This document shows positions 1 through 64,000 of a DNA stretch of 64,000 bases, piece after piece. Each line of letters starts with the position of its first letter. Within the stretch, counting starts at the first letter, position 1. This stretch comes from an uncultured Thermotogaceae bacterium (GTDB lineage Bacteria; Bipolaricaulota; Bipolaricaulia; Bipolaricaulales; Bipolaricaulaceae), in assembly GCA_964516385.1 (NCBI GenBank), contig CAZEYM010000005.1, positions 6,830 to 70,829 of the forward strand, in the 5' to 3' direction. The translations under genes and the position numbers were made by a program. Below the pieces are notes generated by a model, which was given only the letters and a program-made list of their open reading frames with translations, was not told the origin of the DNA and did no database searches.

Positions 1-699
1 AACGCCGGGGCGTGGCGGCCGGTGCACCTTATCGCCCCCGAGGGATCGATCGTGAACGCCACGCATCCGGCCCCGGTAGGCGGCGGCAATCTCGAACTCT
101 CCCAGCGCATCGTGGATGCTGTCCTGGGAGCTTTGGCCCAGGCGCTTCCCCACCGAGTGCCCGCGGCTTCCCAAGGGACGATGAACAACCTCACCATCGG
201 GGGCAACGACCCCCGCTCGGGGGAGCCGTACACCTTCTACGAAACACTGGGTGGGGGTTCAGGTGCTGGACCAGACGGACCTGGGCTGAGCGGCGTGCAC
301 AGCCACATGACGAACACCCTCAACACTCCTGTGGAGGCGCTTGAAGCGGCTTATCCATTGCGGGTTGAGCGCTACGAGCTGCGTGAGGGATCTGGGGGGC
401 GTGGGCGGTTCCCGGGGGGAGACGGATTGCGGAGGGACATCCAGGTGTTGGGCCACACGGCAACCGTTTCGCTCCTTGCCGACCGTCGGCGCGGAAGGCC
501 GTATGGGCTGCAGGGCGGGGAGCCGGGGAAGCCCGGCGAGGACGCACTTATCATAGAAGACACACAACCCAAAAGCTTGCCGGCAAAGGGAACCGTGCAC
601 GTGCCCTCGGGGGGAGTGGTGTCACTGCGCACACCAGGGGGAGGAGGCTACGGCTCTTCCGAGGACGCGCCGGGGGTGGACAGGGCGGACAGCAGATAG
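1..699 (+). CDS. Hydantoinase B/oxoprolinase family protein (HyuB-like), C-terminal part; 5' end outside window
   Basis: Frame open from nt 1 (track ORF 22..699). Translation contains GGGNLELSQRIVD, TMNNLTIGG, GGGSGAGPDGPGLSGVHSHMTNTLNTPVEALE and RFPGGDGLRRD, blocks I recognise from the N-methylhydantoinase B / 5-oxoprolinase family. Confidence 0.8.
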   Translation, partial: NAGAWRPVHLIAPEGSIVNATHPAPVGGGNLELSQRIVDAVLGALAQALPHRVPAASQGTMNNLTIGGNDPRSGEPYTFYETLGGGSGAGPDGPGLSGVHSHMTNTLNTPVEALEAAYPLRVERYELREGSGGRGRFPGGDGLRRDIQVLGHTATVSLLADRRRGRPYGLQGGEPGKPGEDALIIEDTQPKSLPAKGTVHVPSGGVVSLRTPGGGGYGSSEDAPGVDRADSR

Positions 700-1445
700 G
701 CGGTGAACGCCACCATCCTGTCCGCCGGACGCACTCCGGCCGACTGGCGGACGAGCATCCGCCGCTCCAGAAGTTCCACCACCTCCATCCGCACGAATTC
801 TTCCTCCTCCAGGACTCGGACAGCCTCCTTGAGCTGCTCGGCGGTGGGCACGATCAACGCCAGCGGGCTGCCCGGGGCCATCGCCCGGCGGGCCGCCGGG
901 ATGGCCAGCCACGGCTGGGGCAGATCAAGAAACACCGCGTCCATATCTCCCACGGGGAATGGCTCGCCTGCCGAAAGCACTCGAGCATCCACCCGGTCGG
1001 AGTATCCCGCCCGGGCCACGTTGGCCATCGCGTTCGCCAGGAAGTCCTCCCGCTGGTCGAACGTGTACACCCGCCCCTCTGGACCCACGAACTGAGCAAG
1101 CAATATTGTGAACGCACCAGACCCTGTGCCCATCTCGATCACCCGCCGACCCGGGGCGAGATCCAGGGCCATGATCAGCCATCCGGCGTCCTTAGGGTAG
1201 ATGATCTGTGTTCTGCGGCGCACTTTGAACATGCGATCGTCCACTCGCGGCCGGAAGGCAAGGAACGGGGACCCCAAATGGGTGTGCACTTTGGTTCCCG
1301 GGACACTGCCTACCAGCTGGTCGTGTTCCACCATTCCGCGGGTGCTGTGGAGTTTTCCCTCCGGCTCCAAGGTCACCAGATATGTGCGCTCCTTTCCCGG
1401 CTCGCACAGCAGTACATCATCCCCATAAGCAAACGTGTTTGGCAT
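648..1445 (-). CDS. trmI: tRNA (adenine-N1)-methyltransferase, TrmI/GCD14 family
   Basis: 265-aa ORF with ATG at 1445. N-terminal beta-domain (GDDVLL..YLVTL) followed by SAM-binding VIEMGTGSGAFT, typical of TrmI. The 3' end overlaps hyuB convergently by 52 nt. Confidence 0.85.
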   Translation of the reverse strand: MPNTFAYGDDVLLCEPGKERTYLVTLEPEGKLHSTRGMVEHDQLVGSVPGTKVHTHLGSPFLAFRPRVDDRMFKVRRRTQIIYPKDAGWLIMALDLAPGRRVIEMGTGSGAFTILLAQFVGPEGRVYTFDQREDFLANAMANVARAGYSDRVDARVLSAGEPFPVGDMDAVFLDLPQPWLAIPAARRAMAPGSPLALIVPTAEQLKEAVRVLEEEEFVRMEVVELLERRMLVRQSAGVRPADRMVAFTAYLLSALSTPGASSEEP

Positions 1446-1514
1446 ATGTTTCGAATCCAGTCCCCAAAACTCCTAATCCCTAGTCTAGGCGCTTGACTAC
1501 GATGTCACGCTTGA

Positions 1515-2015
1515 TCATGGCGTGTGGACCCGATTGAACGCTCCGCGCATGGTGCGCTCGTATAGGTACCTTCGCTTCACATCTCTCAACGGCTGAGTAG
1601 CGAGATACTTGCGCTTCACTTCCTCCTCGAACCCCACCCGTGCCCCCTCGTCAACGCTCAACAGCACCTGACCTTCTTTGACCACCTCGTGCGCAAGGAG
1701 CGGAGGAGTATCGTTCAGGATAACGAGGTCAAACTGGTCCATCGGGAGAGCCTCCATGAGCCCCCCGACGAGGGCAGATTTGCACCTGAACTTCCCACCA
1801 GCCTTCCGGGAAGCGACTCTGACGGGATCGACCAATACAGCTATATCCACATCGCTCAAGCCATGCGTGGTTTCCCGCGTCAGGGAGCCGAAAAGGTATA
1901 CTGCGATCACTCCCTCCCCACTGCGAAAGTGCTCCCTCAATACACGCTTTAGTTCATCAATATCGCGCACGTGCCTCACCACAGGCACTGTACACGCTGG
2001 CAGCCCACTCGCCAA
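1515..2015 (-). CDS. Minimal nucleotidyltransferase domain protein (MntA-like)
   Basis: Motif LFGSLTRETTHGLSDVDIAVLV (GS-x9-11-DxD) of the pol-beta-type NTase superfamily. The start is uncertain because the track start is a TTG codon. Confidence 0.7.
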   Translation of the reverse strand: MASGLPACTVPVVRHVRDIDELKRVLREHFRSGEGVIAVYLFGSLTRETTHGLSDVDIAVLVDPVRVASRKAGGKFRCKSALVGGLMEALPMDQFDLVILNDTPPLLAHEVVKEGQVLLSVDEGARVGFEEEVKRKYLATQPLRDVKRRYLYERTMRGAFNRVHTP

Positions 2016-2044
2016 ACGACGGGCCGCTAGCGTACCATAAGACC

Positions 2045-2635
2045 ATGCTGAATGTAGAGTTGCTCCATCTGACAGAGGAACCTATCAGCCACATCGCCCG
2101 CTGCGCCCGCGTCAGCCACCGCAGCGAGGGCACCGGTCCGGAGGCCGACGCGCAGCTTGTCCGCAAACTCATCGGCTGGGGGCACCTGTCGGTGCTTGAG
2201 TTCGCCCACGCGACGTTCCTCGTGGAGGGTCTGTCGCGGGCGTGTGCCAACCAACTCACCCGCCATCGGCTTGCCAGCTTCGTCCAGGAATCTCAGCGGT
2301 ACGTGGACGTCGGCGATCGAGAGCTCGTTCAACCCAGAAGCATTGCCGAGTCCGGCCTGCAGCTAGAGGCGACCCAGCTGTACGAGCGAGCCCGCGACTT
2401 GTACGAGAAGCTTGTGGCCGCCGGCGTCCCCAGGGAGGATGCCCGCTACGTGCTTCCCATTGGCGCCGAGACCCGCCTGGTCGTGAACGTCAACTTCCGG
2501 GAGGCTCGTCACATAGTCGCCTTGAGAGGATCTCGCCACGCCCAGTGGGAGATCCGCTGCCTGGCCGCCACGATGCTGGAGCTCCTGAAACGGGAAGCTG
2601 CGGTGGCGTTCGAGGACCTGGAGGCATCAGCATGA
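2045..2635 (+). CDS. thyX: FAD-dependent thymidylate synthase
   Basis: Contains the ThyX signature RHRLASFVQESQRYV. 196 aa. Confidence 0.9.
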   Translation: MLNVELLHLTEEPISHIARCARVSHRSEGTGPEADAQLVRKLIGWGHLSVLEFAHATFLVEGLSRACANQLTRHRLASFVQESQRYVDVGDRELVQPRSIAESGLQLEATQLYERARDLYEKLVAAGVPREDARYVLPIGAETRLVVNVNFREARHIVALRGSRHAQWEIRCLAATMLELLKREAAVAFEDLEASA

Positions 2636-3192
2636 GCTACTCCATACTCTCAGATCGGGACATAGCGGCCCTGTGCCGCAGCAACCCGCCTATGTTGGAC
2701 CCGTTTGTGGAAACCCAGGAGGGGAAGCCTTCCTGGGGGCTGGGGAGCTTCGGCTACGACCTCAGGCTGGGCAAGAAGTTCCTTGTGCCGCTGGGAGGGG
2801 TGAACGCTGTCCTGGACCCAGTGAACTTCCCCCGCGGACACTTTCGTGAGGTCGAGGCCGAGGACATCTTCGAGCTGGCGCCGAACTCTCAGGTCCTGGC
2901 CGAGTCGGTGGAGACCTTCCACATGCCCGACGATGTGATGGGCGTGGCCTGGGGGAAGAGCTCCTATGCCCGATGCGGGTTGCTGGTGAACGTCACGCCC
3001 ATGGAACCTAGCTGGATCGGCGTTCTCACCTTGGAGTTAGCTAATCTGTCACCACTACCCATTCGTTTGCATGTCGGCCAAGGGATCGCCCAGGTGGTGT
3101 TCTTCCGCGGACAGCGGCCAGGCAGGACCTACGCTGAGAAGGAATCAGGCGGAGGTTACCAGGACCAGCCTGGGGTCACGCTCCCTTACTGA
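2632..3192 (+). CDS. dcd: dCTP deaminase (possibly bifunctional dCTP deaminase/dUTPase)
   Basis: Internal ATG at 2632 (MSYSILSDRDI) overlaps the thyX stop as ATGA. The Dcd-like core GKSSYARCGLLVNVTPMEPSWIGVLTLELAN and QVVFF is present. The 316-aa track ORF upstream extension lies inside thyX and is discounted. Confidence 0.9.
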   Translation: MSYSILSDRDIAALCRSNPPMLDPFVETQEGKPSWGLGSFGYDLRLGKKFLVPLGGVNAVLDPVNFPRGHFREVEAEDIFELAPNSQVLAESVETFHMPDDVMGVAWGKSSYARCGLLVNVTPMEPSWIGVLTLELANLSPLPIRLHVGQGIAQVVFFRGQRPGRTYAEKESGGGYQDQPGVTLPY

Positions 3193-3403
3193 TGATCCAC
3201 CTCCGCAAGGGGATGGGGATGCGGACCATGGCGCGGTAGCTCTCGGCCAGCTCAGCGCAGATCTCCGGGGGTATGCCGCTGCGGGCCAGGCGCCGCCGGA
3301 ACCGCCATGTGGCCCAACGCCTGCCCCACAGCAAGCCCAGAGCCACAGACCCTAGCGCACACAGCAGGCGGAGAGCGGCCCAGACAACCGCCAACACGCG
3401 CAT
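3176..3403 (-). CDS. Small hydrophobic/basic hypothetical protein, last gene of the ECF operon
   Basis: 75-aa ORF whose ATG at 3403 sits 2 nt after the stop of the upstream gene. One hydrophobic N-terminal segment (VLAVVWAALRLLCALGSVALGLLW). No recognisable family. Confidence 0.45.
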   Translation of the reverse strand: MRVLAVVWAALRLLCALGSVALGLLWGRRWATWRFRRRLARSGIPPEICAELAESYRAMVRIPIPLRRWIISKGA

Positions 3404-3405
3404 CC

Positions 3406-3714
3406 TCAGCGGTCGCCTTCTGACTCTTCCTCTTCCCGTTCGCGGGTCCCCGCGAAGTTGAAGTTCCCGATCCCCTTGGAGCTGAGTAGGTCCCGTAGGT
3501 TGATCATGTACCCCTGGGACATCTTCAGCGCTTCCTCTTTGGGAATCCCCGCGTCCACGAGCTTCTTGTAGAAGGTGGCCACGGAGTCGGCCATGTTCTC
3601 CGCAGCCTCCTTCGAGTAGAGAACGTCCCGTAGGCCCCGTAGAAGGCCGGGGATTCGGTCTGAAACCACGTCCAATACCTCTCTCAACTCGTTTACATCC
3701 TTGTGTTCGGACAT
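3406..3714 (-). CDS. Hypothetical protein with acidic C-terminal tail (ECF operon gene 3)
   Basis: MSEHKDVNELREVL start at 3714 lies 1 nt after the anti-sigma stop. Helical-looking sequence ending EREEEESEGDR. No family recognised. Confidence 0.55.
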   Translation of the reverse strand: MSEHKDVNELREVLDVVSDRIPGLLRGLRDVLYSKEAAENMADSVATFYKKLVDAGIPKEEALKMSQGYMINLRDLLSSKGIGNFNFAGTREREEEESEGDR

Positions 3715-3715
3715 C

Positions 3716-4084
3716 CTATGCCTCCTCTGCAAATAGCGAGTACTTCCTTCCCAACAGCCGCAGGTCCCCCCCGAGGAGCACCTGGCGGCCCCGAACCGTC
3801 AACCAAACGGATATGCCCAACAGGAACGAACCCACATCCACCCGGGCAAGCGGGGCAAACTGCAATGCGGAGAGCAGCTTGTCCCAGACGTGCTCGCCAG
3901 GGCCGGGCAGCGCAAACAGCGACGCCTTGACTGCCTGTGCCACCTGCAGTGTCTCGGCCAGCTCAGCCCTGCAAGTTGGGCAGTGTTGCAAGTGTGCTTC
4001 CAGTCGTGCCTTCTCTTCTCGGTCCAGGGTCCCGCTTGCATACCAGGGGATCAGCTTGCCGAACTCCTCGCAGTGTTTTCTCAT
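3716..4084 (-). CDS. Anti-sigma factor, zf-HC2 type, single-pass membrane
   Basis: Start MRKHCEEF at 4084 overlaps the sigma-factor stop (ATGA). Contains the zf-HC2 motif HLQHCPTCRAE and one TM segment (GSFLLGISVWLTV). The upstream part of the 238-aa track ORF lies inside the sigma gene. Confidence 0.75.
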   Translation of the reverse strand: MRKHCEEFGKLIPWYASGTLDREEKARLEAHLQHCPTCRAELAETLQVAQAVKASLFALPGPGEHVWDKLLSALQFAPLARVDVGSFLLGISVWLTVRGRQVLLGGDLRLLGRKYSLFAEEA

Positions 4085-4596
4085 GACAGCACCTCCGCCA
4101 GTCTCCGCTTGGCGTGGTACATCCTTGACTTCACCGTGCCCTCTGGAACGCCGAGGATCTCCGCTATCTGCCGATAGTGGAGCCCCTCGTAGAAAGCGAG
4201 GAACACTACCTCTCTTTGTTCGACCGGAAGGCACTCCACAGCTCGCCGCACTGTGGTTTGTCTCTCCTCTCTCTCTGTGTGTTCCTTGGGGTCCGGCAGA
4301 ACACATGGGCTGGCCGGGGCCCTCCTCCCCTTGGCTTCTCGGCGCATGGCGGCGAAGGACTGGTTCCGCGCGATGCCCAGCAACCATGTGGACACCTGGG
4401 CCCGGCCGGCGTAGTTGCCGGCCGCTCTCCACAACGAAACGAACGTCTCTTGCACCACCTCTTCGGCCAGTTCGAGCTGGCCCGTGAGTGTGAGAGCGAA
4501 GCGAAAAACCCTGTGCGCGTAGCGGCGATACAACTCACCCAAGGGCTCCTCCTCACCGCGGGCAATCCGCTCCACGAGCTCACAATCCGCAGTCAA
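4081..4596 (-). CDS. ECF-type RNA polymerase sigma-70 family factor
   Basis: 171 aa with region 2 (LYRRYAHRVFRFALTLTG..AEEVVQETFVSLW) and region 4 (FYEGLHYRQIAEILGVPEGTVKSRMYHAKRRL). TTG start preceded by GGGAGG. Confidence 0.9.
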   Translation of the reverse strand: MTADCELVERIARGEEEPLGELYRRYAHRVFRFALTLTGQLELAEEVVQETFVSLWRAAGNYAGRAQVSTWLLGIARNQSFAAMRREAKGRRAPASPCVLPDPKEHTEREERQTTVRRAVECLPVEQREVVFLAFYEGLHYRQIAEILGVPEGTVKSRMYHAKRRLAEVLS

Positions 4597-4654
4597 CTCG
4601 CCTCCCAGGGGGATGATCCCGTTTACCGTTAGTGTCCGTCTGCGGCACAGAGGT

Positions 4655-5656
4655 TCACTGCACGGCGCTGTGGGGCAGAGCGTGTACGGTACGCCCCTTG
4701 CGCCCTGTGACGTCTTCGGCGGCGAGCAGTGCCGATAGGACTGCTTCCTCAGCGACCTGTGCCGCGCCCCTCACCAACCCGCGCATGGACATGCTGCCGT
4801 CGCTGACGAGCTCTTGCTGCACTTGTCTTGGGAGGCAATACGAAGTGGAGAAAGCGACGATGAAGTCGCCGCTTCCCATGTCTGCTGGTGCACCTGTGCG
4901 GGCCAGCCCCAACGAGGCCCTTCGGGCCAAAAGACTGAGCTGACGAGAGGAAAGGGGCGCATCCACGGCCAGAACCACCACCACTGAGCCTGCGTCTCCC
5001 TTGTCTGCCCCCGGCAACCGGGAGAGATCTACCTGGCGTCCCAGGAAGCGAAGGTCTCTCCGGAGGCCCATGTTGGGTAGGACGAGGGCCCCTAACGTCC
5101 AGGTGTCCACCCTACAGGAGGCAGTGCCGATGCCTGACTTCAACCCATAGGCCACCATCCCCGTCCCGGCTCCCACGCAGCCTTCAGCGACCTGCGCGCG
5201 GGCTCCCTGCAGGGCCTGCCGAACGTGCTCTTCCCCCACCCGGTGGGTCTCGATCGACGACAGCCAGCCGTCGTTGCACTCCAGAACTACTGGGTTCACC
5301 GAGCGTGCGTGCGGATGGCTTTCCAACGTCCAGCTCACGAGTGCGTCGGCACAACGGAACGTGCTCAGAGTGTTGGTAAGGAGTACAGGGGTCTCTAGCC
5401 TTCCCAGGTGAGCTATCTGCCACAGGCCTGTGGCCTTCCCATATCCGTGCAGGACGAACAGCCCGGCAGGAAGGGGGTTAGCGTAGGGGTCCCCTGGCGG
5501 GAGGACAGCAGTTACGCCGCTGCGGACTGCCTGACTGCCCTCTCCTATGTTCAGTGTGCAGTGCCCAACTGTCACGCCGGCTACATCGCTGATCGCACAT
5601 CTGCCACCCGGCGCCAGGTCGCCGACCGCGAGTCCCGCTGCCCGCAGCGTGTTCAT
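4655..5656 (-). CDS. P1/S58 family peptidase (DmpA/BapA-like aminopeptidase)
   Basis: 333 aa. N-terminus ISDVAGVTVGHCTL..RSGVTAVL and overall layout resemble DmpA/L-aminopeptidase D-esterase family proteins as I recall them. Confidence 0.8.
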   Translation of the reverse strand: MNTLRAAGLAVGDLAPGGRCAISDVAGVTVGHCTLNIGEGSQAVRSGVTAVLPPGDPYANPLPAGLFVLHGYGKATGLWQIAHLGRLETPVLLTNTLSTFRCADALVSWTLESHPHARSVNPVVLECNDGWLSSIETHRVGEEHVRQALQGARAQVAEGCVGAGTGMVAYGLKSGIGTASCRVDTWTLGALVLPNMGLRRDLRFLGRQVDLSRLPGADKGDAGSVVVVLAVDAPLSSRQLSLLARRASLGLARTGAPADMGSGDFIVAFSTSYCLPRQVQQELVSDGSMSMRGLVRGAAQVAEEAVLSALLAAEDVTGRKGRTVHALPHSAVQ

Positions 5657-5673
5657 CGCACTCTTCCCCTAAC

Positions 5674-7065
5674 CTACCCGTGGAGCCGAAACTCGTAGGG
5701 GTGCGGACGGGCTGCCAGCTGCTGTGCATCCTCTCGTCGGTTGCTCAGCCACAAATCCACTAGTCTCTCCGGGAACACTCCATCGGCGCTCAAGAAAGCC
5801 CGATCCTCCTCCAGGGCTGTCAGAGCTTCCTCCAAGGTTCGTGGAAGGGACTCGATCTTCCGTGCTTGTTCCCGCGGAAGAGATGAAAGGTCGGTGCTCC
5901 AAGGCCCCCAACCTTCTCTTTGGGGGTCGATGCCTCTTTGCACTCCGTCCAGGCCAGCCATCAAACAGGCGGCGAACCCCAGATAGGGATTGCAGGTGGG
6001 ATCAGGCACTCGGAACTCAAAGCGGGCTGCACTGGCTCCGGTGACGTACCCCGGGATGCGCACTGCCGCGGTGCGATTTGCCGGACCGAACGCCAGGTGC
6101 ACCGGCGCCTCGAACCCCGGGAGCAGCCGCCGATAGGAGTTGGTCGACGGCGCCACCCAGGGAGCGAGGGCGCAGCCATGCGCCAGCAGTCCTCCGATGA
6201 ACTGCAGGGCCACCTCTGACAGCCCTCCCTCCCCAGCGAACACGTTGTTGTCCCCACGCAGCAGGTATTGATGTACGTGGAGACCGCTGCCAGGCTGGCG
6301 ATGCAGTGGCTTGGGCAAAAAACAGGCTGTGAGACCATTCTCGGCAGCTAGCCGGGACACCAGATCTCTGGCCAGCACTGTCCAGTCGGCTGCCTCCACC
6401 AGACCTCCAAACCCGAGCTCAACCTCCATGTGACCCAGCGAACCAGCCTCGTGGTGGTGGTATCGGACCGGGATGTCCCAGTGCTCCAGTATTCCGGTGA
6501 CATCGTCTCTGATCCACAACCCTTTGTCATCGGCTCCCCCCGCGTGGTAGGCGGTCCGTACCGATGGCGTCAGCTCCGCGTTCAGCGACGCTTCTCCCTC
6601 GGCGGGTAGCACCGACACCGCTTGTGTGAGGGCGGCATCCTCCACCAAGACCGACTCAAACAAGTAGAACTCCAGTTCTACGGCCAGTTGCGCTCGATCC
6701 GCCACGCCGCGTTTCCGCAAGCTCTGCTCTGCGCGTCGGGCGATGGTGCGCGGTGCGGCGGCCACGAGTTCTCCCCCTGGATGTGCCATGTCAGCGATCA
6801 TGACCAACGTAGGTGGGTCGCGCGTTGGGTCAATTCGTGCTGTGGACGGGTCGGGTACAAGCACAAGGTCGCTGCATTCCACTTCGGCCAGCCCGTAGTT
6901 GGATGCATCAGCCCCGACTCCCTGGACGAGCAAGTCGGACACCAGTTGGGAGACGGGAAGCGTGAGTCGGCGCAACCTCCCCTGCAAGTCCACGGCCCGC
7001 AGATCGACCCGTTCGATGCTATTTTCCTTCACCACCGTGATGATGTCGTCGAATCCCATCGGCAT
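5674..7065 (-). CDS. glnA: Glutamine synthetase family protein (type I-like gamma-glutamyl ligase)
   Basis: 463 aa. Beta-grasp N-domain (VDLRAVDLQGRLRRLTLP) and catalytic domain blocks (ELEFYLF, YHHHEAGSLGHMEV, KPLHRQPGSGLHVH, NSYRRL, RFEFRVPD). AAAGGAG SD before ATG 7065. The symbol is tentative because it could be a GlnA paralogue acting on amines. Confidence 0.85.
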   Translation of the reverse strand: MPMGFDDIITVVKENSIERVDLRAVDLQGRLRRLTLPVSQLVSDLLVQGVGADASNYGLAEVECSDLVLVPDPSTARIDPTRDPPTLVMIADMAHPGGELVAAAPRTIARRAEQSLRKRGVADRAQLAVELEFYLFESVLVEDAALTQAVSVLPAEGEASLNAELTPSVRTAYHAGGADDKGLWIRDDVTGILEHWDIPVRYHHHEAGSLGHMEVELGFGGLVEAADWTVLARDLVSRLAAENGLTACFLPKPLHRQPGSGLHVHQYLLRGDNNVFAGEGGLSEVALQFIGGLLAHGCALAPWVAPSTNSYRRLLPGFEAPVHLAFGPANRTAAVRIPGYVTGASAARFEFRVPDPTCNPYLGFAACLMAGLDGVQRGIDPQREGWGPWSTDLSSLPREQARKIESLPRTLEEALTALEEDRAFLSADGVFPERLVDLWLSNRREDAQQLAARPHPYEFRLHG

Positions 7066-7106
7066 GTTCTCCTTTGCGTAGCTTCAGTCCCTGGGGGTGC
7101 TCCTGC

Positions 7107-8057
7107 TCACAATCTCGGCACAGCCAAGTCGGGGGGGCCCCAGTCCGACAGGACGGCGTCGGGGTTGGACTCCTGCACTAGCTCGTGAATGATGGCCGCG
7201 TGCTTTACCTTCTCCCGACCCCAGTCAGCCAGCGTAGACTCGGCCACCCAGGGTTTGTACAGGGCGCCAGGACCCACTACGCAAGCTGGCCCTGGCTCGA
7301 GCTTGAAATAGCAGGGGGCGCAGATTCTCGTCATCTCCGGCGTGTCATAGAAACGGTTGAACCCTCCGAATGAGTCCGTCAAGAACACGTGGATGTCCAT
7401 GGGAAGATTCGTTGCTTTGCGGAGGGAAGCTAGCTGCGGTAGGGAGAGATCGCCCACGGGGTTGAACGTACTCGCCCCCAGCGACTCCAGCACCTTCGCC
7501 CCGGCCGGGTTGCCGTGCCCGGCGAACACAGAGACCTTGAACACGACATCCTCGGGCAGGTCTCCCTTCTCTTTCATCTGACAGAGGAGCCACAGCAGCC
7601 CCTCGTCCAACACCAAGAATCCTCGGAACCCCAGCTCCACTCCCCGTAGTATGTCAGCCACCACATACCTCAGTTGGTCGGCTCCTCGGAACCGCAGGCC
7701 CGACAACGAGCCTTCGGGGGTCACCAGCTGTCGCCCCGTGTCCCACCCTGAGCGAGGCCCGGGCGTGAGTATGACCTCTACTTGCGCTTCTGCAGCGATC
7801 TGGGCGAACTGCTTCAGCTCCTGCCGGGTAAGAAGCGTCGCGCCCATCACAGTGGAGATCATCCTGTGAACCGGGAGCTCCCGCTTGCGGGCCTCGTCGA
7901 TCACGGCTTCCAGAACGCCAGGGCGCTCCACGCCCGAAATCTCCATCCGGTAGTGTGCCCCATCGGGAAACCGCTCGCTGCTGGCGGGAAGCTCGTACGC
8001 ATCGTACCCGGGTACCCCATGGTGTTCCATTAGCTCGGCCACTTTCTGCTGGTTCAT
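7107..8057 (-). CDS. Conserved-looking hypothetical protein, translationally coupled to panB
   Basis: Start MNQQKVAEL at 8057 overlaps the panB stop (ATGA). 316 aa with an alternating beta/alpha-like pattern. I cannot assign a family. Confidence 0.6.
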   Translation of the reverse strand: MNQQKVAELMEHHGVPGYDAYELPASSERFPDGAHYRMEISGVERPGVLEAVIDEARKRELPVHRMISTVMGATLLTRQELKQFAQIAAEAQVEVILTPGPRSGWDTGRQLVTPEGSLSGLRFRGADQLRYVVADILRGVELGFRGFLVLDEGLLWLLCQMKEKGDLPEDVVFKVSVFAGHGNPAGAKVLESLGASTFNPVGDLSLPQLASLRKATNLPMDIHVFLTDSFGGFNRFYDTPEMTRICAPCYFKLEPGPACVVGPGALYKPWVAESTLADWGREKVKHAAIIHELVQESNPDAVLSDWGPPDLAVPRL

Positions 8058-8920
8058 TCCTCCTCCTGTTCTAGGATCTGCCCCAGGCGGCTCCACTCTT
8101 GATCTGGGATCCGATAGGTGTGCTCGGGGCCGGGGAACGTGCCGTTGCGCACGTCGCGAATATAGCTTTCGAATGCCGTAGACATTGTTTGGGCGACATC
8201 GGCGTATTTCTTCACGAACTTGGGCGTGAACGCCTCGAACAATCCCAAGATGTCGTGCACGATCAGCAGCTGCCCATGACAGGCAGGCCCCGAACCGATG
8301 GAGAGCATGGGGACGCTCGCCCTCTTCACCATCTCCTCTGCCACACGAGCGGGGATCGCCTCGAGCAGTATGGCGAAGGCACCGGCGTCCTCCAGGTACT
8401 CTGCGTCCTCCATCAGCGACAGCGCAGTCTCCGCATCCCTTCCCTGGGACTTGAGCCCCCCGATCATGCTCGCCGCCTGCGGGGTGAGGCCGATGTGCCC
8501 CATCACCGGGATGCCCGCATCCACTATGGCCTCCACTCGAGGGGCCATCCGGGCGCCACCTTCCAGCTTGACTGCATCCGCGCCGCCCTCGGCGATGAAC
8601 CTGCCAGCGTTCTTAACTGCAATCTCGTCCGAAGGCTGATAGGACATGTAGGGCATGTCCCCGACCACGAATGCACGCTCTGCCGCCCGGGACACCGCCG
8701 CCGTAATCTCCACCATGAAGTCCATGGACGCCTGCAACGTGGTGGGGTGGCCCAGCATGCACATCGCCCCCGAGTCCCCCACCAAGATCATGTCCACCCC
8801 CGCCCGGTCCTCCAGTAGGGCCATAGGGTAGTCGTAGGCGGTGAGGAAAGTGATGGGCTCTCCTCGCTCCACCATGTCGTAGAGCTCTGGGATCGTGACC
8901 TTCTTGCGTTTATCTGACAT
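8054..8920 (-). CDS. panB: 3-methyl-2-oxobutanoate hydroxymethyltransferase
   Basis: MSDKRKKVTIPEL start at 8920. PanB blocks LTAYDYP, ILVGDS, VVGDMPYMSY, AVKLEGG and GHIGLTPQ are present. Confidence 0.9.
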   Translation of the reverse strand: MSDKRKKVTIPELYDMVERGEPITFLTAYDYPMALLEDRAGVDMILVGDSGAMCMLGHPTTLQASMDFMVEITAAVSRAAERAFVVGDMPYMSYQPSDEIAVKNAGRFIAEGGADAVKLEGGARMAPRVEAIVDAGIPVMGHIGLTPQAASMIGGLKSQGRDAETALSLMEDAEYLEDAGAFAILLEAIPARVAEEMVKRASVPMLSIGSGPACHGQLLIVHDILGLFEAFTPKFVKKYADVAQTMSTAFESYIRDVRNGTFPGPEHTYRIPDQEWSRLGQILEQEEE

Positions 8921-8978
8921 GTTCCCCTCCTCTCGACGCCCATGGTACCCGGCCGGACCGCCCCGAGGCCACAGGGCC

Positions 8979-10115
8979 CTAGCTGACACGCGTCAACAGC
9001 GTGGGAAGGTCCACGTAATCCACTCGGACGCCCTCGTGTGCGCGCCGGAAGGGGCGGTCCACATCCCTGGCCACCACCCAGTTACCTCCATCGGGATACT
9101 GACGGCGGAAGGCCAACAGCCCCTTGGGATCGAATCCGTCTACTGACCACTTGCACTCGATGGCGTCCGGAGTTCGCCCCCGTCGGACGAGGACGAAGTC
9201 CACCTCATGTTTATTCTTGTCCCTCCAGTAGCGAATGTCCCTTGTCTGCAGGTGCGCCTGCAACTCGTTCAGCACAAAGTGCTCCCACAGCGTTCCCATA
9301 TCCTCGCTGCGAAGGTCGAGCCAACCCCGCAGATAGCAGACGAATCCTGTATCGAACCCGTATACCTTCGGGGCGGCAACGATCTCCGTCGGCCGCCGTG
9401 TGCTGAACGGCCGGACCACATGCGCCACAAGGGTTGCCTCCAGCACCGAAAGGTAGTTGGTGACGGTCTGACGACTCACCTCGCAAGGTCTGGCGTACTT
9501 GGTGGCTTCGAAGATTCCACCGCTGCGTGCCATAAGAAGCTCCAACAACCTCTGAAACGACGTGCGACGCTCCAGCCGGAACAGCTCCTGGATGTCCTTC
9601 GCCCAGTACGCATCTACCCAATCCTGGAAATCTTGCTCCGGGAGGCTGCGGGCGAGGAAGAACGGCGGCAACCCTCCTCGAAGGAATCTATGTGTCAAGT
9701 CCGTCTGCCCCGCCGAGACCATGTCTTCGCTGATCATCGGGGTGAGCCACAGCGTCCGCTTGCGCCCTGTCAGGGTATCGCGGAACTTGGACGAGGCACC
9801 GAGCGTGGACGAGCCGGTGGCGACCAACCGAATGTCCGGGTAGTGATCAGCGGCTATCTTGAGCACTTCAGAAGGATTTCTGAGCCGATGGACCTCGTCA
9901 AGGACGATGCGTTTTCCTCTTGCCTGTTCCAGAAACTGCTGGGGATCGTCCAGCGTTCGACGCACCCGCGGAAGCTCGCAATCGTAGTACTCCACATCCG
10001 CCAGCGACCGGCACAACACAGTCTTTCCCACACGGCGCACACCGGCCAACCAGACTACGCTACGCTCGCGCCAAGCTCCCTCAATTCGTTCGGTCCAGAA
10101 GCGCCGGGGGAACAT
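8979..10115 (-). CDS. AAA+ ATPase fused to a DUF4143-type PD-(D/E)xK nuclease-like C-terminal domain
   Basis: Walker A GVRRVGKTVL and Walker B RIVLDEVH. C-terminal HEVDFVLV...AIECKW matches a D..ExK restriction-endonuclease-like motif. Confidence 0.85.
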   Translation of the reverse strand: MFPRRFWTERIEGAWRERSVVWLAGVRRVGKTVLCRSLADVEYYDCELPRVRRTLDDPQQFLEQARGKRIVLDEVHRLRNPSEVLKIAADHYPDIRLVATGSSTLGASSKFRDTLTGRKRTLWLTPMISEDMVSAGQTDLTHRFLRGGLPPFFLARSLPEQDFQDWVDAYWAKDIQELFRLERRTSFQRLLELLMARSGGIFEATKYARPCEVSRQTVTNYLSVLEATLVAHVVRPFSTRRPTEIVAAPKVYGFDTGFVCYLRGWLDLRSEDMGTLWEHFVLNELQAHLQTRDIRYWRDKNKHEVDFVLVRRGRTPDAIECKWSVDGFDPKGLLAFRRQYPDGGNWVVARDVDRPFRRAHEGVRVDYVDLPTLLTRVS

Positions 10116-10136
10116 ACGCTAACAGTTTAGCGTATG
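10113..10136 (-). promoter_or_regulatory. Perfect 10-bp inverted repeat whose 3' arm contains the start codon of the AAA+ gene
   Basis: catacgctaa-cagt-ttagcgtatg. On the mRNA strand this reads CAUACGCUAA-ACUG-UUAGCGUAUG, with AUG as the last 3 nt of the stem. No SD is visible upstream. Confidence 0.5.
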
Positions 10137-10177
10137 GTACTACCAAATGCAAAGCTGGGGCACACATAGCATGAGCG

Positions 10178-10207
10178 CGCCGGGGACGGCGAATGCCGTC
10201 CCCGGCG
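10178..10207 (-). terminator. GC-rich stem-loop downstream of the small secreted-protein gene
   Basis: Perfect 13-bp stem cgccggggacggc / gccgtccccggcg with loop gaat, starting 36 nt after the stop at 10243. No clear U-tract, so termination function is inferred only. Confidence 0.4.
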
Positions 10208-10242
10208 TCCCCGTTGGCTCACCTCACTAAAGGAGCCTCAGC

Positions 10243-10617
10243 TCACCCTCCCCAGCGGCCATGGCACCCAGCAGAGGCGCGCCTTGTCATCGGTGCACGC
10301 ATTGCCGGACGCCCCTGCCACTCCTCGGGCCCTTCGGCCATTCGGTCATTCATCCATTCGGCCTGCTCCTCGCTGATGTCGCCGGCGGCCAGAAGCTCGT
10401 CGATGACCTGGGCCCTGGCCTCGGCCATGATCTGCTCCAGTTCCTCGGCGTCCACGCCCAGCCGCTCGGCGAGCGCCGCCATGTACGCGCCGTGCATGTC
10501 CGGGCGCTCTTCTTCAGCAGCGCTGGCCGCCCAGCGCCCGCCGAACCCGGCAGCCACGCCGACCAGCCCCAAGCCAAGGAGCACCGCCATCACTACAGCA
10601 ACGTTTCTGCGCTTCAT
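10243..10617 (-). CDS. Small secreted acidic protein (DUF2680-like helical repeat?)
   Basis: MKRRNVAVVMAVLLGLGLVGVAAG signal-like N-terminus at 10617. Strong SD AAAGGAGG 8 nt upstream. The ISEEQAEWMNDRM motif is reminiscent of DUF2680/YckD-type proteins, recalled from memory. Confidence 0.55.
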   Translation of the reverse strand: MKRRNVAVVMAVLLGLGLVGVAAGFGGRWAASAAEEERPDMHGAYMAALAERLGVDAEELEQIMAEARAQVIDELLAAGDISEEQAEWMNDRMAEGPEEWQGRPAMRAPMTRRASAGCHGRWGG

Positions 10618-10821
10618 ACCACTTACCTCCTTTGTCTTTTGTGTCGGCCGGCGGCTCTGGCCACCGACCAAAGGGCAGTGTACTGATAGCTTGTGAAGTA
10701 CTTATGAACGCCGCATGTGGTAAACGCGGATCTTCAGCGCGCAGCTGATAGCGACTGCAGCCCCGCGACATGAGAGCACAGGGCCCCGCCACTCAGCGCG
10801 CTTTGCGGGCAGTCGCGGCTG

Positions 10822-11136
10822 CTAGTGTGGTTCCTGGACGCCGAGCAGACACAGGCGCTCCAGGGCCACGATCCCGCGCTCGCCGGCCGGGGAGTACACC
10901 ATCTCCCCGGCGGAGAGATCCTGGGTCCGGCCGTGAAGGGTGAACCGCCCGCGGCCCGAGACCACGTAGAAGAAGACGTTGTACTCCTCATGATGCACGG
11001 GAATCTCCCGTCCCTCTTCCAATCGGATCACAAGCACGTTGAAATCCTCACCACGGTGGACGTCCTCCTTGGTCAACCCGTCGGACGCAAGTCCCGCCAG
11101 CTCGTCCACGTGCACCTTCTTGCCTTCGTCAATCAT
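10822..11136 (-). CDS. Cupin domain protein
   Basis: 104 aa with a cupin-like core (EIPVHHEEYNVFFYVVSGRGRFTL..GEMVYSPAGE). The start overlaps the upstream permease stop as ATGA. Confidence 0.75.
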   Translation of the reverse strand: MIDEGKKVHVDELAGLASDGLTKEDVHRGEDFNVLVIRLEEGREIPVHHEEYNVFFYVVSGRGRFTLHGRTQDLSAGEMVYSPAGERGIVALERLCLLGVQEPH

Positions 11137-11651
11137 GCTGTCCTCCTTTCAGTGCGCACCATGAGCTTCTCGATAACCCAACCCATTAGGGCCACGAATA
11201 CCACGGTCAAGCCGAGCCTGAGACCCATGAACTCCGCGCCGAGGAACTTGAGCTCTACGATCTCCTGGGGGATCTTGATGCACGCCCAGGCCGAGAGAAA
11301 CGCCACCACGTTCTTCAGGCTCGCCCCTTTCTTTACGAGCATGTCGGCCATGGGAAACGCCACGTACAAGGGCCCCGTGGGAAGCGTTCCCAGGAGAAAG
11401 GCGAGCCCCAGCCCCCTGATACCCGAACCCTTGCCCAGCAGTCTCACCACCATGTCCTGTGAAACCCAGACGGAGAAAAGGCCCATGAGGACGAGCACTG
11501 CGGGCAGGATCTGCAGCATCTCCAAGAAGTAGTCCCAGGTGACTTTCCCAGCAGCGCTTCCCCGCTCAGGGAACAAAAGCACAAGGAGAACAAACGTTCC
11601 CACAGCGGCCAGAAGAAAAAGCCAGCTCCGCACGATCCTGCGGGGATTCAT
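11133..11651 (-). CDS. Permease half-protein (COG0701/DUF318, ArsP-like family), second half
   Basis: Start MNPRRIV at 11651 overlaps the upstream stop (ATGA). About 4-5 hydrophobic segments. The 319-aa track ORF extension overlaps the preceding gene and is discounted. Confidence 0.7.
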   Translation of the reverse strand: MNPRRIVRSWLFLLAAVGTFVLLVLLFPERGSAAGKVTWDYFLEMLQILPAVLVLMGLFSVWVSQDMVVRLLGKGSGIRGLGLAFLLGTLPTGPLYVAFPMADMLVKKGASLKNVVAFLSAWACIKIPQEIVELKFLGAEFMGLRLGLTVVFVALMGWVIEKLMVRTERRTA

Positions 11652-12133
11652 GCCAGGATCGTCCCCATGAGAAAGGCAATAGCCAGCGCAACGACGAAGC
11701 TGAGTCCGTTCCGCAGCAGGGTGAACTTGGCCCCCAGTACCTTGATCTCCAACGGGAGGGTCACCGTGCCCACCATGGTCAAGGTGGTGATGAACGCCGC
11801 CACCGCGCCCACGGTCGCCCCACCTTCGAGAAGCGAGCCCGCCAGCGGGAACGCCACCAGCGCCGGCATGTACAGCACCGCCCCGAACAGGGCCACGAGC
11901 AAAGTGCCTCCAAAGCCCCCTCCCACACCCAGTATCGCACCGATCGCGTCCCTGGGGACGAAACCAAGGAGTAGCCCAATGGCCAGGATGATCACCCCCA
12001 CGGCCGGGCCCAGCTTGAACAGGCTCCTTCCGGCCACCTTCAGCGCAGCCACCGTTGTGCGCCGATCTTTGAGCGCCGACAACACTAGACACCCCAGGGC
12101 AAGCCCGTTTACAAGCAGGGTAGTGGTGTTCAT
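11648..12133 (-). CDS. Permease half-protein (COG0701/DUF318, ArsP-like family), first half
   Basis: MNTTTLLVNGLALG start at 12133 with GGGAG SD 5 nt upstream. Polytopic with Gly-rich loops (GVGGGFGGTLL). Family assignment is from memory of DUF318 permeases. Confidence 0.7.
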   Translation of the reverse strand: MNTTTLLVNGLALGCLVLSALKDRRTTVAALKVAGRSLFKLGPAVGVIILAIGLLLGFVPRDAIGAILGVGGGFGGTLLVALFGAVLYMPALVAFPLAGSLLEGGATVGAVAAFITTLTMVGTVTLPLEIKVLGAKFTLLRNGLSFVVALAIAFLMGTILA

Positions 12134-12134
12134 C

Positions 12135-12989
12135 TCAACTCCCTTCACCCCCTCCGTGCCAGCTTCGCTGTGCAGCTGCCCTTGTGCCCCAGATCAGGGC
12201 CCCTTCTTTCGTACACGCGTGGAGGCAGGCCCCACACGCATAGCAGTCAGCGTGGAGCTTCCTAGCCGCGTAGTGGTCGGCCATGGCCTGGGTGGGGCAG
12301 GCGTCCACGCACCGCTTGCACCCGGCACACAGGTCCCGGTTGATGCGCGGTCGCAGGAAGCTGAATTGTTCGACCAACCACCCCGCCAAGCCAAAGGGGC
12401 ACAGGAACTGACACCACGGGCGGTAGACGAACAAGCTTGCCACCAGGACGAGCCCCGTGAAGCCAGCGGCCACCGGGGCCAAGGACAAGGAGAAGATTCT
12501 GAAGGGGTCGATGATCCCCATCCAGTCGAGCCCTATTGCCACCAGGGACCCCAGCAACGCTAGGAATACGGCAACACGCACGCTGTTGGAAACCCAGAAG
12601 GGAGCTCGCCACTTGGGGGCCGGGATCCGATGAACCACTTCTTGAAGGAGCCCGAGCGGACAGCCCCAGCCACAGATCGACTTGTTGGACAGCCACACCA
12701 GGGCCAACAACCCCAAGGTCATCCCCAGCAAGGGAAGCGCCAGCTGTCCCCTCACCAGAAGGCTGGCAAGCAGCCCCCTCAGCCCGCTCACCGGGTTGGG
12801 AGGCGAGGCCTCAGGCAACAGCGAAGTGATCAGAACGCCGAATACTAAGACGCCCCCGGCCAGGAACCCGAGGCGCAGCTTCGGGCCGACCTTCCGTCGG
12901 CGCAGCAAGTAGATGGACACGCCGACCACCAGAAGCCACAGCAGGAGCTGCACTGCAATCAGTGGGCTGAACTCAAACGCTCTCGGCAT
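12135..12989 (-). CDS. Membrane-bound 4Fe-4S binding protein (NapH/MauN/YccM-like)
   Basis: Polytopic N-part carrying CGWGCP and WCQFLCPFG motifs. C-terminal ferredoxin motifs CAGCKRCVDACP and CYACGACLHAC. AGGAGG SD before ATG 12989. Confidence 0.8.
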   Translation of the reverse strand: MPRAFEFSPLIAVQLLLWLLVVGVSIYLLRRRKVGPKLRLGFLAGGVLVFGVLITSLLPEASPPNPVSGLRGLLASLLVRGQLALPLLGMTLGLLALVWLSNKSICGWGCPLGLLQEVVHRIPAPKWRAPFWVSNSVRVAVFLALLGSLVAIGLDWMGIIDPFRIFSLSLAPVAAGFTGLVLVASLFVYRPWCQFLCPFGLAGWLVEQFSFLRPRINRDLCAGCKRCVDACPTQAMADHYAARKLHADCYACGACLHACTKEGALIWGTRAAAQRSWHGGGEGS

Positions 12990-13000
12990 AGGCTACCCTC

Positions 13001-13453
13001 CTAGCGCGCATCGTCGTACTCGGCCCGCTCCAAGGCCCGCTGCAGAAGCTCGAGCAAGGCTTTCTGCTCCTCGGAGGAGAGTCCCCCGAGCAACCGCTTG
13101 GCCTTCTCCTGACGGAAGCGCTCGGCACGCCGGTACAGTGCGCTGCCCTCAGGAGTGAGGAACAGCCGGACTGCTCTCCGATCTTCCGGGTCGGGCCAGC
13201 GCTCCACCAGGCCCTTCTCCTCTAAATGCCGCACTGCCACGCTCGCCGTGGGAGGACGCACCCGTAACCCTGCGGCGACGTCCTTCAGCCGGCATCCGGG
13301 GTGCCGGGCTATCTGAGCCATTAGGGCCAACTGCGGCGGCCCCAACCCCGAATCTTTCAGAGGATGCTCGCTCAGCCCTAGAGCGCGGAGCCGTTCAAGC
13401 AGCCCTAGCAGCCTCGTCTCGTCGTCCACCATCTCTCCCTTCGATTGGCTCAC
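13001..13453 (-). CDS. MarR family transcriptional regulator
   Basis: 150 aa with a winged-helix core (LALMAQIARHPGCRLKDVAAGLRVRPPTASVAVRHLEEKGLVER..DRRAVRLFLTPEG). Confidence 0.9.
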   Translation of the reverse strand: MSQSKGEMVDDETRLLGLLERLRALGLSEHPLKDSGLGPPQLALMAQIARHPGCRLKDVAAGLRVRPPTASVAVRHLEEKGLVERWPDPEDRRAVRLFLTPEGSALYRRAERFRQEKAKRLLGGLSSEEQKALLELLQRALERAEYDDAR

Positions 13454-13487
13454 CTCGCCGTCGGGGGGGCTGTGACCTGTTCGCGCA

Positions 13488-13537
13488 TTAGTTAGATGCC
13501 GGAACTAAGTATATGAGCGACGACAACCTGTTGTCAA
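13488..13537 (-). promoter_or_regulatory. Putative sigma-A promoter plus inverted-repeat operator upstream of marR
   Basis: On the minus strand: TTGACA (13537..13532), 18-nt spacer, TATACT (13513..13508). Immediately downstream is the inverted repeat TTAGTT-N9-AACTAA (13488..13508). The palindrome gacaac-ct-gttgtc (13522..13535) overlaps the -35 box. Confidence 0.4.
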
Positions 13538-13568
13538 GCTCTGTCCTTCTCCGTACGATTGTGTGCCG

Positions 13569-14021
13569 TTACCGGGTTCTTACGTTGTAGCCGCCGGTCG
13601 CCCCCGCGGAGGCGGCCGGCGCGGCCAGCCAGAGAAGCTCGGGCAGCTGGACCACAAACCCAAATCCCACAACCGCCCCGGTTCCGCCCACAGCTCCTAG
13701 AAAGCACAGTCCCAGATTGCCTTCGGCCTCCAAAATCGCGCCGGTGGCCCACACCCCCCCGAAGGCTCCCAAGGTGGTCCCGCCAGTGAAACCGATGACT
13801 GCTCCTAGGATTGCCCTGCCCAGGCATTCCCATCCGCTGCAGTCACCCATCAGAAGACCCGAGAGAGCGTATGCCCCGCCGAACCCGCCTACATATCCGG
13901 CCAGGGTCCCAACGATGAACTGGGGCACCACAGGGTCCGTTGCCTCCATCCCCGCGCAGCTCGGCCCCCACCAGGCAAGGAGTAACATTGCAGCTGCCAC
14001 CGTCACCACTTTCCAAACCAT
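13569..14021 (-). CDS. Glycine-rich (glycine-zipper-like) membrane protein
   Basis: 150 aa with AAAGGAG SD 7 nt before ATG 14021. Signal/TM N-terminus followed by repeated GxxxG-type stretches (GGFGGAYALSG, GFTGGTTLGAFGG, GAVGGTGAVVGFG). Confidence 0.6.
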   Translation of the reverse strand: MVWKVVTVAAAMLLLAWWGPSCAGMEATDPVVPQFIVGTLAGYVGGFGGAYALSGLLMGDCSGWECLGRAILGAVIGFTGGTTLGAFGGVWATGAILEAEGNLGLCFLGAVGGTGAVVGFGFVVQLPELLWLAAPAASAGATGGYNVRTR

Positions 14022-14022
14022 G

Positions 14023-14646
14023 TCACGCTCCTTTGTCCGCAGACCGCTCGGGACGAGGCGGTTGCCAACCCAGCTCCCGCATTAGGCAATACAGCTTGGC
14101 CAAAGGCAAGCCCATTACGTTGGCGTAATCCCCATCGACGCGCTCCACCAAGACCGCGCCTTGTCCCTGTATTGCATACGCTCCGGCCTTGTCCAGGACA
14201 TCCTCTGCAACCACGTACCAGTCGATCTCCTCTTCGCTCAGAGGTCTGAACCGCACCCGCGTCTCCACCAAGGCCTCCCGGGCCTCCCCCCCGCGGGAGA
14301 CCACCAAGCCGGTGAACACGGAGTGCCATCTTCCGGAGAGCGCTTTGAGATATGCGCGCGCTTGATCCGTGTCCACGGGCTTGCCCAAGTGTTCTCCTTC
14401 CAGAAACACGCCCGTGTCCGCCGCAATGATCAACGCGTGCGGAGCCCTGCGGAGCACATTCTCGTGCTTGCAATTGGCTACCGCCAAGAAGTCACCCGGC
14501 ACGCTCACGTTCGCCTCTTCACCGTCGGGGACCATGACCTCGAATGATGGCTCGATCCTCCGCAACAGCTCGCTCCGACGAGGAGACCTGGAGGCCAACA
14601 CGACGCGTTGCGGTCGGCTCCGACCCGGCCCATAATCAGTGCCCAT
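14023..14646 (-). CDS. maf: Maf-like nucleoside triphosphate pyrophosphatase
   Basis: Maf N-terminal motif VVLASRSPRRSELL and C-terminal DKAGAYAIQG. The start is uncertain: ATG 14646, ATG 14655 or an internal GTG. Confidence 0.85.
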   Translation of the reverse strand: MGTDYGPGRSRPQRVVLASRSPRRSELLRRIEPSFEVMVPDGEEANVSVPGDFLAVANCKHENVLRRAPHALIIAADTGVFLEGEHLGKPVDTDQARAYLKALSGRWHSVFTGLVVSRGGEAREALVETRVRFRPLSEEEIDWYVVAEDVLDKAGAYAIQGQGAVLVERVDGDYANVMGLPLAKLYCLMRELGWQPPRPERSADKGA

Positions 14647-15487
14647 GGAGATCATTTTCAGCGAGCAGAGCCTAGAATACCACGCCGTGGGGCACCCTGA
14701 AGGCCCTGGGCGCGTACGCATGGCCCAGCACTACCTGGAGCGGCTGGGCTACCCGTTCGTGGCTCCCGAGCCGGCCAAACGTGATCATCTACGCTTGGTC
14801 CATACAGAAGAGCACGTGCAGCGGGTGGAGAGAGAGGAATTCAACGATCCAGACTGTCCTCGCTATTCAAACATCCATGACTACGCTGCGCTGTCCACAG
14901 GTGGGGCCATCTCCGCTCGACAGAGAGGAGGATTCTCTATCATGCGGCCGCCGGGCCATCACGCCGGCCCCAACTTCCTTGGAGGGTTCTGTTACTATAA
15001 CTGCATTGCCGTGGCAGTAAGACAGAGCGGGCTCAAAACGCTGATTGTGGACATCGACGGACACCACGGCAATGGCACCGAGGCCATCTTCTCCGGCGAT
15101 CCCAACGTGACCTATATCTCCTTGCACCGGACGTACAACTACCCCGGCACAGGGCATCAATCACGGGGCAACTGCCTCAACTACCCGCTGCCGCCCCGGT
15201 GTGGAAAATCCCTGTACATAGACACCCTGGAACAGGCCCTGGCCCAGGCGGGAAGCAACTTCGAACAGCTCGCAATCTCAGCCGGCTTCGACACCCACAA
15301 AGACGACCCCCTGGCCTCATTAGGCCTGGAGGTCGAGGCGTTCTACGATGTCGGTTTTGTCCTCGGGGACCTCAACCTGCCTGCGTTCTGCGTTTTGGAA
15401 GGCGGCTACATCCCTGAGATCATGGGCCCGTCCATAGACATGCTCGTCACAGGCCTAAAAGAAGCAGCAAAAACAGCGGGAAGATAG
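14639..15487 (+). CDS. Histone deacetylase family protein (AcuC / acetylpolyamine amidohydrolase-like)
   Basis: Class I/II HDAC motifs RPPGHHA and DIDGHHGNGT, with GGY near the C-terminus. Start is GTG 14639 or ATG 14645. Confidence 0.85.
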   Translation: MPMEIIFSEQSLEYHAVGHPEGPGRVRMAQHYLERLGYPFVAPEPAKRDHLRLVHTEEHVQRVEREEFNDPDCPRYSNIHDYAALSTGGAISARQRGGFSIMRPPGHHAGPNFLGGFCYYNCIAVAVRQSGLKTLIVDIDGHHGNGTEAIFSGDPNVTYISLHRTYNYPGTGHQSRGNCLNYPLPPRCGKSLYIDTLEQALAQAGSNFEQLAISAGFDTHKDDPLASLGLEVEAFYDVGFVLGDLNLPAFCVLEGGYIPEIMGPSIDMLVTGLKEAAKTAGR

Positions 15488-16211
15488 ATTGTATGCCCGT
15501 GCACGGATCACACGGGTCGAAGCACTCTGCCAGGCAGCCAGTCAACGGTGGGCACGGTTGGCAAGCATCTTGGGCCGGCTCGGACGCCAATCCTGCCGTG
15601 TGTGGCGGGGAGCTCTCATTGTCCAATTCTTGCGCCGCCAGGGCGGTACGGAGTTCTATGTGGGCGTAGCCGTAGTCACCGTACTTGATTGCGTAAGGCT
15701 TGGAGGCATCTATGCTGCTGCCCATAACTACCAACCCCATTGTGGCAGGGTTCGGTGAGGCTTCTCCAGAGAGGAAATCCCCTGTCACCGATACGGTATT
15801 CTCCGCTGACGGACGAACCTCGACGTCCCCCTGAACGATCGCGATCTCCCCAGGGTCGAAACGGGCCTCCCACTCGGCAGTGACCATTATGAGGACTGTG
15901 TTGCGATCTACATATTGAGGGAGGAGCTCGGCCAACCTCTCCCCCATGCTGGCGCTGAGCGTGCGCTCGTTTACGTGAACGCACACGAACAAAAAGGCGG
16001 CCGTGGGCGTCTCAGCCGAAAAGACCGCCACCAAATCGGGGTCAAGACCTGTGTAAGAGATGAAACGTTCCAGGTCTGTGCTTGCGCTCAGCAGAACACC
16101 CCAGGCCAGAAGCAGACATAGGGCAACGTGTACGGGCCTCACTTTCAGCAGCACCACCAAGCCGCGAACACACCGATCCAGAGGAACCAAAAGAATGCCA
16201 ACAGCCACCAT
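15447..16211 (-). CDS. Hypothetical exported protein with Cys/Pro-rich C-terminal module and hydrophobic tail
   Basis: Only long ORF in this interval. Signal-like RPVHVALCLLLAWGVLLSAS. C-terminus is CQPCPPLTGCLAECFDPCDPCTG followed by IFPLFLLLLLGL. Start is ambiguous (ATG 16211 or GTG 16142). The 3' end overlaps the HDAC gene by 41 nt. Confidence 0.5.
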   Translation of the reverse strand: MVAVGILLVPLDRCVRGLVVLLKVRPVHVALCLLLAWGVLLSASTDLERFISYTGLDPDLVAVFSAETPTAAFLFVCVHVNERTLSASMGERLAELLPQYVDRNTVLIMVTAEWEARFDPGEIAIVQGDVEVRPSAENTVSVTGDFLSGEASPNPATMGLVVMGSSIDASKPYAIKYGDYGYAHIELRTALAAQELDNESSPPHTAGLASEPAQDACQPCPPLTGCLAECFDPCDPCTGIQSIFPLFLLLLLGL

Positions 16212-16219
16212 CCGACCAT
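16145..16219 (-). CDS. Candidate 24-codon Trp-rich hydrophobic micro-ORF (MVGWWLLAFFWFLWIGVFAAWWCC)
   Basis: ATG 16219 lies 8 nt downstream of a perfect AGGAGG (16233..16228). Its stop TGA (16147..16145) lies 2 nt before GTG 16142 of the large ORF, in a different frame from that ORF. Hand translated; too short for the ORF track. Confidence 0.3.
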   Translation of the reverse strand: MVGWWLLAFFWFLWIGVFAAWWCC

Positions 16220-16239
16220 AGTTCTCACCTCCTACGGCT

Positions 16240-16268
16240 ACTATAGCATTGCCCCCGCTGAGCTACAA
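16240..16268 (-). promoter_or_regulatory. Putative sigma-A promoter for the micro-ORF / Cys-rich protein transcript
   Basis: On the minus strand: TTGTAG (16268..16263), 17-nt spacer, TATAGT (16245..16240). The SD starts 6 nt downstream. Confidence 0.4.
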
Positions 16269-16284
16269 GTGCAGTGCATTACAA

Positions 16285-16313
16285 TTGCGGGTCGCTGTGG
16301 ACCCCCGTATAAT
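16285..16313 (+). promoter_or_regulatory. Putative sigma-A promoter giving a leaderless or near-leaderless ABC operon mRNA
   Basis: TTGCGG (16285..16290), 17-nt spacer, perfect TATAAT (16308..16313). The ATG of the binding-protein gene is only 8 nt further (16322) and no SD intervenes. Confidence 0.45.
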
Positions 16314-16321
16314 CGAACACC

Positions 16322-17365
16322 ATGCGCTCATCCGTTTGGGTAGCGGTTTTGCTGGCGTTCTTGACTTCCACGACGGCGGTAGCCGGATCCCTTCGCGTGT
16401 CGGTCCCTCCTCTGTTCGGCTCCGTACCAGTGATATTGGCCTCTGACACCGCATGGGGGCTGTTCGCTGAGGAAGGGCTCGCTGTGACCGTCGTTCCTCT
16501 ACCCAGCCAACGGGATCGCACAATGGCGTTCACGGCACAGCAAGTGGACGTGCTGGTGGCGGATCTCACCCAGGCTGTGATCATAGTCTCCCAGCAGAGC
16601 ACTGATGCGGTGATAGCAGGGGCCACATACTCTGTGGAACCGGCTGACGAGGGGAATTCTCCGCCTGTGATGCTCATTAGCCAGCGTTACGCGCGGGTGA
16701 CGTCCGTGGAGGAACTGGCGCAAGAGGCTTCCGAGGGCAGCGTGAAGATCGGCGTGCCCAGGCAGTCAGACCTTGAATTCATGCTGGACCAGCTGTTCGA
16801 GAGCACAGAGCTGCCCCTGCCGCCGGCACAGCAAGCGTACGTGGGTAGGGACGACCTGCTCATCAATGCCGACTTCCTGGGCAGGGGCCATTTTCACGCG
16901 GGGGTCTTCCCACAACCCTACGCTGATTACCTCCTGTCCATTGACTTCCCAGGCAAACCGGAGTTCTTCGTATTGTCTGACTTCATGGGCATCCCCGTTC
17001 CTCCCACGGTGATCGTCCTGCAGAGGAGCCTTCTGGAGGAAAGACCCGAGGACGTGGCCGCTTTCTTCCGAGCTCTGGATGGAGCAGTGGAGAGGGTCAA
17101 CACCCTCCCGCGTGATGATCTGTTGGAGCTGGGGTGGCAGCTGGTCACTCATCTGTTCATGCCGGGCCAGGAACCTCACACACTGGCGGCTGAGGATAGG
17201 GAGAATGTGGAGAAGGCCATCGAGAAGCTGTTTGTGCCCGAATTTCCTTTGCCTCATTCTCTGGACCCCGAGCTGTTCAACCAAGTGCTTTCCTGGGCCC
17301 AGCGCAAAGGATACGTTAGGTTCCCTGCTCGGTTCGACGAACGCGTGATTTCTCCAGTCCGATGA
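16322..17365 (+). CDS. ABC transporter substrate-binding protein, NMT1/SsuA-like (nitrate/sulfonate/bicarbonate class)
   Basis: Signal peptide MRSSVWVAVLLAFLTSTTAVAG. Class assignment comes mainly from its partners, the SsuB/TauB-type ATPase and SsuC/TauC-type permease immediately downstream. Confidence 0.75.
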   Translation: MRSSVWVAVLLAFLTSTTAVAGSLRVSVPPLFGSVPVILASDTAWGLFAEEGLAVTVVPLPSQRDRTMAFTAQQVDVLVADLTQAVIIVSQQSTDAVIAGATYSVEPADEGNSPPVMLISQRYARVTSVEELAQEASEGSVKIGVPRQSDLEFMLDQLFESTELPLPPAQQAYVGRDDLLINADFLGRGHFHAGVFPQPYADYLLSIDFPGKPEFFVLSDFMGIPVPPTVIVLQRSLLEERPEDVAAFFRALDGAVERVNTLPRDDLLELGWQLVTHLFMPGQEPHTLAAEDRENVEKAIEKLFVPEFPLPHSLDPELFNQVLSWAQRKGYVRFPARFDERVISPVR

Positions 17366-18096
17366 TCGAGGTGGAGAACGTCAGCATAGCCTATGGTCAC
17401 GGACGCAGAGAGATAGCTACGTTGAACGGAATTACCTTCCACGTGAGTGCCGGAGAGCTTGTGTCGGTCGTCGGTCCGTCCGGGTGCGGGAAGAGCACGC
17501 TCCTATATGCGCTGGACGGCCTGCTCAGTCCTACTCAAGGGAGGATCCGGATCGGGGGTGAGGAAGTCAGAGGAATCCGTCGTGACGTGGCACTCATTTT
17601 GCAGGATGCAGGGCTCCTCCCATGGAAGACGGTCAGACAGAACGCGCAGTTGGCGTTGCGCATCCAGGGACTGAAGGAAGACGTGGGTGACACCCTTCAC
17701 TCGTTGGGGCTGGCAGGTTTTGAGTCCCGTTTCCCCGCTGAGCTCTCCGAGGGGATGAAGCGAAGGGTAGGGATTGCCCGGGCCCTTGCACTGCACCCGC
17801 GGGTGCTGCTCATGGACGAACCGATGGCGAATCTGGATTCGTTGACCAGAGAAAGGATTCAGAACCTGATCCTCGAGTTGTGGAGGACTTTGCACTTCAC
17901 CGGTGTGCTGGTGACGCACGACATCGAGGAGGCTGTCTTCCTCGGCCGCCGCATTCTGATCCTGTCGCCCCGCCCGGCCACGCTGACTGAGGTGGTGTAT
18001 AACCCCGCAGCGGGCTCGACGGAATACCGTGGCAGCGATGAGTTCTACTCTCGCGTGGACTACCTCAGGTGCAAGCTGGGGGTGGACCACTCATGA
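17362..18096 (+). CDS. ABC transporter ATP-binding protein (SsuB/TauB-like)
   Basis: Walker A GPSGCGKST, signature LSEGMKRR, Walker B LLMDEP. ATGA overlap with the upstream gene. Confidence 0.9.
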   Translation: MIEVENVSIAYGHGRREIATLNGITFHVSAGELVSVVGPSGCGKSTLLYALDGLLSPTQGRIRIGGEEVRGIRRDVALILQDAGLLPWKTVRQNAQLALRIQGLKEDVGDTLHSLGLAGFESRFPAELSEGMKRRVGIARALALHPRVLLMDEPMANLDSLTRERIQNLILELWRTLHFTGVLVTHDIEEAVFLGRRILILSPRPATLTEVVYNPAAGSTEYRGSDEFYSRVDYLRCKLGVDHS

Positions 18097-18866
18097 GGCA
18101 GGGGGGGCGCTATGTAATGGCGATGGGAGTTCTTTTCTCCGCCTGGTGGCTCGCCTCGTGGGCTCTGTACTTGGCTCACGGTCGAGCAGTCCTCCCGACT
18201 CCCGCGGAGACGCTCATCGAAGGCTTCCGAAACACCGAGCTTCTGGCTACTGCGTTTGCGAATACCGCTTGGAGATTTCTGTTGTCTCTCTGCATTGCAT
18301 TCGCTCTGGGGCTTCCCTTGGGGCTGCTGATAGGGTTTCAGCGGAGACTCCACCAGTACTTGTCTCCGCTGGTACACCTCACTTATCCTATACCGCCGGT
18401 GGCCCTCCTCATGTTCTTGTACATGGCGTTCGGCATCGGTGAGATGGTGAAGGTGCTGGTGGTCGTGGTCGCGCTCTTCTTCCAGGTGCTGGTGGCGGCA
18501 CAGGGAGCTGCCCGGCAGATTCCCCAGACCTATATCACTTCGGTCCGGTCGGCGGGAGCCAGTACTTGGGGGTTGTACCGACATGTGGTGTTTCCGGCCA
18601 CCCTGCCCAGCGTGCTCACTGCGGCCCGAGTGTCGGTGGGGTTGGGCATAACGATGGTGTACATTGCTGAGAACGAGCTGGGCTTGGTAGCAGGGCCGGA
18701 GAGCGGTCTGGGTCGCCTGATCGATCACTTCACGTTCCGGGCTGAGCTGGCTATGGCTGGGGTGGTGGGACTGGCGCTGCTCGGACTTGCGTTCTACGCA
18801 GCGTTAGAACTCGCCGACCGTTGGCTGTGTCGCTGGCGCCACGTGGGAGGGCACGGTGAAGCTTGA
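18093..18866 (+). CDS. ABC transporter permease (SsuC/TauC-like)
   Basis: ATG 18093 overlaps the ATPase stop (ATGA). Polytopic, with an EAA-like loop (SVRSAGASTWGLYRHVVFPATLP). Confidence 0.85.
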   Translation: MRQGGRYVMAMGVLFSAWWLASWALYLAHGRAVLPTPAETLIEGFRNTELLATAFANTAWRFLLSLCIAFALGLPLGLLIGFQRRLHQYLSPLVHLTYPIPPVALLMFLYMAFGIGEMVKVLVVVVALFFQVLVAAQGAARQIPQTYITSVRSAGASTWGLYRHVVFPATLPSVLTAARVSVGLGITMVYIAENELGLVAGPESGLGRLIDHFTFRAELAMAGVVGLALLGLAFYAALELADRWLCRWRHVGGHGEA

Positions 18867-19680
18867 ACGTGCGGTGTTTGTGTACAACGCAAGCAAGCCT
18901 GGCGCTGCTGCGGCCGCCCGCCGTGGTGCTGAGTGGTGCCGGCGGAACGGAGTCACGGCTCAACTCACGTCACGCAGGGAGTTTCACTGCCGGGAGGGAG
19001 ATCTAGTCGTTGCCATTGGAGGAGATGGGACACTGCTGCGAGCGGCCTCTGTTCTGTACCCGGCACAGGTGCCAGTGCTGGGGGTGCATATGGGGTCGCT
19101 GGGGTTCCTTTCCTCGTGCACTGCTGGCCGCCTGGAGGAGGCGCTGCAACAGGTCATGACTGGCGCCTGTCGTGTGGAGGCGCGTGCGCGTCTTGCGGCA
19201 AGCTGGGGCGATCAAGCGCAAACCGTGCTCAACGACGTGGTTCTCCTGGGCAGGGAGAGGGGAAGGATGACTCGGATGGGCGTATGGGCTGACGGGGATC
19301 CCGTGGCTGAGATAGCCGGTGACGGCCTCATCGTTGCCAGTCCCACCGGAGCCTCTGCCTATGCCCTGGCCTGCGGCGGGCCCGTTGTGGCACCGGAACT
19401 GGAAGCTCTGCTGTTGGTGCCGGTGGCTCCGCATCGTTTGGGAGCGCGCCCTGTTGTGCTCCCTGCTCGGGCATGCGTTGTGGTTCATGCGCACTACGGG
19501 ACAACCGTTATGTTGGACGGGGATGAGGTGGGGGAGTTGCAGCCTGGGGAAACGCTGAGCGTTTCGCTTGCATCGTTGCCTACCCTGTTGGTGAGGCTAG
19601 CTGAACAGCGGTGGTGCTTTCAGCGGCTCAGAGAGAAGTTGGGCTGGCTGCCGGGGCCGGCCCCGAAAGGGGAGACATGA
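18856..19680 (+). CDS. nadK: NAD kinase
   Basis: GGDGTLL motif, NDVV, and ASPTGASAY block. GTG start overlaps the permease 3' end. Confidence 0.9.
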   Translation: MKLERAVFVYNASKPGAAAAARRGAEWCRRNGVTAQLTSRREFHCREGDLVVAIGGDGTLLRAASVLYPAQVPVLGVHMGSLGFLSSCTAGRLEEALQQVMTGACRVEARARLAASWGDQAQTVLNDVVLLGRERGRMTRMGVWADGDPVAEIAGDGLIVASPTGASAYALACGGPVVAPELEALLLVPVAPHRLGARPVVLPARACVVVHAHYGTTVMLDGDEVGELQPGETLSVSLASLPTLLVRLAEQRWCFQRLREKLGWLPGPAPKGET

Positions 19681-21011
19681 GCGTCGAACGGTTGATCGAC
19701 ACAGCACTCGCCTACGAGGGAGTGGACGAGTTGGAGGTTCTGGCAATCCGTGCGCGCGATGAACTGACGCGTTTCACAGACTGCCAAATTCACCAGAATG
19801 TGGCGTCAGACGAGGTGCGTCTGTTCTTGCGAGCCTGGGTGGAAGGGAAGACTGGTGTAGCGGAGACGAACGAGGCTACGGAGGAGGGCGTGCGACGAGC
19901 GCTGGAGGTCGCCGAGAAACTGGCGCGCGGGCAGACGAAACCTGCCGGATACAACCCCCCGGAGCCCCAACCAGCTCCCGACGTGCCGTCGTGGGACGCG
20001 GAGACTTGGGATGCCTCGCCGCAGTTGCGTGCTGAGCTGGTATCCAGGGTGGTAAGAGGGGCAAAGGAAGCGGGGTTCAACAGCTCGGGGTCGTTGGCCA
20101 CAGGGGGAGGCGAACTGTGGGTGGCCAGTACGCGGGGAGTGAGAGCTTATACGAAGTCGACCAGGGCCCTCTTCGTCAACGTGGTGAGTGGAAAACGGGG
20201 AGGTTCGGGCTACGCTGAGTTCAGCTCTGTGCGGTTGTCCGACTTCCATCCGGAGAAGGTAGCAGAGCGCGCGCTGGAGAAAACCGAGCGGGGCGAAGAG
20301 CGCCAGGCTCTGGAGCCCGGCGAGTATACCGTGGTACTGGAAGAGCCGGCTGTGGCCACAGTGCTCGGCATGATGAGCTTCATGGGATTCTCTGCCCGCG
20401 CCCTCCTGGAGCGGCGCAGCTTCATGGAAGGGCGGCTGGGGGAGAAGGTAGCTTCCGAACTAGTGACTGTATACGACGATCCGTTGGACGCCCGGGGACT
20501 GCCTCGACCGTTCGACTTCGAAGGTGTTCCCAGCGAGCGAGTGTACTTCTTCCGGCGCGGGGTTGCCGAGGCTGTGGTGCACGACACTCGTACGGCAGCG
20601 CCGAGCGGGGTCCAGTCCACTGGCCACGCCCTCCCACCCCCCTACAGCGCCTACTCGCCCATGCCCGGCAACGTGGTGATGGAAGAAGGGAGCGCGTCCG
20701 ACGACGAACTCATTGCAGGCGTGGAGCGCGGTTTGTTGGTCACGCGCTTTCACTACGCGCGTCCCGTTGAGCCTCGAGAGGGCATAATGACGATGATGAC
20801 CCGCGACGGGACCTTTCTCATCGAGGACGGTAAGGTGCGCGGGGCGGTGGACGACCTTCGGGTCACTGAGTCCGGCCTGCGAGCGTTGGCCGAAGTGGAC
20901 GCAGTGGGGCGGGATCAGCAGTTGATCACCGGAGGTGAAGGGTTCGGAGGTTTTCTGGTTCCGAAGGTCCGCATTCGCAAGTTCAAGTTCACTGGCCGGA
21001 CCCAACGATAG
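19677..21011 (+). CDS. TldD/PmbA family metalloprotease
   Basis: MSVERLID start overlaps the nadK stop (ATGA). About 444 aa with the TldD/PmbA-like layout. No paired second subunit gene is nearby. Confidence 0.8.
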   Translation: MSVERLIDTALAYEGVDELEVLAIRARDELTRFTDCQIHQNVASDEVRLFLRAWVEGKTGVAETNEATEEGVRRALEVAEKLARGQTKPAGYNPPEPQPAPDVPSWDAETWDASPQLRAELVSRVVRGAKEAGFNSSGSLATGGGELWVASTRGVRAYTKSTRALFVNVVSGKRGGSGYAEFSSVRLSDFHPEKVAERALEKTERGEERQALEPGEYTVVLEEPAVATVLGMMSFMGFSARALLERRSFMEGRLGEKVASELVTVYDDPLDARGLPRPFDFEGVPSERVYFFRRGVAEAVVHDTRTAAPSGVQSTGHALPPPYSAYSPMPGNVVMEEGSASDDELIAGVERGLLVTRFHYARPVEPREGIMTMMTRDGTFLIEDGKVRGAVDDLRVTESGLRALAEVDAVGRDQQLITGGEGFGGFLVPKVRIRKFKFTGRTQR

Positions 21012-21020
21012 GAAGGAGAA

Positions 21021-21068
21021 GGGGACAGTCCTTCGCGGCCGGGAAGTTGGCCGTCGGGGACTGTCCCC
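21021..21068. terminator. Bidirectional stem-loop between convergent tldD-like and hsp20 genes
   Basis: ggggacagtcc ... ggactgtcccc (11-bp arms), with an inner cggcc/ggccg stem inside the loop. Located 10 nt after one stop and 7 nt after the other. Confidence 0.6.
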
Positions 21069-21074
21069 GTCTGG

Positions 21075-21521
21075 TTACTCGACCTTGACTTCGTGGCCTT
21101 GTCCCTCTTTGGGGGACCTCTTCAGCGGAACCTCCACGCGGAGGATGCCGTCACTGAACTTGGCCTTCACCTGGTTGGGTTCGGCCACCTCCTCCGGCAG
21201 AGGGAAGGTCCGCTGGAACCGCCCGCAGCGGCGACCCATGCGGATGTAGCTCTCCTCTCGCACTTCCTCGCTCCGCTTCACCTCGCCGGTGACAACCAGG
21301 CTCTTTCCTTGCACTCTTACCTGGACGTCCTCCTTATGAGCACCGGGAAGCTCGGTTTCGATGATGAGCGAGTTGTCTTTGACGTATACATCGGACCTGC
21401 CGAAGGACGGCGCCACATCCACGTCCAGGTCGCCGAAGCTCCTGAACATGTTGTCCACCAACCTGCCGATGTCGTCAGTCAGCCGGAACGGCTCGCGCCA
21501 CACTCTTGGAAGCAGAGTCAT
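21075..21521 (-). CDS. Hsp20/alpha-crystallin small heat-shock protein
   Basis: Alpha-crystallin domain ending in FSDGILRVEVPL. ATG 21521 is preferred over the track GTG 21530 because AAAGGAGGGG lies about 10 nt upstream. Confidence 0.9.
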   Translation of the reverse strand: MTLLPRVWREPFRLTDDIGRLVDNMFRSFGDLDVDVAPSFGRSDVYVKDNSLIIETELPGAHKEDVQVRVQGKSLVVTGEVKRSEEVREESYIRMGRRCGRFQRTFPLPEEVAEPNQVKAKFSDGILRVEVPLKRSPKEGQGHEVKVE

Positions 21522-21539
21522 GATACACACCCCCTCCTT

Positions 21540-21566
21540 TTAGCAGTCGACCATGGTCAGTGCTAA
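21540..21566 (-). promoter_or_regulatory. CIRCE-like operator (HrcA binding site) in the hsp20 leader
   Basis: The minus strand reads TTAGCACTG-N9-GACTGCTAA, versus the consensus TTAGCACTC-N9-GAGTGCTAA (16/18 match). It sits between the -10 box and the SD. Confidence 0.6.
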
Positions 21567-21594
21567 TTATAGGGAGTGGGGGGTGGGGTGTCAA
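21565..21594 (-). promoter_or_regulatory. Consensus sigma-A promoter of hsp20
   Basis: On the minus strand: TTGACA (21594..21589), 18-nt spacer, TATAAT (21570..21565). The -10 box abuts and overlaps the CIRCE element by 2 nt. Confidence 0.6.
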
Positions 21595-21720
21595 GCTCCT
21601 CGCGTTGACTGAGCAGAGAACCCCCCCCCGCTGTCGGACTCCCTCCCCCTGGGGTTGGGCGACGGGGATGCCCCGGGATTGGCGTGCGTGCAGCTGCTGT
21701 CCCACGCAGCCCTCTGTTGA

Positions 21721-21990
21721 TTGCAGCGTCGTTCAGCGGTCTTTGGTGGCCGGTCAAGGCTATGGCCACTAGACTGTGGTGTGGTAACGTTGCTGGTGTG
21801 GGTGCTGCGTGTGTACCAGCGGGTGATCTCCCCGCTCATTCCTCGCCGGTGTCGCTTCTACCCGAGTTGCTCCGAATACGCCCGTCAGGCACTGCTAACC
21901 CACGGTGTCCTGCGAGGAGGCTGGCTGGCGCTGAACAGAATCCTCAAGTGTGGTCCATGGCATCCTGGCGGGCACGACCCGGTGCCCTAG
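21721..21990 (+). CDS. yidD: Membrane protein insertion efficiency factor YidD
   Basis: [23 protein letters not shown]...[16 protein letters not shown] is the YidD signature. The start is uncertain; an internal GTG at 21781 is possible. Confidence 0.8.
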
Positions 21991-23120
21991 GGCGACACTC
22001 TCTCTGTTTGCTGCTGCCAAAGGTCGAGGGCCAGGCCGGCCATCGCTTTGGCCGCCACTAGCATTCCCTGGCGGGCGCCCTCGCTGCGAGAAGCCTCGGC
22101 GAACTCCCGCGAGTGCGCTGGGATGTCATGTTCGGTGATGCGAATGTAGGGATGGATGGCGGGCACGACCCAGGAGACGTCCCCCATGTCCGTTGACCCC
22201 ATGCCACCTGTGGGTTCGTCTTCGGGCACGCCCAATTGGGCGAGTTGCCTGCGGAACCCTTCCACAAGCTTGGGGTCGGGCCGCATGGCCTTGTACTCGT
22301 GCCCCACCTTCTGAAAGCTGAGCGAAGCACCCGTGGCCAAGGCTGCACCTTCAGCGCAGCGGCGGAGCTTGTCCACCAGTTCATCCCGATAGTCGTTCTC
22401 CTGTGCACGGACGTAGAAGCGTGCTGCGGCCCGCTCGGGCACGATGTTGGGCTTCTCTCCGCCGTCCGTGATTATGCCGTGGACACGCGCTCCGTCGGCA
22501 ATATGCTGTCGCAGTGCGTTCAGGCCCACGAAAGTTTGGATCACCGCGTCGAGTGCGTTGATTCCCTTCTCGGGCTGCGATGAGGCGTGCGCTGCTCGAC
22601 CGTGAAACACAAGCTCTAGCTCGCTGATGGCCAACGAGCCCCTCCCGACACGGGTGGCCGAGGCTGGGTGGACCATGAAAGCAGTGTCCAAGTCGTTGAA
22701 TAACCCCGCCTCGATCATGCGAACCTTGCCGCCGCCTCCCTCTTCGGCAGGAGTGCCCAGGAGAACCAAAGTACCAGGCAGCTCTTCTTTAAACGGTGCT
22801 AATCCCAGCGCGGCCCCCACCGCGCTGGCGGCGATGATGTTGTGCCCACAAGCGTGTCCGAGGCCAGGGAGTGCGTCGTACTCGGCGAGCACTCCCAGGC
22901 ATGGACCGGGCGCATGTGCGGGGTGCACGGCACGCAGAGCGGTGGGAATCCCACCAACTCCCGGTTCCACATGGAAGCCCCCCGCCTCCAACGCTTCCGC
23001 AATCCAACCTGCTGCGCGCTCCTCCTCGTACCCCAGTTCCGGATGAGAGTGGATGCGCAGTGCAAGCTGCCACAGTTGTTCCGCCAACTCGTCAATTCGT
23101 TGCCAGACGCGCTCCTTCAT
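21987..23120 (-). CDS. M20 family amidohydrolase/peptidase (M20D, AbgB/HipO-like)
   Basis: HPELGYEE and HACGHN metal-binding motifs. ATG 23120 is preceded by GGGAGG. Its stop overlaps the yidD stop as CTAG. Confidence 0.85.
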
Positions 23121-23134
23121 TCTCTCTTCCTCCC

Positions 23135-24517
23135 TCAAAGACTGCCTTGCAAGTACCTGTTGATGGCGGCTGCGGCCTGCTTACCCGCCCCCATGGCTGA
23201 GATCACGGTGGCAGCACCCGTGACTATGTCGCCGCCGGCGAACACCCCGGGGCGTGTGGTGGCTCCGACCGCGTCCGCTTCTACCGTACCTCGCCGGCTG
23301 ACCTGTAAACCCGGTGTAGTACGCGGCACCAGGGGGTGTGGCTGGTTCCCCACGGCCACAACGCAGGCATCAACTTCGACTATGAACTCCGACCCCTCAA
23401 TGGGTACCGGACGGCGCCGGCCGGATTCATCGGGTGGACCGAGCTCCATCCTTATGCACTCAGCCTGAGCGAGCGCCCCCTCCGTGCCGTGAAGGCGAAC
23501 CGGGTTGACCAAGAACTGCATGTCGACGCCCTCTTCCTCTGCGTGGTGTACCTCCTCCACACGGGCGGGCATCTCATTGCGAGTTCTTCGGTAGAGTATT
23601 GTGACCTTCTTTGCTCCTAGGCGGAGGGCGGTACGTGCGGCGTCCATGGCTACGTTGCCACCGCCCACTACGGCCACGTGTCGGCCGATGCGCACCGGGG
23701 TGTCGAAGACTGGGAACTGCCACGCCCGCATCAGGTTCACTCGGGTGAGGAACTCGTTGGCTGAGTACACCCCGATCAACGTTTCGCCAGGGATCCCTAG
23801 GAAGCGTGGCAGTCCGGCCCCACTCCCCACGAACACTGCCTCATACCCTTCCGCAAACAGCCCGTCCACGGTGATGGTTTTGCCCACCACCATATCCGTC
23901 TCCAACTCCACACCCAGGCGCCGCAGGCCCTCCACTTCGTGGGCGACCACGGCCTTCGGCAGACGGAACTCTGGGATGCCGTACATGAGCACTCCTCCGG
24001 GCTCGTGGAGCGCCTCAAAGACCGTCACCGCGTGGCCGAACAGAACCAAGTCGGCGGCGCATGTGAGCCCTGCCGGTCCTGCACCTATCACTGCCACTCG
24101 GTGCCCGGTCGGGGGAGCCAATTCGGCGACCTCGGCGCCGTGCTGGCGCTCCCAGTCAGCGACAAAACGCTCCAGCCGACCGATGCCACAGGGTTCGAAC
24201 TTCTTGCCCAGCGTGCATACACCCTGGCACTGAGTCTCCTGTGGGCACACTCTCCCGCACACTGCCGGGAGGTTGTTGGTCCTTTTGATGGTGGCAGCAG
24301 CGGCGCGGAACTCCCCTCTCTCCACTTGCTGGATGAACGTGGGGATATCCACCTCGACTGGGCATCCCTTGACGCAGGGTTTGTTCTTGCACTGGAGACA
24401 ACGTGCTGCCTCCTGGCGGGCTTCCTCCTCGCTGTAGCCCAACGGGACCTCGTCGAAGTTGCGGATCCGGGAGGCTGGATCCTGTTCTCGCATCGGCACC
24501 TGGGTTTCTCGGATCAT
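23135..24517 (-). CDS. NADPH-dependent glutamate synthase small-subunit-like oxidoreductase (NfnB/SudA-type)
   Basis: N-terminal Fe-S motifs CLQCKNKPCVKGCPV and CGRVCPQETQCQGVC. Two dinucleotide folds, VAVIGAGPAGL and VAVVGGGNVAMD. Confidence 0.85.
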   Translation of the reverse strand: MIRETQVPMREQDPASRIRNFDEVPLGYSEEEARQEAARCLQCKNKPCVKGCPVEVDIPTFIQQVERGEFRAAAATIKRTNNLPAVCGRVCPQETQCQGVCTLGKKFEPCGIGRLERFVADWERQHGAEVAELAPPTGHRVAVIGAGPAGLTCAADLVLFGHAVTVFEALHEPGGVLMYGIPEFRLPKAVVAHEVEGLRRLGVELETDMVVGKTITVDGLFAEGYEAVFVGSGAGLPRFLGIPGETLIGVYSANEFLTRVNLMRAWQFPVFDTPVRIGRHVAVVGGGNVAMDAARTALRLGAKKVTILYRRTRNEMPARVEEVHHAEEEGVDMQFLVNPVRLHGTEGALAQAECIRMELGPPDESGRRRPVPIEGSEFIVEVDACVVAVGNQPHPLVPRTTPGLQVSRRGTVEADAVGATTRPGVFAGGDIVTGAATVISAMGAGKQAAAAINRYLQGSL

Positions 24518-25356
24518 CGGGTGGCCTCCTGGATCATCCGCCTGTACCTGTCAAGAGCGCACTTCTCTTCTTCCTTATAGGCAGCCAGGCGAGCAATGAG
24601 GAGATCCCAGTTCACCGCGTCTCCCGGGAACTCGGGGCCGTCCACACAAGCAAAGCGGACATGATCTCCCACTTCCACCCTACAGGCACCGCACATTCCT
24701 GTCCCATCTACCATGATAGGGTTGAGAGAGACCGTAACGGGGACTCCTGCCTTACTGGCGGTCGCAGCGCAGAACTTCATCATCACAGCCGGTCCCACAG
24801 CCCACACGCGGGACACCTGGCGGGCCGCCAACACCTCGGCCAAAGGCTCGGTCACCAGCCCTTTTCTTCCTGCACTTCCGTCATCGGTGGTGACAATCAA
24901 CTCGTGGCAGGCGTCCTTCATCCTGTCCAACCAAAACAACAAGTCGCTCGACCGCGCCCCGACGATCCCGAGCACCCGCGCCCCAGCACTCTTCAGAGCC
25001 CGAGCAATGGGAAAGAGGGGAGCAATACCCACACCTCCGCCGACGCACACCACCGTCCCCTCGGCGACGACCTCCGAAGGCTCTCCCAGAGGTCCCACTA
25101 CGTCACGCAACGCATCTCCGACGCCAAATGTCTCGTGCATCTGGCGGGTGGTCTTTCCTACTGACTGCACAACGAGCGTGACTGTGCCCTGTGATTCATC
25201 CCAATCGGCCAGAGTGAGGGGAATTCTCTCCCCCTTTTCGTGCAGGCGGACTACCACGAACTGTCCCGGGGCAGCTGCCTGAGCCACCCGAGGGGCTTCC
25301 ACCTCAAACTGATCGATACTGGGGCCAATCGATTGCTTGGCCACAATGGAGTACAT
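24514..25356 (-). CDS. Ferredoxin-NADP reductase-like FAD/NAD-binding subunit (NfnA/SudB-type)
   Basis: MYSIVAKQ start at 25356 with AAAGGAG SD. RIPLTLAD and CVGGGVGIAPL motifs. C-terminal 2Fe-2S-like CGACRV...C. ATGA overlap with the downstream partner. Confidence 0.85.
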   Translation of the reverse strand: MYSIVAKQSIGPSIDQFEVEAPRVAQAAAPGQFVVVRLHEKGERIPLTLADWDESQGTVTLVVQSVGKTTRQMHETFGVGDALRDVVGPLGEPSEVVAEGTVVCVGGGVGIAPLFPIARALKSAGARVLGIVGARSSDLLFWLDRMKDACHELIVTTDDGSAGRKGLVTEPLAEVLAARQVSRVWAVGPAVMMKFCAATASKAGVPVTVSLNPIMVDGTGMCGACRVEVGDHVRFACVDGPEFPGDAVNWDLLIARLAAYKEEEKCALDRYRRMIQEATR

Positions 25357-25444
25357 CCCTGCTCCCACTCCTTTCTCGGCACTGCGGTCTACGTGTCTGT
25401 GCTCTCCAGCGAACTGACAACTGGGCAAGAAAGCACCTCATCGT

Positions 25445-26542
25445 TCACAACAGGCGAACTACCGCTGATAGCACCATGTCCTGCGTCCACTCCTCGGCGT
25501 CTGCTCGCTTGGCGAAGGCCAGCTGCAGCGACACGTCCACCCCTCCCAGGTCGAAGGCCAACTGGAAGGTGGCAGACTGGCTTCCCCTGCCTCCTGTGAC
25601 GTACGCGTCGTGCCGCATGACGTAGTCCACGTTGAAGGTGGTGATGTCGTTCAGACGGTAGTCATAAGAGGCAGCGAGGCGCGTCGACCACTTGTGCTCC
25701 GTTGGATAGGGGGGCTTGGCGTAGCTGGCCGACAAGCGCATCTGAGAGCCTGGTTCGGGAGCCAACGCTACGTCGCCGGCCACTGTCACTACCACGTCGC
25801 GATCGGCGTGGCGAGGGTCCAGGACGTCGTACCCTACGCCGATCGAGACTGTCCAGCCGCAGTAGCGCTGCCAACGGGAGTCCACAATGATGTCCTCCAG
25901 CGCAAGGAGTGCCTGGGCGTTCAGCCTGACCCCCGCACCTTCCAGGACCATATCCTCGAGGACTGTCAGAAGCTCGGCGGTTGTCTCGTACTCAGGCGCA
26001 CGACCTATCTCCTCGGCCAACTCCAGGACTAGCGCGTTTGGAAGCGAGGCTGCAACCGCGCCCATGTTCAGCAGACGGCGTTCAGCGTACAGGGCTTTGG
26101 CCAGAGGTGTGACGTCGGCGAATCTCCCGTACCCCAGCCCTGTCTCGAAACCAAGCCCTGGTTGGGGGAACTCCGTGGCCAGCACGCCCTCGAATGCTCC
26201 GTACGCGAAGTAGGGGGTGTCTGCGCTGAAATATCGCTGTATCCGACCGCGGACCTGCGAGTCCGCGCTTGCCAGGGACAACTCTGAGAGCACGAAGTCA
26301 CCCACTCCGACCAGTTCGAAGCCAAGCAAAGAGGTGTCATAAAGATGAGAGTAGCTGATGGCAAAGCGGCCGGAGTTGATCCCCGCTCCTGGGCGGGCAG
26401 GATCATGATAATAACGGTAATTGAATGAGGTCTTCATCTCTAAGATGTTCGTCTCGGGTGTTCGGTAATCGCACAAACTCAGTCCGGACACAGAAAAGGT
26501 TGTTGCCGTCAGCCATAGTAACAGCACCGTCCACTGTCGCAC
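25445..26542 (-). CDS. Putative outer-membrane beta-barrel protein with central helical insert
   Basis: GTG start with GGAGG SD 8 nt upstream. Signal peptide MRQWTVLLLWLTATTFSVSG. Amphipathic alternating strands at both ends (FNYRYYHD, RFAISYSHLY, RLAASYDYRL, FNVDYVMRHD, ATFQLAFDL, VSLQLAFA). A helical-looking middle of about 80 aa. Confidence 0.55.
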   Translation of the reverse strand: MRQWTVLLLWLTATTFSVSGLSLCDYRTPETNILEMKTSFNYRYYHDPARPGAGINSGRFAISYSHLYDTSLLGFELVGVGDFVLSELSLASADSQVRGRIQRYFSADTPYFAYGAFEGVLATEFPQPGLGFETGLGYGRFADVTPLAKALYAERRLLNMGAVAASLPNALVLELAEEIGRAPEYETTAELLTVLEDMVLEGAGVRLNAQALLALEDIIVDSRWQRYCGWTVSIGVGYDVLDPRHADRDVVVTVAGDVALAPEPGSQMRLSASYAKPPYPTEHKWSTRLAASYDYRLNDITTFNVDYVMRHDAYVTGGRGSQSATFQLAFDLGGVDVSLQLAFAKRADAEEWTQDMVLSAVVRLL

Positions 26543-26605
26543 TTCTATTACCTCCAGTCCTCTGCGGGTCCGATTCTAGCGGATGTGTTTCCTGATTGCC
26601 TGCCT

Positions 26606-27652
26606 CTAGAAGAGCGGAAGTGGGCGAAAAGTAGCCGGCAAGAGCCCGTCCAGGCCTACTCCCACCAGGCGAACTCCTTTGCTCTCTCTTGGCAGTCGGC
26701 GTTCCCACAGGGAAACTAGTTCCCGGGCCACCACTTGTGGATCGTCGGTCGGCTCCACCAGACGCACTTGTCTTGTCTGGGTGCTGAAGTCCGACCAGCG
26801 AACTTTTAGCCTCACGGCGCGGGCGAGCAGCCCCTCATCGGAAAGACGAGCCGTGATCGCCGACGCCAATCGCTTGAGTTCGTCGACCACCGCCTCCTCA
26901 TCATGTATATCCTCAGGGTAGGTGATTTCCTGAGTGAAACACTGCGCTTCGCGCACGGGCACTACCGGTGCGTCGTCCTGACCCCGGGAGAGCCGCCACA
27001 GCTGCCCGCCGAGCCTTGCCCCAAACCAGGAATGCAAAACCCCGGGATCGACCTGTTGGAGGTCCCCCACGGTGCGGACTCCCCTCTCATTCAGCCTTCG
27101 AGCTGTCTTTGGCCCTACCCCGGCCAGCCGTTCGACAGGGAGTGGCCGCAGGAAGCCTTCCACGTCTTCGGGGGCGAGGATGCGAAGGCCGCCAGGCTTG
27201 GCCGCCTCCGAAGCGAGCTTGGCCAGCAGCTTGTTCTCGGCCAACCCTGCCGAGCAGGAAATTCCTACCTCGCGGGGGAGTGTTCTGTGTACTGTCTCGG
27301 CTAGCTCCCTAGGAGCGGCCTTCGACACGTCGACGTATGCCTCATCCAAGGAAACCGGTTCCACTAGCGAAGAGTGCCTCGCCAAGTAGGCACGAATCGA
27401 GCGAGACACCTCCTCGTAACGGGCGTGCCTGGGTTCCAGAAACACCCCGTGCGGGCACAACCGGCGTGCCTGTGCCATGGGCTGAGCCGAGCGAACTCCG
27501 AAGGCCCTTGCCTCGTACGATGCTGTGGACACCACGCCGCGCGGCCCCAAGCCTCCGACGATCACCGGTCGCCCCACCAACGAAGGGTCATCTAGGCGTT
27601 CCACAGCGGCGAAGAACGCGTCCATGTCAACGTGCAGAATCCAGCGTTGCAT
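26606..27652 (-). CDS. dinB: DNA polymerase IV
   Basis: HVDMDAFFAAVE, SLDEAYVDV and the Y-family layout. 348 aa. Confidence 0.9.
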   Translation of the reverse strand: MQRWILHVDMDAFFAAVERLDDPSLVGRPVIVGGLGPRGVVSTASYEARAFGVRSAQPMAQARRLCPHGVFLEPRHARYEEVSRSIRAYLARHSSLVEPVSLDEAYVDVSKAAPRELAETVHRTLPREVGISCSAGLAENKLLAKLASEAAKPGGLRILAPEDVEGFLRPLPVERLAGVGPKTARRLNERGVRTVGDLQQVDPGVLHSWFGARLGGQLWRLSRGQDDAPVVPVREAQCFTQEITYPEDIHDEEAVVDELKRLASAITARLSDEGLLARAVRLKVRWSDFSTQTRQVRLVEPTDDPQVVARELVSLWERRLPRESKGVRLVGVGLDGLLPATFRPLPLF

Positions 27653-27753
27653 CGTCCATCATCCTAGCCACTGGGCCAGGGTTCGGCCAACGGGATGCTC
27701 GGAGGCGACCCTGCGCCCGCTTTCGCCAGACATCCTCGCAAGAGCAGCGTAGG

Positions 27754-29106
27754 TCAACTGACATGCTCCAGGACAGTGATCCCAGACACGCTGCGGATGC
27801 GGGGTAGCTGGCCGGCAGGAACCGTGATTAGCGCTCTCACCGCCTGTGTGTCGGGCAGCAGCTCCAGCTTGCCCAGTCCGGCCAGCCACGAAAGCAGATC
27901 TTGTCGCTCCCAGGAGACTTGCACCACGACTCGGGCGAATTCCGGCTCCAGCATTTCAGCCATGCGAGATTGGAGGTCCTCGATCCCCTCCCCAGTCTTG
28001 GCCGACACCGCTACGTGTGGTTGAATCTCCAACTGCGCCTGGCGATACAGGTCTTTCTGCTGTGGCGAGCTTACGGCATCCAGCTTGTTCAGCACGTGTA
28101 GTAAAGCTGGCCAAGGTTCTTCGCTGGGCATGACCTGGGCGGCCAGTACTTGGCGAACCGTGGCGAAGTGATCTAGGACGCGGGGGGAAGAGGCATCCAG
28201 AACATGCACAAGGAGGGAGGCCTCTTTTGTCGACTCCATCGTAGCCCGGAACGCAGGGATCAGCTGATGGGGGAGCTTGCGGATGAAGCCGACGGTGTCG
28301 GCTGCCACGGCGCGAACGCCCCTAGGGAGATCCAGGCCGCGTACGCGGGTATCCAGTGTGGCGAATAGCTTGTCCTCCACCAAAGCATCGACACCGGTCA
28401 GGCGACGGAACAACGTCGACTTGCCGGAGTTCGTGTAGCCGATGATGGCCACTTCGGGGACCCCGCTGCCACGGCGCTTCTTCCTGCGAACCTGGCGCAC
28501 TTTGTCCATCTCCTTGAGTCTGCGCCGGATCGACTGGATTCGGCGTTGGGCGTGACGCCTGTCTGTCTCCAGACGTGTTTCGCCAGGTCCTCGCGTTCCG
28601 ATCCCTCCCCCCGGATCGGTGAGCGCAGCTCCCCAACCACGCAGTCGGGGTAGGAGATACTCCAGCTGTGCCAGTTCCACTGACAACTCCGCTTCCCTCG
28701 TTCCGGCCCGCTGAGCGAATATGTCGAGGATGACCTGGCTGCGATCCACCACCTTTAGCCCCGAAGCATGTTCCAGGTTGCGGGCTTGGGCGGGTGAAAG
28801 CTCCGTTCCCACCAACACCACCTGGGCGTCTTGCTCCTCAGCCAGCCGAGCCAGCTCTTCCGCCTTCCCTTTGCCCAGGAACGTGGAGGGGTCTGGGCGT
28901 TCACGGCGCTGGATGAGCCGAGCCACCACCGTTACCCCCGCTGTTCTGGCCAGAGAAGACAGTTCGTCGAGTGCCTCCTCGTCGTCCCATGCCAGCGACG
29001 CAGGTGGGAGCACGTCGGCGAGCACCGCCTTCTCTTCGGCGTAGACTCTGGCCCGTCGGCCAAGGTAATCCTCTATCAACCGTCGCTGTTGTCTTCGCTC
29101 TCCCAT
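27754..29106 (-). CDS. hflX: GTPase HflX
   Basis: HflX N-domain, then G-motifs GYTNSGKSTLF, DTVGF and NKLD. The 5' end overlaps the murA 3' end by 31 nt. Confidence 0.9.
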   Translation of the reverse strand: MGERRQQRRLIEDYLGRRARVYAEEKAVLADVLPPASLAWDDEEALDELSSLARTAGVTVVARLIQRRERPDPSTFLGKGKAEELARLAEEQDAQVVLVGTELSPAQARNLEHASGLKVVDRSQVILDIFAQRAGTREAELSVELAQLEYLLPRLRGWGAALTDPGGGIGTRGPGETRLETDRRHAQRRIQSIRRRLKEMDKVRQVRRKKRRGSGVPEVAIIGYTNSGKSTLFRRLTGVDALVEDKLFATLDTRVRGLDLPRGVRAVAADTVGFIRKLPHQLIPAFRATMESTKEASLLVHVLDASSPRVLDHFATVRQVLAAQVMPSEEPWPALLHVLNKLDAVSSPQQKDLYRQAQLEIQPHVAVSAKTGEGIEDLQSRMAEMLEPEFARVVVQVSWERQDLLSWLAGLGKLELLPDTQAVRALITVPAGQLPRIRSVSGITVLEHVS

Positions 29107-30332
29107 ATCCGGGCACCGAGAGTTGTGAGTTTTCGCACTAAGCCATCGTATCCTCGCCGAAGGAGTTCTTCCCCCCCAAGCTCCGTGCGGCCCTGGGCGG
29201 CCAAGGCCGCGACTAGCAGCGCCGCGCCGGCGCGAATGTCGCTTGCGCGTACCGATGTCCCCACCAACGTGGCCGGTCCTTCCACCACGATGAGACGTCC
29301 GTCGACGCGAAGGTGGGCTCCCAGTCGGCGGAGCTCAGGCACATGGCTGAACCGTGACTCAAAGACAGTCTCCGCCGTCACCGATCTGCCAGAGGCCGTG
29401 GTCATGAGGGCCACCCAAGGAGGTTGCAGGTCCGTGGCGAAGCTTGGATACGGTCCGGTCCTCACGTCCGCAGGGAAGAGCTTTCCAGGGGCGGAAATCT
29501 CAATCCAGTCGTCCCCCGTGGTGATCTCTGCTCCCGCATCGCCGAGGGCCCTGCAAAGCGCAACCTGTTGCGCCGGATCTGTGCGCACGACGCGGACCTT
29601 GCCGCGCGTTATCGCCCCGGCAATCAGGTAAGTTCCCGTCTCTATTCTGTCTGGAATCAGCGCGTGGGTGGCTCCTGCGAGAGATCCTGTTCCCATCACG
29701 CTCACCCGATCGGCGTCCCAGCGAACAGTCGCTCCCATTTTCGATAGCAGCTCCCCCAGGTCTCGCACCTCGGGCTCCCGCGCAGGGTTGAAGATCACCG
29801 TCTCCCCACGGGCAAGCGCCCCCGAAAGCAAGAGCTGCTCGGTCGCCCCGACCGACGGGAAGCTCAGGTGTATTGCAGCTCCCTGTAGAACCCCGGCTTG
29901 GGCGCACACCGTACCTCCTCTGACGCGCACTTCTGCGCCCAGCGCGGCCAAGCCCTTAAGGTGAAGGTCGACAGGACGGGCACCGATAGAGCAACCTCCC
30001 GGGAGGGCGACCTGGGCTTCCCCCAGGCGTGCCAGAAGCGGACCCAAGGCAAGAAATGAAGCTCGCATCCGCTGCACTAGCTCCTGCGGGGGGGTACAGC
30101 GAAGACTCTCGCCCTCAGTGATGGTAAGCACGTCCCCCTTCTGCTCAGCGTTCTTGCCCAAGGATCGTACAAGGGCCACAGCCGTCTCCACATCCGCCAG
30201 CGCAGGAGTGCGACGGATTTGCACGGGATGATCAGTGAGAAGCGAAGCGATGATGGCGGGAAGCGCAGCGTTCTTCGCTCCAGAGGTCTCCACACAACCC
30301 GTTAAGGGGGTTTCTCCCTGTACCAGGATCAC
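29076..30332 (-). CDS. murA: UDP-N-acetylglucosamine 1-carboxyvinyltransferase
   Basis: SGAKNAALP and the active-site loop LPGGCSIGARPVDLH. GTG start overlaps the upstream stop. Confidence 0.9.
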   Translation of the reverse strand: MILVQGETPLTGCVETSGAKNAALPAIIASLLTDHPVQIRRTPALADVETAVALVRSLGKNAEQKGDVLTITEGESLRCTPPQELVQRMRASFLALGPLLARLGEAQVALPGGCSIGARPVDLHLKGLAALGAEVRVRGGTVCAQAGVLQGAAIHLSFPSVGATEQLLLSGALARGETVIFNPAREPEVRDLGELLSKMGATVRWDADRVSVMGTGSLAGATHALIPDRIETGTYLIAGAITRGKVRVVRTDPAQQVALCRALGDAGAEITTGDDWIEISAPGKLFPADVRTGPYPSFATDLQPPWVALMTTASGRSVTAETVFESRFSHVPELRRLGAHLRVDGRLIVVEGPATLVGTSVRASDIRAGAALLVAALAAQGRTELGGEELLRRGYDGLVRKLTTLGARIWESEDNSDG

Positions 30333-31174
30333 GGCAAGTAGAGCACGGGGTCCACTGGAACGCCTGCCTCGCGGATCTCGAAGTGTAGGTGAGGACCGGT
30401 AGACAAGCCTGTGGTTCCCGAGAGAGCCAATACCTGCCCCTGTTCAACGTACTGGCCCACTTGCACGCGCAGTCGGGAGAGATGTCCGTAATAGGTCGAG
30501 TAGCCGTCGCTGTGATCGACGGTGACCAAGATTCCGTAGTCTCCTGACCAGCCAGCCTGGGTCACCCGCCCAGCAGCGGCAGCGTGGACTGGGGTTCCTT
30601 CTGGGACGGCGATATCCAGGCCGATGTGCAGGTGCTGCTGTCTGAGAATTGGATGCGTTCTCCATCCGAACGGTGAGGAAATGCGGCCGCGCAGGGGCCA
30701 GACGAACCTTCCCGCCTGGCTTGCGCCCAGCTGTATGGCGTCAGCTTGTGGAACGGAGGAAGGCTGAGGTACGAACACGTGATCTCCCGGTGTAGGTCCG
30801 GCTGGACCTCCCTTCCACTCCAGCGAACTCACCTCGACACCGTAAGTGGCCGCAAGATCGTTGAGAGTCTGCCCAGGCCGGAGCGTGTGTACCACGCCTC
30901 CCTGGGGTAGCAGCAGGACGTCTCCAGGATAAAGGTCGTCAGGAAGCAGCCTGGGATTGCTGGCAAGGAGATAAGAAAGCGGGATGCTGTGTTGGGCGGC
31001 TATGGAGGAAAGGGTGTCCCCTTCCTTTACCGTGTATGTTCTGTACGGGATCGACGCTTCCTGTGATGGAGGCGTCCATGGGCCACCGCTGTCGCCGGGC
31101 GGGAGAAACGGGGTCAGAAGCAGCGGCAATACGAGTAGCCCCAACAGAATGGCCACAGCCGTGTCCTTACTCAC
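30329..31174 (-). CDS. LysM domain-containing M23 family peptidase
   Basis: Two LysM-like units (YTVKEGDTLSSIAAQH; HTLRPGQTLNDLAATYG). M23 motifs HIGLDIA and GHLS...G.TG.STGPHLHFE. Confidence 0.85.
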   Translation of the reverse strand: MSKDTAVAILLGLLVLPLLLTPFLPPGDSGGPWTPPSQEASIPYRTYTVKEGDTLSSIAAQHSIPLSYLLASNPRLLPDDLYPGDVLLLPQGGVVHTLRPGQTLNDLAATYGVEVSSLEWKGGPAGPTPGDHVFVPQPSSVPQADAIQLGASQAGRFVWPLRGRISSPFGWRTHPILRQQHLHIGLDIAVPEGTPVHAAAAGRVTQAGWSGDYGILVTVDHSDGYSTYYGHLSRLRVQVGQYVEQGQVLALSGTTGLSTGPHLHFEIREAGVPVDPVLYLP

Positions 31175-32414
31175 TGTTCATCAGCTCCAGGAATTGCTTG
31201 TTCGTACTTGTCTGCTCCATCTTCTGCCGGATGAACTCCAACGCCGCCCCCGGTTCCTGCATCTCGGCGATAAGCTTACGCAGGATCCACACTCGGCGAA
31301 GGACATCGGGGGCGAGAAGGAGTTCCTCTTTTCTCGTACCCGACTGGTGCAGGTCGATGGCGGGGAACATCCGACGGTTGGCGAGGTCGCGGTTTAGAAG
31401 GAGCTCCATGTTCCCCGTGCCTTTGAACTCCTCGAATACCACTTGATCCAATCGGGAACCGGTGTCCACGAGTGCCGTGGCCACTATGGTAAGTGACCCG
31501 CCTTCTTCGATGTTTCGGGCAGCCCCGAAGAACTCCTTGGGCTTGTACAGCGCAGTGGGGTCGATCCCTCCCGATAGCAGCTTCCCGGACGGGGCGATGC
31601 TGAGGTTGTATGCCCTACCCAACCGGGTCAGCGAGTCCATGAGAATCACCACGTCTTGCCCGCACTCTACGAGGCGCTTGGCCTCCGAGGTGACCAGCTC
31701 AGCCACCCGCGTGTGGTGAGCGGGTTCCATGTCGAACGTAGCAGCGACAACCTCGGCCTGGTTCACTGAGCGGCGGAAGTCAGTGACCTCCTCTGGCCGT
31801 TCGTCGACCAGCAAGATCAGCAGGCGCACGTCGGGGTAGTTGGTCTCGATTCCCTGCGCGATGCACTTCAGGAGGGTGGTCTTGCCGGCCTTCGGCGGGG
31901 ATACGATGAGCCCTCGCTGGCCTTTTCCGATCGGGGAGAACAGGTCGATCATCCGAGTGGAGAGCTCCTCTGGATCATACTCCAGAATGAACTGCTCATC
32001 TGGGTGGAGTGGTGTCAGTTGCTGGAACTCCATCCTCCGCCGTACGGACTCGGGGTCCTGGTCGTTCACCTTCTCCACTCGCAGCAGAGCGAAGTAGCGC
32101 TCGTCTTTCTTCGGGGGGCGGACAAGTCCGTGCAGTATATCTCCGCTCTTCAACGAGAACCGTTTGATCTGGGAGGGAGATACATACACATCGAACCGAG
32201 ATGGTAGGCATGACTTGTCGCGCAGAAAGCCGTATCCATCCTGCATTATATCAAGAACGCCTTCTGTGGAGAGCTCGTCGCGCTCCGCCAGGGTGCGCAT
32301 TACCTCCAGCTGCAACTCGGCGTGACCCAGTCCCCCAGCTCCGTCCATGTTGTGTTTCTTGGCAAGAGCTTGCAGTTCGTCCACCGTCATGTTTCGGACA
32401 ACGCTCATCTCCAT
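31167..32414 (-). CDS. rho: Transcription termination factor Rho
   Basis: Rho N-domain GVLDIMQDGYGFLR, Walker A SPPKAGKTTLL, and the C-terminal RMFPAIDL..SGTRKEELL block. ATG 32414 chosen because GAGGTGG lies 5 nt upstream. Confidence 0.9.
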   Translation of the reverse strand: MEMSVVRNMTVDELQALAKKHNMDGAGGLGHAELQLEVMRTLAERDELSTEGVLDIMQDGYGFLRDKSCLPSRFDVYVSPSQIKRFSLKSGDILHGLVRPPKKDERYFALLRVEKVNDQDPESVRRRMEFQQLTPLHPDEQFILEYDPEELSTRMIDLFSPIGKGQRGLIVSPPKAGKTTLLKCIAQGIETNYPDVRLLILLVDERPEEVTDFRRSVNQAEVVAATFDMEPAHHTRVAELVTSEAKRLVECGQDVVILMDSLTRLGRAYNLSIAPSGKLLSGGIDPTALYKPKEFFGAARNIEEGGSLTIVATALVDTGSRLDQVVFEEFKGTGNMELLLNRDLANRRMFPAIDLHQSGTRKEELLLAPDVLRRVWILRKLIAEMQEPGAALEFIRQKMEQTSTNKQFLELMNSE

Positions 32415-32424
32415 ACATACCACC

Positions 32425-33399
32425 TCAGATGTTGAAACCTCTGGCTGCTACCGCACACAGTCCTACAAGGTACGTCGCCACCACCAGCGCGGAGGCGAGA
32501 TCCACTCGGCCTACCTGCTTTCGAGACCGCACACCCAGAGAGGCCAGCACCACGGCAGCCAGCGCCACGCCCCAGGCCCCCACCAACACCAACGGCCAGG
32601 CCTCGTCCCCCAGCCTCCCCAACAGGGGCCGTCCGTACACCACGTCGGTGAAGAAAACGGTGGAAACATTGAACGCGTTGGAACCAAATACGTTCCCGGC
32701 GAACAAGTCGTAGGCCTTCAGCCGCACCGCTTCCCAAGAGACTGCTAACTCTGGAAGTGAGGTGGCCATGGCCACCAAAGTCGATCCAACCAGTGACTGG
32801 CTCAGGCCGGTGTTGGCAGCTATCTCCCGAGCTGAATAGGTCAAGGCAACGCCAGCCACTATCACCACCAACCCCGAAGCGGCGGCTACCAAGGGAGCCT
32901 TGCCCATCCCCGGGTGGTCCTCCAGTGGAGCGGCGGGCTCTGCGGTGTACTGCAGCCAAGCGGCGACGAGGAACAACGCTGCGATGAGAATCGACGCCAC
33001 CGAAAGTGTGCCTATGGACGGGCCGCCGCCCAGCGCGATCGCTCCCAACACCACTGCGGCCATGAGCACTCCCATCGAGCAAGAAACCGTGTGCGACGCC
33101 GCCAGACGGGAGAACAGTGCGCCGCCTGCCATCAGCCCGAATAGCCCGAGTATGCCCAGGTTGAAGGCGTTGGAGCCCAGTGCGTTGCCCACTGCTATGG
33201 CTGGCGCGTCGATACCCCCTCCGGTCATGGTGACAACCAGCTCGGGAAGAGAGGTTACCAGCCCCACCAGGATGAACCCCAGCCATCCGCGAGACAGACC
33301 GGTGGCTTCGGCGATGCCTTCGGTGGCCCGCACCAAGCGACGACCGGACCACAAGATAGCTAGCGCCGAGAGCAGAAGCGTCGTCCAAGCCCACGTCAT
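32425..33399 (-). CDS. Sodium/calcium exchanger family (CaCA, YrbG-like) membrane protein
   Basis: Two alpha-repeat motifs, GNALGSNAFN and GNVFGSNAFN, with SLPEL after each half start. Confidence 0.85.
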   Translation of the reverse strand: MTWAWTTLLLSALAILWSGRRLVRATEGIAEATGLSRGWLGFILVGLVTSLPELVVTMTGGGIDAPAIAVGNALGSNAFNLGILGLFGLMAGGALFSRLAASHTVSCSMGVLMAAVVLGAIALGGGPSIGTLSVASILIAALFLVAAWLQYTAEPAAPLEDHPGMGKAPLVAAASGLVVIVAGVALTYSAREIAANTGLSQSLVGSTLVAMATSLPELAVSWEAVRLKAYDLFAGNVFGSNAFNVSTVFFTDVVYGRPLLGRLGDEAWPLVLVGAWGVALAAVVLASLGVRSRKQVGRVDLASALVVATYLVGLCAVAARGFNI

Positions 33400-33836
33400 G
33401 GCAGTTGGCCTTCCTCATCGATGAGCCCCAGCCTCCTTGCGTGCTTTCCACCAGCGAATTCCGTATGCAGGAAAGTCTGCACGATGTCTTCCCCCAATCC
33501 TGAGCCGATCACCCGGCCGCCCAGACACAGTACGTTGGCGTTGTTGTGAGCCCGGGCCATGCGTGCCATATAGGCGTTGGTACACAACGCTGCGCGGATT
33601 CCACGTACTCGGGAAGCTGCCATGGCCATGCCGATACCCGTGCCACAGGCGAGCACCCCCAGATCTGCCTCGCCAGTGGCCACGGCCTTGGCTACAGCAA
33701 AGGCATGACGAGGATAATCGGTCGGGGAGCTGTCGCTGGTTCCCATGTCCAGTAGGCAGTACCCGCTCAGTACATCTTGCTTCAGGGCCTGCATCAACGC
33801 ATAACCAGCATGATCGCAGCCAATTGCAATAACCAT
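33396..33836 (-). CDS. rpiB: Ribose-5-phosphate isomerase B
   Basis: IAIGCDHAGY, CGTGIGM and the RpiB/LacAB layout. ATGA overlap with the downstream gene. Confidence 0.9.
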   Translation of the reverse strand: MVIAIGCDHAGYALMQALKQDVLSGYCLLDMGTSDSSPTDYPRHAFAVAKAVATGEADLGVLACGTGIGMAMAASRVRGIRAALCTNAYMARMARAHNNANVLCLGGRVIGSGLGEDIVQTFLHTEFAGGKHARRLGLIDEEGQLP

Positions 33837-33860
33837 CGCAGGACCTCCAGCCCTCTGGCT

Positions 33861-34496
33861 CTACAGCTTCCGGACCAGGGAGCGCAGTATGTCCCAGTAC
33901 ATGGAAAGGCGATCCACCAAGCCAAGGTACAGCCCTCGTTTTTCCTCTTTGCGTATGTGGCTGACCCCATCCAAGATCACCTTCGTCTGGCGCCAACCCT
34001 CCTTCAAGGCCAGCTTGGTAAGCGCAATCTCTATCCCGAAGTCCATGTCGCCAACCATGCCCCGGGCCCGGTCCCATACCCGGCGAGACAGGACCCGCTG
34101 TCCGGAGAGGAAAGGGACAACGCGCTGGGAGAAGTCTGTCCCTCTGCGGCCATCGCGGAAGACGCCGATGACGATCTCCCCTTCCCCTGCGCCGTAGGCG
34201 CTCACCAGCAGTTCGACGTGCTCTCTCTCCAAGCCTGTGAGATCTGCGTCCAGAAACAACAAAACATCCTCCGAAGCCTTGTGCACGCCTGCGTCCAATG
34301 CGGCTGCCTTTCCACTGTTTTGTGCCAGCCTCAGCACCATGGCCCCGTGCTTTTCGGCCTCAAGGGCCGTCTCATCGGCGGAACCATCGTCGACGACGAT
34401 GATCTCCGCGACGGAAGGGGCGGCACGCAAAGCGCGGATCACTGCGCCGATGCGGCCAGCTTCGTTGAACGCTGGTACCACGGCCGAGACTTTCAT
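33861..34496 (-). CDS. Glycosyltransferase family 2
   Basis: SAVVPAFNE...IIVVDDGSADET...FLDADL is the GT-A DxD architecture. 211 aa. Confidence 0.85.
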   Translation of the reverse strand: MKVSAVVPAFNEAGRIGAVIRALRAAPSVAEIIVVDDGSADETALEAEKHGAMVLRLAQNSGKAAALDAGVHKASEDVLLFLDADLTGLEREHVELLVSAYGAGEGEIVIGVFRDGRRGTDFSQRVVPFLSGQRVLSRRVWDRARGMVGDMDFGIEIALTKLALKEGWRQTKVILDGVSHIRKEEKRGLYLGLVDRLSMYWDILRSLVRKL

Positions 34497-34553
34497 GGGT
34501 TAGGATCGCCGAACAGGGCGCGAAGCCCAGTATACCGACCCTAGCTGTCCCGG

Positions 34554-37169
34554 TCAACTACCCGATCTGGGTTGATCGCACGATCGCAGGCCGGGCGATT
34601 CAGTGCTCCCGGGCCCCTCCATGAGTTGATGCAGCGCCGCCAGGATCTGCTCTGGCCCGCCAGCTTCGCTCACAGGCATGGGAAGGGCGCTCAGGAACTC
34701 CTCTCCGTAGGGTTCGGTCAACGTTCTCGGGTCCGCTATCACCAGCAGGCCGCGGTCCTCGCTAGAGCGAATAAGTCGTCCCGCGCCTTGCCGCAAGCGC
34801 AACACCGCGCGGGGCAAGAAAAGAGAGCGGAACGGATCTCTGCCGTCGCGCCGCAAGCGCTCCGCCTCAGCCTGGACCAGCGGGTCGCTGGGAACCGGGA
34901 ACGGCAGCCGTGCGATGACCACCACCTCGACTTGTTCGCCGGGAAGATCGACGCCCTCCCAGAAGGTGTCGAGTCCCAGAAGAACTATCGGTGGAGGTTC
35001 ATCCCGCAGCCGGCGCACTAGCCGTTCCCTCTCTCCATCGCGCCCCTGCACCAGTGTGGGCACATCGTCGAGGTGAGCGAGGGTGGCCTCCAGCATGCTG
35101 CGCGAGGTGAACAAGGCCAACGTACGGCGCCCTCCCTGGAGGGCCAGCCGGTGCAGAAGGCGCCCCAGCCCACTGGGGTACTCCGGGTGGTCTGGTCGGG
35201 GGAGGAAGGTGGGCACGCACGCCCGCGCCCTGCGATACGGAAAGGGAGAAGGCCAGCTCTTCCAGAGGGCTTCGTCGGGGGGGATTCCCAGTTCCAAGGC
35301 CAGGGGAGACACACCACTGCCGCTGCTCAGGGTGGCCGATGTCAGTACTGCTGATGTCATTCGGGACCATAGGCCCTGTTCGAGGAGAGGCCCCAGATCC
35401 ACGGGAGAGGTCTTCAGACTGGGCATCCCCCCCTCCCATGATTGCCAGAACACCTGGCCTTCTCCCTCCGCTCGCAGGAGGAGGGCCCAGGTATCGGCGA
35501 GGTCGTGCGCTTTGAGTGCGATTCCTCTCGCCAGTTCGGCCGTCTCTCCTTCAGCAGCCTCGCCGATGTGTGTGAGCTCTCGAGATAGCTGCCTGAGCGC
35601 CCGGCAGAGTTGTTCCCCCTGAGCGCGGGCGGGTGCTACCAGTGAGGGGCCATACTGGGCGGGAACAGTTGCCATCGCCGGGGAGACCGCGTTCCACACA
35701 AGGCGGTGGGCGCCGCGGACTTCCTCCCATAGGGCGACTGCCTTCCGCGTATCGGCTTCCTTGGCCCACACCGAAAGGAGCCCTCTCCCTCCCCTGCGAA
35801 GCTCTCCCAGCAAGGAGGGCACAGTGGAAGGGGTCACCTGGGAAGTGAACGCATCCCGTGCGGCAGCAGGGAGAGCGTGGGCTTCGTCGACCACTACGGC
35901 ATCCAGCTGGCCGAGTATGGCGCCACCGGCAGCTGCATCAGCTGCCAGAAGGGAGTGGTTCACCACCACCAACCGGGCTTCCCTGGCTCGGTCCCTGGCG
36001 CGGCGTGAGGGACACCGGCTGACGAACGGGCACGCACGGCGGGTGCACCGGTGGGGCATGTCCCGCAGGGCTTTGAGCAGGCGGCGTCCTTGTGGGTGCG
36101 CCCACAAGACGGCAAGTTCCTCCAGGTCACCGGTGTTTGAACGTTCCACCCATACGAAAACTGTGTTCAGCGCATCGCTTCCCATGAGTCGGCCGCACGC
36201 CTCCTCCAGTCGGCGCAGGCACAGGTAGTTCTCCCTCCCCTTGAGCAGCGCTGATGGGACCTTCAAGCCCAGGTGATCGAGCGCAGCGGGGAGTTCCTTG
36301 TGCCACAGCTGTTCCTGCAGAGCCCTAGTACGCGTAGCCACCGCGATCCGGGCCTTGGTCTGTGCGAGTCTCAACAGGACGGGGACCAGGTATGCGATGG
36401 TCTTACCCGTCCCCGGCCCAGCCTCCAAAAACGCCACTTGTCCTTGCGACAGCGCCCTCTCCACCGCTTGGGCGTAGCTACGTTGCCCCGGGCGGTCTTG
36501 CCAAAACGACAGTTCCCTCAGCCGGGCAAAGGCTTGATCCAGGTTGAACACGGGCGGACGGCCTGTGGGGACCTCAGGCTCAGGGGGGGGAGTTCTGGGG
36601 GGTAGCCACTCTCCCGCCGGCTGGGGAAGAAGAGACGAGATTGCCTTACGTGCCCCCTCGGGGAAGCGCGATGCCTCATGAAGGGCCTTGCTCAACAGCT
36701 GCCCCGCAGCTAATGCGTCCGGCAGAGCGCGGTGTGTTGGGCCATCATCCAGTCGCAGTCTGCGCCGTACGGATGCAAGAGAGTGTGAAACCTCGTGGGG
36801 CCAGACGGCGCGGGAGAGGGCCAGTGTATCCACCCAGTGTGCAGGGACGGGAGCCCCGATCTTCTGTGCCACCCGTTGCAGAAACTCGCGGTCGAAGGAG
36901 GCGTTGTGTGCTGCCACCACCTGCCCGGCCAACGTGTGGAGTACCTCGCTGAGCACCGTCTGACAGGAGGGAGCTGCGGACAACTCGTCCCAGGTGATCC
37001 CAGTCAGCCTCAGAATTTCCTCTGACGGGCGGCAAGACGGGCGGACCAGGCTGGCGAACGTTCCCTGAAGTTCTCCGTTGACAAACCGTGCCCATCCGAC
37101 CTCTATGATCTCGTCCCGAGCGGGGTCCAGCCCGCTGGTCTCAACGTCGATTGCGTAAAACTCCACCAT
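34554..37169 (-). CDS. dinG: DinG-family helicase with N-terminal DnaQ-like 3'-5' exonuclease domain
   Basis: ExoI AIDVETSGLDP and HNASFD. Walker A EAGPGTGKT and DEAH box VVVDEAHAL. Cys cluster C-x57-C-x4-C-x5-C (NYLC ... HRCTRRACPFVSRC) in the helicase part. Confidence 0.9.
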   Translation of the reverse strand: MVEFYAIDVETSGLDPARDEIIEVGWARFVNGELQGTFASLVRPSCRPSEEILRLTGITWDELSAAPSCQTVLSEVLHTLAGQVVAAHNASFDREFLQRVAQKIGAPVPAHWVDTLALSRAVWPHEVSHSLASVRRRLRLDDGPTHRALPDALAAGQLLSKALHEASRFPEGARKAISSLLPQPAGEWLPPRTPPPEPEVPTGRPPVFNLDQAFARLRELSFWQDRPGQRSYAQAVERALSQGQVAFLEAGPGTGKTIAYLVPVLLRLAQTKARIAVATRTRALQEQLWHKELPAALDHLGLKVPSALLKGRENYLCLRRLEEACGRLMGSDALNTVFVWVERSNTGDLEELAVLWAHPQGRRLLKALRDMPHRCTRRACPFVSRCPSRRARDRAREARLVVVNHSLLAADAAAGGAILGQLDAVVVDEAHALPAAARDAFTSQVTPSTVPSLLGELRRGGRGLLSVWAKEADTRKAVALWEEVRGAHRLVWNAVSPAMATVPAQYGPSLVAPARAQGEQLCRALRQLSRELTHIGEAAEGETAELARGIALKAHDLADTWALLLRAEGEGQVFWQSWEGGMPSLKTSPVDLGPLLEQGLWSRMTSAVLTSATLSSGSGVSPLALELGIPPDEALWKSWPSPFPYRRARACVPTFLPRPDHPEYPSGLGRLLHRLALQGGRRTLALFTSRSMLEATLAHLDDVPTLVQGRDGERERLVRRLRDEPPPIVLLGLDTFWEGVDLPGEQVEVVVIARLPFPVPSDPLVQAEAERLRRDGRDPFRSLFLPRAVLRLRQGAGRLIRSSEDRGLLVIADPRTLTEPYGEEFLSALPMPVSEAGGPEQILAALHQLMEGPGSTESPGLRSCDQPRSGS

Positions 37170-37602
37170 GACTGAGTCGGTTCAGCAGGTCGATGCGACG
37201 CACAATTCCCACCAGATGACCGGCGTGGTCCGCCACGGGGATCTGTTTCAGCCTCCTGCGGATGAACATCTCTGCCACCTGTAGGTCTTCGTCGTCGGGA
37301 TGGGCCACCGCCGGCTCGGTGACCATGAACTCGGAGACCGGTCGCAGGGAGATCTCCTCCAGCGCTTTGCTCAGCTGGTTGATGTTGGGCAGTATGGCCG
37401 ACGAGTGCAACATGTCGAAGTAGCTGGGAAGCGCTGCGCGGATTATGTCGCGCTCGGAGATCATGCCGGCCAGCTTGCCCTCCTCGTCCAAGACGGGCAC
37501 GCTGGAGAGCCCTGAGTGCTCCATGATGTAGATGACTTCGGAGATCGGCGTCTCTATGTCCACTGAAGTGAGGTCCTTGCGCATGAACTCGTGTGTCTTC
37601 AT
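37141..37602 (-). CDS. CBS domain pair protein
   Basis: 153 aa with two CBS-like units (SSVPVLDEEGKLAGMISERDI; KQIPVADHAGHLVGIVRRIDL). Confidence 0.85.
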   Translation of the reverse strand: MKTHEFMRKDLTSVDIETPISEVIYIMEHSGLSSVPVLDEEGKLAGMISERDIIRAALPSYFDMLHSSAILPNINQLSKALEEISLRPVSEFMVTEPAVAHPDDEDLQVAEMFIRRRLKQIPVADHAGHLVGIVRRIDLLNRLSHGGVLRNRR

Positions 37603-38567
37603 CCCGCTTCCCTCTTTCGCACGACTACGCGTTCCATCTCCGCATCTATAGCTTGGCGATTGCGCGCCAACTTCTCCTCGGCCTCGGAGGAGGCCATGGC
37701 AGCGGCCATCCCGAACTTGAGGCCGGTCTCAAGATCCGCGCCCGCTACAAGCTGATACAACAGACCCCCGACCAACGCGTCGTCCGCCCCGACCAGGTTG
37801 CGCAACTCACTCAAGGTCACGCGGGCATCTAGTTCCCAAACGCCATCTCGGGTCACCAGGATGTCGCCCGTTATGTGGTGGGAAACGAGGAACATCTCAG
37901 CTCCTCGCTCCAGGGCGTGGTGTCCGGCTGAGATGATCTCATCCTCTGTGCCCACAGGCTCATCACCGATGATGGCCTCCTCGCGAATATCGGGCTTCAC
38001 CAGATAGGGTCCGGCTGCAATGGCCTCCTTCAGGGGATGCCCTCCTGTATGGAGGATGACCTTGACCTGGTGCTCTGCTGCGATCAGCGTCAGCTGGCGG
38101 TAGAAATCGTGGGGAAGCCCTGGCGGCAAGCTTCCCCCAAGAACTACGTACTCAGCGTGAGCCATCGCGTGCCGGTACTTCGTGAGGAAGGTGGCGACGG
38201 CTCTCTCCGGAACCTGCGGCCCCTCTTCGTGCACCTTGAGCGAGGCCGCCTGGCGGTCGGGAAGTACGAGAGCGGCGTTGGTTCTCGTTTCCCCTTCAAT
38301 CCACACGAAGTTGGCCGTCACTCCCTCGGCGAGGATCCCCCGCAGGACGATCTGGCCTGTGTGGCCGGCCAGAAAACCCATGGCCACCGACTCCATCCCC
38401 ATGCGGGACAGGAACAGCGAGACGTTGATCCCCTTTCCTCCTGGTTCGCTGAGCGACTGCCGCGCCCGAATGATGCGGTCCTCCTCACCGACGGCGAGGG
38501 GCAGATGAGTGAAATCCACCCAGTAAGTCTTGTCCAATGCTGGATTCAGCGTCACCGTGACGATCAT
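37599..38567 (-). CDS. PfkB family carbohydrate kinase (1-phosphofructokinase/tagatose-6-P kinase-like)
   Basis: MIVTVTLNPALDKTY start at 38567 overlaps the miaB stop (ATGA). GGKGINV motif and C-terminal GADDALVGG. The upstream part of the track ORF is discounted. Confidence 0.85.
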   Translation of the reverse strand: MIVTVTLNPALDKTYWVDFTHLPLAVGEEDRIIRARQSLSEPGGKGINVSLFLSRMGMESVAMGFLAGHTGQIVLRGILAEGVTANFVWIEGETRTNAALVLPDRQAASLKVHEEGPQVPERAVATFLTKYRHAMAHAEYVVLGGSLPPGLPHDFYRQLTLIAAEHQVKVILHTGGHPLKEAIAAGPYLVKPDIREEAIIGDEPVGTEDEIISAGHHALERGAEMFLVSHHITGDILVTRDGVWELDARVTLSELRNLVGADDALVGGLLYQLVAGADLETGLKFGMAAAMASSEAEEKLARNRQAIDAEMERVVVRKREAG

Positions 38568-39874
38568 GGCTCTCCTTGTTCCAGCAAGCCGCGCATCCCT
38601 CCGGTCAACCCCTCGGTTATGCGCACGGGGACTAGCTGCCCCCTCAGGGAGTCGGGGTCTCCCGGAAAAAGCACCGTCCGGAAATCCCGCGTCTTGCCGT
38701 AGCACAGATCCTTCTGGGGCAAGTACCCCTCCACCAGCACCTCCACCAGCTGCCCCACCCGCTGCTTGTGCATGTCGAGCGCGATCCGGCGCGACAAGTC
38801 TAGCACTCGCTCCAGGCGCTGGCGCTTTGTCTCCCCGGGCACGCTGTCAGGCCACGCGGCGGCACGCGTGTGGGGGCGCGGGGAGTAGCAGGCGGCGTAG
38901 ACTGTGCCGAACTTGACTTCCTCCAGAAGGGAAAGGGTAGCACAGAAGTCCGCCTCGCTCTCCCCGGGGAATCCGACGATGACGTCAGTGGTGAGGTTCA
39001 CCCCCGGCACTGTGCGAACGGCAAGGGCCAAAATCTCCTCCAGTTGAGCCCGCGAGTGCCCCCTTCCCATGGCCTTGAGTACGGAGTCGCTACCCGATTG
39101 CACCGCCAAGTGGAGGTGCTCGCATATGGCCGGTTCGTCTCTCATTGCCTGTAGGACGTCACTGTCAATGAATGCGGGGTGAGAGCTGGTGAACCGCACG
39201 CGTGGTATCCCCACTTTGGCCGCACGGCGCAGAAGCTCGGCAAAAGTCGGATGCCCTGACCTGTCATCACGGCCGTAGGCATCGACGTTCTGCCCAAGGA
39301 TGGTGACCTCACGGTAGCCTTGCTCGGCCAACCGATGAAGCTCTTCCAACACTCTGCGCACAGGACGCGAGCGCAGGGGGCCACGCACGAAGGGCACCAC
39401 GCAGTAGGCGCACTCCAGCGAGCAGCCTTCGGAAATTGCGACGTAGGCTTGGAAGTGGCTCCGCCGGCGCACGGGCAAGGTGAGCCCGTCTCGGCCGGGG
39501 CTGGGCACCGAAACGGGGCGCTCGCCGGACACCGCCCGGCGGACAAGCTGGGGGACGTCGGACAAGTTCCTGGTGCCGAAGACGAAGTCGGCCTGTGGGC
39601 AGGATTCCCAGGGGTTCTCAGCGTGGCCTTGAGGCATGCAGCCTCCCACTCCGAGGATGGGGCGGCCGTTGGAGCGCATGCCGGCCAGCTGGGCTAGCCT
39701 TCCCTGCGCTTTCTGTTCCGCCCGGGCTCGGACCATGCACGTGTTGAGGATCACCACGTCTGCCTCCCGCGGGCTGTCCACGATGGCATACCCTTCCTGA
39801 ACCAGCACGCCTTCGAGCTCCTCGGAGCGATGCTGGTTGAGCTGACAACCCCAGGTGAGCACACAAGCCTTCAT
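38564..39874 (-). CDS. miaB: tRNA-2-methylthio-N6-dimethylallyladenosine synthase
   Basis: MKACVLTWGCQLNQ (UPF0004 domain), radical-SAM CSLECAYC, and a TRAM-like C-terminus. Confidence 0.9.
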   Translation of the reverse strand: MKACVLTWGCQLNQHRSEELEGVLVQEGYAIVDSPREADVVILNTCMVRARAEQKAQGRLAQLAGMRSNGRPILGVGGCMPQGHAENPWESCPQADFVFGTRNLSDVPQLVRRAVSGERPVSVPSPGRDGLTLPVRRRSHFQAYVAISEGCSLECAYCVVPFVRGPLRSRPVRRVLEELHRLAEQGYREVTILGQNVDAYGRDDRSGHPTFAELLRRAAKVGIPRVRFTSSHPAFIDSDVLQAMRDEPAICEHLHLAVQSGSDSVLKAMGRGHSRAQLEEILALAVRTVPGVNLTTDVIVGFPGESEADFCATLSLLEEVKFGTVYAACYSPRPHTRAAAWPDSVPGETKRQRLERVLDLSRRIALDMHKQRVGQLVEVLVEGYLPQKDLCYGKTRDFRTVLFPGDPDSLRGQLVPVRITEGLTGGMRGLLEQGEP

Positions 39875-39956
39875 GGCGCAGGAGTTAGGATACCTCAGTT
39901 GCCAGCGAATGCTCAACTGAGTGGCAACTCCGCCCTGATCGCGGCTATGATGGGGT

Positions 39957-42917
39957 GTGATTCGTCGAGTGGATCGCTACTTGTGGGGGGAGTTGCTGGG
40001 CCCGTTCGGCCTGGCGCTGCTGGCGTTCTTGGTGTTCATCGGTCTGGAATTGGTATTGTCGCTTTCGGACGTGTTCCTGGCGCGGGGGGTGGGGGCGGCG
40101 ACTCTGCTGCGGTTGCTTTTCCTGAAGCTGCCGAGCATTTTTACCTATGCCCTGCCGGGAGGCGTCCTGTTGGCGGTCTTCTTGGCGTTGGGGCGGTTGG
40201 TGTCCGACAGAGAACTGTTGGCGCTGCAAGCAGTCGGCTACTCCTTGAGGCGGCTGATGGTGCCGTTTGTCTGCTTCGGAATAGCGGTGAGTGGGCTAGC
40301 GTATGTGCTGAGCGAGGTTGCGGTGCCGGCTGCGGAATCGGCGTATCGTCAGGAGCTTCTCACAGTGCTGTACAGAGGTGAGGTCCCCGCTCTCCAGGAA
40401 CACGTGTTCTTCCGCGGACAGGAAGGAGAGCTGTACTACATCCAGAGCTACGAGGGGGATCGAGCGCTTGGAGTGGTAATGTACGACTTGCAGGGAAGGG
40501 TGTTCCCGCCACAAGGTAGGTTCCCCACGGTGCTCACTGCCGAACAAGGACGGTTGCGGGGGGGTGAGCTGGCCCTACAGGACGGGCGACTGCTCCGGTT
40601 CGGCTCTGACGGAGCGTTGGAGGAGATGGCTCGGTTCACGGCGCTTACCCTGGAGGTGGGGGAGGACGTGCACCAGGCTGTTCTGGGGGGGAAGACGCCG
40701 GCTGAGATGTCGCTGGGAGAGCTTTCCGAGCGCATTGAGTTGTTCCAGCGCTCGGCACTGGAGCCACGGAGCCTGGTGGTCGAGTACCACTCCAAGCTGG
40801 CGGTGATCGCGGCGAGTGCCGTGTTTGCGATGTTGGGCGCTCCTTTGGGCATACTCCTGGGTCACCGAGGGAGGGCAGCAGCGGCGATCGCCGGCTTTGC
40901 CTTGGTGGCTGGCGCGCAGGGGATGCTCATCTGGTCACGCACCATGGCCCGCCGAGGGATGCTGCCGGCGTCGCTGGGTGGGTGGCTTCCTCACATCGTG
41001 TTGGTCGCGTTGGGCTTGGCTTTGCTCATGCTGGCCGACCGACGAAGGGGCCGCGGTGTGGGCGCGATTGTCCTTGCTGTGGCTGTGGGAACGGTGGGGT
41101 GGGCTGCGGAGTGGCCGTTTGAACAACTGGTTGCCGAGCGTATGGTGCTCGGCCCAGACGCGACCTCCATCTCGGCGGAAGGAGTGGAGGCCACGCTTTC
41201 AGGCTATTCGCTTGTGGCTCGCTTGCTCCACGGGGTGCGACACGAGGGCGGTTGGCGGGTGGAGGCGGAAGGTGCCCGCCTGACAGGGGCGAACGTAGAC
41301 GTTGAGGCCGAACGCATTTCTGCCTGGTTCGACGCCAGGGGGTATCTGCAGGAGGCAGTTGCCGAAGGCTTCCAAGGGAATTCAGCGTTCTCCGGCCCGG
41401 AGAAGGAAGAGGTCATACTGTTTTCCGGAGACTGGGGCAAGGCCACGTTCGCTGAGGGAGAACTGACTAGGTTGGACGGGAGAGATGTGCAAGTTACCAC
41501 CTGTCCGTGTTTGGAGGGTGCGCCGTACAGGATCGATGCTTCTGTGTTTGTCCTGCTTCCGCGACGGTGGCTCTACGCACAGGACGTCACGGTGAGGGCA
41601 TACGACGTCCGGGCCGGATGGTTGCCAGTGTACGCGGCGCGGCTGGGAGAGGAAGCCTCTCCCTTGTTCCCAGAGGTGGGCAGGGAAGGCCAAAACTGGT
41701 ACCTGCGTTGGCACATCCCGTGGGCTCTGGGGGAGGGGCTGTGGGGAGCAGTGGGGATGACGTGGTTCCCCTGGGCAGGCAGGACCCAGCCCATGTTGGA
41801 TGTACTGTGGGACACCGGGGAGCTTCATCTGACCCCCGGCGCCGTTGTGGTCAGAGCTCGCGGCTCGGCGTATTGGGGAAGCTGGCGCTTGTCGGCGAGC
41901 CTGTCGGAGGAGCGGCTGTCGGCCGAGGCGCGGGGGGAGTTGGGTCTGTGGGACTGGTCGGTGCTGTGGGGCAGAGTGGAACGAGATGGTGAGCTCGTCT
42001 ATGAAAGGGCGCCGCTTGTCACGTTGAGCGGGCGCGCGGGGGAGTGGCTGGGAAGCGACCTTACGCTGCGAGTTGAGATGGGCCGCTTTACAGAGGCAGG
42101 GAGCGCGGGAACTCGCAGCGGGACGACGTTGTCCTGGACGAGAAGCTGGGATTTGGGACTGCTCAAGGTGGACACGCCATGGCGGCTGGGCGCCGACTTA
42201 TACAAAGAGGGGCATAGGCTGTCGGCAGGGGTGGATCCTGTCCTCAGGCTGGGGGGGCTAGAGCTCTCCTACCGCGGGCGGTTGACCCGCGGTCGTTCTC
42301 CCTTTGACTTCGACGCGGCGCCGTCCGAAAGTAGCCTCGGGGCGAGCTTCGTGGGACGGTTAGATCCGTGGAGCCAACGGGTATCCATGAGATGGGACCT
42401 GGGCACGGGTGCTCTCCTTCCCGGAAGTTGGTCTTTGCGTGGGCCGGGGGTGAAAGTTGATCTGTCGTTCGAGCCGGTCCCGCTAGCGTTCAGGCGCGGT
42501 ACGTGGGAGTTCTCGTGGGCGGAAGGTGATTCCAGCGTGTCGCTGCGGGGAGGGGTGATGCTGAGCCCGTTGGTGTGGGACGACGTGCTCTTGAGCGGAT
42601 CATGGCAGCCGGAAAACGCAACGGTCAACGTGGGGCTGCGTTTTGGCGTCGAGCCTTTGTCGCTGCGGCGCTCAGCGGCAGAGGTGAGTTGGCAGATTGG
42701 AGACACCTGGCACGTGCGTGTGTGGGGAGATTTCGATTGGGACTCAGGCAGATGGGTTCGGTTGGGTGGTGGAGCGAGCCGTTTGCTGCAAGGATGCCTT
42801 CGCGTCGGGATGCAGGTCGACCTCTCCGGCATGCAGATCTTCGTCGACGTCCCGGCGTTCAGCGAGGCGCGGGCGGTGTTCGAGCCTCAGGATATCGGGC
42901 TCCGCATCGGGGGTTAG
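39957..42917 (+). CDS. Fusion protein: LptF/LptG-family permease + extra TM anchor + OstA/LptA-like domain + LptD-like beta-barrel
   Basis: Uninterrupted 986-codon ORF with a GTG start. Residues 1-365 look like YjgP/YjgQ (MIRRVDRYLWGELLGPF; 3 TM, soluble beta-domain, 3 TM). Then DRRRGRG and a hydrophobic segment VGAIVLAVAVGTVGWAA. Then about 120 aa of strand-rich repeats. Then TTCPC..PYRIDASV..LPVYAA..SPLFPEVG..WYLRWHIPW, which resembles the E. coli LptD junction (FTSC..W..PIFYSPY..SGFLIP..PYYWN) recalled from memory. About 470 aa of alternating W/R/G/S/L strand pattern follow. Confidence 0.7.
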   Translation: MIRRVDRYLWGELLGPFGLALLAFLVFIGLELVLSLSDVFLARGVGAATLLRLLFLKLPSIFTYALPGGVLLAVFLALGRLVSDRELLALQAVGYSLRRLMVPFVCFGIAVSGLAYVLSEVAVPAAESAYRQELLTVLYRGEVPALQEHVFFRGQEGELYYIQSYEGDRALGVVMYDLQGRVFPPQGRFPTVLTAEQGRLRGGELALQDGRLLRFGSDGALEEMARFTALTLEVGEDVHQAVLGGKTPAEMSLGELSERIELFQRSALEPRSLVVEYHSKLAVIAASAVFAMLGAPLGILLGHRGRAAAAIAGFALVAGAQGMLIWSRTMARRGMLPASLGGWLPHIVLVALGLALLMLADRRRGRGVGAIVLAVAVGTVGWAAEWPFEQLVAERMVLGPDATSISAEGVEATLSGYSLVARLLHGVRHEGGWRVEAEGARLTGANVDVEAERISAWFDARGYLQEAVAEGFQGNSAFSGPEKEEVILFSGDWGKATFAEGELTRLDGRDVQVTTCPCLEGAPYRIDASVFVLLPRRWLYAQDVTVRAYDVRAGWLPVYAARLGEEASPLFPEVGREGQNWYLRWHIPWALGEGLWGAVGMTWFPWAGRTQPMLDVLWDTGELHLTPGAVVVRARGSAYWGSWRLSASLSEERLSAEARGELGLWDWSVLWGRVERDGELVYERAPLVTLSGRAGEWLGSDLTLRVEMGRFTEAGSAGTRSGTTLSWTRSWDLGLLKVDTPWRLGADLYKEGHRLSAGVDPVLRLGGLELSYRGRLTRGRSPFDFDAAPSESSLGASFVGRLDPWSQRVSMRWDLGTGALLPGSWSLRGPGVKVDLSFEPVPLAFRRGTWEFSWAEGDSSVSLRGGVMLSPLVWDDVLLSGSWQPENATVNVGLRFGVEPLSLRRSAAEVSWQIGDTWHVRVWGDFDWDSGRWVRLGGGASRLLQGCLRVGMQVDLSGMQIFVDVPAFSEARAVFEPQDIGLRIGG

Positions 42918-42942
42918 CGCCGTGTACAATGAAACTCACTCT

Positions 42943-43485
42943 ATGAGGAAAGCGCGCATTCCGGACCTGCTGACTTTCAGTCGGGCCCTCGTTGGGCTCG
43001 CCATTTTGGCGATGATCCCCGTGGGCATAGATGCTCTCTCCTCGGTTCTGTGGCTGTTGCTCCTCGGATGGACCACGGACCTGCTGGATGGCAGGCTGGC
43101 CCGGAGGATGGACCTTGAGCCATCGTGGATCGGAGTTCACGAGTTCGAGTTCGACATGTTCATGGTCTTCTGCTCGGCCGTCTACCTGGTGGCCAGCGGG
43201 GGAGTTCCCACGTCGGCGGGCAGCGTGTACCTGCTGGTGGCAGTGACCCTGGTGGCGTTCTCCTACGGTAGGGCGAACCAGTTTCTCAGGTTCAAGACGC
43301 TGACCATGGGCTTGGCGGTGCCCTGGGTGTTTGGGCCGTTTGTGCTTGCCTATCTGCGGGGAGAGCAACTCGTCGCCTACGTAGGGCTTCTGTGGATGGC
43401 CACGGCCTTGCTCATCGATTGGAGACGATTCACCGGTGTTGTGGAAGATTTCTTGGCCGGGGCGAGGGCTCTCCTGCGCCGCTAG
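42943..43485 (+). CDS. CDP-alcohol phosphatidyltransferase family membrane protein (atypical second motif half)
   Basis: ATG 42943 (MRKARIPDLLTFSR). DLLDGRLAR matches D-x2-DG-x2-AR. The following G-x3-D-x3-D is replaced by GVHEFEFD. 180 aa, polytopic. Confidence 0.65.
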   Translation: MRKARIPDLLTFSRALVGLAILAMIPVGIDALSSVLWLLLLGWTTDLLDGRLARRMDLEPSWIGVHEFEFDMFMVFCSAVYLVASGGVPTSAGSVYLLVAVTLVAFSYGRANQFLRFKTLTMGLAVPWVFGPFVLAYLRGEQLVAYVGLLWMATALLIDWRRFTGVVEDFLAGARALLRR

Positions 43486-44363
43486 ACGGGGGTCGCCAGG
43501 ATAGGTACCGGTACCTCTGCTCGGGCGAGTCTCTCTTCTGCCAGCTTTACGTCACGCCTTATCTGCTCCTTCAACGAATCGGGGTTGGAGAATCGCTCAT
43601 CTCTGCGCAGGTGGGCGAGCAAGTGAACTTCCAGCAACCCTCCGGGTGGGGCGGGGGGAGAGGTGAGCAGGTGGAGCTCGGCGGAGGCAGGTAACTCGGG
43701 GAAGGTAGGGCGCTCCCCGATGTAGAACAAGGCGGGAGCGCTTCCTGCGGGGTAGAACATCCACGCTGCGTAGACTCCGTGAGCCGGCAAGACGAGCTCA
43801 GGCATCGGCTCAATGTTGATCGTGGGATAGCCGAGGCCCCTGGCCAGCCCCACACCTGTGGTCGGAGTTCCCCACAGGGTGGGGGGGCGGCCGAGAAGTG
43901 CGCTGGCCTGGGTTACCTTGCCTGCGCGAACGAGCTCACGTACACGGCGCGCTCGTACCGGGAGGCCGGCGATCTCCAATGCTGGGACCACAAGCACTTC
44001 CACCCCCAGCTCAGGGGCGAGCCTGTGTGCTAGCTCCGGGTCGCCTCCCCGATCGCGGCCGAAGCGATGGTCTGCCCCCATGACCACTGCCCGCGCCTGT
44101 AGCCGCCCGGCGAGCTCACGGCGCAGAAAGTCCTCGGGATCCAAATCGCGAATCTCGTGCCAACCAGTTAATACCACCTCGTCGGCCACGCGCCTCAATA
44201 GTCTTTCCTTGGCTGGGGTGGGCAGAAGGGCTGGAGGAGAGGAGGGGAACGTGTAGACGCTCAGCAAAAGCCTGTGGCGCTCGGCTAGCTCTCTGCCGGC
44301 GGCGAGCAGGGCTTGATGCCCCAGGTGTACACCGTCGAATCTGCCGACCGCAACGACCCGCAA
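43482..44363 (-). CDS. ribF: Bifunctional riboflavin kinase / FAD synthetase
   Basis: GRFDGVHLGHQAL near the N-terminus; kinase part GYPTIN, GVYA and HLL. Probable TTG start at 44363, just after the upstream stop. The long upstream extension of the track ORF overlaps the neighbouring gene. Confidence 0.85.
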   Translation of the reverse strand: MRVVAVGRFDGVHLGHQALLAAGRELAERHRLLLSVYTFPSSPPALLPTPAKERLLRRVADEVVLTGWHEIRDLDPEDFLRRELAGRLQARAVVMGADHRFGRDRGGDPELAHRLAPELGVEVLVVPALEIAGLPVRARRVRELVRAGKVTQASALLGRPPTLWGTPTTGVGLARGLGYPTINIEPMPELVLPAHGVYAAWMFYPAGSAPALFYIGERPTFPELPASAELHLLTSPPAPPGGLLEVHLLAHLRRDERFSNPDSLKEQIRRDVKLAEERLARAEVPVPILATPV

Positions 44364-44365
44364 GC

Positions 44366-45181
44366 TCAGTAAGTGTCTTCGGCGATGAACACCCACCCGC
44401 CCACTCGGTTGGAGGCATAGACGATTGTGTCTCCGTCGGAGGACCAAACGGGGAAGGCGTTTCGCCACCGGTCGTTTGTCAACGGCGTCAATTCGGAGCC
44501 ATCGCGACGGATCACGTAGATGTCCGACTGTCCTTCTTGAAGGGTCTCCAAGGCAATCCAGTCGCCGCTGGGCGCAAAGCGGGGAGTCCAGTACAAGCGC
44601 GCATCCGTCGTGAGTTGCTCCAAGAGGTCGCGCTCTATGTTGAGGATGAACAGGTCCCAGCTTTCTCCCGACAGCCCGACGAACGCCACTTCGCTGCCGT
44701 CGGGGCTGAAATCGGGGGCACTGGCGTGCCAAGGATGCTTGGTGAGCTCGTCCACCTCCCCGCTCTCCAGGTCCAAGAGGTACAGGGTCCAGTATCTGTC
44801 GGGCAGGGAGAGGAAAGCAATTCGCTCTCCGTCGGGGGCCACGGCCGGCTGAGCGAGGGGCAAGGAGGAGAAGTGAAGCTGCTCTCGCTCAGCTTCTTCT
44901 TGCAGGGGGTGGCGCCACAGCGCGTAACCCCCCTCCACTGGGCTGGCGTACACGATCCACTCCCCGGAAGGGTGAAACCTGCCCCAGTCTACACCTTCTG
45001 TGTGGTCCAGGGGTCGTGGGTCGCGGCCTTCGGGCGCGGTGGCCAGGAACAGCATCCCCGAGTGGGTGAACAACAAGAGCGTTCCGTCTGGTGACCAGTC
45101 CAGACAGGTCACTCCCTCATAGCCTCCCCATGCCACTAGCGAGATGGCCAGCAAAAAAGCTAACACCAGCTTCCACACCAT
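44366..45181 (-). CDS. Exported TolB-like beta-propeller protein (PD40/WD40-like repeats)
   Basis: Signal peptide MVWKLVLAFLLAISLVAWG. Six repeats of the SPDG type (WSPDGTLL, FHPSGEWI, VAPDGERI, FSPDGSEV, FAPSGDWI, WSSDGDTI). Confidence 0.8.
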   Translation of the reverse strand: MVWKLVLAFLLAISLVAWGGYEGVTCLDWSPDGTLLLFTHSGMLFLATAPEGRDPRPLDHTEGVDWGRFHPSGEWIVYASPVEGGYALWRHPLQEEAEREQLHFSSLPLAQPAVAPDGERIAFLSLPDRYWTLYLLDLESGEVDELTKHPWHASAPDFSPDGSEVAFVGLSGESWDLFILNIERDLLEQLTTDARLYWTPRFAPSGDWIALETLQEGQSDIYVIRRDGSELTPLTNDRWRNAFPVWSSDGDTIVYASNRVGGWVFIAEDTY

Positions 45182-45261
45182 GACTAAGGATTGTAGGGCT
45201 CTGCGGGGAGGAAGGGCAAGGTGGTGCGGAGGCATTGGGCAGGGCTACAATAGGTGTGAGC

Positions 45262-46263
45262 ATGACCGATCGCACGCTCGGACAGCAATCACAGGATACA
45301 GAGCGCCCTCTGCGGGCTCTCAGGCCGCAGACTCTGGAAGAGTTCGTGGGGCAGGACGGAGTGAAGAGGCGCTTGCGGATCTATATCCAGGCAGCCAAGA
45401 CGCGTGGAGAGCCGTTGGACCACGTGCTCCTTCTCTCCCCCCCTGGGTTGGGGAAGACTACCTTGGCCCACATCGTGGCTCACGCCATGGGGGCGAAAAT
45501 CAAGATCTCGTCGGGACCGGCGATTGAGCGTCCGGGAGACCTGGCGGCGATCCTGACCCGATTGAATGGTGGCGACATTCTGTTCATCGACGAGATCCAC
45601 AGGTTGCGGCGCCCAGTGGAAGAAGTGCTGTACCCGGCAATGGAGGACTACAAGCTGGACATCGTCCTGGGAGAAGGACCACACGCTCGCTCCATCCGCC
45701 TGGATCTGGCGCCGTTCACCTTGGTGGGGGCGACCACCAGGGAGGGACTGCTGACATCCCCCTTGAGGGACCGGTTTGAGGTGACGTTTCGTATGGGCTT
45801 CTACAGCCCGGAAGAGCTGGCGGATATAGTCCGGCGGGGAGCGCAGAGGTTGGGCGTGGAGGCGGCTGAGGAGGGCGCTTGGGAGCTGGCCTCGCGGGCG
45901 AGGGGTACTCCGCGGATCGCTCTCAGGCTGCTCAGGCGCGCCCGGGACGTGGCCCAAGTGGAAGGGGCTGCCCGTGTCGACCGTGATCTGGCGCGGCGAA
46001 CGCTGAACATACTGGGGATCGATGAGCAAGGGTTGGATAGCGCAGACAGGAACCTCCTGCAAGTGCTTGTGGAGAGGTTCGGTGGAGGGCCAGTGGGTCT
46101 GGAGACGTTGGCCGCTGCGCTGGGGGAAGACAAGGACACCCTGGTCGAGGTGTACGAGCCGTACCTCATCTCCCGGGGCTTCATCCGCCGCACCCCACAA
46201 GGTCGTGCAGCCACCGATCGGGCCAGGGAGCATTTGGGGTTGTCTCCACCAGGGCTCCTGTAG
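45262..46263 (+). CDS. ruvB: Holliday junction branch migration helicase RuvB
   Basis: [12 protein letters not shown], Walker [17 protein letters not shown], and [14 protein letters not shown] 45262 is preferred; TTG 45235 is possible. Confidence 0.9.
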
Positions 46264-46390
46264 GCAAGTCCTCGGGACACACTGGAGCCCGTCGCCGGCA
46301 GCCTGCGTCGAGCGGTAGAGCCCCCTGTGAGCTGATATATCGGCGGGCTGTAGTTGTGCGCGGGGCAGGGCTCAAGTAGGATTCGCTGCT

Positions 46391-47047
46391 GTGTGGGTTT
46401 TGGGGATAGAGACGGCAGGCGAGCGGGGAGGGGTTGCGGTTTTAGGCGACGGCGGGCAAGGTTATGAGCTCACGTTCGAAGCCGGCCGCGTACACGCCGA
46501 AGTGGTGGGCGCGGCTACCGACGCTGTGACGCGCACGGCAGGGATTGAGCGTGGTGATATCAGTCTGCTAGCGGTGGATGTCGGTCCGGGATCGTTCACC
46601 GGGATTCGCATAGGGATGGCCTTTGCTTGTGGGCTAGCGCAATCGCTGGACCTCCCCACTGTGGGGGTCAGGCAGAGCGAGGTTGTGGGACTGTCGGCGG
46701 TGAAGTATTGGCCTGGGCGCGTAGTGGTGTGGATACACGACCGCGGGGACCACGTCTACTCAGCGTGGGTAAGCGACGACAGGGTAGGACAGGACACGGC
46801 TTTGCCCCTGCAGCGGGCGTTGGAACGTGTTCGCGGACGGGACCAGCTGTTGGTGGTAGGTAGCGGAGCCTGGAGGTTCCGAGAGCGGATAGCCCCGCTT
46901 GCGCCCGACGTACTGGTGGGGCTGGGATGTGTACACGCCGAGCCATTGGAGGTGGCCCGTAGGGGGTTGGAGTTGTCCCAAATGGGGCGCGCAGTGTCCC
47001 CCGGGGAGCTCGAACCCCACTACGTCCATCCTCCGGCAGCGCGGTGA
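46391..47047 (+). CDS. tsaB: tRNA threonylcarbamoyladenosine biosynthesis protein TsaB
   Basis: VLGIETAG and [11 protein letters not shown] motifs. GTG start. Confidence 0.85.
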
Positions 47048-47070
47048 AGAGCGATAGGGGAGGAGTACTG

Positions 47071-47259
47071 ATGGCTAGAGTTTGCAGCATATGTGGTCGC
47101 GGCCCAGACTACGGGAATGCGGTGAGCCACTCCAACCGGCACACGAAGAAGGTGCGCTTGCCCAACCTACAGCGGGTGCGGGCCGTTCACGAAGGTCGGT
47201 GCAGGCGGATCCGCGTGTGCACACGGTGTCTTCGCGCGGGCAAGGTGCAGAAGGCCTGA
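47071..47259 (+). CDS. rpmB: 50S ribosomal protein L28
   Basis: [38 protein letters not shown] upstream of ATG 47071. Confidence 0.9.
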
Positions 47260-47268
47260 ACTGAGACG

Positions 47269-47826
47269 TCACGACTCAACGACGGCTTTCCCCGCCTCAG
47301 AGTAGCCCAGCTCCAGAGCCTTGCGGTTGCCGTTTACCAAGGTCTCCCGGCCTCGCTCCTTCATTTCGTGCTCCATGGCCTCGACTGCGGCTTGCAGAGG
47401 AACTGAATCGAGAACCCGGAGAAGTGCGCCGAGGGCGACCATATTCGCCGCACGGGGCATGTCCAGGCTCACGGCCAGCTCAGTCACTGGAACCGGGATT
47501 GCGGTGAGGTCCGACCGCTTCACTGCGCGGTTGACGAGGGAGCTGTTGATCACTACACGCCCACCCTCGGCGAGCTGAGGCTCGAACCGATCCAGAGAAG
47601 GTTCGTTCATGGCCACCAGCGCCCACGGGGCGTCGACGATGGGAGCGCCGATCGGTTTGTCTGACAGGACTACGGTGCAGTTGGCAGTACCGCCACGCAT
47701 CTCGGGGCCGTAAGAGGGGAGCCAGGTCACCTCCAGACCCTCTTGCATACCTGCGCGGGCCAGCACTTTGCCTGACAGCAGGATCCCCTGCCCTCCGAAC
47801 CCTGCGAACACTACTCCCTGTTCCAT
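47269..47826 (-). CDS. 2-oxoacid:ferredoxin oxidoreductase, gamma subunit
   Basis: [18 protein letters not shown]-terminus typical of the POR/KOR gamma domain. Last gene of the delta-alpha-beta-gamma cluster. Confidence 0.85.
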
Positions 47827-47829
47827 AGC

Positions 47830-48600
47830 TCAGTCCCTCACTTTTAGGTCCCCAAGGGGGAAAGCGGGTAGTGCGCGTTCCACCAGCCATTGATTGGCTT
47901 GCTGGGGGCTCATCTTGAAGTTTGTGGGACAGGCGGCGAGGAGCTCCACCAATGAGAACCCCTTGCCTTCCACTTGATTGCAAAGAGCGGTGAGCAAGGC
48001 TTTGCGCGCTTTTGCTATGTGGGGGGCATCGTGCAGGGCCTGGCGTGTGATGTAGGTCGGTCCGTCGAGCTGCGCCAGCATCTCGGAGATCTTCAGCGGG
48101 TACCCTGTGCTCATCACGTCTCTCCCCCGGGGGGTGGTCGTGGTGCGTTGGCCGGGCAGCGTGGTGGGGGCCATCTCTCCGCCGGTCATTCCGTAAATCT
48201 GGTTGTTGATGAACACCACCGTGATGTTCTCCCCGCGGTTGGCCGCGTGAACGGTCTCAGCGGTTCCGATGGCCGCGAGGTCGCCATCCCCCTGGTAGGA
48301 GAACACTACTAGGTCTGGGTTGGCTCGCTTCAGCCCCGTGGCAACTGCGCACGCCCGGCCGTGAGCTGCCTGGATGAAGTCACAGCGGTAGAACCTGTAC
48401 AGGAAGACCGCACAACCTACAGGGGCTATCCCCACAGTGCGGTCCTGGATGCCCAGCTCGTCTATCACCTCGGCGACCAGACGGGTGGCGACACCGTGGT
48501 GGCAACCGGGGCAGTACGTCGTGGGCGCGTCGGACAATGAGTCCGGGCGACCGAAAACCTTCGTGTACCCTTCAGGGATTGCGGTTTCAACTGGAGACAT
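47830..48600 (-). CDS. 2-oxoacid:ferredoxin oxidoreductase, beta (TPP-binding) subunit
   Basis: CPGCHHG and the TPP motif YQGDGDLAAIG...NNQIYGMTGGE. Confidence 0.85.
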   Translation of the reverse strand: MSPVETAIPEGYTKVFGRPDSLSDAPTTYCPGCHHGVATRLVAEVIDELGIQDRTVGIAPVGCAVFLYRFYRCDFIQAAHGRACAVATGLKRANPDLVVFSYQGDGDLAAIGTAETVHAANRGENITVVFINNQIYGMTGGEMAPTTLPGQRTTTTPRGRDVMSTGYPLKISEMLAQLDGPTYITRQALHDAPHIAKARKALLTALCNQVEGKGFSLVELLAACPTNFKMSPQQANQWLVERALPAFPLGDLKVRD

Positions 48601-49642
48601 AACGCCTCACCTCGCTAAGGATCTGCCGGGGTGTGGGTACCACGCCGCCCAATTCGCCGTAGAAAGGGGTTTCGGCACGCTGCCCTACGGCAAGCCTGAC
48701 ATCCTCCCACATCTGGCCGGCACTCAGTTCCACTGTAAGCACCGTAGGTATGTGCTCGGCCTTCTCTTGGATCGCCTGGTAGGGGAAGGGCCACAGGGAG
48801 ATGGGCCGGACGAGTCCTGCGCGGATGCCCTGCTCACGGGCCAAACGCACGACCGTCTTGGCGATTCTCCCCATCGTCCCGTAGGCGACAAGCAGGATCT
48901 CAGCGTCCTCTGTGCTCACTTCTTCCCAGCGGGTCTCGCTCTGTTCGATCTGCCTGTAGGTATCCTGGAGCGTGCGGTTCATCGCCCTCAGGCCCTGGGG
49001 GTCGAGGTCGAAGCTGAGCACGACGTTGGGGTCGCGTCCTTTGGCCCCGGTGAGCGCCCACGGCCTAGCTGGGACGTCCGCGGGGTCGACTGGAGCGGGA
49101 AGCTCCACCGGCTCCATCATCTGCCCCAGCATCCCGTCGGCGATGAGCATTGCCGGCACGCGATAGCGGTCCGACAGGGCGAAGGCGAGCTTCACGTGCT
49201 GTGCCGCCTCTGGGACTGTGGATGGGGCGAGCACTATCAGGCGGTAGTCGCCATGGCCGCCTCCTTTGGTGGCCTGGAAGTAGTCGCCCTGTGCGGGAGC
49301 AATGTTCCCCAGCCCCGGTCCGCCGCGCATCATGTTCACGATCACCCCGGGCAGGCGTGCCCCTGCCATGTAGGAGATTCCCTCCATCTTCAGGCTGATT
49401 CCAGGTGAAGACGAGGACGTCATTGTGCGCACGCCTGCGGCAGCTGCCCCATAGACCATGTTGATGGCCGAGATCTCCGATTCGGCCTGTAGGAACACCC
49501 CTCCACGCCCTGGCAGTTCGCGGGCCATGTACTCCACCAACTCCCCCTGCGGCGTGATGGGGTAGCAGAAGTAGCAGCGGCACCCAGCCCTGATTCCAGC
49601 TTCGGCGATGGCCTCGTTGCCGCGCATCAGACGGCGGCTCAT
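48587..49642 (-). CDS. 2-oxoacid:ferredoxin oxidoreductase, alpha subunit
   Basis: MRGNEAIAEAGIRAGCRCYFCYPITPQ is the characteristic alpha N-terminus. 351 aa. Confidence 0.85.
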   Translation of the reverse strand: MSRRLMRGNEAIAEAGIRAGCRCYFCYPITPQGELVEYMARELPGRGGVFLQAESEISAINMVYGAAAAGVRTMTSSSSPGISLKMEGISYMAGARLPGVIVNMMRGGPGLGNIAPAQGDYFQATKGGGHGDYRLIVLAPSTVPEAAQHVKLAFALSDRYRVPAMLIADGMLGQMMEPVELPAPVDPADVPARPWALTGAKGRDPNVVLSFDLDPQGLRAMNRTLQDTYRQIEQSETRWEEVSTEDAEILLVAYGTMGRIAKTVVRLAREQGIRAGLVRPISLWPFPYQAIQEKAEHIPTVLTVELSAGQMWEDVRLAVGQRAETPFYGELGGVVPTPRQILSEVRRYVSS

Positions 49643-49890
49643 GCCGCCCCCTTGCTCTCAGCTTTGTCGTGACGGTAGACTTCGATGGCTACGTCGGGAC
49701 ACAGCTGAGCGCATATCGTGCACCCAGTGCACTTCTCCGGATGAAGCGCAACTGCGACGTTGTACCCTGAGCTGTTGTGTTCGTTGGAGAAGCCGAGGAC
49801 TCCGAAGGGGCAGGCGGCCACACACATCCCGCATCCCTTGCACCTCTCCTTGTCGATAACCGTGATTCCTTTGGCCATGCTCCTCCTCAC
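49639..49890 (-). CDS. 2-oxoacid:ferredoxin oxidoreductase, delta (2x[4Fe-4S] ferredoxin) subunit
   Basis: CKGCGMCVAACP and CTGCTICAQLCP motifs. Overlaps the alpha-subunit start (ATGA). Confidence 0.85.
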   Translation of the reverse strand: MRRSMAKGITVIDKERCKGCGMCVAACPFGVLGFSNEHNSSGYNVAVALHPEKCTGCTICAQLCPDVAIEVYRHDKAESKGAA

Positions 49891-49893
49891 TCG

Positions 49894-50334
49894 CTACTCG
49901 CTCCGGATGCGCTCGGTCAGGCGGTTGGCCCTGCGTTTTTCTAAGTGGACCAAAGTGTGACGTGCCTGGTCCAGCCAGCGGCGCAAACGCCACTCGATTC
50001 TGTCTTCTGTCTGCTTCCCTTGGGCCGCTGGCAGCGATCGCTCGGCCAACGCGGAGCGCATCTGGACTACCTCGTCGTGAAACTGGGCCATCTGCTTGTC
50101 CTCCGAGCTCAGCCGCCTGAGCGAAAGCGTGGGGCGACCGCTTCTGTCCAACCCTACGACTTTCACCAGTACCTCCCGCCCCACGCAGACAGTGGGGCCG
50201 CTGGCCTCGCCGGCGTGCTCCATCTCCGACACGTGGAGGAAGCCGCTGCTTCCATCGGGAAGGGTGATGGTGGCCCCGGTCTCGCTGATGTCCACCACTA
50301 AGCCACCGACTATATCTCCGATTTTCGGCGTCAT
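49894..50334 (-). CDS. S1 RNA-binding domain protein
   Basis: S1 fold IGDIVGGLVVDISETGATITLPDGSSGFLHVSEM...REVLVKVVGLD. ATG 50334 is preferred because AGGAGG lies 5 nt upstream. Upstream in-frame alternatives are ATG 50394 and 50442. Confidence 0.75.
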   Translation of the reverse strand: MTPKIGDIVGGLVVDISETGATITLPDGSSGFLHVSEMEHAGEASGPTVCVGREVLVKVVGLDRSGRPTLSLRRLSSEDKQMAQFHDEVVQMRSALAERSLPAAQGKQTEDRIEWRLRRWLDQARHTLVHLEKRRANRLTERIRSE

Positions 50335-50599
50335 CCCCACCTCCTGGGCGTAACGCAGGTCCGACGACCGCGCAGTTTCCTCGAGCTCAGTCATCGTTGG
50401 CAATTGTAGTCTCCTGGATGACAACCTCAAACGGCTTTTCAAGGAGATCCGCTCCAGGACAGCTCAACCTGAGGACGGAGTGGAGCCGAGGATGTAGGGA
50501 CGTCTCGATCGGGTGTGGAGCTGAGGGCGGCCGTACGCCTGGCTCAAGAGTTGGGGGGCGCATGTACTGTTGGGGTAAGCTTTTCAGGATTTTCTCCTC

Positions 50600-50628
50600 T
50601 TGACGCTGGGGGCGCGGCCTGCTAAACT
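50600..50628 (+). promoter_or_regulatory. Putative sigma-A promoter of the peptide/nickel-type ABC operon
   Basis: TTGACG (50600..50605), 17-nt spacer, TAAACT (50623..50628). AGGAGG at 50651..50656 is followed by ATG 50668. Confidence 0.5.
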
Positions 50629-50667
50629 GAGTGCACTTCGGAACCCTTTCAGGAGGTGGTTCGCAGT

Positions 50668-52827
50668 ATGATGGCAAAGTGCAGTTGGCCGAAGTGGATA
50701 GGGGTCCTCCTTGTTGCCCTGATGGCCGTGCCGCTCGCCGCGGTGGGCCGGACGGGTGCCTGGGTGGACGAGGTGATCATTGTGGAGGAGCCCAGCTCGG
50801 GCGCGGCGGTTAGGCAGCTGGAGGTCGGCGACTTGGATGTGTTCGCCTTCTCCATCAGCGACCCGGAGCTGTTCGATCGGGCCGTGGCGCACCCGGAGAT
50901 CAGGATATTCACTTCGTTTGGGTCCTACAACGAGCTGACGCTCAACACGTGGGGTCCGACGTTCGAGGACGGGAGGCTGAACCCGTTCCACTCCCCCCGG
51001 ATCCGCCAGGCGATGAACTGGTTGGTCGATCGCGATTACATTGCCGGGGATATCATGGGCGGCTTGGCGATTCCGCGATACTTGCCGATCACCGGGGCGT
51101 TCCCGGACTACCAGCGGCACATCGACGTGGTGGAGGAGATCGAGGACGAGTACGCCCACGATCCGGCTCGGGCTGAAGCCATCATCACCGAGGAGATGGA
51201 GGCGCTCGGCGCGGTCAAGATCGATGGTGTGTGGCACTACGAGGGCCAGCCGGTGCTCGTCAAGGTGCTCATCAGGACCGAGGACGAGCGGAAGAATATC
51301 GGCGACTACGTATCTGACCTGCTCGAGGGCCTAGGGTTCGAGGTGGAGCGCCTGTACCGCACGATGGCCGAGGCCGGGCCGATGTGGTACTCGGCACACC
51401 CGCGCGACGGCCAGATGAGCATTTACACCGGCGGGTGGGTGACCACGGTCATCGCCCGCGACCAGGCCAGCAACTTCGCCTTCTTCTTCACCGACATGGG
51501 GCTCCCCAGCCCGCTATGGCAGACGCTGGAGAACGATCCTGAGTTCTACGAGGTCTGCGACAGGTTGTACCGCCTAGACTTCCGCTCGATGGCAGAGCGG
51601 GCCGAGCTCATGGAGCGGGCGATGTGGCTGTCCATGGAGGACGCGCACCGCGTCTGGCTCGTCGACCGCACCGGCTTCTCCCCCTACAGGTACGACGTGG
51701 GGCTGGCTGCCGACCTGGCCGGCGGGATCTACGGCGCCTGGATGTGGGCGTCCACCATTCACTTCCACGACGAGGGCGAGCCGCGGCCAGGCGGGTCGAT
51801 GACCATCGCCATGCCGCAGGTGCTCGTGGAGCCGTGGAACCCGATCGCCGGCTCCAACACCGTGTACGACATGATGCCGATCCGCGCGACGGCGAACATG
51901 GGCTACGCCTGGGATCCGACCGACGGGCTTCACTGGCCGTGGCGGTTCGAGCGGGCCGAGGTTTACGTCGAAGAGGGGCTCCCTGTAGCCAAGACGCTCG
52001 ACTGGGTGGACCTCAACTTCGTCGAGGAGAACGTCGTCCCGGACGACGCCTGGGCCGACTGGGACGCGGCCGAGCAGCGGTTCATCACCGCGGCAGAGCG
52101 CGCGACCAACGACCCGGACTACGAGCAGACTGCGGTGCGGAAGACGGTCGTCTACTACCCAGATGACCTGTACGACGTGCCCCTGCACGACGGGAGCACA
52201 ATCTCCATCGCCGACTTCGTCATGGGCATGATCCTCACCTTCGACCGGGCCAAGGAAGAGAGCCCGATCTACGATGAGGCCGACGTACCGAGCTTCAACA
52301 GCTTCATGCGGTCCTTCAAGGGTGTGAGGATCATCTCTGAGGATCCGCTCGTCATCGAGCACTACACCGACAGCTGGTACATGGACGCCGAGTGGTACGT
52401 GGGCAGCTGGTTCCCGTACTACGCTCAGGGGCCGGGTTTCTGGCACACGCTGACATTGGGCATCATGGCCGAGGAGCAGAACGAGCTCGCCTTCTCCTCG
52501 TCCAAGGCGGACACGATGGGCGTGGACTGGATGAGCTACATTGCCGGTCCATCCATGCCAGTACTGCACGACAACCTGCTGGAGGCCCTGGCGAACAACT
52601 ACGTCCCGTACGAGCCCACGCTGGGCCAGTACGTGACGGGGGCTGAGGCCCTGGCGCGCTGGACGAACCTGGATAGCTGGTACCGCGAGATGGGCCACTT
52701 CTGGGTGGGCAGCGGTCCGTTCTACCTGGACCAGGCCTATCCGATCGAGAAGAACGTTGTCTTGAAGCGGTTCGAGGACTACCCGGACTCGGCCGACAGG
52801 TGGATGCACTTCGTGGTCGAAGACTAG
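50668..52827 (+). CDS. ABC transporter substrate-binding protein, family 5 (peptide/nickel/opine type), unusually large
   Basis: Signal/anchor MMAKCSWPKWIGVLLVALMAV. About 720 aa. Class inferred from size, layout and the DppBCDF-type partners downstream. The track GTG 50656 overlaps the SD, so ATG 50668 is preferred. Confidence 0.8.
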   Translation: MMAKCSWPKWIGVLLVALMAVPLAAVGRTGAWVDEVIIVEEPSSGAAVRQLEVGDLDVFAFSISDPELFDRAVAHPEIRIFTSFGSYNELTLNTWGPTFEDGRLNPFHSPRIRQAMNWLVDRDYIAGDIMGGLAIPRYLPITGAFPDYQRHIDVVEEIEDEYAHDPARAEAIITEEMEALGAVKIDGVWHYEGQPVLVKVLIRTEDERKNIGDYVSDLLEGLGFEVERLYRTMAEAGPMWYSAHPRDGQMSIYTGGWVTTVIARDQASNFAFFFTDMGLPSPLWQTLENDPEFYEVCDRLYRLDFRSMAERAELMERAMWLSMEDAHRVWLVDRTGFSPYRYDVGLAADLAGGIYGAWMWASTIHFHDEGEPRPGGSMTIAMPQVLVEPWNPIAGSNTVYDMMPIRATANMGYAWDPTDGLHWPWRFERAEVYVEEGLPVAKTLDWVDLNFVEENVVPDDAWADWDAAEQRFITAAERATNDPDYEQTAVRKTVVYYPDDLYDVPLHDGSTISIADFVMGMILTFDRAKEESPIYDEADVPSFNSFMRSFKGVRIISEDPLVIEHYTDSWYMDAEWYVGSWFPYYAQGPGFWHTLTLGIMAEEQNELAFSSSKADTMGVDWMSYIAGPSMPVLHDNLLEALANNYVPYEPTLGQYVTGAEALARWTNLDSWYREMGHFWVGSGPFYLDQAYPIEKNVVLKRFEDYPDSADRWMHFVVED

Positions 52828-52858
52828 TCGACCCGGGGTGATAGGCTAGCACGAAGCG

Positions 52859-52900
52859 GAGGCCGTCGGTGGGGTTGACCCATCGGCGGCCTCTTGTATT
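52859..52900 (+). terminator. Intra-operon stem-loop / partial terminator after the binding-protein gene
   Basis: gaggccgtcgg ... tcggcggcctc (one mismatch) followed by ttgtatt. Located between the SBP stop (52827) and the permease start (52951). Confidence 0.45.
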
Positions 52901-52950
52901 ATGTCGGCGACAGATCCCCCAGCCCCTGGAGAAGAGGAGACGATGCCGGT

Positions 52951-54030
52951 ATGAGTGGAAGCTTGCTGAAGATCGCTCGGTACATGCTAATCCGCGCAGT
53001 GTTCCTGTTCATAACGGTGGTCATCGGCGTTTACCTGACGGTGCTCGTGGCCAACATGGGGGGCCATCTGGACGAGATCCGCAGGGACCAGATTACCTAT
53101 CAGATTCAGCAACAAGTGTACATGGACCCGGAGAACCGGACCCTGCCGGGGAGTGTCCTGCGGGATATCGTGGACCAACAAGCGCAGGTGGAGTTCCGCC
53201 GCCTCGGCTTGGATAAGCCGTTCTTCCCGTGGCGCAGCTTGGAGTTCTTGTGGACTGCGCTATCTCTCGATTTGGGCCGGAGCGAGCACATGACGAGCGA
53301 TTCCGGCTCGCGGATGGTGAGGAACGTCATCACTGAGAGACTCCCCCCCACGCTTCTTCTGTTCGGGACAGCCAACATGATCCTCTTTTTTGCAGGGATC
53401 GCAATCGCCTTGTCCCTGTCCCGCCGGTACGGGAGCGTCTTGGACAGAGCGGTGATCACGCTCGCTCCCACCTCAGCTGCTCCGGGGTGGTTCTACGGTT
53501 TGTTTCTCATACTGATATTCGCTGCCGTGTTGCGGGTGCTTCCGTGGGGGGGAATGGTGCAGGCGCCGCCGCCGCGGGAGCCGCTGGCCTACGCGCTTAG
53601 CCTATTACGCCATTTGGTCCTCCCCGTCACGGCGATGGTGATCGGCGCGATGTTCGGGAGCATTTACAGCTGGCGGACGTTCTTCCTCATCTACTCCAGC
53701 GAGGACTATGTGGAGCTGGCCCGGGCGAAAGGGCTCTCCGGGAGGATGATCCAGAACCGGTATATCCTGCGACCGACGCTACCCACAATCATCACGAACT
53801 TCGTGCTCATGGTCATCACCATGTGGATGGGAGCGCTTGTTTTGGAGCTCGTGTTCAACTGGCCGGGGATCGGGCGGATGTACTTGACCGCTGTGAACAT
53901 GAACGACACGCCGGTCATCGTGGGCATCATCGTGATCTACGCTTATTTGCTTGCGCTGATGGTCTGGCTGTTGGACTTCATGTACGCCCTCGTGGACCCT
54001 CGCGTGCGGGTCACTGGGGGCAGGAGGTAG
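52951..54030 (+). CDS. ABC transporter permease (DppB/OppB-like)
   Basis: MSGSLLKIARYMLIRAV start with GAGGAG upstream. EAA-type loop YVELARAKGLSGRMIQNRYILRPTLP. Confidence 0.85.
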   Translation: MSGSLLKIARYMLIRAVFLFITVVIGVYLTVLVANMGGHLDEIRRDQITYQIQQQVYMDPENRTLPGSVLRDIVDQQAQVEFRRLGLDKPFFPWRSLEFLWTALSLDLGRSEHMTSDSGSRMVRNVITERLPPTLLLFGTANMILFFAGIAIALSLSRRYGSVLDRAVITLAPTSAAPGWFYGLFLILIFAAVLRVLPWGGMVQAPPPREPLAYALSLLRHLVLPVTAMVIGAMFGSIYSWRTFFLIYSSEDYVELARAKGLSGRMIQNRYILRPTLPTIITNFVLMVITMWMGALVLELVFNWPGIGRMYLTAVNMNDTPVIVGIIVIYAYLLALMVWLLDFMYALVDPRVRVTGGRR

Positions 54031-54033
54031 GGG

Positions 54034-55389
54034 ATGAGAAACCTGCTGGCGATGCTCAAGCAAGTCAAACGCTACCCCACAGCCGTTGCGGGTCTGTTCA
54101 TCATCGTGGTGCTCGTGGGAGTAGCTATCTACACAGTGATAGCCATACCTTACAGCGAGGCCATCCGGCTGTGGCGGGGAGGACCAGAGGTCACCAGGGA
54201 GAATCCCCAACTCGCAGCGCCGGGCTGGTACGACCTGTTCACGCGGGACAGGCTGTCCCGCACCATCGTCGTCCGGGGTGTCGAGGACGCCATCAGGAGT
54301 GTGGAGCCGGCGGAGGACGGCATGGTGCGCGTGGAGATCGTGCTGCCGTTCGAGTACCGGTACGACACGCCGCCCTCGGAGATCTCCTTGTTTACCGTGA
54401 CAACGGGAATGGACGATCCGCGGACCCGCTACTCGCTGACGTGGCGAGGTCCGGACGGGGCGGAGCTTACGGTCGTGGAGAACCGGAGCGTGCGCGCCAC
54501 CGACACGTACCGTATCTCCCAGGACGGTCGCCTGCGCATGCAGCTAGGGATGGTGGCCCCGGAGGTAGGACTGCTGGGCGACAGAGACCTCCTCCCCGGG
54601 CCGGAGGGCCGCAGGCCGGTGAAGGGTGCGTACGAGGCGGTTATCGTCACTGAGATCCCCGAGGGAGCGGGGTTCAACGCGGATCTTGTTTTGTACGGCG
54701 AGATCTTCGGCATGGCCGGAACAGACCAGCGCCGACGAGATCTTGCGGTGGCGCTTCTGTGGGGCACGCCGTTGGCCTTGGTGTTCGGCCTGTTGGGCGC
54801 GGTGGGCGCCAACGTCAGCACGTTCGTGCTTGCAGGCATAAGCACTTGGTTTGGGGGAAAGATCGATGCCTTGTTCCAGCGGATCACCGAGGTGAACATG
54901 ATCTTGCCGGTCCTGCCCATCTTGGTGATGATCGGGCAGTTCTACTCCCGCAGTCTGTGGCTGATGCTGGGGTTGATCATCGCGCTGAGCATCTTCAGTG
55001 CCGGGATGAAGCTGTACCGGGCCATGTTCCTGCAGGCGAAGGAGGCGGCGTACATCGAGGCGGCGCAGGCCTACGGGGCGGGGAACTTCCGCATCATCTT
55101 CCGCTATCTCCTGCCGCGCATCGTTCCGGTGTTGCTCCCCCAGTTCGTGCTCGTGATCCCCACGTTTGTGTTCTTGGAGGCCACGTTGGCGGTCATCGGA
55201 CTGGGCGACCCTATCCTGCCCACCTGGGGCAAGGTGATCTACGACGCCCGGGTGGGAGATGCACTGTACAAGGAGTTCTACTACTGGATGGTCCAACCTG
55301 CCGTGCTGCTCATGGTCACGGGGCTGGGGTTTGCCTTGGTCGGGTACACGCTGGACCGCATATTCAACCCCAGACTGAGGAGCGTGTGA
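54034..55389 (+). CDS. ABC transporter permease (DppC/OppC-like) with long extracytoplasmic N-terminal loop
   Basis: CAGGAGG SD. TM1, then a soluble segment of about 200 aa, then the DppC-type core with YIEAAQAYGAGNFRIIFRYLLPR. Confidence 0.85.
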   Translation: MRNLLAMLKQVKRYPTAVAGLFIIVVLVGVAIYTVIAIPYSEAIRLWRGGPEVTRENPQLAAPGWYDLFTRDRLSRTIVVRGVEDAIRSVEPAEDGMVRVEIVLPFEYRYDTPPSEISLFTVTTGMDDPRTRYSLTWRGPDGAELTVVENRSVRATDTYRISQDGRLRMQLGMVAPEVGLLGDRDLLPGPEGRRPVKGAYEAVIVTEIPEGAGFNADLVLYGEIFGMAGTDQRRRDLAVALLWGTPLALVFGLLGAVGANVSTFVLAGISTWFGGKIDALFQRITEVNMILPVLPILVMIGQFYSRSLWLMLGLIIALSIFSAGMKLYRAMFLQAKEAAYIEAAQAYGAGNFRIIFRYLLPRIVPVLLPQFVLVIPTFVFLEATLAVIGLGDPILPTWGKVIYDARVGDALYKEFYYWMVQPAVLLMVTGLGFALVGYTLDRIFNPRLRSV

Positions 55390-55390
55390 C

Positions 55391-56356
55391 ATGGCCGGCG
55401 AGAACGGACTGCTGAACGTAGAGGACCTCAAGCTGTACTTCCGCACCAGAAAGGGCGTGGTGCAAGCCGTGGACGGGGTGAGTTTCGCCATGGACCGTGG
55501 GCCGGCCATGGTCGTGGTCGGTGAGTCGGGCTGTGGCAAGAGCACATTGGCACGGGCGGTGCTGCGGCTCCTTCCGCGCAATGTGCACACGTACACGGGC
55601 AAGGTCCTGCTGAACGGAGATGATGTCATGCGCTTGGGGGAGGAAAGGTTCCGCCGCCAGGTGAGGTGGGTAAAGATGGCTTTGGTTTCGCAGGCGGCGA
55701 TGAACTCGCTGAACCCCGTGGTCAAGGTGGGTGACCAGGTGGCAGAGCCGTTGCTGGTGCACCGGCGGGCGGCGAACAAGCGGGAGGCACTGCAGCGAGC
55801 GGCGGAGGCTTTCTCTCTGGTGGGCGTGTCTGCGGATTTCTTGTCCCGCTATCCGTTCGAGCTTTCCGGCGGCATGCGCCAGCGGGTGGTGCTGGCGATG
55901 GCTCTGGTTACGAACCCGGACCTTGTGTTCCTGGATGAACCTACGAGCGCGTTGGATGTTCTTACGCAGACGAACATCATGAACGTGCTGAAGGGGATCA
56001 AGAGAGACCTCGGGATGACCTTCATCCTGATCACGCACGACATCGCCACCTCCAGCGAGCTGGCCGACCGGGCTGCGGTGATGTATGCGGGTCACCTGGT
56101 GGAGCTATCGGACGCGGAGGTTTTCTTCAGCCAGCCGAGGCATCCGTATTCAGAGAGGCTGATGGCTAGCGTCCCCACCCTGAGGGAGGACAAGGATCTT
56201 GCGTTCATCCCGGGGCAGCCTCCCACGCTGCTGGGGCCGCCCGAGGGCTGCCGGTTCGCCGAGCGTTGCCCGTCTCGCTTTGAGAGGTGCGATGAGGAGC
56301 CCCCCATGGTGAAAGTGGAGGAGGGCCATGAGGTCAAGTGCTGGCTGTACGTGTGA
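55391..56356 (+). CDS. ABC transporter ATP-binding protein (DppD/OppD-like)
   Basis: Walker A GESGCGKST, signature LSGGMRQR, Walker B VFLDEPTSALD. C-terminal oligopeptide-type extension with Cys residues. Confidence 0.9.
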   Translation: MAGENGLLNVEDLKLYFRTRKGVVQAVDGVSFAMDRGPAMVVVGESGCGKSTLARAVLRLLPRNVHTYTGKVLLNGDDVMRLGEERFRRQVRWVKMALVSQAAMNSLNPVVKVGDQVAEPLLVHRRAANKREALQRAAEAFSLVGVSADFLSRYPFELSGGMRQRVVLAMALVTNPDLVFLDEPTSALDVLTQTNIMNVLKGIKRDLGMTFILITHDIATSSELADRAAVMYAGHLVELSDAEVFFSQPRHPYSERLMASVPTLREDKDLAFIPGQPPTLLGPPEGCRFAERCPSRFERCDEEPPMVKVEEGHEVKCWLYV

Positions 56357-56365
56357 GGCGATGAC

Positions 56366-57376
56366 ATGGACAACAATGCGTTGTTGAGCGTACGAGAGCT
56401 GAAGACGTGGTACGAGATCCGCAAATGGGGTCTGATCCTCGCCGGCCACGTGCGGGCGGTGGACGGCGTTTCCTTCGACCTAAGGCACGGTGAGGCCATC
56501 GCGCTGGTGGGAGAGTCGGGCTGCGGCAAGAGCACGCTGGCCAAGACCATGGTCGGGCTGGAGCCTCCCACGGGGGGCAAGGTGCGCTTCGACGGTGAGC
56601 TCCTCGACGGCAAGGGAAAGCCGGACTTGCGCCGTTACCGATCGAAGGTGGGCTTTGTCCAGCAAGATCCCTATGGTGCGCTGCCGCCGTTTATGACTGT
56701 GGGGCGGGCGTTGCTGGAACCGATGATCATCAATCGCGTAGGCAAGGGCCAGGAGAGAAGGCAGCGGATTAGGGAAGTGCTGCAGGAGGTCAAGATGACC
56801 CCGGTGGAGGACTTCTTGAACAAGTACCCCCACATGCTCTCTGGCGGGCAGCAGCAGCGCATCGTCATCGCTCGAGCGATGGTGCTGGAGCCCAAGCTGT
56901 TGGTGGCCGATGAGCCGGTGTCCATGCTTGACGCTTCCGTGCGGGTGGAGATCCTCGAGGTTATGCGCAAGATCCAAAAGAGCCATGATCTGGGGGTGTT
57001 GTACATCACGCACGATCTGTCCACGGTGCGGTATTTCTCGGAGCATGCCTTTGTCATGTACGCGGCCAAGCTGGTGGAGAAAGCAGAGGTCAAGGAGCTC
57101 GTCCACAACCCGCTGCACCCTTACGCGCAGGCGCTGTTGGAGGCGATTCCAGATCCCAAGGCGGAGAACGCCCACGTGATGAAGGACGTCCCCACAGGCG
57201 AGCCGCCGAGCCTGATGCATCCTCCCGCCGGGTGTCGGTTTCACCCTCGCTGTCCGCACATCATCGAAGGAACGTGTGACGTGGATGAGCCCCCCGCTTT
57301 TGAGCCCCGCCCGGGACACTTGGTCGAGTGCTGGCTGTACCGAGATGGAGGCGATGGGGATGGAGAAACCGCTTAG
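56366..57376 (+). CDS. ABC transporter ATP-binding protein (DppF/OppF-like)
   Basis: Walker A GESGCGKST, signature LSGGQQQR, Walker B LVADEPVSMLD. C-terminal PPAGCRFHPRCP motif. Confidence 0.9.
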   Translation: MDNNALLSVRELKTWYEIRKWGLILAGHVRAVDGVSFDLRHGEAIALVGESGCGKSTLAKTMVGLEPPTGGKVRFDGELLDGKGKPDLRRYRSKVGFVQQDPYGALPPFMTVGRALLEPMIINRVGKGQERRQRIREVLQEVKMTPVEDFLNKYPHMLSGGQQQRIVIARAMVLEPKLLVADEPVSMLDASVRVEILEVMRKIQKSHDLGVLYITHDLSTVRYFSEHAFVMYAAKLVEKAEVKELVHNPLHPYAQALLEAIPDPKAENAHVMKDVPTGEPPSLMHPPAGCRFHPRCPHIIEGTCDVDEPPAFEPRPGHLVECWLYRDGGDGDGETA

Positions 57377-57560
57377 GCTCATCCTGTTGGGTTTTGTGTG
57401 CGTCACCGGCGGCTGGGCGGCGTTGTTTTTGATGGTGCTCGGGGTTCTGCCCTCTCCCCTTACGCTGAGCGTTGGAGCATATTGTACTTCAACCTTGGGG
57501 CTGTTCCTGGGGTTGCTGGGAGGCGCCGGCTACGTGCGTGAGCGCCGCGGAGACCACTGA
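57360..57560 (+). CDS. Small two-TM membrane protein
   Basis: MEKPLRLILLGFVCVTGGWAALFLMVLGV...LGLFLGLLGGAGY. GGAGG lies 8 nt upstream of ATG 57360. Overlaps the last 17 nt of the ATPase gene. Confidence 0.4.
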   Translation: MEKPLRLILLGFVCVTGGWAALFLMVLGVLPSPLTLSVGAYCTSTLGLFLGLLGGAGYVRERRGDH

Positions 57561-57572
57561 CAGTAAACCTGT

Positions 57573-58385
57573 TCAGGCGAGGCGTGGGAGGAGGGCAGCG
57601 AGCAGGCGGCTCAGGTCGTCGGCCTTGCGACTGGTGGTCTCCACTACTTCCTCGTGGGACAGCGGTTCCGCGGACACTCCGGCGGCGAGGTTCGTGACGC
57701 AGGAGATCCCCAACACAGAAAGGCTGGCATGGCGAGCGGCGATGACCTCGGGGACGGTTGACATACCCACGAGGTCGGCGCCCAAACGGGCGAAGGCTTT
57801 GATCTCGGTAGGAGTCTCGTAGGAGGGCCCCAGGGTGGCCACGTACACCCCTTCCTTGAGCGTGATCCCCAAGTCTCTTCCCACCTCCGACGCTACGGCA
57901 CGAAGCCGCTTGCTGTAGGCCTCAGACATGTCGGGGAATCTGGGGCCCAGGAAATCGAGGTTGGGGCCCCGGAGAGGGTTCTCGCCCAGCATGTTGATGT
58001 GGTCGGTGATGAGCACGAGGTCACCGGGGTTGAGCCCAGCGGAGATCCCTCCGGAGGCGTTGGTTATGACCAGATTGCGCACTCCCAGATGTGCATACAC
58101 GCGGACGGGGAAGACCACATCGGCCAGGGAGTAACCTTCGTAGTAGTGGACTCGCCCCCGCTGGACGAGCACAGTGATGTCAGCGAGTTTCCCGATCTCC
58201 ACCTGGCCTGTGTGCCCGGCCACTGAAGGACGGGGAAAGCCCGGAATCTGACCAAAAGGAAGCACGGTGGGGTCTGCCAACTGCAGAACCCCGGACAACC
58301 CCGAGCCCAGAACCACGGCAGTCTCTGGTCGTCCCGACTCCGCCAAAGCGGAAGCAGCTTGCGCAATTTGTGTCTCGTTCTTCAC
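57573..58385 (-). CDS. punA: Purine nucleoside phosphorylase (PunA/PNP family)
   Basis: VVLGSGL, GFPRPSVAGHTG, GPRFPDMS and GMSTVPEV motifs. Confidence 0.9.
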   Translation of the reverse strand: MKNETQIAQAASALAESGRPETAVVLGSGLSGVLQLADPTVLPFGQIPGFPRPSVAGHTGQVEIGKLADITVLVQRGRVHYYEGYSLADVVFPVRVYAHLGVRNLVITNASGGISAGLNPGDLVLITDHINMLGENPLRGPNLDFLGPRFPDMSEAYSKRLRAVASEVGRDLGITLKEGVYVATLGPSYETPTEIKAFARLGADLVGMSTVPEVIAARHASLSVLGISCVTNLAAGVSAEPLSHEEVVETTSRKADDLSRLLAALLPRLA

Positions 58386-59458
58386 AGTCCCTCCAGAGAT
58401 GAGGCATAGCCGGTCTTCAATCTCTGCAATCCCGACTTGATGGCCCGCGCGCGCACCTCGGCGATGCCTTTGATGCGCTGCAGCTGTCGATGGTTCGTCC
58501 GCTCCACTTGGTCCAGCGTACCCATCTCGTCGACCAATCGCTCGATTACTGGCATCGGAAGCCGGGGGACCTTTGACAGTAGGCGGTAGCCCCGTGAGGG
58601 GATTGCCCTCTCTAAATCATCCTCGTCCCGGAAGCCCAACGGGCGCAGCACTCCCTCTGGGGACAGGCGTTGTTCGCTGTCCAGGGCCATGATCTCTTGC
58701 ACGACCTCTCGTGCTGGGCGGACCGGCGGGCGCTGGAAGTCCATGATGATCAGCTCCAGCTCCCCGCGCACTCCTCGCAGCAGGCCGCGCAGCTGTCGCT
58801 CGGGAAGCTCCCTGTGGGTGCCGAGCTCCACGAACAACCGTTTGAGCTCCTCCTCCAGCTCCAGCATCTGGATCATCTTCTGGATTACTGTGCCCACGTG
58901 ATAGGGAAGCACCCGGCGCTCGAATTCCAAGGGCGCCAGCTCGCTGAGGAGCTCCCGCAGCTCACCACGGTAGCGGTCGAGGATCAGCAGGGCCTGGGAG
59001 GCCTGGGGGAGAAGCGTGAGCGGCTCTTGCAGCTCGTGCTCCCACTCCCCGACGTACAGAGTGACTCTGCGTCGCTCCTCGGAGATCGCCACTACGGGGA
59101 TGTCCAGCTGGCGAGCTGTCTGCTCTGCCACCCGGTGGCGTGTTCCTGTCTCCTGCGAGGGGATGGTGGGGTTGGGAACCAGATGTGCATTGGCGAACAA
59201 GATGGTGCGCAAGGACTGATCGGCGACTACGGCGCGGTCCATCTTGGCTAGCTCCGCCACCCCCTGTGGGGTGAACGGGGCGTCGAGGACGAAGCCAGCT
59301 GCTATGAGAGGGGATATCACTTCGCGGTCGGCGATGACGATAAGCCCCCCCCTGCCGAGTTCCACTATGCGGTCGATGGCTTCCCGCAATGGGGTGCCTG
59401 GCGCGGTGCGCTCGAGGAACTTCTCCAGATCGGGAGCTCGCGCAGACGTTGTTCTCAT
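58382..59458 (-). CDS. disA: DNA integrity scanning protein DisA (diadenylate cyclase)
   Basis: DAC domain GGLIVI and GTRHRVAEQ, a linker, and a C-terminal HhH (LQRIKGIAEVRARAI). ATGA overlaps at both ends. Confidence 0.9.
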   Translation of the reverse strand: MRTTSARAPDLEKFLERTAPGTPLREAIDRIVELGRGGLIVIADREVISPLIAAGFVLDAPFTPQGVAELAKMDRAVVADQSLRTILFANAHLVPNPTIPSQETGTRHRVAEQTARQLDIPVVAISEERRRVTLYVGEWEHELQEPLTLLPQASQALLILDRYRGELRELLSELAPLEFERRVLPYHVGTVIQKMIQMLELEEELKRLFVELGTHRELPERQLRGLLRGVRGELELIIMDFQRPPVRPAREVVQEIMALDSEQRLSPEGVLRPLGFRDEDDLERAIPSRGYRLLSKVPRLPMPVIERLVDEMGTLDQVERTNHRQLQRIKGIAEVRARAIKSGLQRLKTGYASSLEGL

Positions 59459-60783
59459 GTCAGCTCCAACGCGTTTGCAGCCTCCTGTACGGTGCGGACT
59501 TGGTTCACCTCCAAGGGTACAGAAGATGGCAGGGATTGCACAGGCGTGACTGCCCGCCGAAAGCCGAGCTTGGCCACCTCCCGCAGCCGCTCGGGTCCCC
59601 TGCGCACTGGACGGATGTCCCCGGCCAGCCCTACCTCCCCGAGCACCACTGTGTGCGCTGGGAGAGCTCTCACTCGCAGGCTGGAAAGGATGGAGGCAAC
59701 CACACCGAGGTCGCAGGCCGGTTCCCGCACTTCCAGGCCTCCGGCAACCGCCAAGTAGCAGTCCTGCATCCCCATGTGGATTCCCAGGTGCTTCTCCAGC
59801 ACTGCCAGCAACACGAGCACACGATTGAGGTCAAGCCCGGCGCCGCGCCGTTGAGGGGGTCCGTAGCCGGAGGCTGGCGACACCAGCGCCTGCACTTCCA
59901 CCAACAACGTCCGCGACCCCTCCAACACGGGGACGATTGCCGAGCCGGGCTGCTCGGTCCCCTTGGCCGACAAGAAGAACGTGGACGGATTGGCCACTTC
60001 GACCAGACCGGTGTCCCCCATGCGCAGTACAGCCACCTCGTCGGTGGCCCCGAAGCGGTTCTTGACCGAACGTATGATCCGCAGTTCACCGTCTCGGGAA
60101 CCTTCCAAGTACAGGGCCACGTCCACCAGGTGCTCCACTGTTTTCGGGCCGGCGAACTCCCCTCCCTTGGTGATGTGGGAGACGAGGAAACAGATGAGGC
60201 CTGCTGACTTGGCCAACCTGGCGAGCACCCCCGCCGCCTCGCGCACCTGGGCTATCGCTCCCAGATCGCCCCCCTCCTGCCGCGCGCGGACCGTCTGCAA
60301 CGAATCCACCACCAAGGCCACCGGCGTGAGTTCCTCCACGGCGCGAAGTATGGGAAGCATGTCCTGCTCGGAGAGCACGTACAGGCTGTCCTCGGGGAGT
60401 CCCAGGCGCTGGGCACGGAGCTTCAGCTGAGCGGGGGACTCCTCACCGGATATGTACAGTACGCTCCCCTGATGTGTAGCCAGGGCGCCAGCAAGCTGAA
60501 GGAGGAACGTGGACTTCCCTACGCCTGGTTCCCCGCCCACCAGCACCACAGACCCGGGGATGAGCCCTCCGCCGAGCAAACGGTCCGTCTCTGGGAGCCC
60601 TGTAGGCAAGCGTGTCTTGGACAGCGCCTCTACCCGGGCAAGTGGGAGAGCTCCTTGCCGGCCATGAGGGGAGTCGGCTCCAGGGGATTCCGCTTGGACG
60701 AACGACTCCCACACGCCACAGCTGGGACAGCGCCCGAGCCACTTGGGGGAGACATACCCGCAGCCTTTACACCTGTAGGGCAT
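59455..60783 (-). CDS. radA: DNA repair protein RadA/Sms
   Basis: Zinc finger CKGCGYVSPKWLGRCPSCGVW, Walker A GGEPGVGKST, KNRFG motif, and a Lon-like C-domain. Confidence 0.9.
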   Translation of the reverse strand: MPYRCKGCGYVSPKWLGRCPSCGVWESFVQAESPGADSPHGRQGALPLARVEALSKTRLPTGLPETDRLLGGGLIPGSVVLVGGEPGVGKSTFLLQLAGALATHQGSVLYISGEESPAQLKLRAQRLGLPEDSLYVLSEQDMLPILRAVEELTPVALVVDSLQTVRARQEGGDLGAIAQVREAAGVLARLAKSAGLICFLVSHITKGGEFAGPKTVEHLVDVALYLEGSRDGELRIIRSVKNRFGATDEVAVLRMGDTGLVEVANPSTFFLSAKGTEQPGSAIVPVLEGSRTLLVEVQALVSPASGYGPPQRRGAGLDLNRVLVLLAVLEKHLGIHMGMQDCYLAVAGGLEVREPACDLGVVASILSSLRVRALPAHTVVLGEVGLAGDIRPVRRGPERLREVAKLGFRRAVTPVQSLPSSVPLEVNQVRTVQEAANALELT

Positions 60784-60793
60784 CCCGGCGTGC

Positions 60794-63208
60794 CTAGTCC
60801 TTGCGGAAGGTCATCTCCTCTCCTTCCGCCTCCACTAGGACACGGCAGGCATCGGGGAACTCCTTGGTGAGTATCTTCTCGGACATGGGGTCCTCGATCA
60901 GCCGTTCGATGGCTCTGCGCATGGGGCGCGCGCCGTACTTGGCGTCGTAGCCTTGCTCGATGAGAAGCTCCCGCGCCGAATCGGTTAGCACAAGCTCGAT
61001 CTCGTGCTCGTCGGCCAGGCGTTGCCGCAGCTGGGAGAGGAGGAGCTCTGCTATGTTGGCCAGCTGTTCCTTGGTCAGCGAGTGGAAGACGATCACATCG
61101 TCGAGGCGGTTGAGGAACTCGGGGGAGAATAGCTCCTTCACCTGCCCCATCACCCTGGACTTCATGTCTCGATACGCGTCAACTGTCTCCACTTCTTCGG
61201 TGCTGAATCCCAGGGCGGAGCGGTCGGTGATCAGCTTGCCACCTACGTTCGAGGTCATGATGAGCACAGTGTTTCGGAAGTCCACCTTGCGTCCCTGTGC
61301 GTCGGTGAGAATGCCGTCGTCCATTACCTGCAACAGGATATTAAACACGTCGCGATGTGCCTTCTCGATCTCGTCGAACAGGATCACCGAGTACGGGCGG
61401 CGCCGCACTGCCTCGGTGAGCTCTCCCGCCTCTTCGTAGCCCACGTAGCCGGGGGGTGCACCCAGCAGCCGGCTCACGGCAAATCTCTCCATGTACTCGG
61501 ACATGTCGATGCGGATCAAGGCGTCCTCGTCGCCGAACAGGAACGCGGCAAGCGTTCTTGCAAGCTCGGTCTTCCCCACGCCCGTGGGGCCGAGGAACAA
61601 GAACGAGCCGATCGGCCGACGGGGATCCTTCACCCCGGCGTAAGCACGCCGGATCGCTCGACACACCGCCCGCACAGCCTCTTCTTGGCCCACGAGTCGC
61701 TCGTGTACCCGGTCCTCCATGTGGACGAGGCGCGCTGTGTCCTCCTCCTGTAGGTGTCGGACCGGGATTCCCGTCCAGTCGGCCACGGTCTCGGCGATGT
61801 CCTGTCCTGTAACTGCTGGCGCTTCGGGGAAGGACTGGGGATCTTGCTCCAGAGACCGAATGCGCTCCATCAAACTCGTCCTGCGGTCGCGGAGCTTGGC
61901 TGCCAGCTCGTAGTCCTGCGCTGCCACCGCTTCCTCTTCCTGGTCCTCCAGATCCGCCACTTCGCCCATGAGCTCCCGCGCCTCTGGGGGGAGGTCGGTG
62001 GCTGCCAGCCGGACGCGCGCTGCGGTCTCGTCCATGAGGTCCACCGCCTTGTCCGGGAGAAACTGGTCAGTGAGATACCGGTCGGCCAGCCTGGCAGCCT
62101 GACGCAGCGCGTCGTCGCCGATCTTGACGCTGTGGTGTTGCTCGTACTTGGGCCTCAGTCCTTTGAGCACCTTGATGGTCTCCTCGACGGAGGTCTCCTC
62201 CACATAGAGAGTCTTGAAGCGACGCTTGAGGGCGGGGTCTTTCTCGATTGACTTACGGTACTCGTCTGGCGTAGCGGTGCCGATGCACTGAATGGCGCCC
62301 GAGGCCAGGGGTGGTTTGAGGATGGCTGAGGCGTCTATTGCCCCCTCCGCCCCGCCGGCTCCCACCACGCTCTGCAGCTCATCGATGAACAGGATGATGT
62401 TGTCCGAGCTCATGACGTGGTTCAGGATGTTCTTCAGCCTTTGTTCGAACTCCCCGCGGTACTTCGTCCCCGCCACCACGCCGGCCATGTCCAGCTCTAC
62501 CAGCTCCTTGTCCGATAAGGCCATGGGTACGTCGCCGGCTGCAATGCGCTGAGCCAGTCCCTCAACGATGGCCGTCTTGCCCACGCCCGACTCTCCGATC
62601 AAGGCGGGGTTGTTCTTCTTCCGCCGGCACAGAATCTGGACCACGCGGTCCATTTGGACATCGCGACCGATGACCGGGTCGAGAAGACCATTCTCTGCCT
62701 CCTCTACCAGGTTGCGGCCGAATTCGCCCAGTTCGCTGGGCAGCCGTTGTGACTTGGCGCTGCGCACTTGAACCCGTCCGCGACGGGGGAAGAAGTGGTT
62801 GCGCGCGGTGCGTAGGTCCACGCCGTGGGCGCGCAACACCTCGGCGGCGGTACACTCCCCTTCCCGCAAGATGGCCAGCACGAGATGCTCAGGTTCTATG
62901 GGGTCTGAGCCCTCCCTGCGCGCCTCCTCGTAGGACAGCTTCATCACTCGGCGCAGCCTTTGAGTCGGCTCAAGATCCTCGGAGGGCAGACGAAGTTTTC
63001 CTTTGCCCTTCTGCCTTTCCAGAATGCGGGAGACCCTGTCGTAGGTGAGGCCGTGTTCGCTCAGGAAGCGCTGCACGCGCGTGCCTTCCGTCTTCAGAAG
63101 GGCTAGCAGAAGGTGCTCGCTTCCCACGTAGCGGTGACGCCACTCCCCTGCCTCATCCTGCGAGGCAGCGAGCAGCTTCATAGCCTCCTTGGAGAATTTC
63201 TCGTACAT
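60794..63208 (-). CDS. clpC: ATP-dependent Clp protease ATP-binding subunit ClpC
   Basis: Double Clp_N repeat, two AAA modules (GESGVGKT; GPTGVGKT) and a UVR-like linker between them. 804 aa. Confidence 0.9.
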
Positions 63209-63238
63209 AGGTTGCTGCCCTCCATCATTGCGCTTTCA

Positions 63239-63799
63239 TTATAACCGCAGACGCCCGCGGGAGTAGGCGTCCAGGGCGGCCGCCAGCCCTTGGTCGGCGA
63301 ACAGCAAGGCGAGCTCGGCGGCGTGGTCGGCGGCCTGCTCCAACAGCGGGATGTCCTGTGGTTCGGGTGGGTGCAGTACGTACTCTGCCATGTCCATCCC
63401 GGGCGGCGGTACTCCCACGCCGACTCTTAGGCGAGGGACTTCGTCGGTCTCCAGAGCTCCTAACACCGAACGCAGCCCCTTGTGGGTGCCTGGTCCGCCT
63501 TGTGGCCGCAGACGAAGCTCGCCCACCGGGAGGTCGACGTCATCGAGCACCAGGAGCAGGTCGGCTGCTGGTAGGCGATAGCGTGCAACCAGGGCTCGGA
63601 CAGCGTCACCCGAACGGTTCATGTACGTAAGTGGGCGGAGCAGGAGAGCTCTCGGCCCTGCAGCCACTTCGCCCCAGGGGAATCGCTTCACCCTCCAGCG
63701 CCTTGCTCTGAGCAGCCTCTCCACCACCCAAAACCCCAGGTTGTGCCGGCTGGCCGCGTGAGCGACTTCTGGGTTGCCCAGCCCGACGATCGCCCTCAA
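63239..63799 (-). CDS. pth: Peptidyl-tRNA hydrolase
   Basis: IVGLGNPE..SRHNLGF N-terminus and the Pth layout. TTG start overlaps the L25 stop (TTGA). Confidence 0.9.
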   Translation of the reverse strand: MRAIVGLGNPEVAHAASRHNLGFWVVERLLRARRWRVKRFPWGEVAAGPRALLLRPLTYMNRSGDAVRALVARYRLPAADLLLVLDDVDLPVGELRLRPQGGPGTHKGLRSVLGALETDEVPRLRVGVGVPPPGMDMAEYVLHPPEPQDIPLLEQAADHAAELALLFADQGLAAALDAYSRGRLRL

Positions 63800-64000
63800 T
63801 CCTCTTCCTCAGCCTCCGCAGACTCCTCTTCTGCAAGCCCCTCCAGGCCTTCGCCAAGGCCTTCCTCAAGCTCGAGTGCAGCCTCGGCCGCCTCTTCAGC
63901 TTCCAGCTGTGCCTTGGCCAGGCCGCGGGGCGAGATCACCGTGACCACTGCTGTGTCCTCCGGAACCAAGGGCTCTACGCCTTCCCCCCACGGCAGGTCG
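63796..64000 (-). CDS. 50S ribosomal protein L25/Ctc, C-terminal fragment with long acidic tail; 5' end outside window
   Basis: Hand translation of the minus strand from 63999: DLPWGEGVEPLVPEDTAVVTVISPRGLAKAQLEAEEAAEAALELEEGLGEGLEGLAEEESAEAEEED, with the stop at 63796..63798. The LPEGVE..V..V motif and the position upstream of pth fit Ctc-type L25. Confidence 0.7.
   Translation of the reverse strand, partial: DLPWGEGVEPLVPEDTAVVTVISPRGLAKAQLEAEEAAEAALELEEGLGEGLEGLAEEESAEAEEED

Follow-up and report, generated by a model that had tools for sequence, protein, structure and literature searches.

A single gene of the Bipolaricaulota (Acetothermia) encodes both an inner-membrane Lpt permease and an LptD-type outer-membrane barrel, and this fusion is real and conserved. 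The gene occupies 39957..42917 on the forward strand of the window (the whole 64-kb stretch of DNA analysed). ORF check and translation gave a frame uninterrupted over 986 codons (986 aa), which starts with GTG, not ATG, and stops with TAG. Its homologues begin at the same site, with MxxRVDRYLW. A stop-free frame of this length had been reported in the first-pass annotation, and every peptide quoted there was found in the translation. The overall explanation that we consider quite probable is that an Lpt-type lipid export route has had its two membrane-embedded ends fused, namely the inner LptF/G permease and the outer LptD-type translocon.

The N-terminal half (residues 1-360; 39957..41036, forward strand) is a single, undifferentiated LptF/G-type permease. 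PF03739 of Pfam matched residues 7-357 with 252.7 bits (E 6.8e-75) and Foldseek matched LptG, in agreement with the YjgP/YjgQ (LptF/LptG) look first ascribed to residues 1-365. A PDB-sequence profile search with this half returned LptG and LptF only. The Foldseek match to 6mjp_G had an E-value of 9.5e-16 and a target TM-score of 0.71; target TM-scores were 0.71-0.75 for LptG and 0.6-0.75 for LptG and LptF overall. In the AlphaFold2 model, three long helices (residues 2-139) precede a beta domain (residues 150-233; 40404-40655, forward strand), which by its modelled secondary structure is a periplasmic beta-jellyroll, and further helices follow (residues 253-360); the transmembrane helices number six. 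A soluble domain had been foreseen at this place, although at about 150 aa and not at the roughly 100 aa of the model. Six helices plus a periplasmic jellyroll are also the fold shared by LptF and LptG in E. coli LptB2FG(C). However, E. coli has a pair of LptF and LptG, whereas the window has one gene that scores under both NCBIfam equivalog cut-offs (LptF 145.6 bits, LptG 131.4 bits), and no lptB adjoins it. The permease is followed, at residues 361-384 (41037..41108, forward strand), by the basic patch DRRRGRG (residues 361-367) and the hydrophobic segment VGAIVLAVAVGTVGWAA (TM7; residues 368-384), as delimited from the translation, the model and the alignment with stand-alone relatives. The seventh hydrophobic segment postulated at the outset is thus present. 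A transmembrane anchor and then a jellyroll, as in TM7 and what follows it, resemble the layout of E. coli LptC, but a Pfam LptC match is absent from the window protein.

Judging from profile comparison and modelling, the part after TM7 is an LptD homologue with a predicted beta-jellyroll and a large beta-barrel, as the first-pass annotation had proposed. AlphaFold2 modelled this part confidently as all-beta (mean pLDDT 82.7, about 90 over residues 390-975); the pTM was 0.49, so the arrangement of domains is not reliable. The top Foldseek match was full-length LptD 4q35_A (E 1.9e-22 and 2.2e-20). LptD chains made up the top 15 matches, and all of the top 37 with the C-terminal model, while ushers, BtuB and VDAC appeared only at E ~1e-5 or weaker. 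The TM-scores to LptD were only 0.3-0.4 (rmsd 10-15 Å), and therefore the barrel may differ from that of LptD in its geometry and in its number of strands, which is 26 in LptD.

The C-terminal 620 aa had no direct match in Pfam, NCBIfam or PDB-sequence models. Profile searches, which had been suggested for both halves, recognised the permease (PF03739) but not residues 385-986, which profile-profile comparison linked to LptD. With hhalign, a profile of close relatives aligned weakly with E. coli LptD (2.7% probability), and a profile of fused C-termini with the window sequence as first row aligned at 93.7% (E 1.8e-7; residues 387-578 to LptD 49-237). The fused C-termini matched a family of stand-alone proteins at 100% probability (E 1.9e-50, 560 columns), and this family matched E. 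coli LptD at 98.6% (E 1.4e-15, 591 columns, LptD 48-734). The stand-alone proteins (700-820 aa) were among 266 relatives recovered by a C-terminal profile search of 1.84 billion representative proteins. Proteins with the precomputed Pfam domains PF03968, PF19838 and PF04453 were also reached by a profile search. When 65 stand-alone relatives were scanned, 22 matched LptD_N, four DUF3769, three LptC and one LptD.

The LptD-N-type jellyroll covers residues 385-562 (41109..41642, forward strand; model pLDDT ~85-92, hhalign to E. coli LptD), with about 12 strands lying in residues 390-562. Strand repeats had been noticed here initially, but over about 120 aa; the modelled region is about 175 aa and already includes the invariant TTCPC motif (residues 514-518; 41496-41510, forward strand) with C516. 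The junction with the barrel is marked by WLPVYAARLGEEASPLFPEVGREGQNWYLRWHIPW (residues 555-589; 41619..41723, forward strand; alignments with homologues and E. coli LptD), which is better conserved than anything else in the C-terminal part. This motif is partly of low confidence in the model and aligns with the E. coli LptD stretch ending in YLPYYWN. The predicted LptD-like outer-membrane barrel extends over residues 573-975 (41673..42881, forward strand; model pLDDT ~90, Foldseek, hhalign). Its beta-strand nature agrees with the earlier description, while its length is about 400 aa instead of the 470 aa or so given there. DSSP counted about 33 strand elements, joined by very short turns, and the model suggests a true strand number of roughly 26-30. 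The barrel contains the motifs ERAP (RLPE in relatives), GRSPFDFD and QGC947LRVG; the codon of C947 lies at 42795-42797 (forward strand). Every fused lineage retains both C516 and C947, which hhalign aligned with C173 and C724 of E. coli LptD, respectively.

E. coli LptD likewise has an N-terminal beta-jellyroll and then a very large barrel, with one cysteine at the jellyroll end and another near the barrel C-terminus. The order of motifs is also alike (FTSC/TTC, PIFYSPY/WLPVYAA, SGFLIP/SPLFPE, YLPYYWN/YLRWHIPW). The E. coli motifs FTSC, PIFYSPY, SGFLIP and PYYWN had been given correctly in the first-pass annotation, and their correspondence to the window motifs proposed there is borne out by alignment, jellyroll cysteine included. 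However, sequence identity is about 10%, loops are much shorter in the window barrel (about 400 aa against about 550 aa), and the LptD part of the window protein is without a free N-terminal signal peptide. E. coli LptD works with LptE as the LPS translocon, whereas the cargo of the window protein cannot be LPS if the phylum is without lipid A synthesis. We know of no LptE in Terrabacteria.

We show that the fusion is conserved across Bipolaricaulota and that related fusions occur in Halanaerobiales, Limnochordia and other Bacillota MAGs. Complete database relatives are 973-1010 aa long with 35-64% identity. Longer Bipolaricaulota relatives have two jellyrolls after TM7. A sequencing or assembly error near 41030-41130 could in principle hide a stop or frameshift between ordinary lptF/G and lptD-like genes, and one further metagenome contig, L047, does carry a frameshift exactly within the TM7 segment, its gene call being split in two (382 and 531 aa). 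The second piece, however, would be without a start codon with a signal peptide, and therefore has the appearance of an error or pseudogene. One frame runs through the junction, at 36-64% protein identity, in 34 of the 36 complete related loci, which come from independent MAGs and assemblies; the two exceptional loci are frameshifted elsewhere than at the junction. A search with the C-terminal 620 aa gave 30 database relatives, each of which carries PF03739, and distant fused relatives are found in other classes and phyla. Therefore, the fusion is not an assembly artefact; that reading is effectively refuted by the comparative data and has a negligible probability. The comparison of fused with split genes proposed earlier thus came out on the side of the fused state.

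The distant fusions (P0128, P0137, P0162 and P0096) have the same permease, hydrophobic segment, jellyroll and barrel as the window protein, and the same invariant residues (C, SPFxFD, C, AFP). Their TM7 ends in textbook AxA sites. Unlike the window gene, the fusions of Halanaerobiales and of a Bacillota MAG sit among bamA, ompH, lpxA/B/C/D/I, lptC-/lptA-like and ABC ATPase genes, that is, in LPS and outer-membrane clusters, and are therefore presumably true LPS exporters. This setting favours an Lpt role for the family. Firmicutes relatives retain separate lptC and lptA genes. No description of the Halanaerobiales, Limnochordia or Bacillota MAG fusions was found in the literature searched.

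Twenty-five bp past the stop codon of the fusion, a CDP-alcohol phosphatidyltransferase of 180 aa begins (42943..43485, forward strand; PF01066, 25.9 bits against a cut-off of 22). It had no NCBIfam equivalog match. The same gene lies directly downstream in all 39 related loci with downstream sequence, and also downstream of a distant 1188-aa variant (L046). The gene order is conserved: the fusion is preceded by a MiaB-like gene in the opposite orientation and followed by the transferase, with which it probably shares an operon. No LptB, LptA, LptC, BamA or lipid A genes were found in the 64-kb window. The initial idea of a complete Lpt bridge in one ORF does not hold in this form, as TM7 and the barrel have one jellyroll between them, a separate LptC/LptA module is missing, and the window has no LptB ATPase.

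The fusion had been thought undescribed, but one of the same kind was published for Thermotoga maritima in 2023. According to that description (Sexton et al. 2023, PNAS, PMC10160955), G4FGC1, a "putative ABC permease", is a fusion with LptF/G-, LptA- and LptD-like domains. It was enriched in the toga by mass spectrometry, is conserved across Thermotogae, and was proposed to transfer inner-membrane lipid to the toga, which is enriched in phosphatidylglycerol and glucolipids. As far as the published description allows comparison, both proteins are one ORF with an LptF/G permease and then jellyroll and LptD-like barrel, and the host of G4FGC1 is an LPS-less diderm with a toga, from a phylum sister to that of the window. 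G4FGC1 is described with an additional LptA-like domain, whereas in the window protein TM7 and the barrel are separated by a single jellyroll. Of the two, only the Thermotoga protein has been localised by mass spectrometry. In the portion of the report available, we found no mention of a co-operonic CDP-alcohol phosphatidyltransferase or a signal-peptide-like TM7 for G4FGC1. The long MlaD of Veillonella parvula, with an MCE domain, a helical stalk and a predicted C-terminal beta-barrel, is also an inner-membrane-anchored ABC lipid transporter component predicted to end in an outer-membrane barrel in the same polypeptide, and has been proposed as an ancestral envelope-crossing bridge in Terrabacteria (PMC10665443). 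It is not homologous, having an MCE hexamer and helical tunnel in place of the jellyroll slide of the window protein, and Bipolaricaulota were reported without Mla (PMC10665443).

In the mechanism that we infer, including cargo, dimeric state and cleavage, the permease would probably be a homodimer driven by an LptB-like ATPase whose gene lies elsewhere, and would extract an amphipathic lipid from the inner membrane. The acyl chains would pass along the small jellyroll of the permease into the LptD jellyroll docked edge to edge, and the lipid would then enter the barrel and a toga-like outer membrane. Having only two jellyrolls and no LptC/LptA module, such a bridge would be a short one of roughly 10 nm. 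A single LptF/G was reported to act as a homodimer in A. longum (PMC13018214), and a toga-like outer membrane was reported for the cultured strain J31 (bioRxiv 10.1101/2025.11.21.689855). LPS genes are absent from the Acetothermia genome Ran1 (PMC6092417), and no other closed genome is discussed in the literature searched. The phylum, too, is reported to be without LPS genes. Therefore, another lipid is the probable cargo, a glycerophospholipid or glycolipid being the most likely, with the product of the co-operonic transferase as a candidate. Nothing within the window fixes the cargo, and surface lipoproteins have been proposed for the LptD homologue of Borrelia, also an LPS-less host, in which depletion of BB0838 (LptD) blocks lipoprotein surface display; the same paper notes that LPS-deficient diderms besides Borrelia, T. 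maritima among them, have LptD orthologues (bioRxiv 10.1101/2022.12.21.521298). However, the invariant operon partner of the fusion is a lipid head-group transferase and not a lipoprotein-processing gene, outer-membrane lipoproteins and Lol have been argued not to be ancestral in Terrabacteria (Witwinowski et al.), and the published description associates lipid patches of the toga with the Thermotoga fusion protein (PMC10160955). We thus regard a lipoprotein cargo as improbable.

Permease and LptD are joined via what was probably a signal peptide of LptD, now the internal hydrophobic segment TM7. This segment is signal-peptide-like, with a positive n-region, an h-region of 15-17 aa and small residues (G-W-A/A) right before the jellyroll. 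It aligns with the N-terminal signal peptide position of the stand-alone relatives, where the peptide is cleavable. The n-h-c layout is common to all fused homologues, their h-regions spanning 11-17 aa and their small residues lying 2-5 aa ahead of the jellyroll. In the first-pass annotation, TM7 was instead a permanent LptC-like anchor, and the mature protein one uncleaved chain embedded in both membranes, with seven inner-membrane helices and an outer-membrane barrel, so that the bridge would be minimal and covalently closed, its span and 1:1 stoichiometry being fixed. This topology is self-consistent. In the model, the N-terminal edge of the jellyroll starts about five residues past TM7, where docking on the LptF/G jellyroll would need it, as LptC does, and its C-terminal edge continues into the barrel in the manner of LptD. 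The fusion is retained throughout the phylum and beyond, longer relatives gain a second jellyroll inside the same chain and not as a separate gene, no lptC or lptA adjoins the fusion in Bipolaricaulota, and PPPF directly behind the small residues in many Bipolaricaulota sequences would block signal peptidase at some candidate sites. The Thermotoga protein was drawn spanning the envelope by Sexton et al. (PMC10160955), and the Veillonella long MlaD is a predicted precedent. However, the short h-regions and small-x-small residues occur in every homologue at the position of a cleavable signal peptide, and the linker including TM7 was modelled at pLDDT <50. Fusions that coexist with separate lptC and lptA in Firmicutes are hard to square with retention of the LptD jellyroll at the inner membrane, and the toga-fraction enrichment reported for the Thermotoga protein (PMC10160955) would fit more simply with a released LptD part. 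We therefore see the uncleaved chain as a plausible but somewhat less probable state, and the sequence features make us lean slightly towards a signal peptidase cut after TM7. After such a cut, the gene would be a two-in-one precursor giving permease and LptD in equal amounts.

The open reading frame at 39957-42917 (+) comprises 986 uninterrupted codons, as the first-pass annotation had read it, with a GTG start and a TAG stop, and every peptide string quoted in that annotation is found in the translation. Its start position coincides with that of its homologues. Residues 7-357 covered positions 1-351 of the 353-position PF03739 profile, at 252.7 bits (cut-off 27.9; E = 6.8e-75), and a profile search of PDB sequences returned only LptG and LptF chains, which bears out the original assignment of this half to LptF/LptG. 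In the AlphaFold2 model, this half has six transmembrane helices, the third and fourth of which are separated by a beta-jellyroll, and Foldseek aligned the model with LptG chains at target TM-scores of 0.70-0.75. The periplasmic insert measures about 100 aa in the model, not 150 aa as first estimated. The LptF and LptG equivalogs of NCBIfam both scored below their cut-offs (TIGR04407, LptF: 145.6 bits, cut-off 230; TIGR04408, LptG: 131.4 bits, cut-off 240). Therefore, we regard the permease as an undifferentiated LptF/G. The window protein had no match to PF06835 (LptC). A word-index search with the N-terminal domain returned six proteins.

Residues 367-986 and sub-pieces of this region showed no Pfam or NCBIfam match at E-values up to 10, and the C-terminal 620 aa had no match among PDB sequences, family profile included. 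The link to LptD required structure prediction and intermediate profiles. The C-terminal part is an LptD homologue according to four independent lines of evidence (structure, relatives, profile-profile comparison and motifs). Foldseek, the Pfam matches of the relatives, hhalign and the motifs all agree with the LptD-like C-terminus that had been proposed from the sequence. AlphaFold2 run on the family alignment gave a confident all-beta model, with a pLDDT of about 90 for residues 390-975. In a Foldseek search against the PDB, full-length LptD ranked first (E = 1.9e-22 with the whole chain and 2.2e-20 with the C-terminal model), and the best 37 matches of the C-terminal model were all LptD. 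Ushers, BtuB and VDAC followed at E-values of about 1e-5 or weaker, so that LptD was ahead of the other families by about 15 orders of magnitude. With TM-scores of 0.3-0.4 and a pTM of 0.49, however, the model does not fix the geometry of the barrel, the number of its strands or how the domains are arranged. The DSSP string of the barrel part contained 33 strand elements. The model also revises two lengths of the first-pass annotation: the strand-rich region after TM7, the short hydrophobic segment that follows the permease, extends over about 175 aa instead of about 120 aa and already includes the TTCPC motif, and the last all-beta part covers about 400 aa instead of about 470 aa.

An HMM of the C-terminal part, searched against 1.84 billion representative proteins, recovered 266 relatives. 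Some were longer fusions (1044-1188 aa), each of which carries PF03739 and a part of which also has PF03968 (LptD_N), and many were stand-alone proteins of 700-820 aa. When 65 of the stand-alone relatives were scanned, LptD_N (PF03968) was found in 22, DUF3769 in four, LptC in three and LptD in one. Among the longer fusions, P0039 scored 27.5 bits on PF03968, and a profile search also reached proteins carrying PF19838 and PF04453. In hhalign comparisons, the fused C-termini aligned with the stand-alone family at 100% probability (E = 1.9e-50, 560 columns), and the stand-alone family aligned with E. coli K-12 LptD at 98.6% (E = 1.4e-15, 591 columns, LptD residues 48-734). When a profile was built from diverse fused C-termini, headed by that of the window protein, it matched E. 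coli LptD directly at 93.7% (E = 1.8e-7, LptD residues 49-237). The profile of close relatives gave a weak local match (2.7%), which includes the motif around C947 and E. coli C724. These alignments point to homology with characterised LptD over both jellyroll and barrel, the link being transitive for the barrel of the window sequence.

The motif correspondences proposed in the first-pass annotation held up in the hhalign alignments, where TTC is aligned with FTSC and YLRWHIPW with YLPYYWN; WLPVYAARLGE and E. coli SGFLIP both belong to the same series of aligned motifs. Every fused lineage retains C516 and C947, which are aligned with E. coli C173 and C724, respectively. In the E. coli protein, interdomain disulfides between two cysteine pairs (C31/C173 with C724/C725) link the jellyroll to the C-terminal strands of the barrel, and C173 and C724 are members of these pairs. 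An LptD-type cysteine pair is conserved in the window protein. Within the C-terminal half, conservation is highest in the motif ARLGEEASPLFPE (residues 555-589; window 41619-41723), which has a pLDDT below 50 in the C-terminal-only model and may form a functional loop where the jellyroll meets the barrel.

The fused architecture was also sought in related genomes, as the first-pass annotation had suggested. With the C-terminal 620 aa as query, 30 proteins were retrieved and all 30 carry PF03739; the complete ones are 973-1010 aa long, the lowest identity is 35%, and their source names are Candidatus Bipolaricaulota or Acetothermia. A pattern-based scan of species-representative genomes yielded 38 loci of the same fused kind; it recovered Bipolaricaulota-type loci only and is therefore uninformative on other phyla. 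A single stop-free frame was kept in 34 of the 36 loci containing the whole gene, and in the other two the frame is broken elsewhere in the gene, away from the junction. Given these comparative data, an assembly artefact in the window is ruled out for practical purposes. In one metagenome contig (L047:7020-7074), a frameshift falls exactly within TM7, and the gene is called as two, of 382 and 531 aa. This is the sole junction frameshift among about 40 loci, and is either an error or a pseudogene. An exact-sequence lookup of the window protein among contig records returned no record.

Residues 361-384, which include TM7, consist of a basic patch, 15-17 hydrophobic residues and the small residues G-W-A-A, and the region has a pLDDT below 50 in the model. 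In the profile alignment, the jellyroll of the fusions begins at the position where the mature part of the stand-alone relatives begins, and these relatives have ordinary N-terminal signal peptides. Therefore, TM7 is the positional equivalent of the LptD signal peptide. All fused homologues have a positive n-region, an h-region of just 11-17 aa in which G or P is frequent, and, 2-5 aa ahead of the conserved (P)PF with which the jellyroll starts, small residues; in the Firmicutes fusions, TM7 ends in textbook AxA sites. Given these features, signal peptidase may well cut the chain, and we lean slightly towards cleavage after TM7. Internal starts for a separate LptD were also considered and set aside: M358 has no obvious Shine-Dalgarno sequence ahead of it, and a product starting at V368 would be missing the charged n-region.

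The topology of an uncleaved chain would be coherent as well: the jellyroll would have its N-terminal edge at the inner membrane, like LptC, and its C-terminal edge would continue into the barrel in an LptD-like manner. A more specific proposal, which we consider possible but rather doubtful, is that TM7 remains uncleaved and that a single 108-kDa chain in both membranes forms the shortest possible Lpt bridge, in which the LptF/G jellyroll leads straight into the LptD jellyroll and barrel, exporting the glycerophospholipid made by the transferase encoded in the same putative operon. If true, the protein would be an anterograde phospholipid exporter built on an Lpt scaffold in an LPS-less diderm, and would be relevant to whether the Lpt route or LPS arose first. 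Since a Bipolaricaulota strain, J31, has been cultured, it can now be tested whether a bacterial polypeptide can have one end in each membrane.

The probable operon partner is a CDP-alcohol phosphatidyltransferase of 180 aa (42943-43485, +), which begins 25 bp past the stop codon of the fusion. All 39 related loci whose sequence extends downstream have this gene after the fusion and in the same orientation, and it also follows the deep-branching 1188-aa variant. Upstream of the fusion lies a divergent MiaB-like radical-SAM gene. In this transferase, the usual motif seems to be changed at its last acidic residues (..DLLDGRLARR..EFEFD..). Among the genes of the 64-kb window there is no lptB, lptA/C, lpx, kds or bamA. 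The three ABC ATPases encoded there were considered for the role of LptB and rejected: the one at 17362-18096 is a subunit of a taurine/nitrate/sulfonate-type importer, and the two at 55391-57376 belong to the Opp/Dpp type.

The data establish what the two domains are, that the fusion and its cysteine pair are conserved, and that the transferase gene is an invariant downstream neighbour, and a mechanism can be proposed around these findings. An LptB-like ATPase encoded elsewhere would power a permease that is probably homodimeric; a single LptF/G acting as a homodimer has been described in a diderm Firmicute (PMC13018214). The acyl chains of the lipid would slide from the permease jellyroll to the LptD jellyroll, and then through the barrel into the outer membrane. 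With two jellyrolls only, the bridge would span about 10 nm, at about 60 Å per jellyroll, a value taken from the 185 Å three-jellyroll bridge modelled for Borrelia (bioRxiv 10.1101/2022.12.21.521298). We infer that the cargo is a phospholipid or a glycolipid and not LPS.

The delivery of lipids to the outer membrane is poorly understood in LPS-less diderms such as Thermotogota, Bipolaricaulota and Deinococcota. Bipolaricaulota is a neighbour phylum with a toga-like outer membrane (bioRxiv 10.1101/2025.11.21.689855, PMC10665443), and no LPS genes were reported for Acetothermia Ran1 (PMC6092417). For the relatives of the window type, the phylum was taken from source names and the toga-like envelope from this literature. 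Reports of LptD orthologues in diderms that lack LPS go back to 2015, and the one in Borrelia is implicated in lipoprotein display (bioRxiv 10.1101/2022.12.21.521298). The statement of the first-pass annotation that no such fusion had been described does not stand. A 2023 report (Sexton et al., PMC10160955) describes the 'putative ABC permease' G4FGC1, an LptF/G-LptA-LptD fusion found in the toga of Thermotoga maritima, and finds this toga to be enriched in phosphatidylglycerols and glucolipids. Compared by description, G4FGC1 resembles the window protein in combining a permease, one or more jellyrolls and an LptD-like barrel in one ORF of an LPS-less diderm with a toga. No Thermotoga protein was found among the matches of the diverse-profile search or in the cluster names. 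No description of the fusion in Halanaerobiales or Bipolaricaulota was found in the literature searched. Because an Lpt fusion in toga-bearing organisms was already published, the novelty is limited.

The same LptF/G-LptD-like fusion occurs in a Halanaerobiales MAG (L044:10001-13180) and a Bacillota MAG (L045:10001-13243), and their C-termini matched the stand-alone LptD-like profile at E-values of 1e-140 to 1e-157. The neighbours in these two loci include tamB, bamA, ompH, lpxA/B/C/D/I and lptC- and lptA-like genes, and the clusters also encode an ABC ATPase of 239-244 aa. This context suggests that the fusion family is a bona fide Lpt component where LPS exists. LptD has been stated to be absent from atypical diderms or diderm Firmicutes, including Halanaerobiales and Negativicutes (PMC8871954, PMC5007114), and Antunes et al. 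2016 reported finding none in these last two groups; the 'missing' LptD of the two MAGs appears to be the C-terminal 700 aa of their sole LptF/G gene. In the Halanaerobiales locus, a 785-aa protein without a Pfam match (L044:14101-16458) is encoded between the LptC/LptA-like and ABC ATPase genes, and it did not match the LptD-like profiles.

The most useful new elements are the sequence-level link of the family to LptD, the equivalence of TM7 with a signal peptide, the invariant lipid-synthesis neighbour, and the presence of the same fusion inside LPS clusters of Firmicutes reported to lack LptD. An LptD homologue does exist in lineages described as lacking LptD, concealed in proteins that are named 'LptF/LptG family permease' and whose C-terminal 600 aa carry no annotation, and the lipid head-group transferase in the putative operon of the Bipolaricaulota fusion offers a testable hint to the cargo.

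The longer relatives (L046:10001-13567, encoding the 1188-aa P0039, together with P0033, P0036 and P0042; 1044-1188 aa) carry a second jellyroll, located between TM7 and the LptD-like part. This suggests that the length of the putative bridge was varied within the chain and not through LptA or LptC genes. P0063 (789 aa; L048:8001-10370), from a MAG labelled Bipolaricaulia, is an LptD-like protein that stands alone and has a signal peptide of its own, and its gene lies in an unrelated neighbourhood. Therefore, fused and unfused forms are both found in or near the phylum. Four loci (L012, L013, L025 and L032) are labelled 'uncultured Thermotogaceae' or 'Thermotoga sp.'; their GC content is 63-70%, and the gene order of Bipolaricaulota is seen in all three that include downstream sequence. 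Judging from these sequence features, the labels are probably wrong, and in view of the GC content and the Bipolaricaulota-type fusion we did not accept the four loci as evidence for Thermotogota.

Elsewhere in the window, four ORFs of 220-365 aa, all on the minus strand, had no Pfam match at E = 1e-5 (7110-8096, 25448-26542, 32408-33451 and 33418-34077). A strong GC skew tracks the coding strand, being +0.22 over the fusion gene (+; window 40001-44000) and negative over the blocks of minus-strand genes in window 1-16000.
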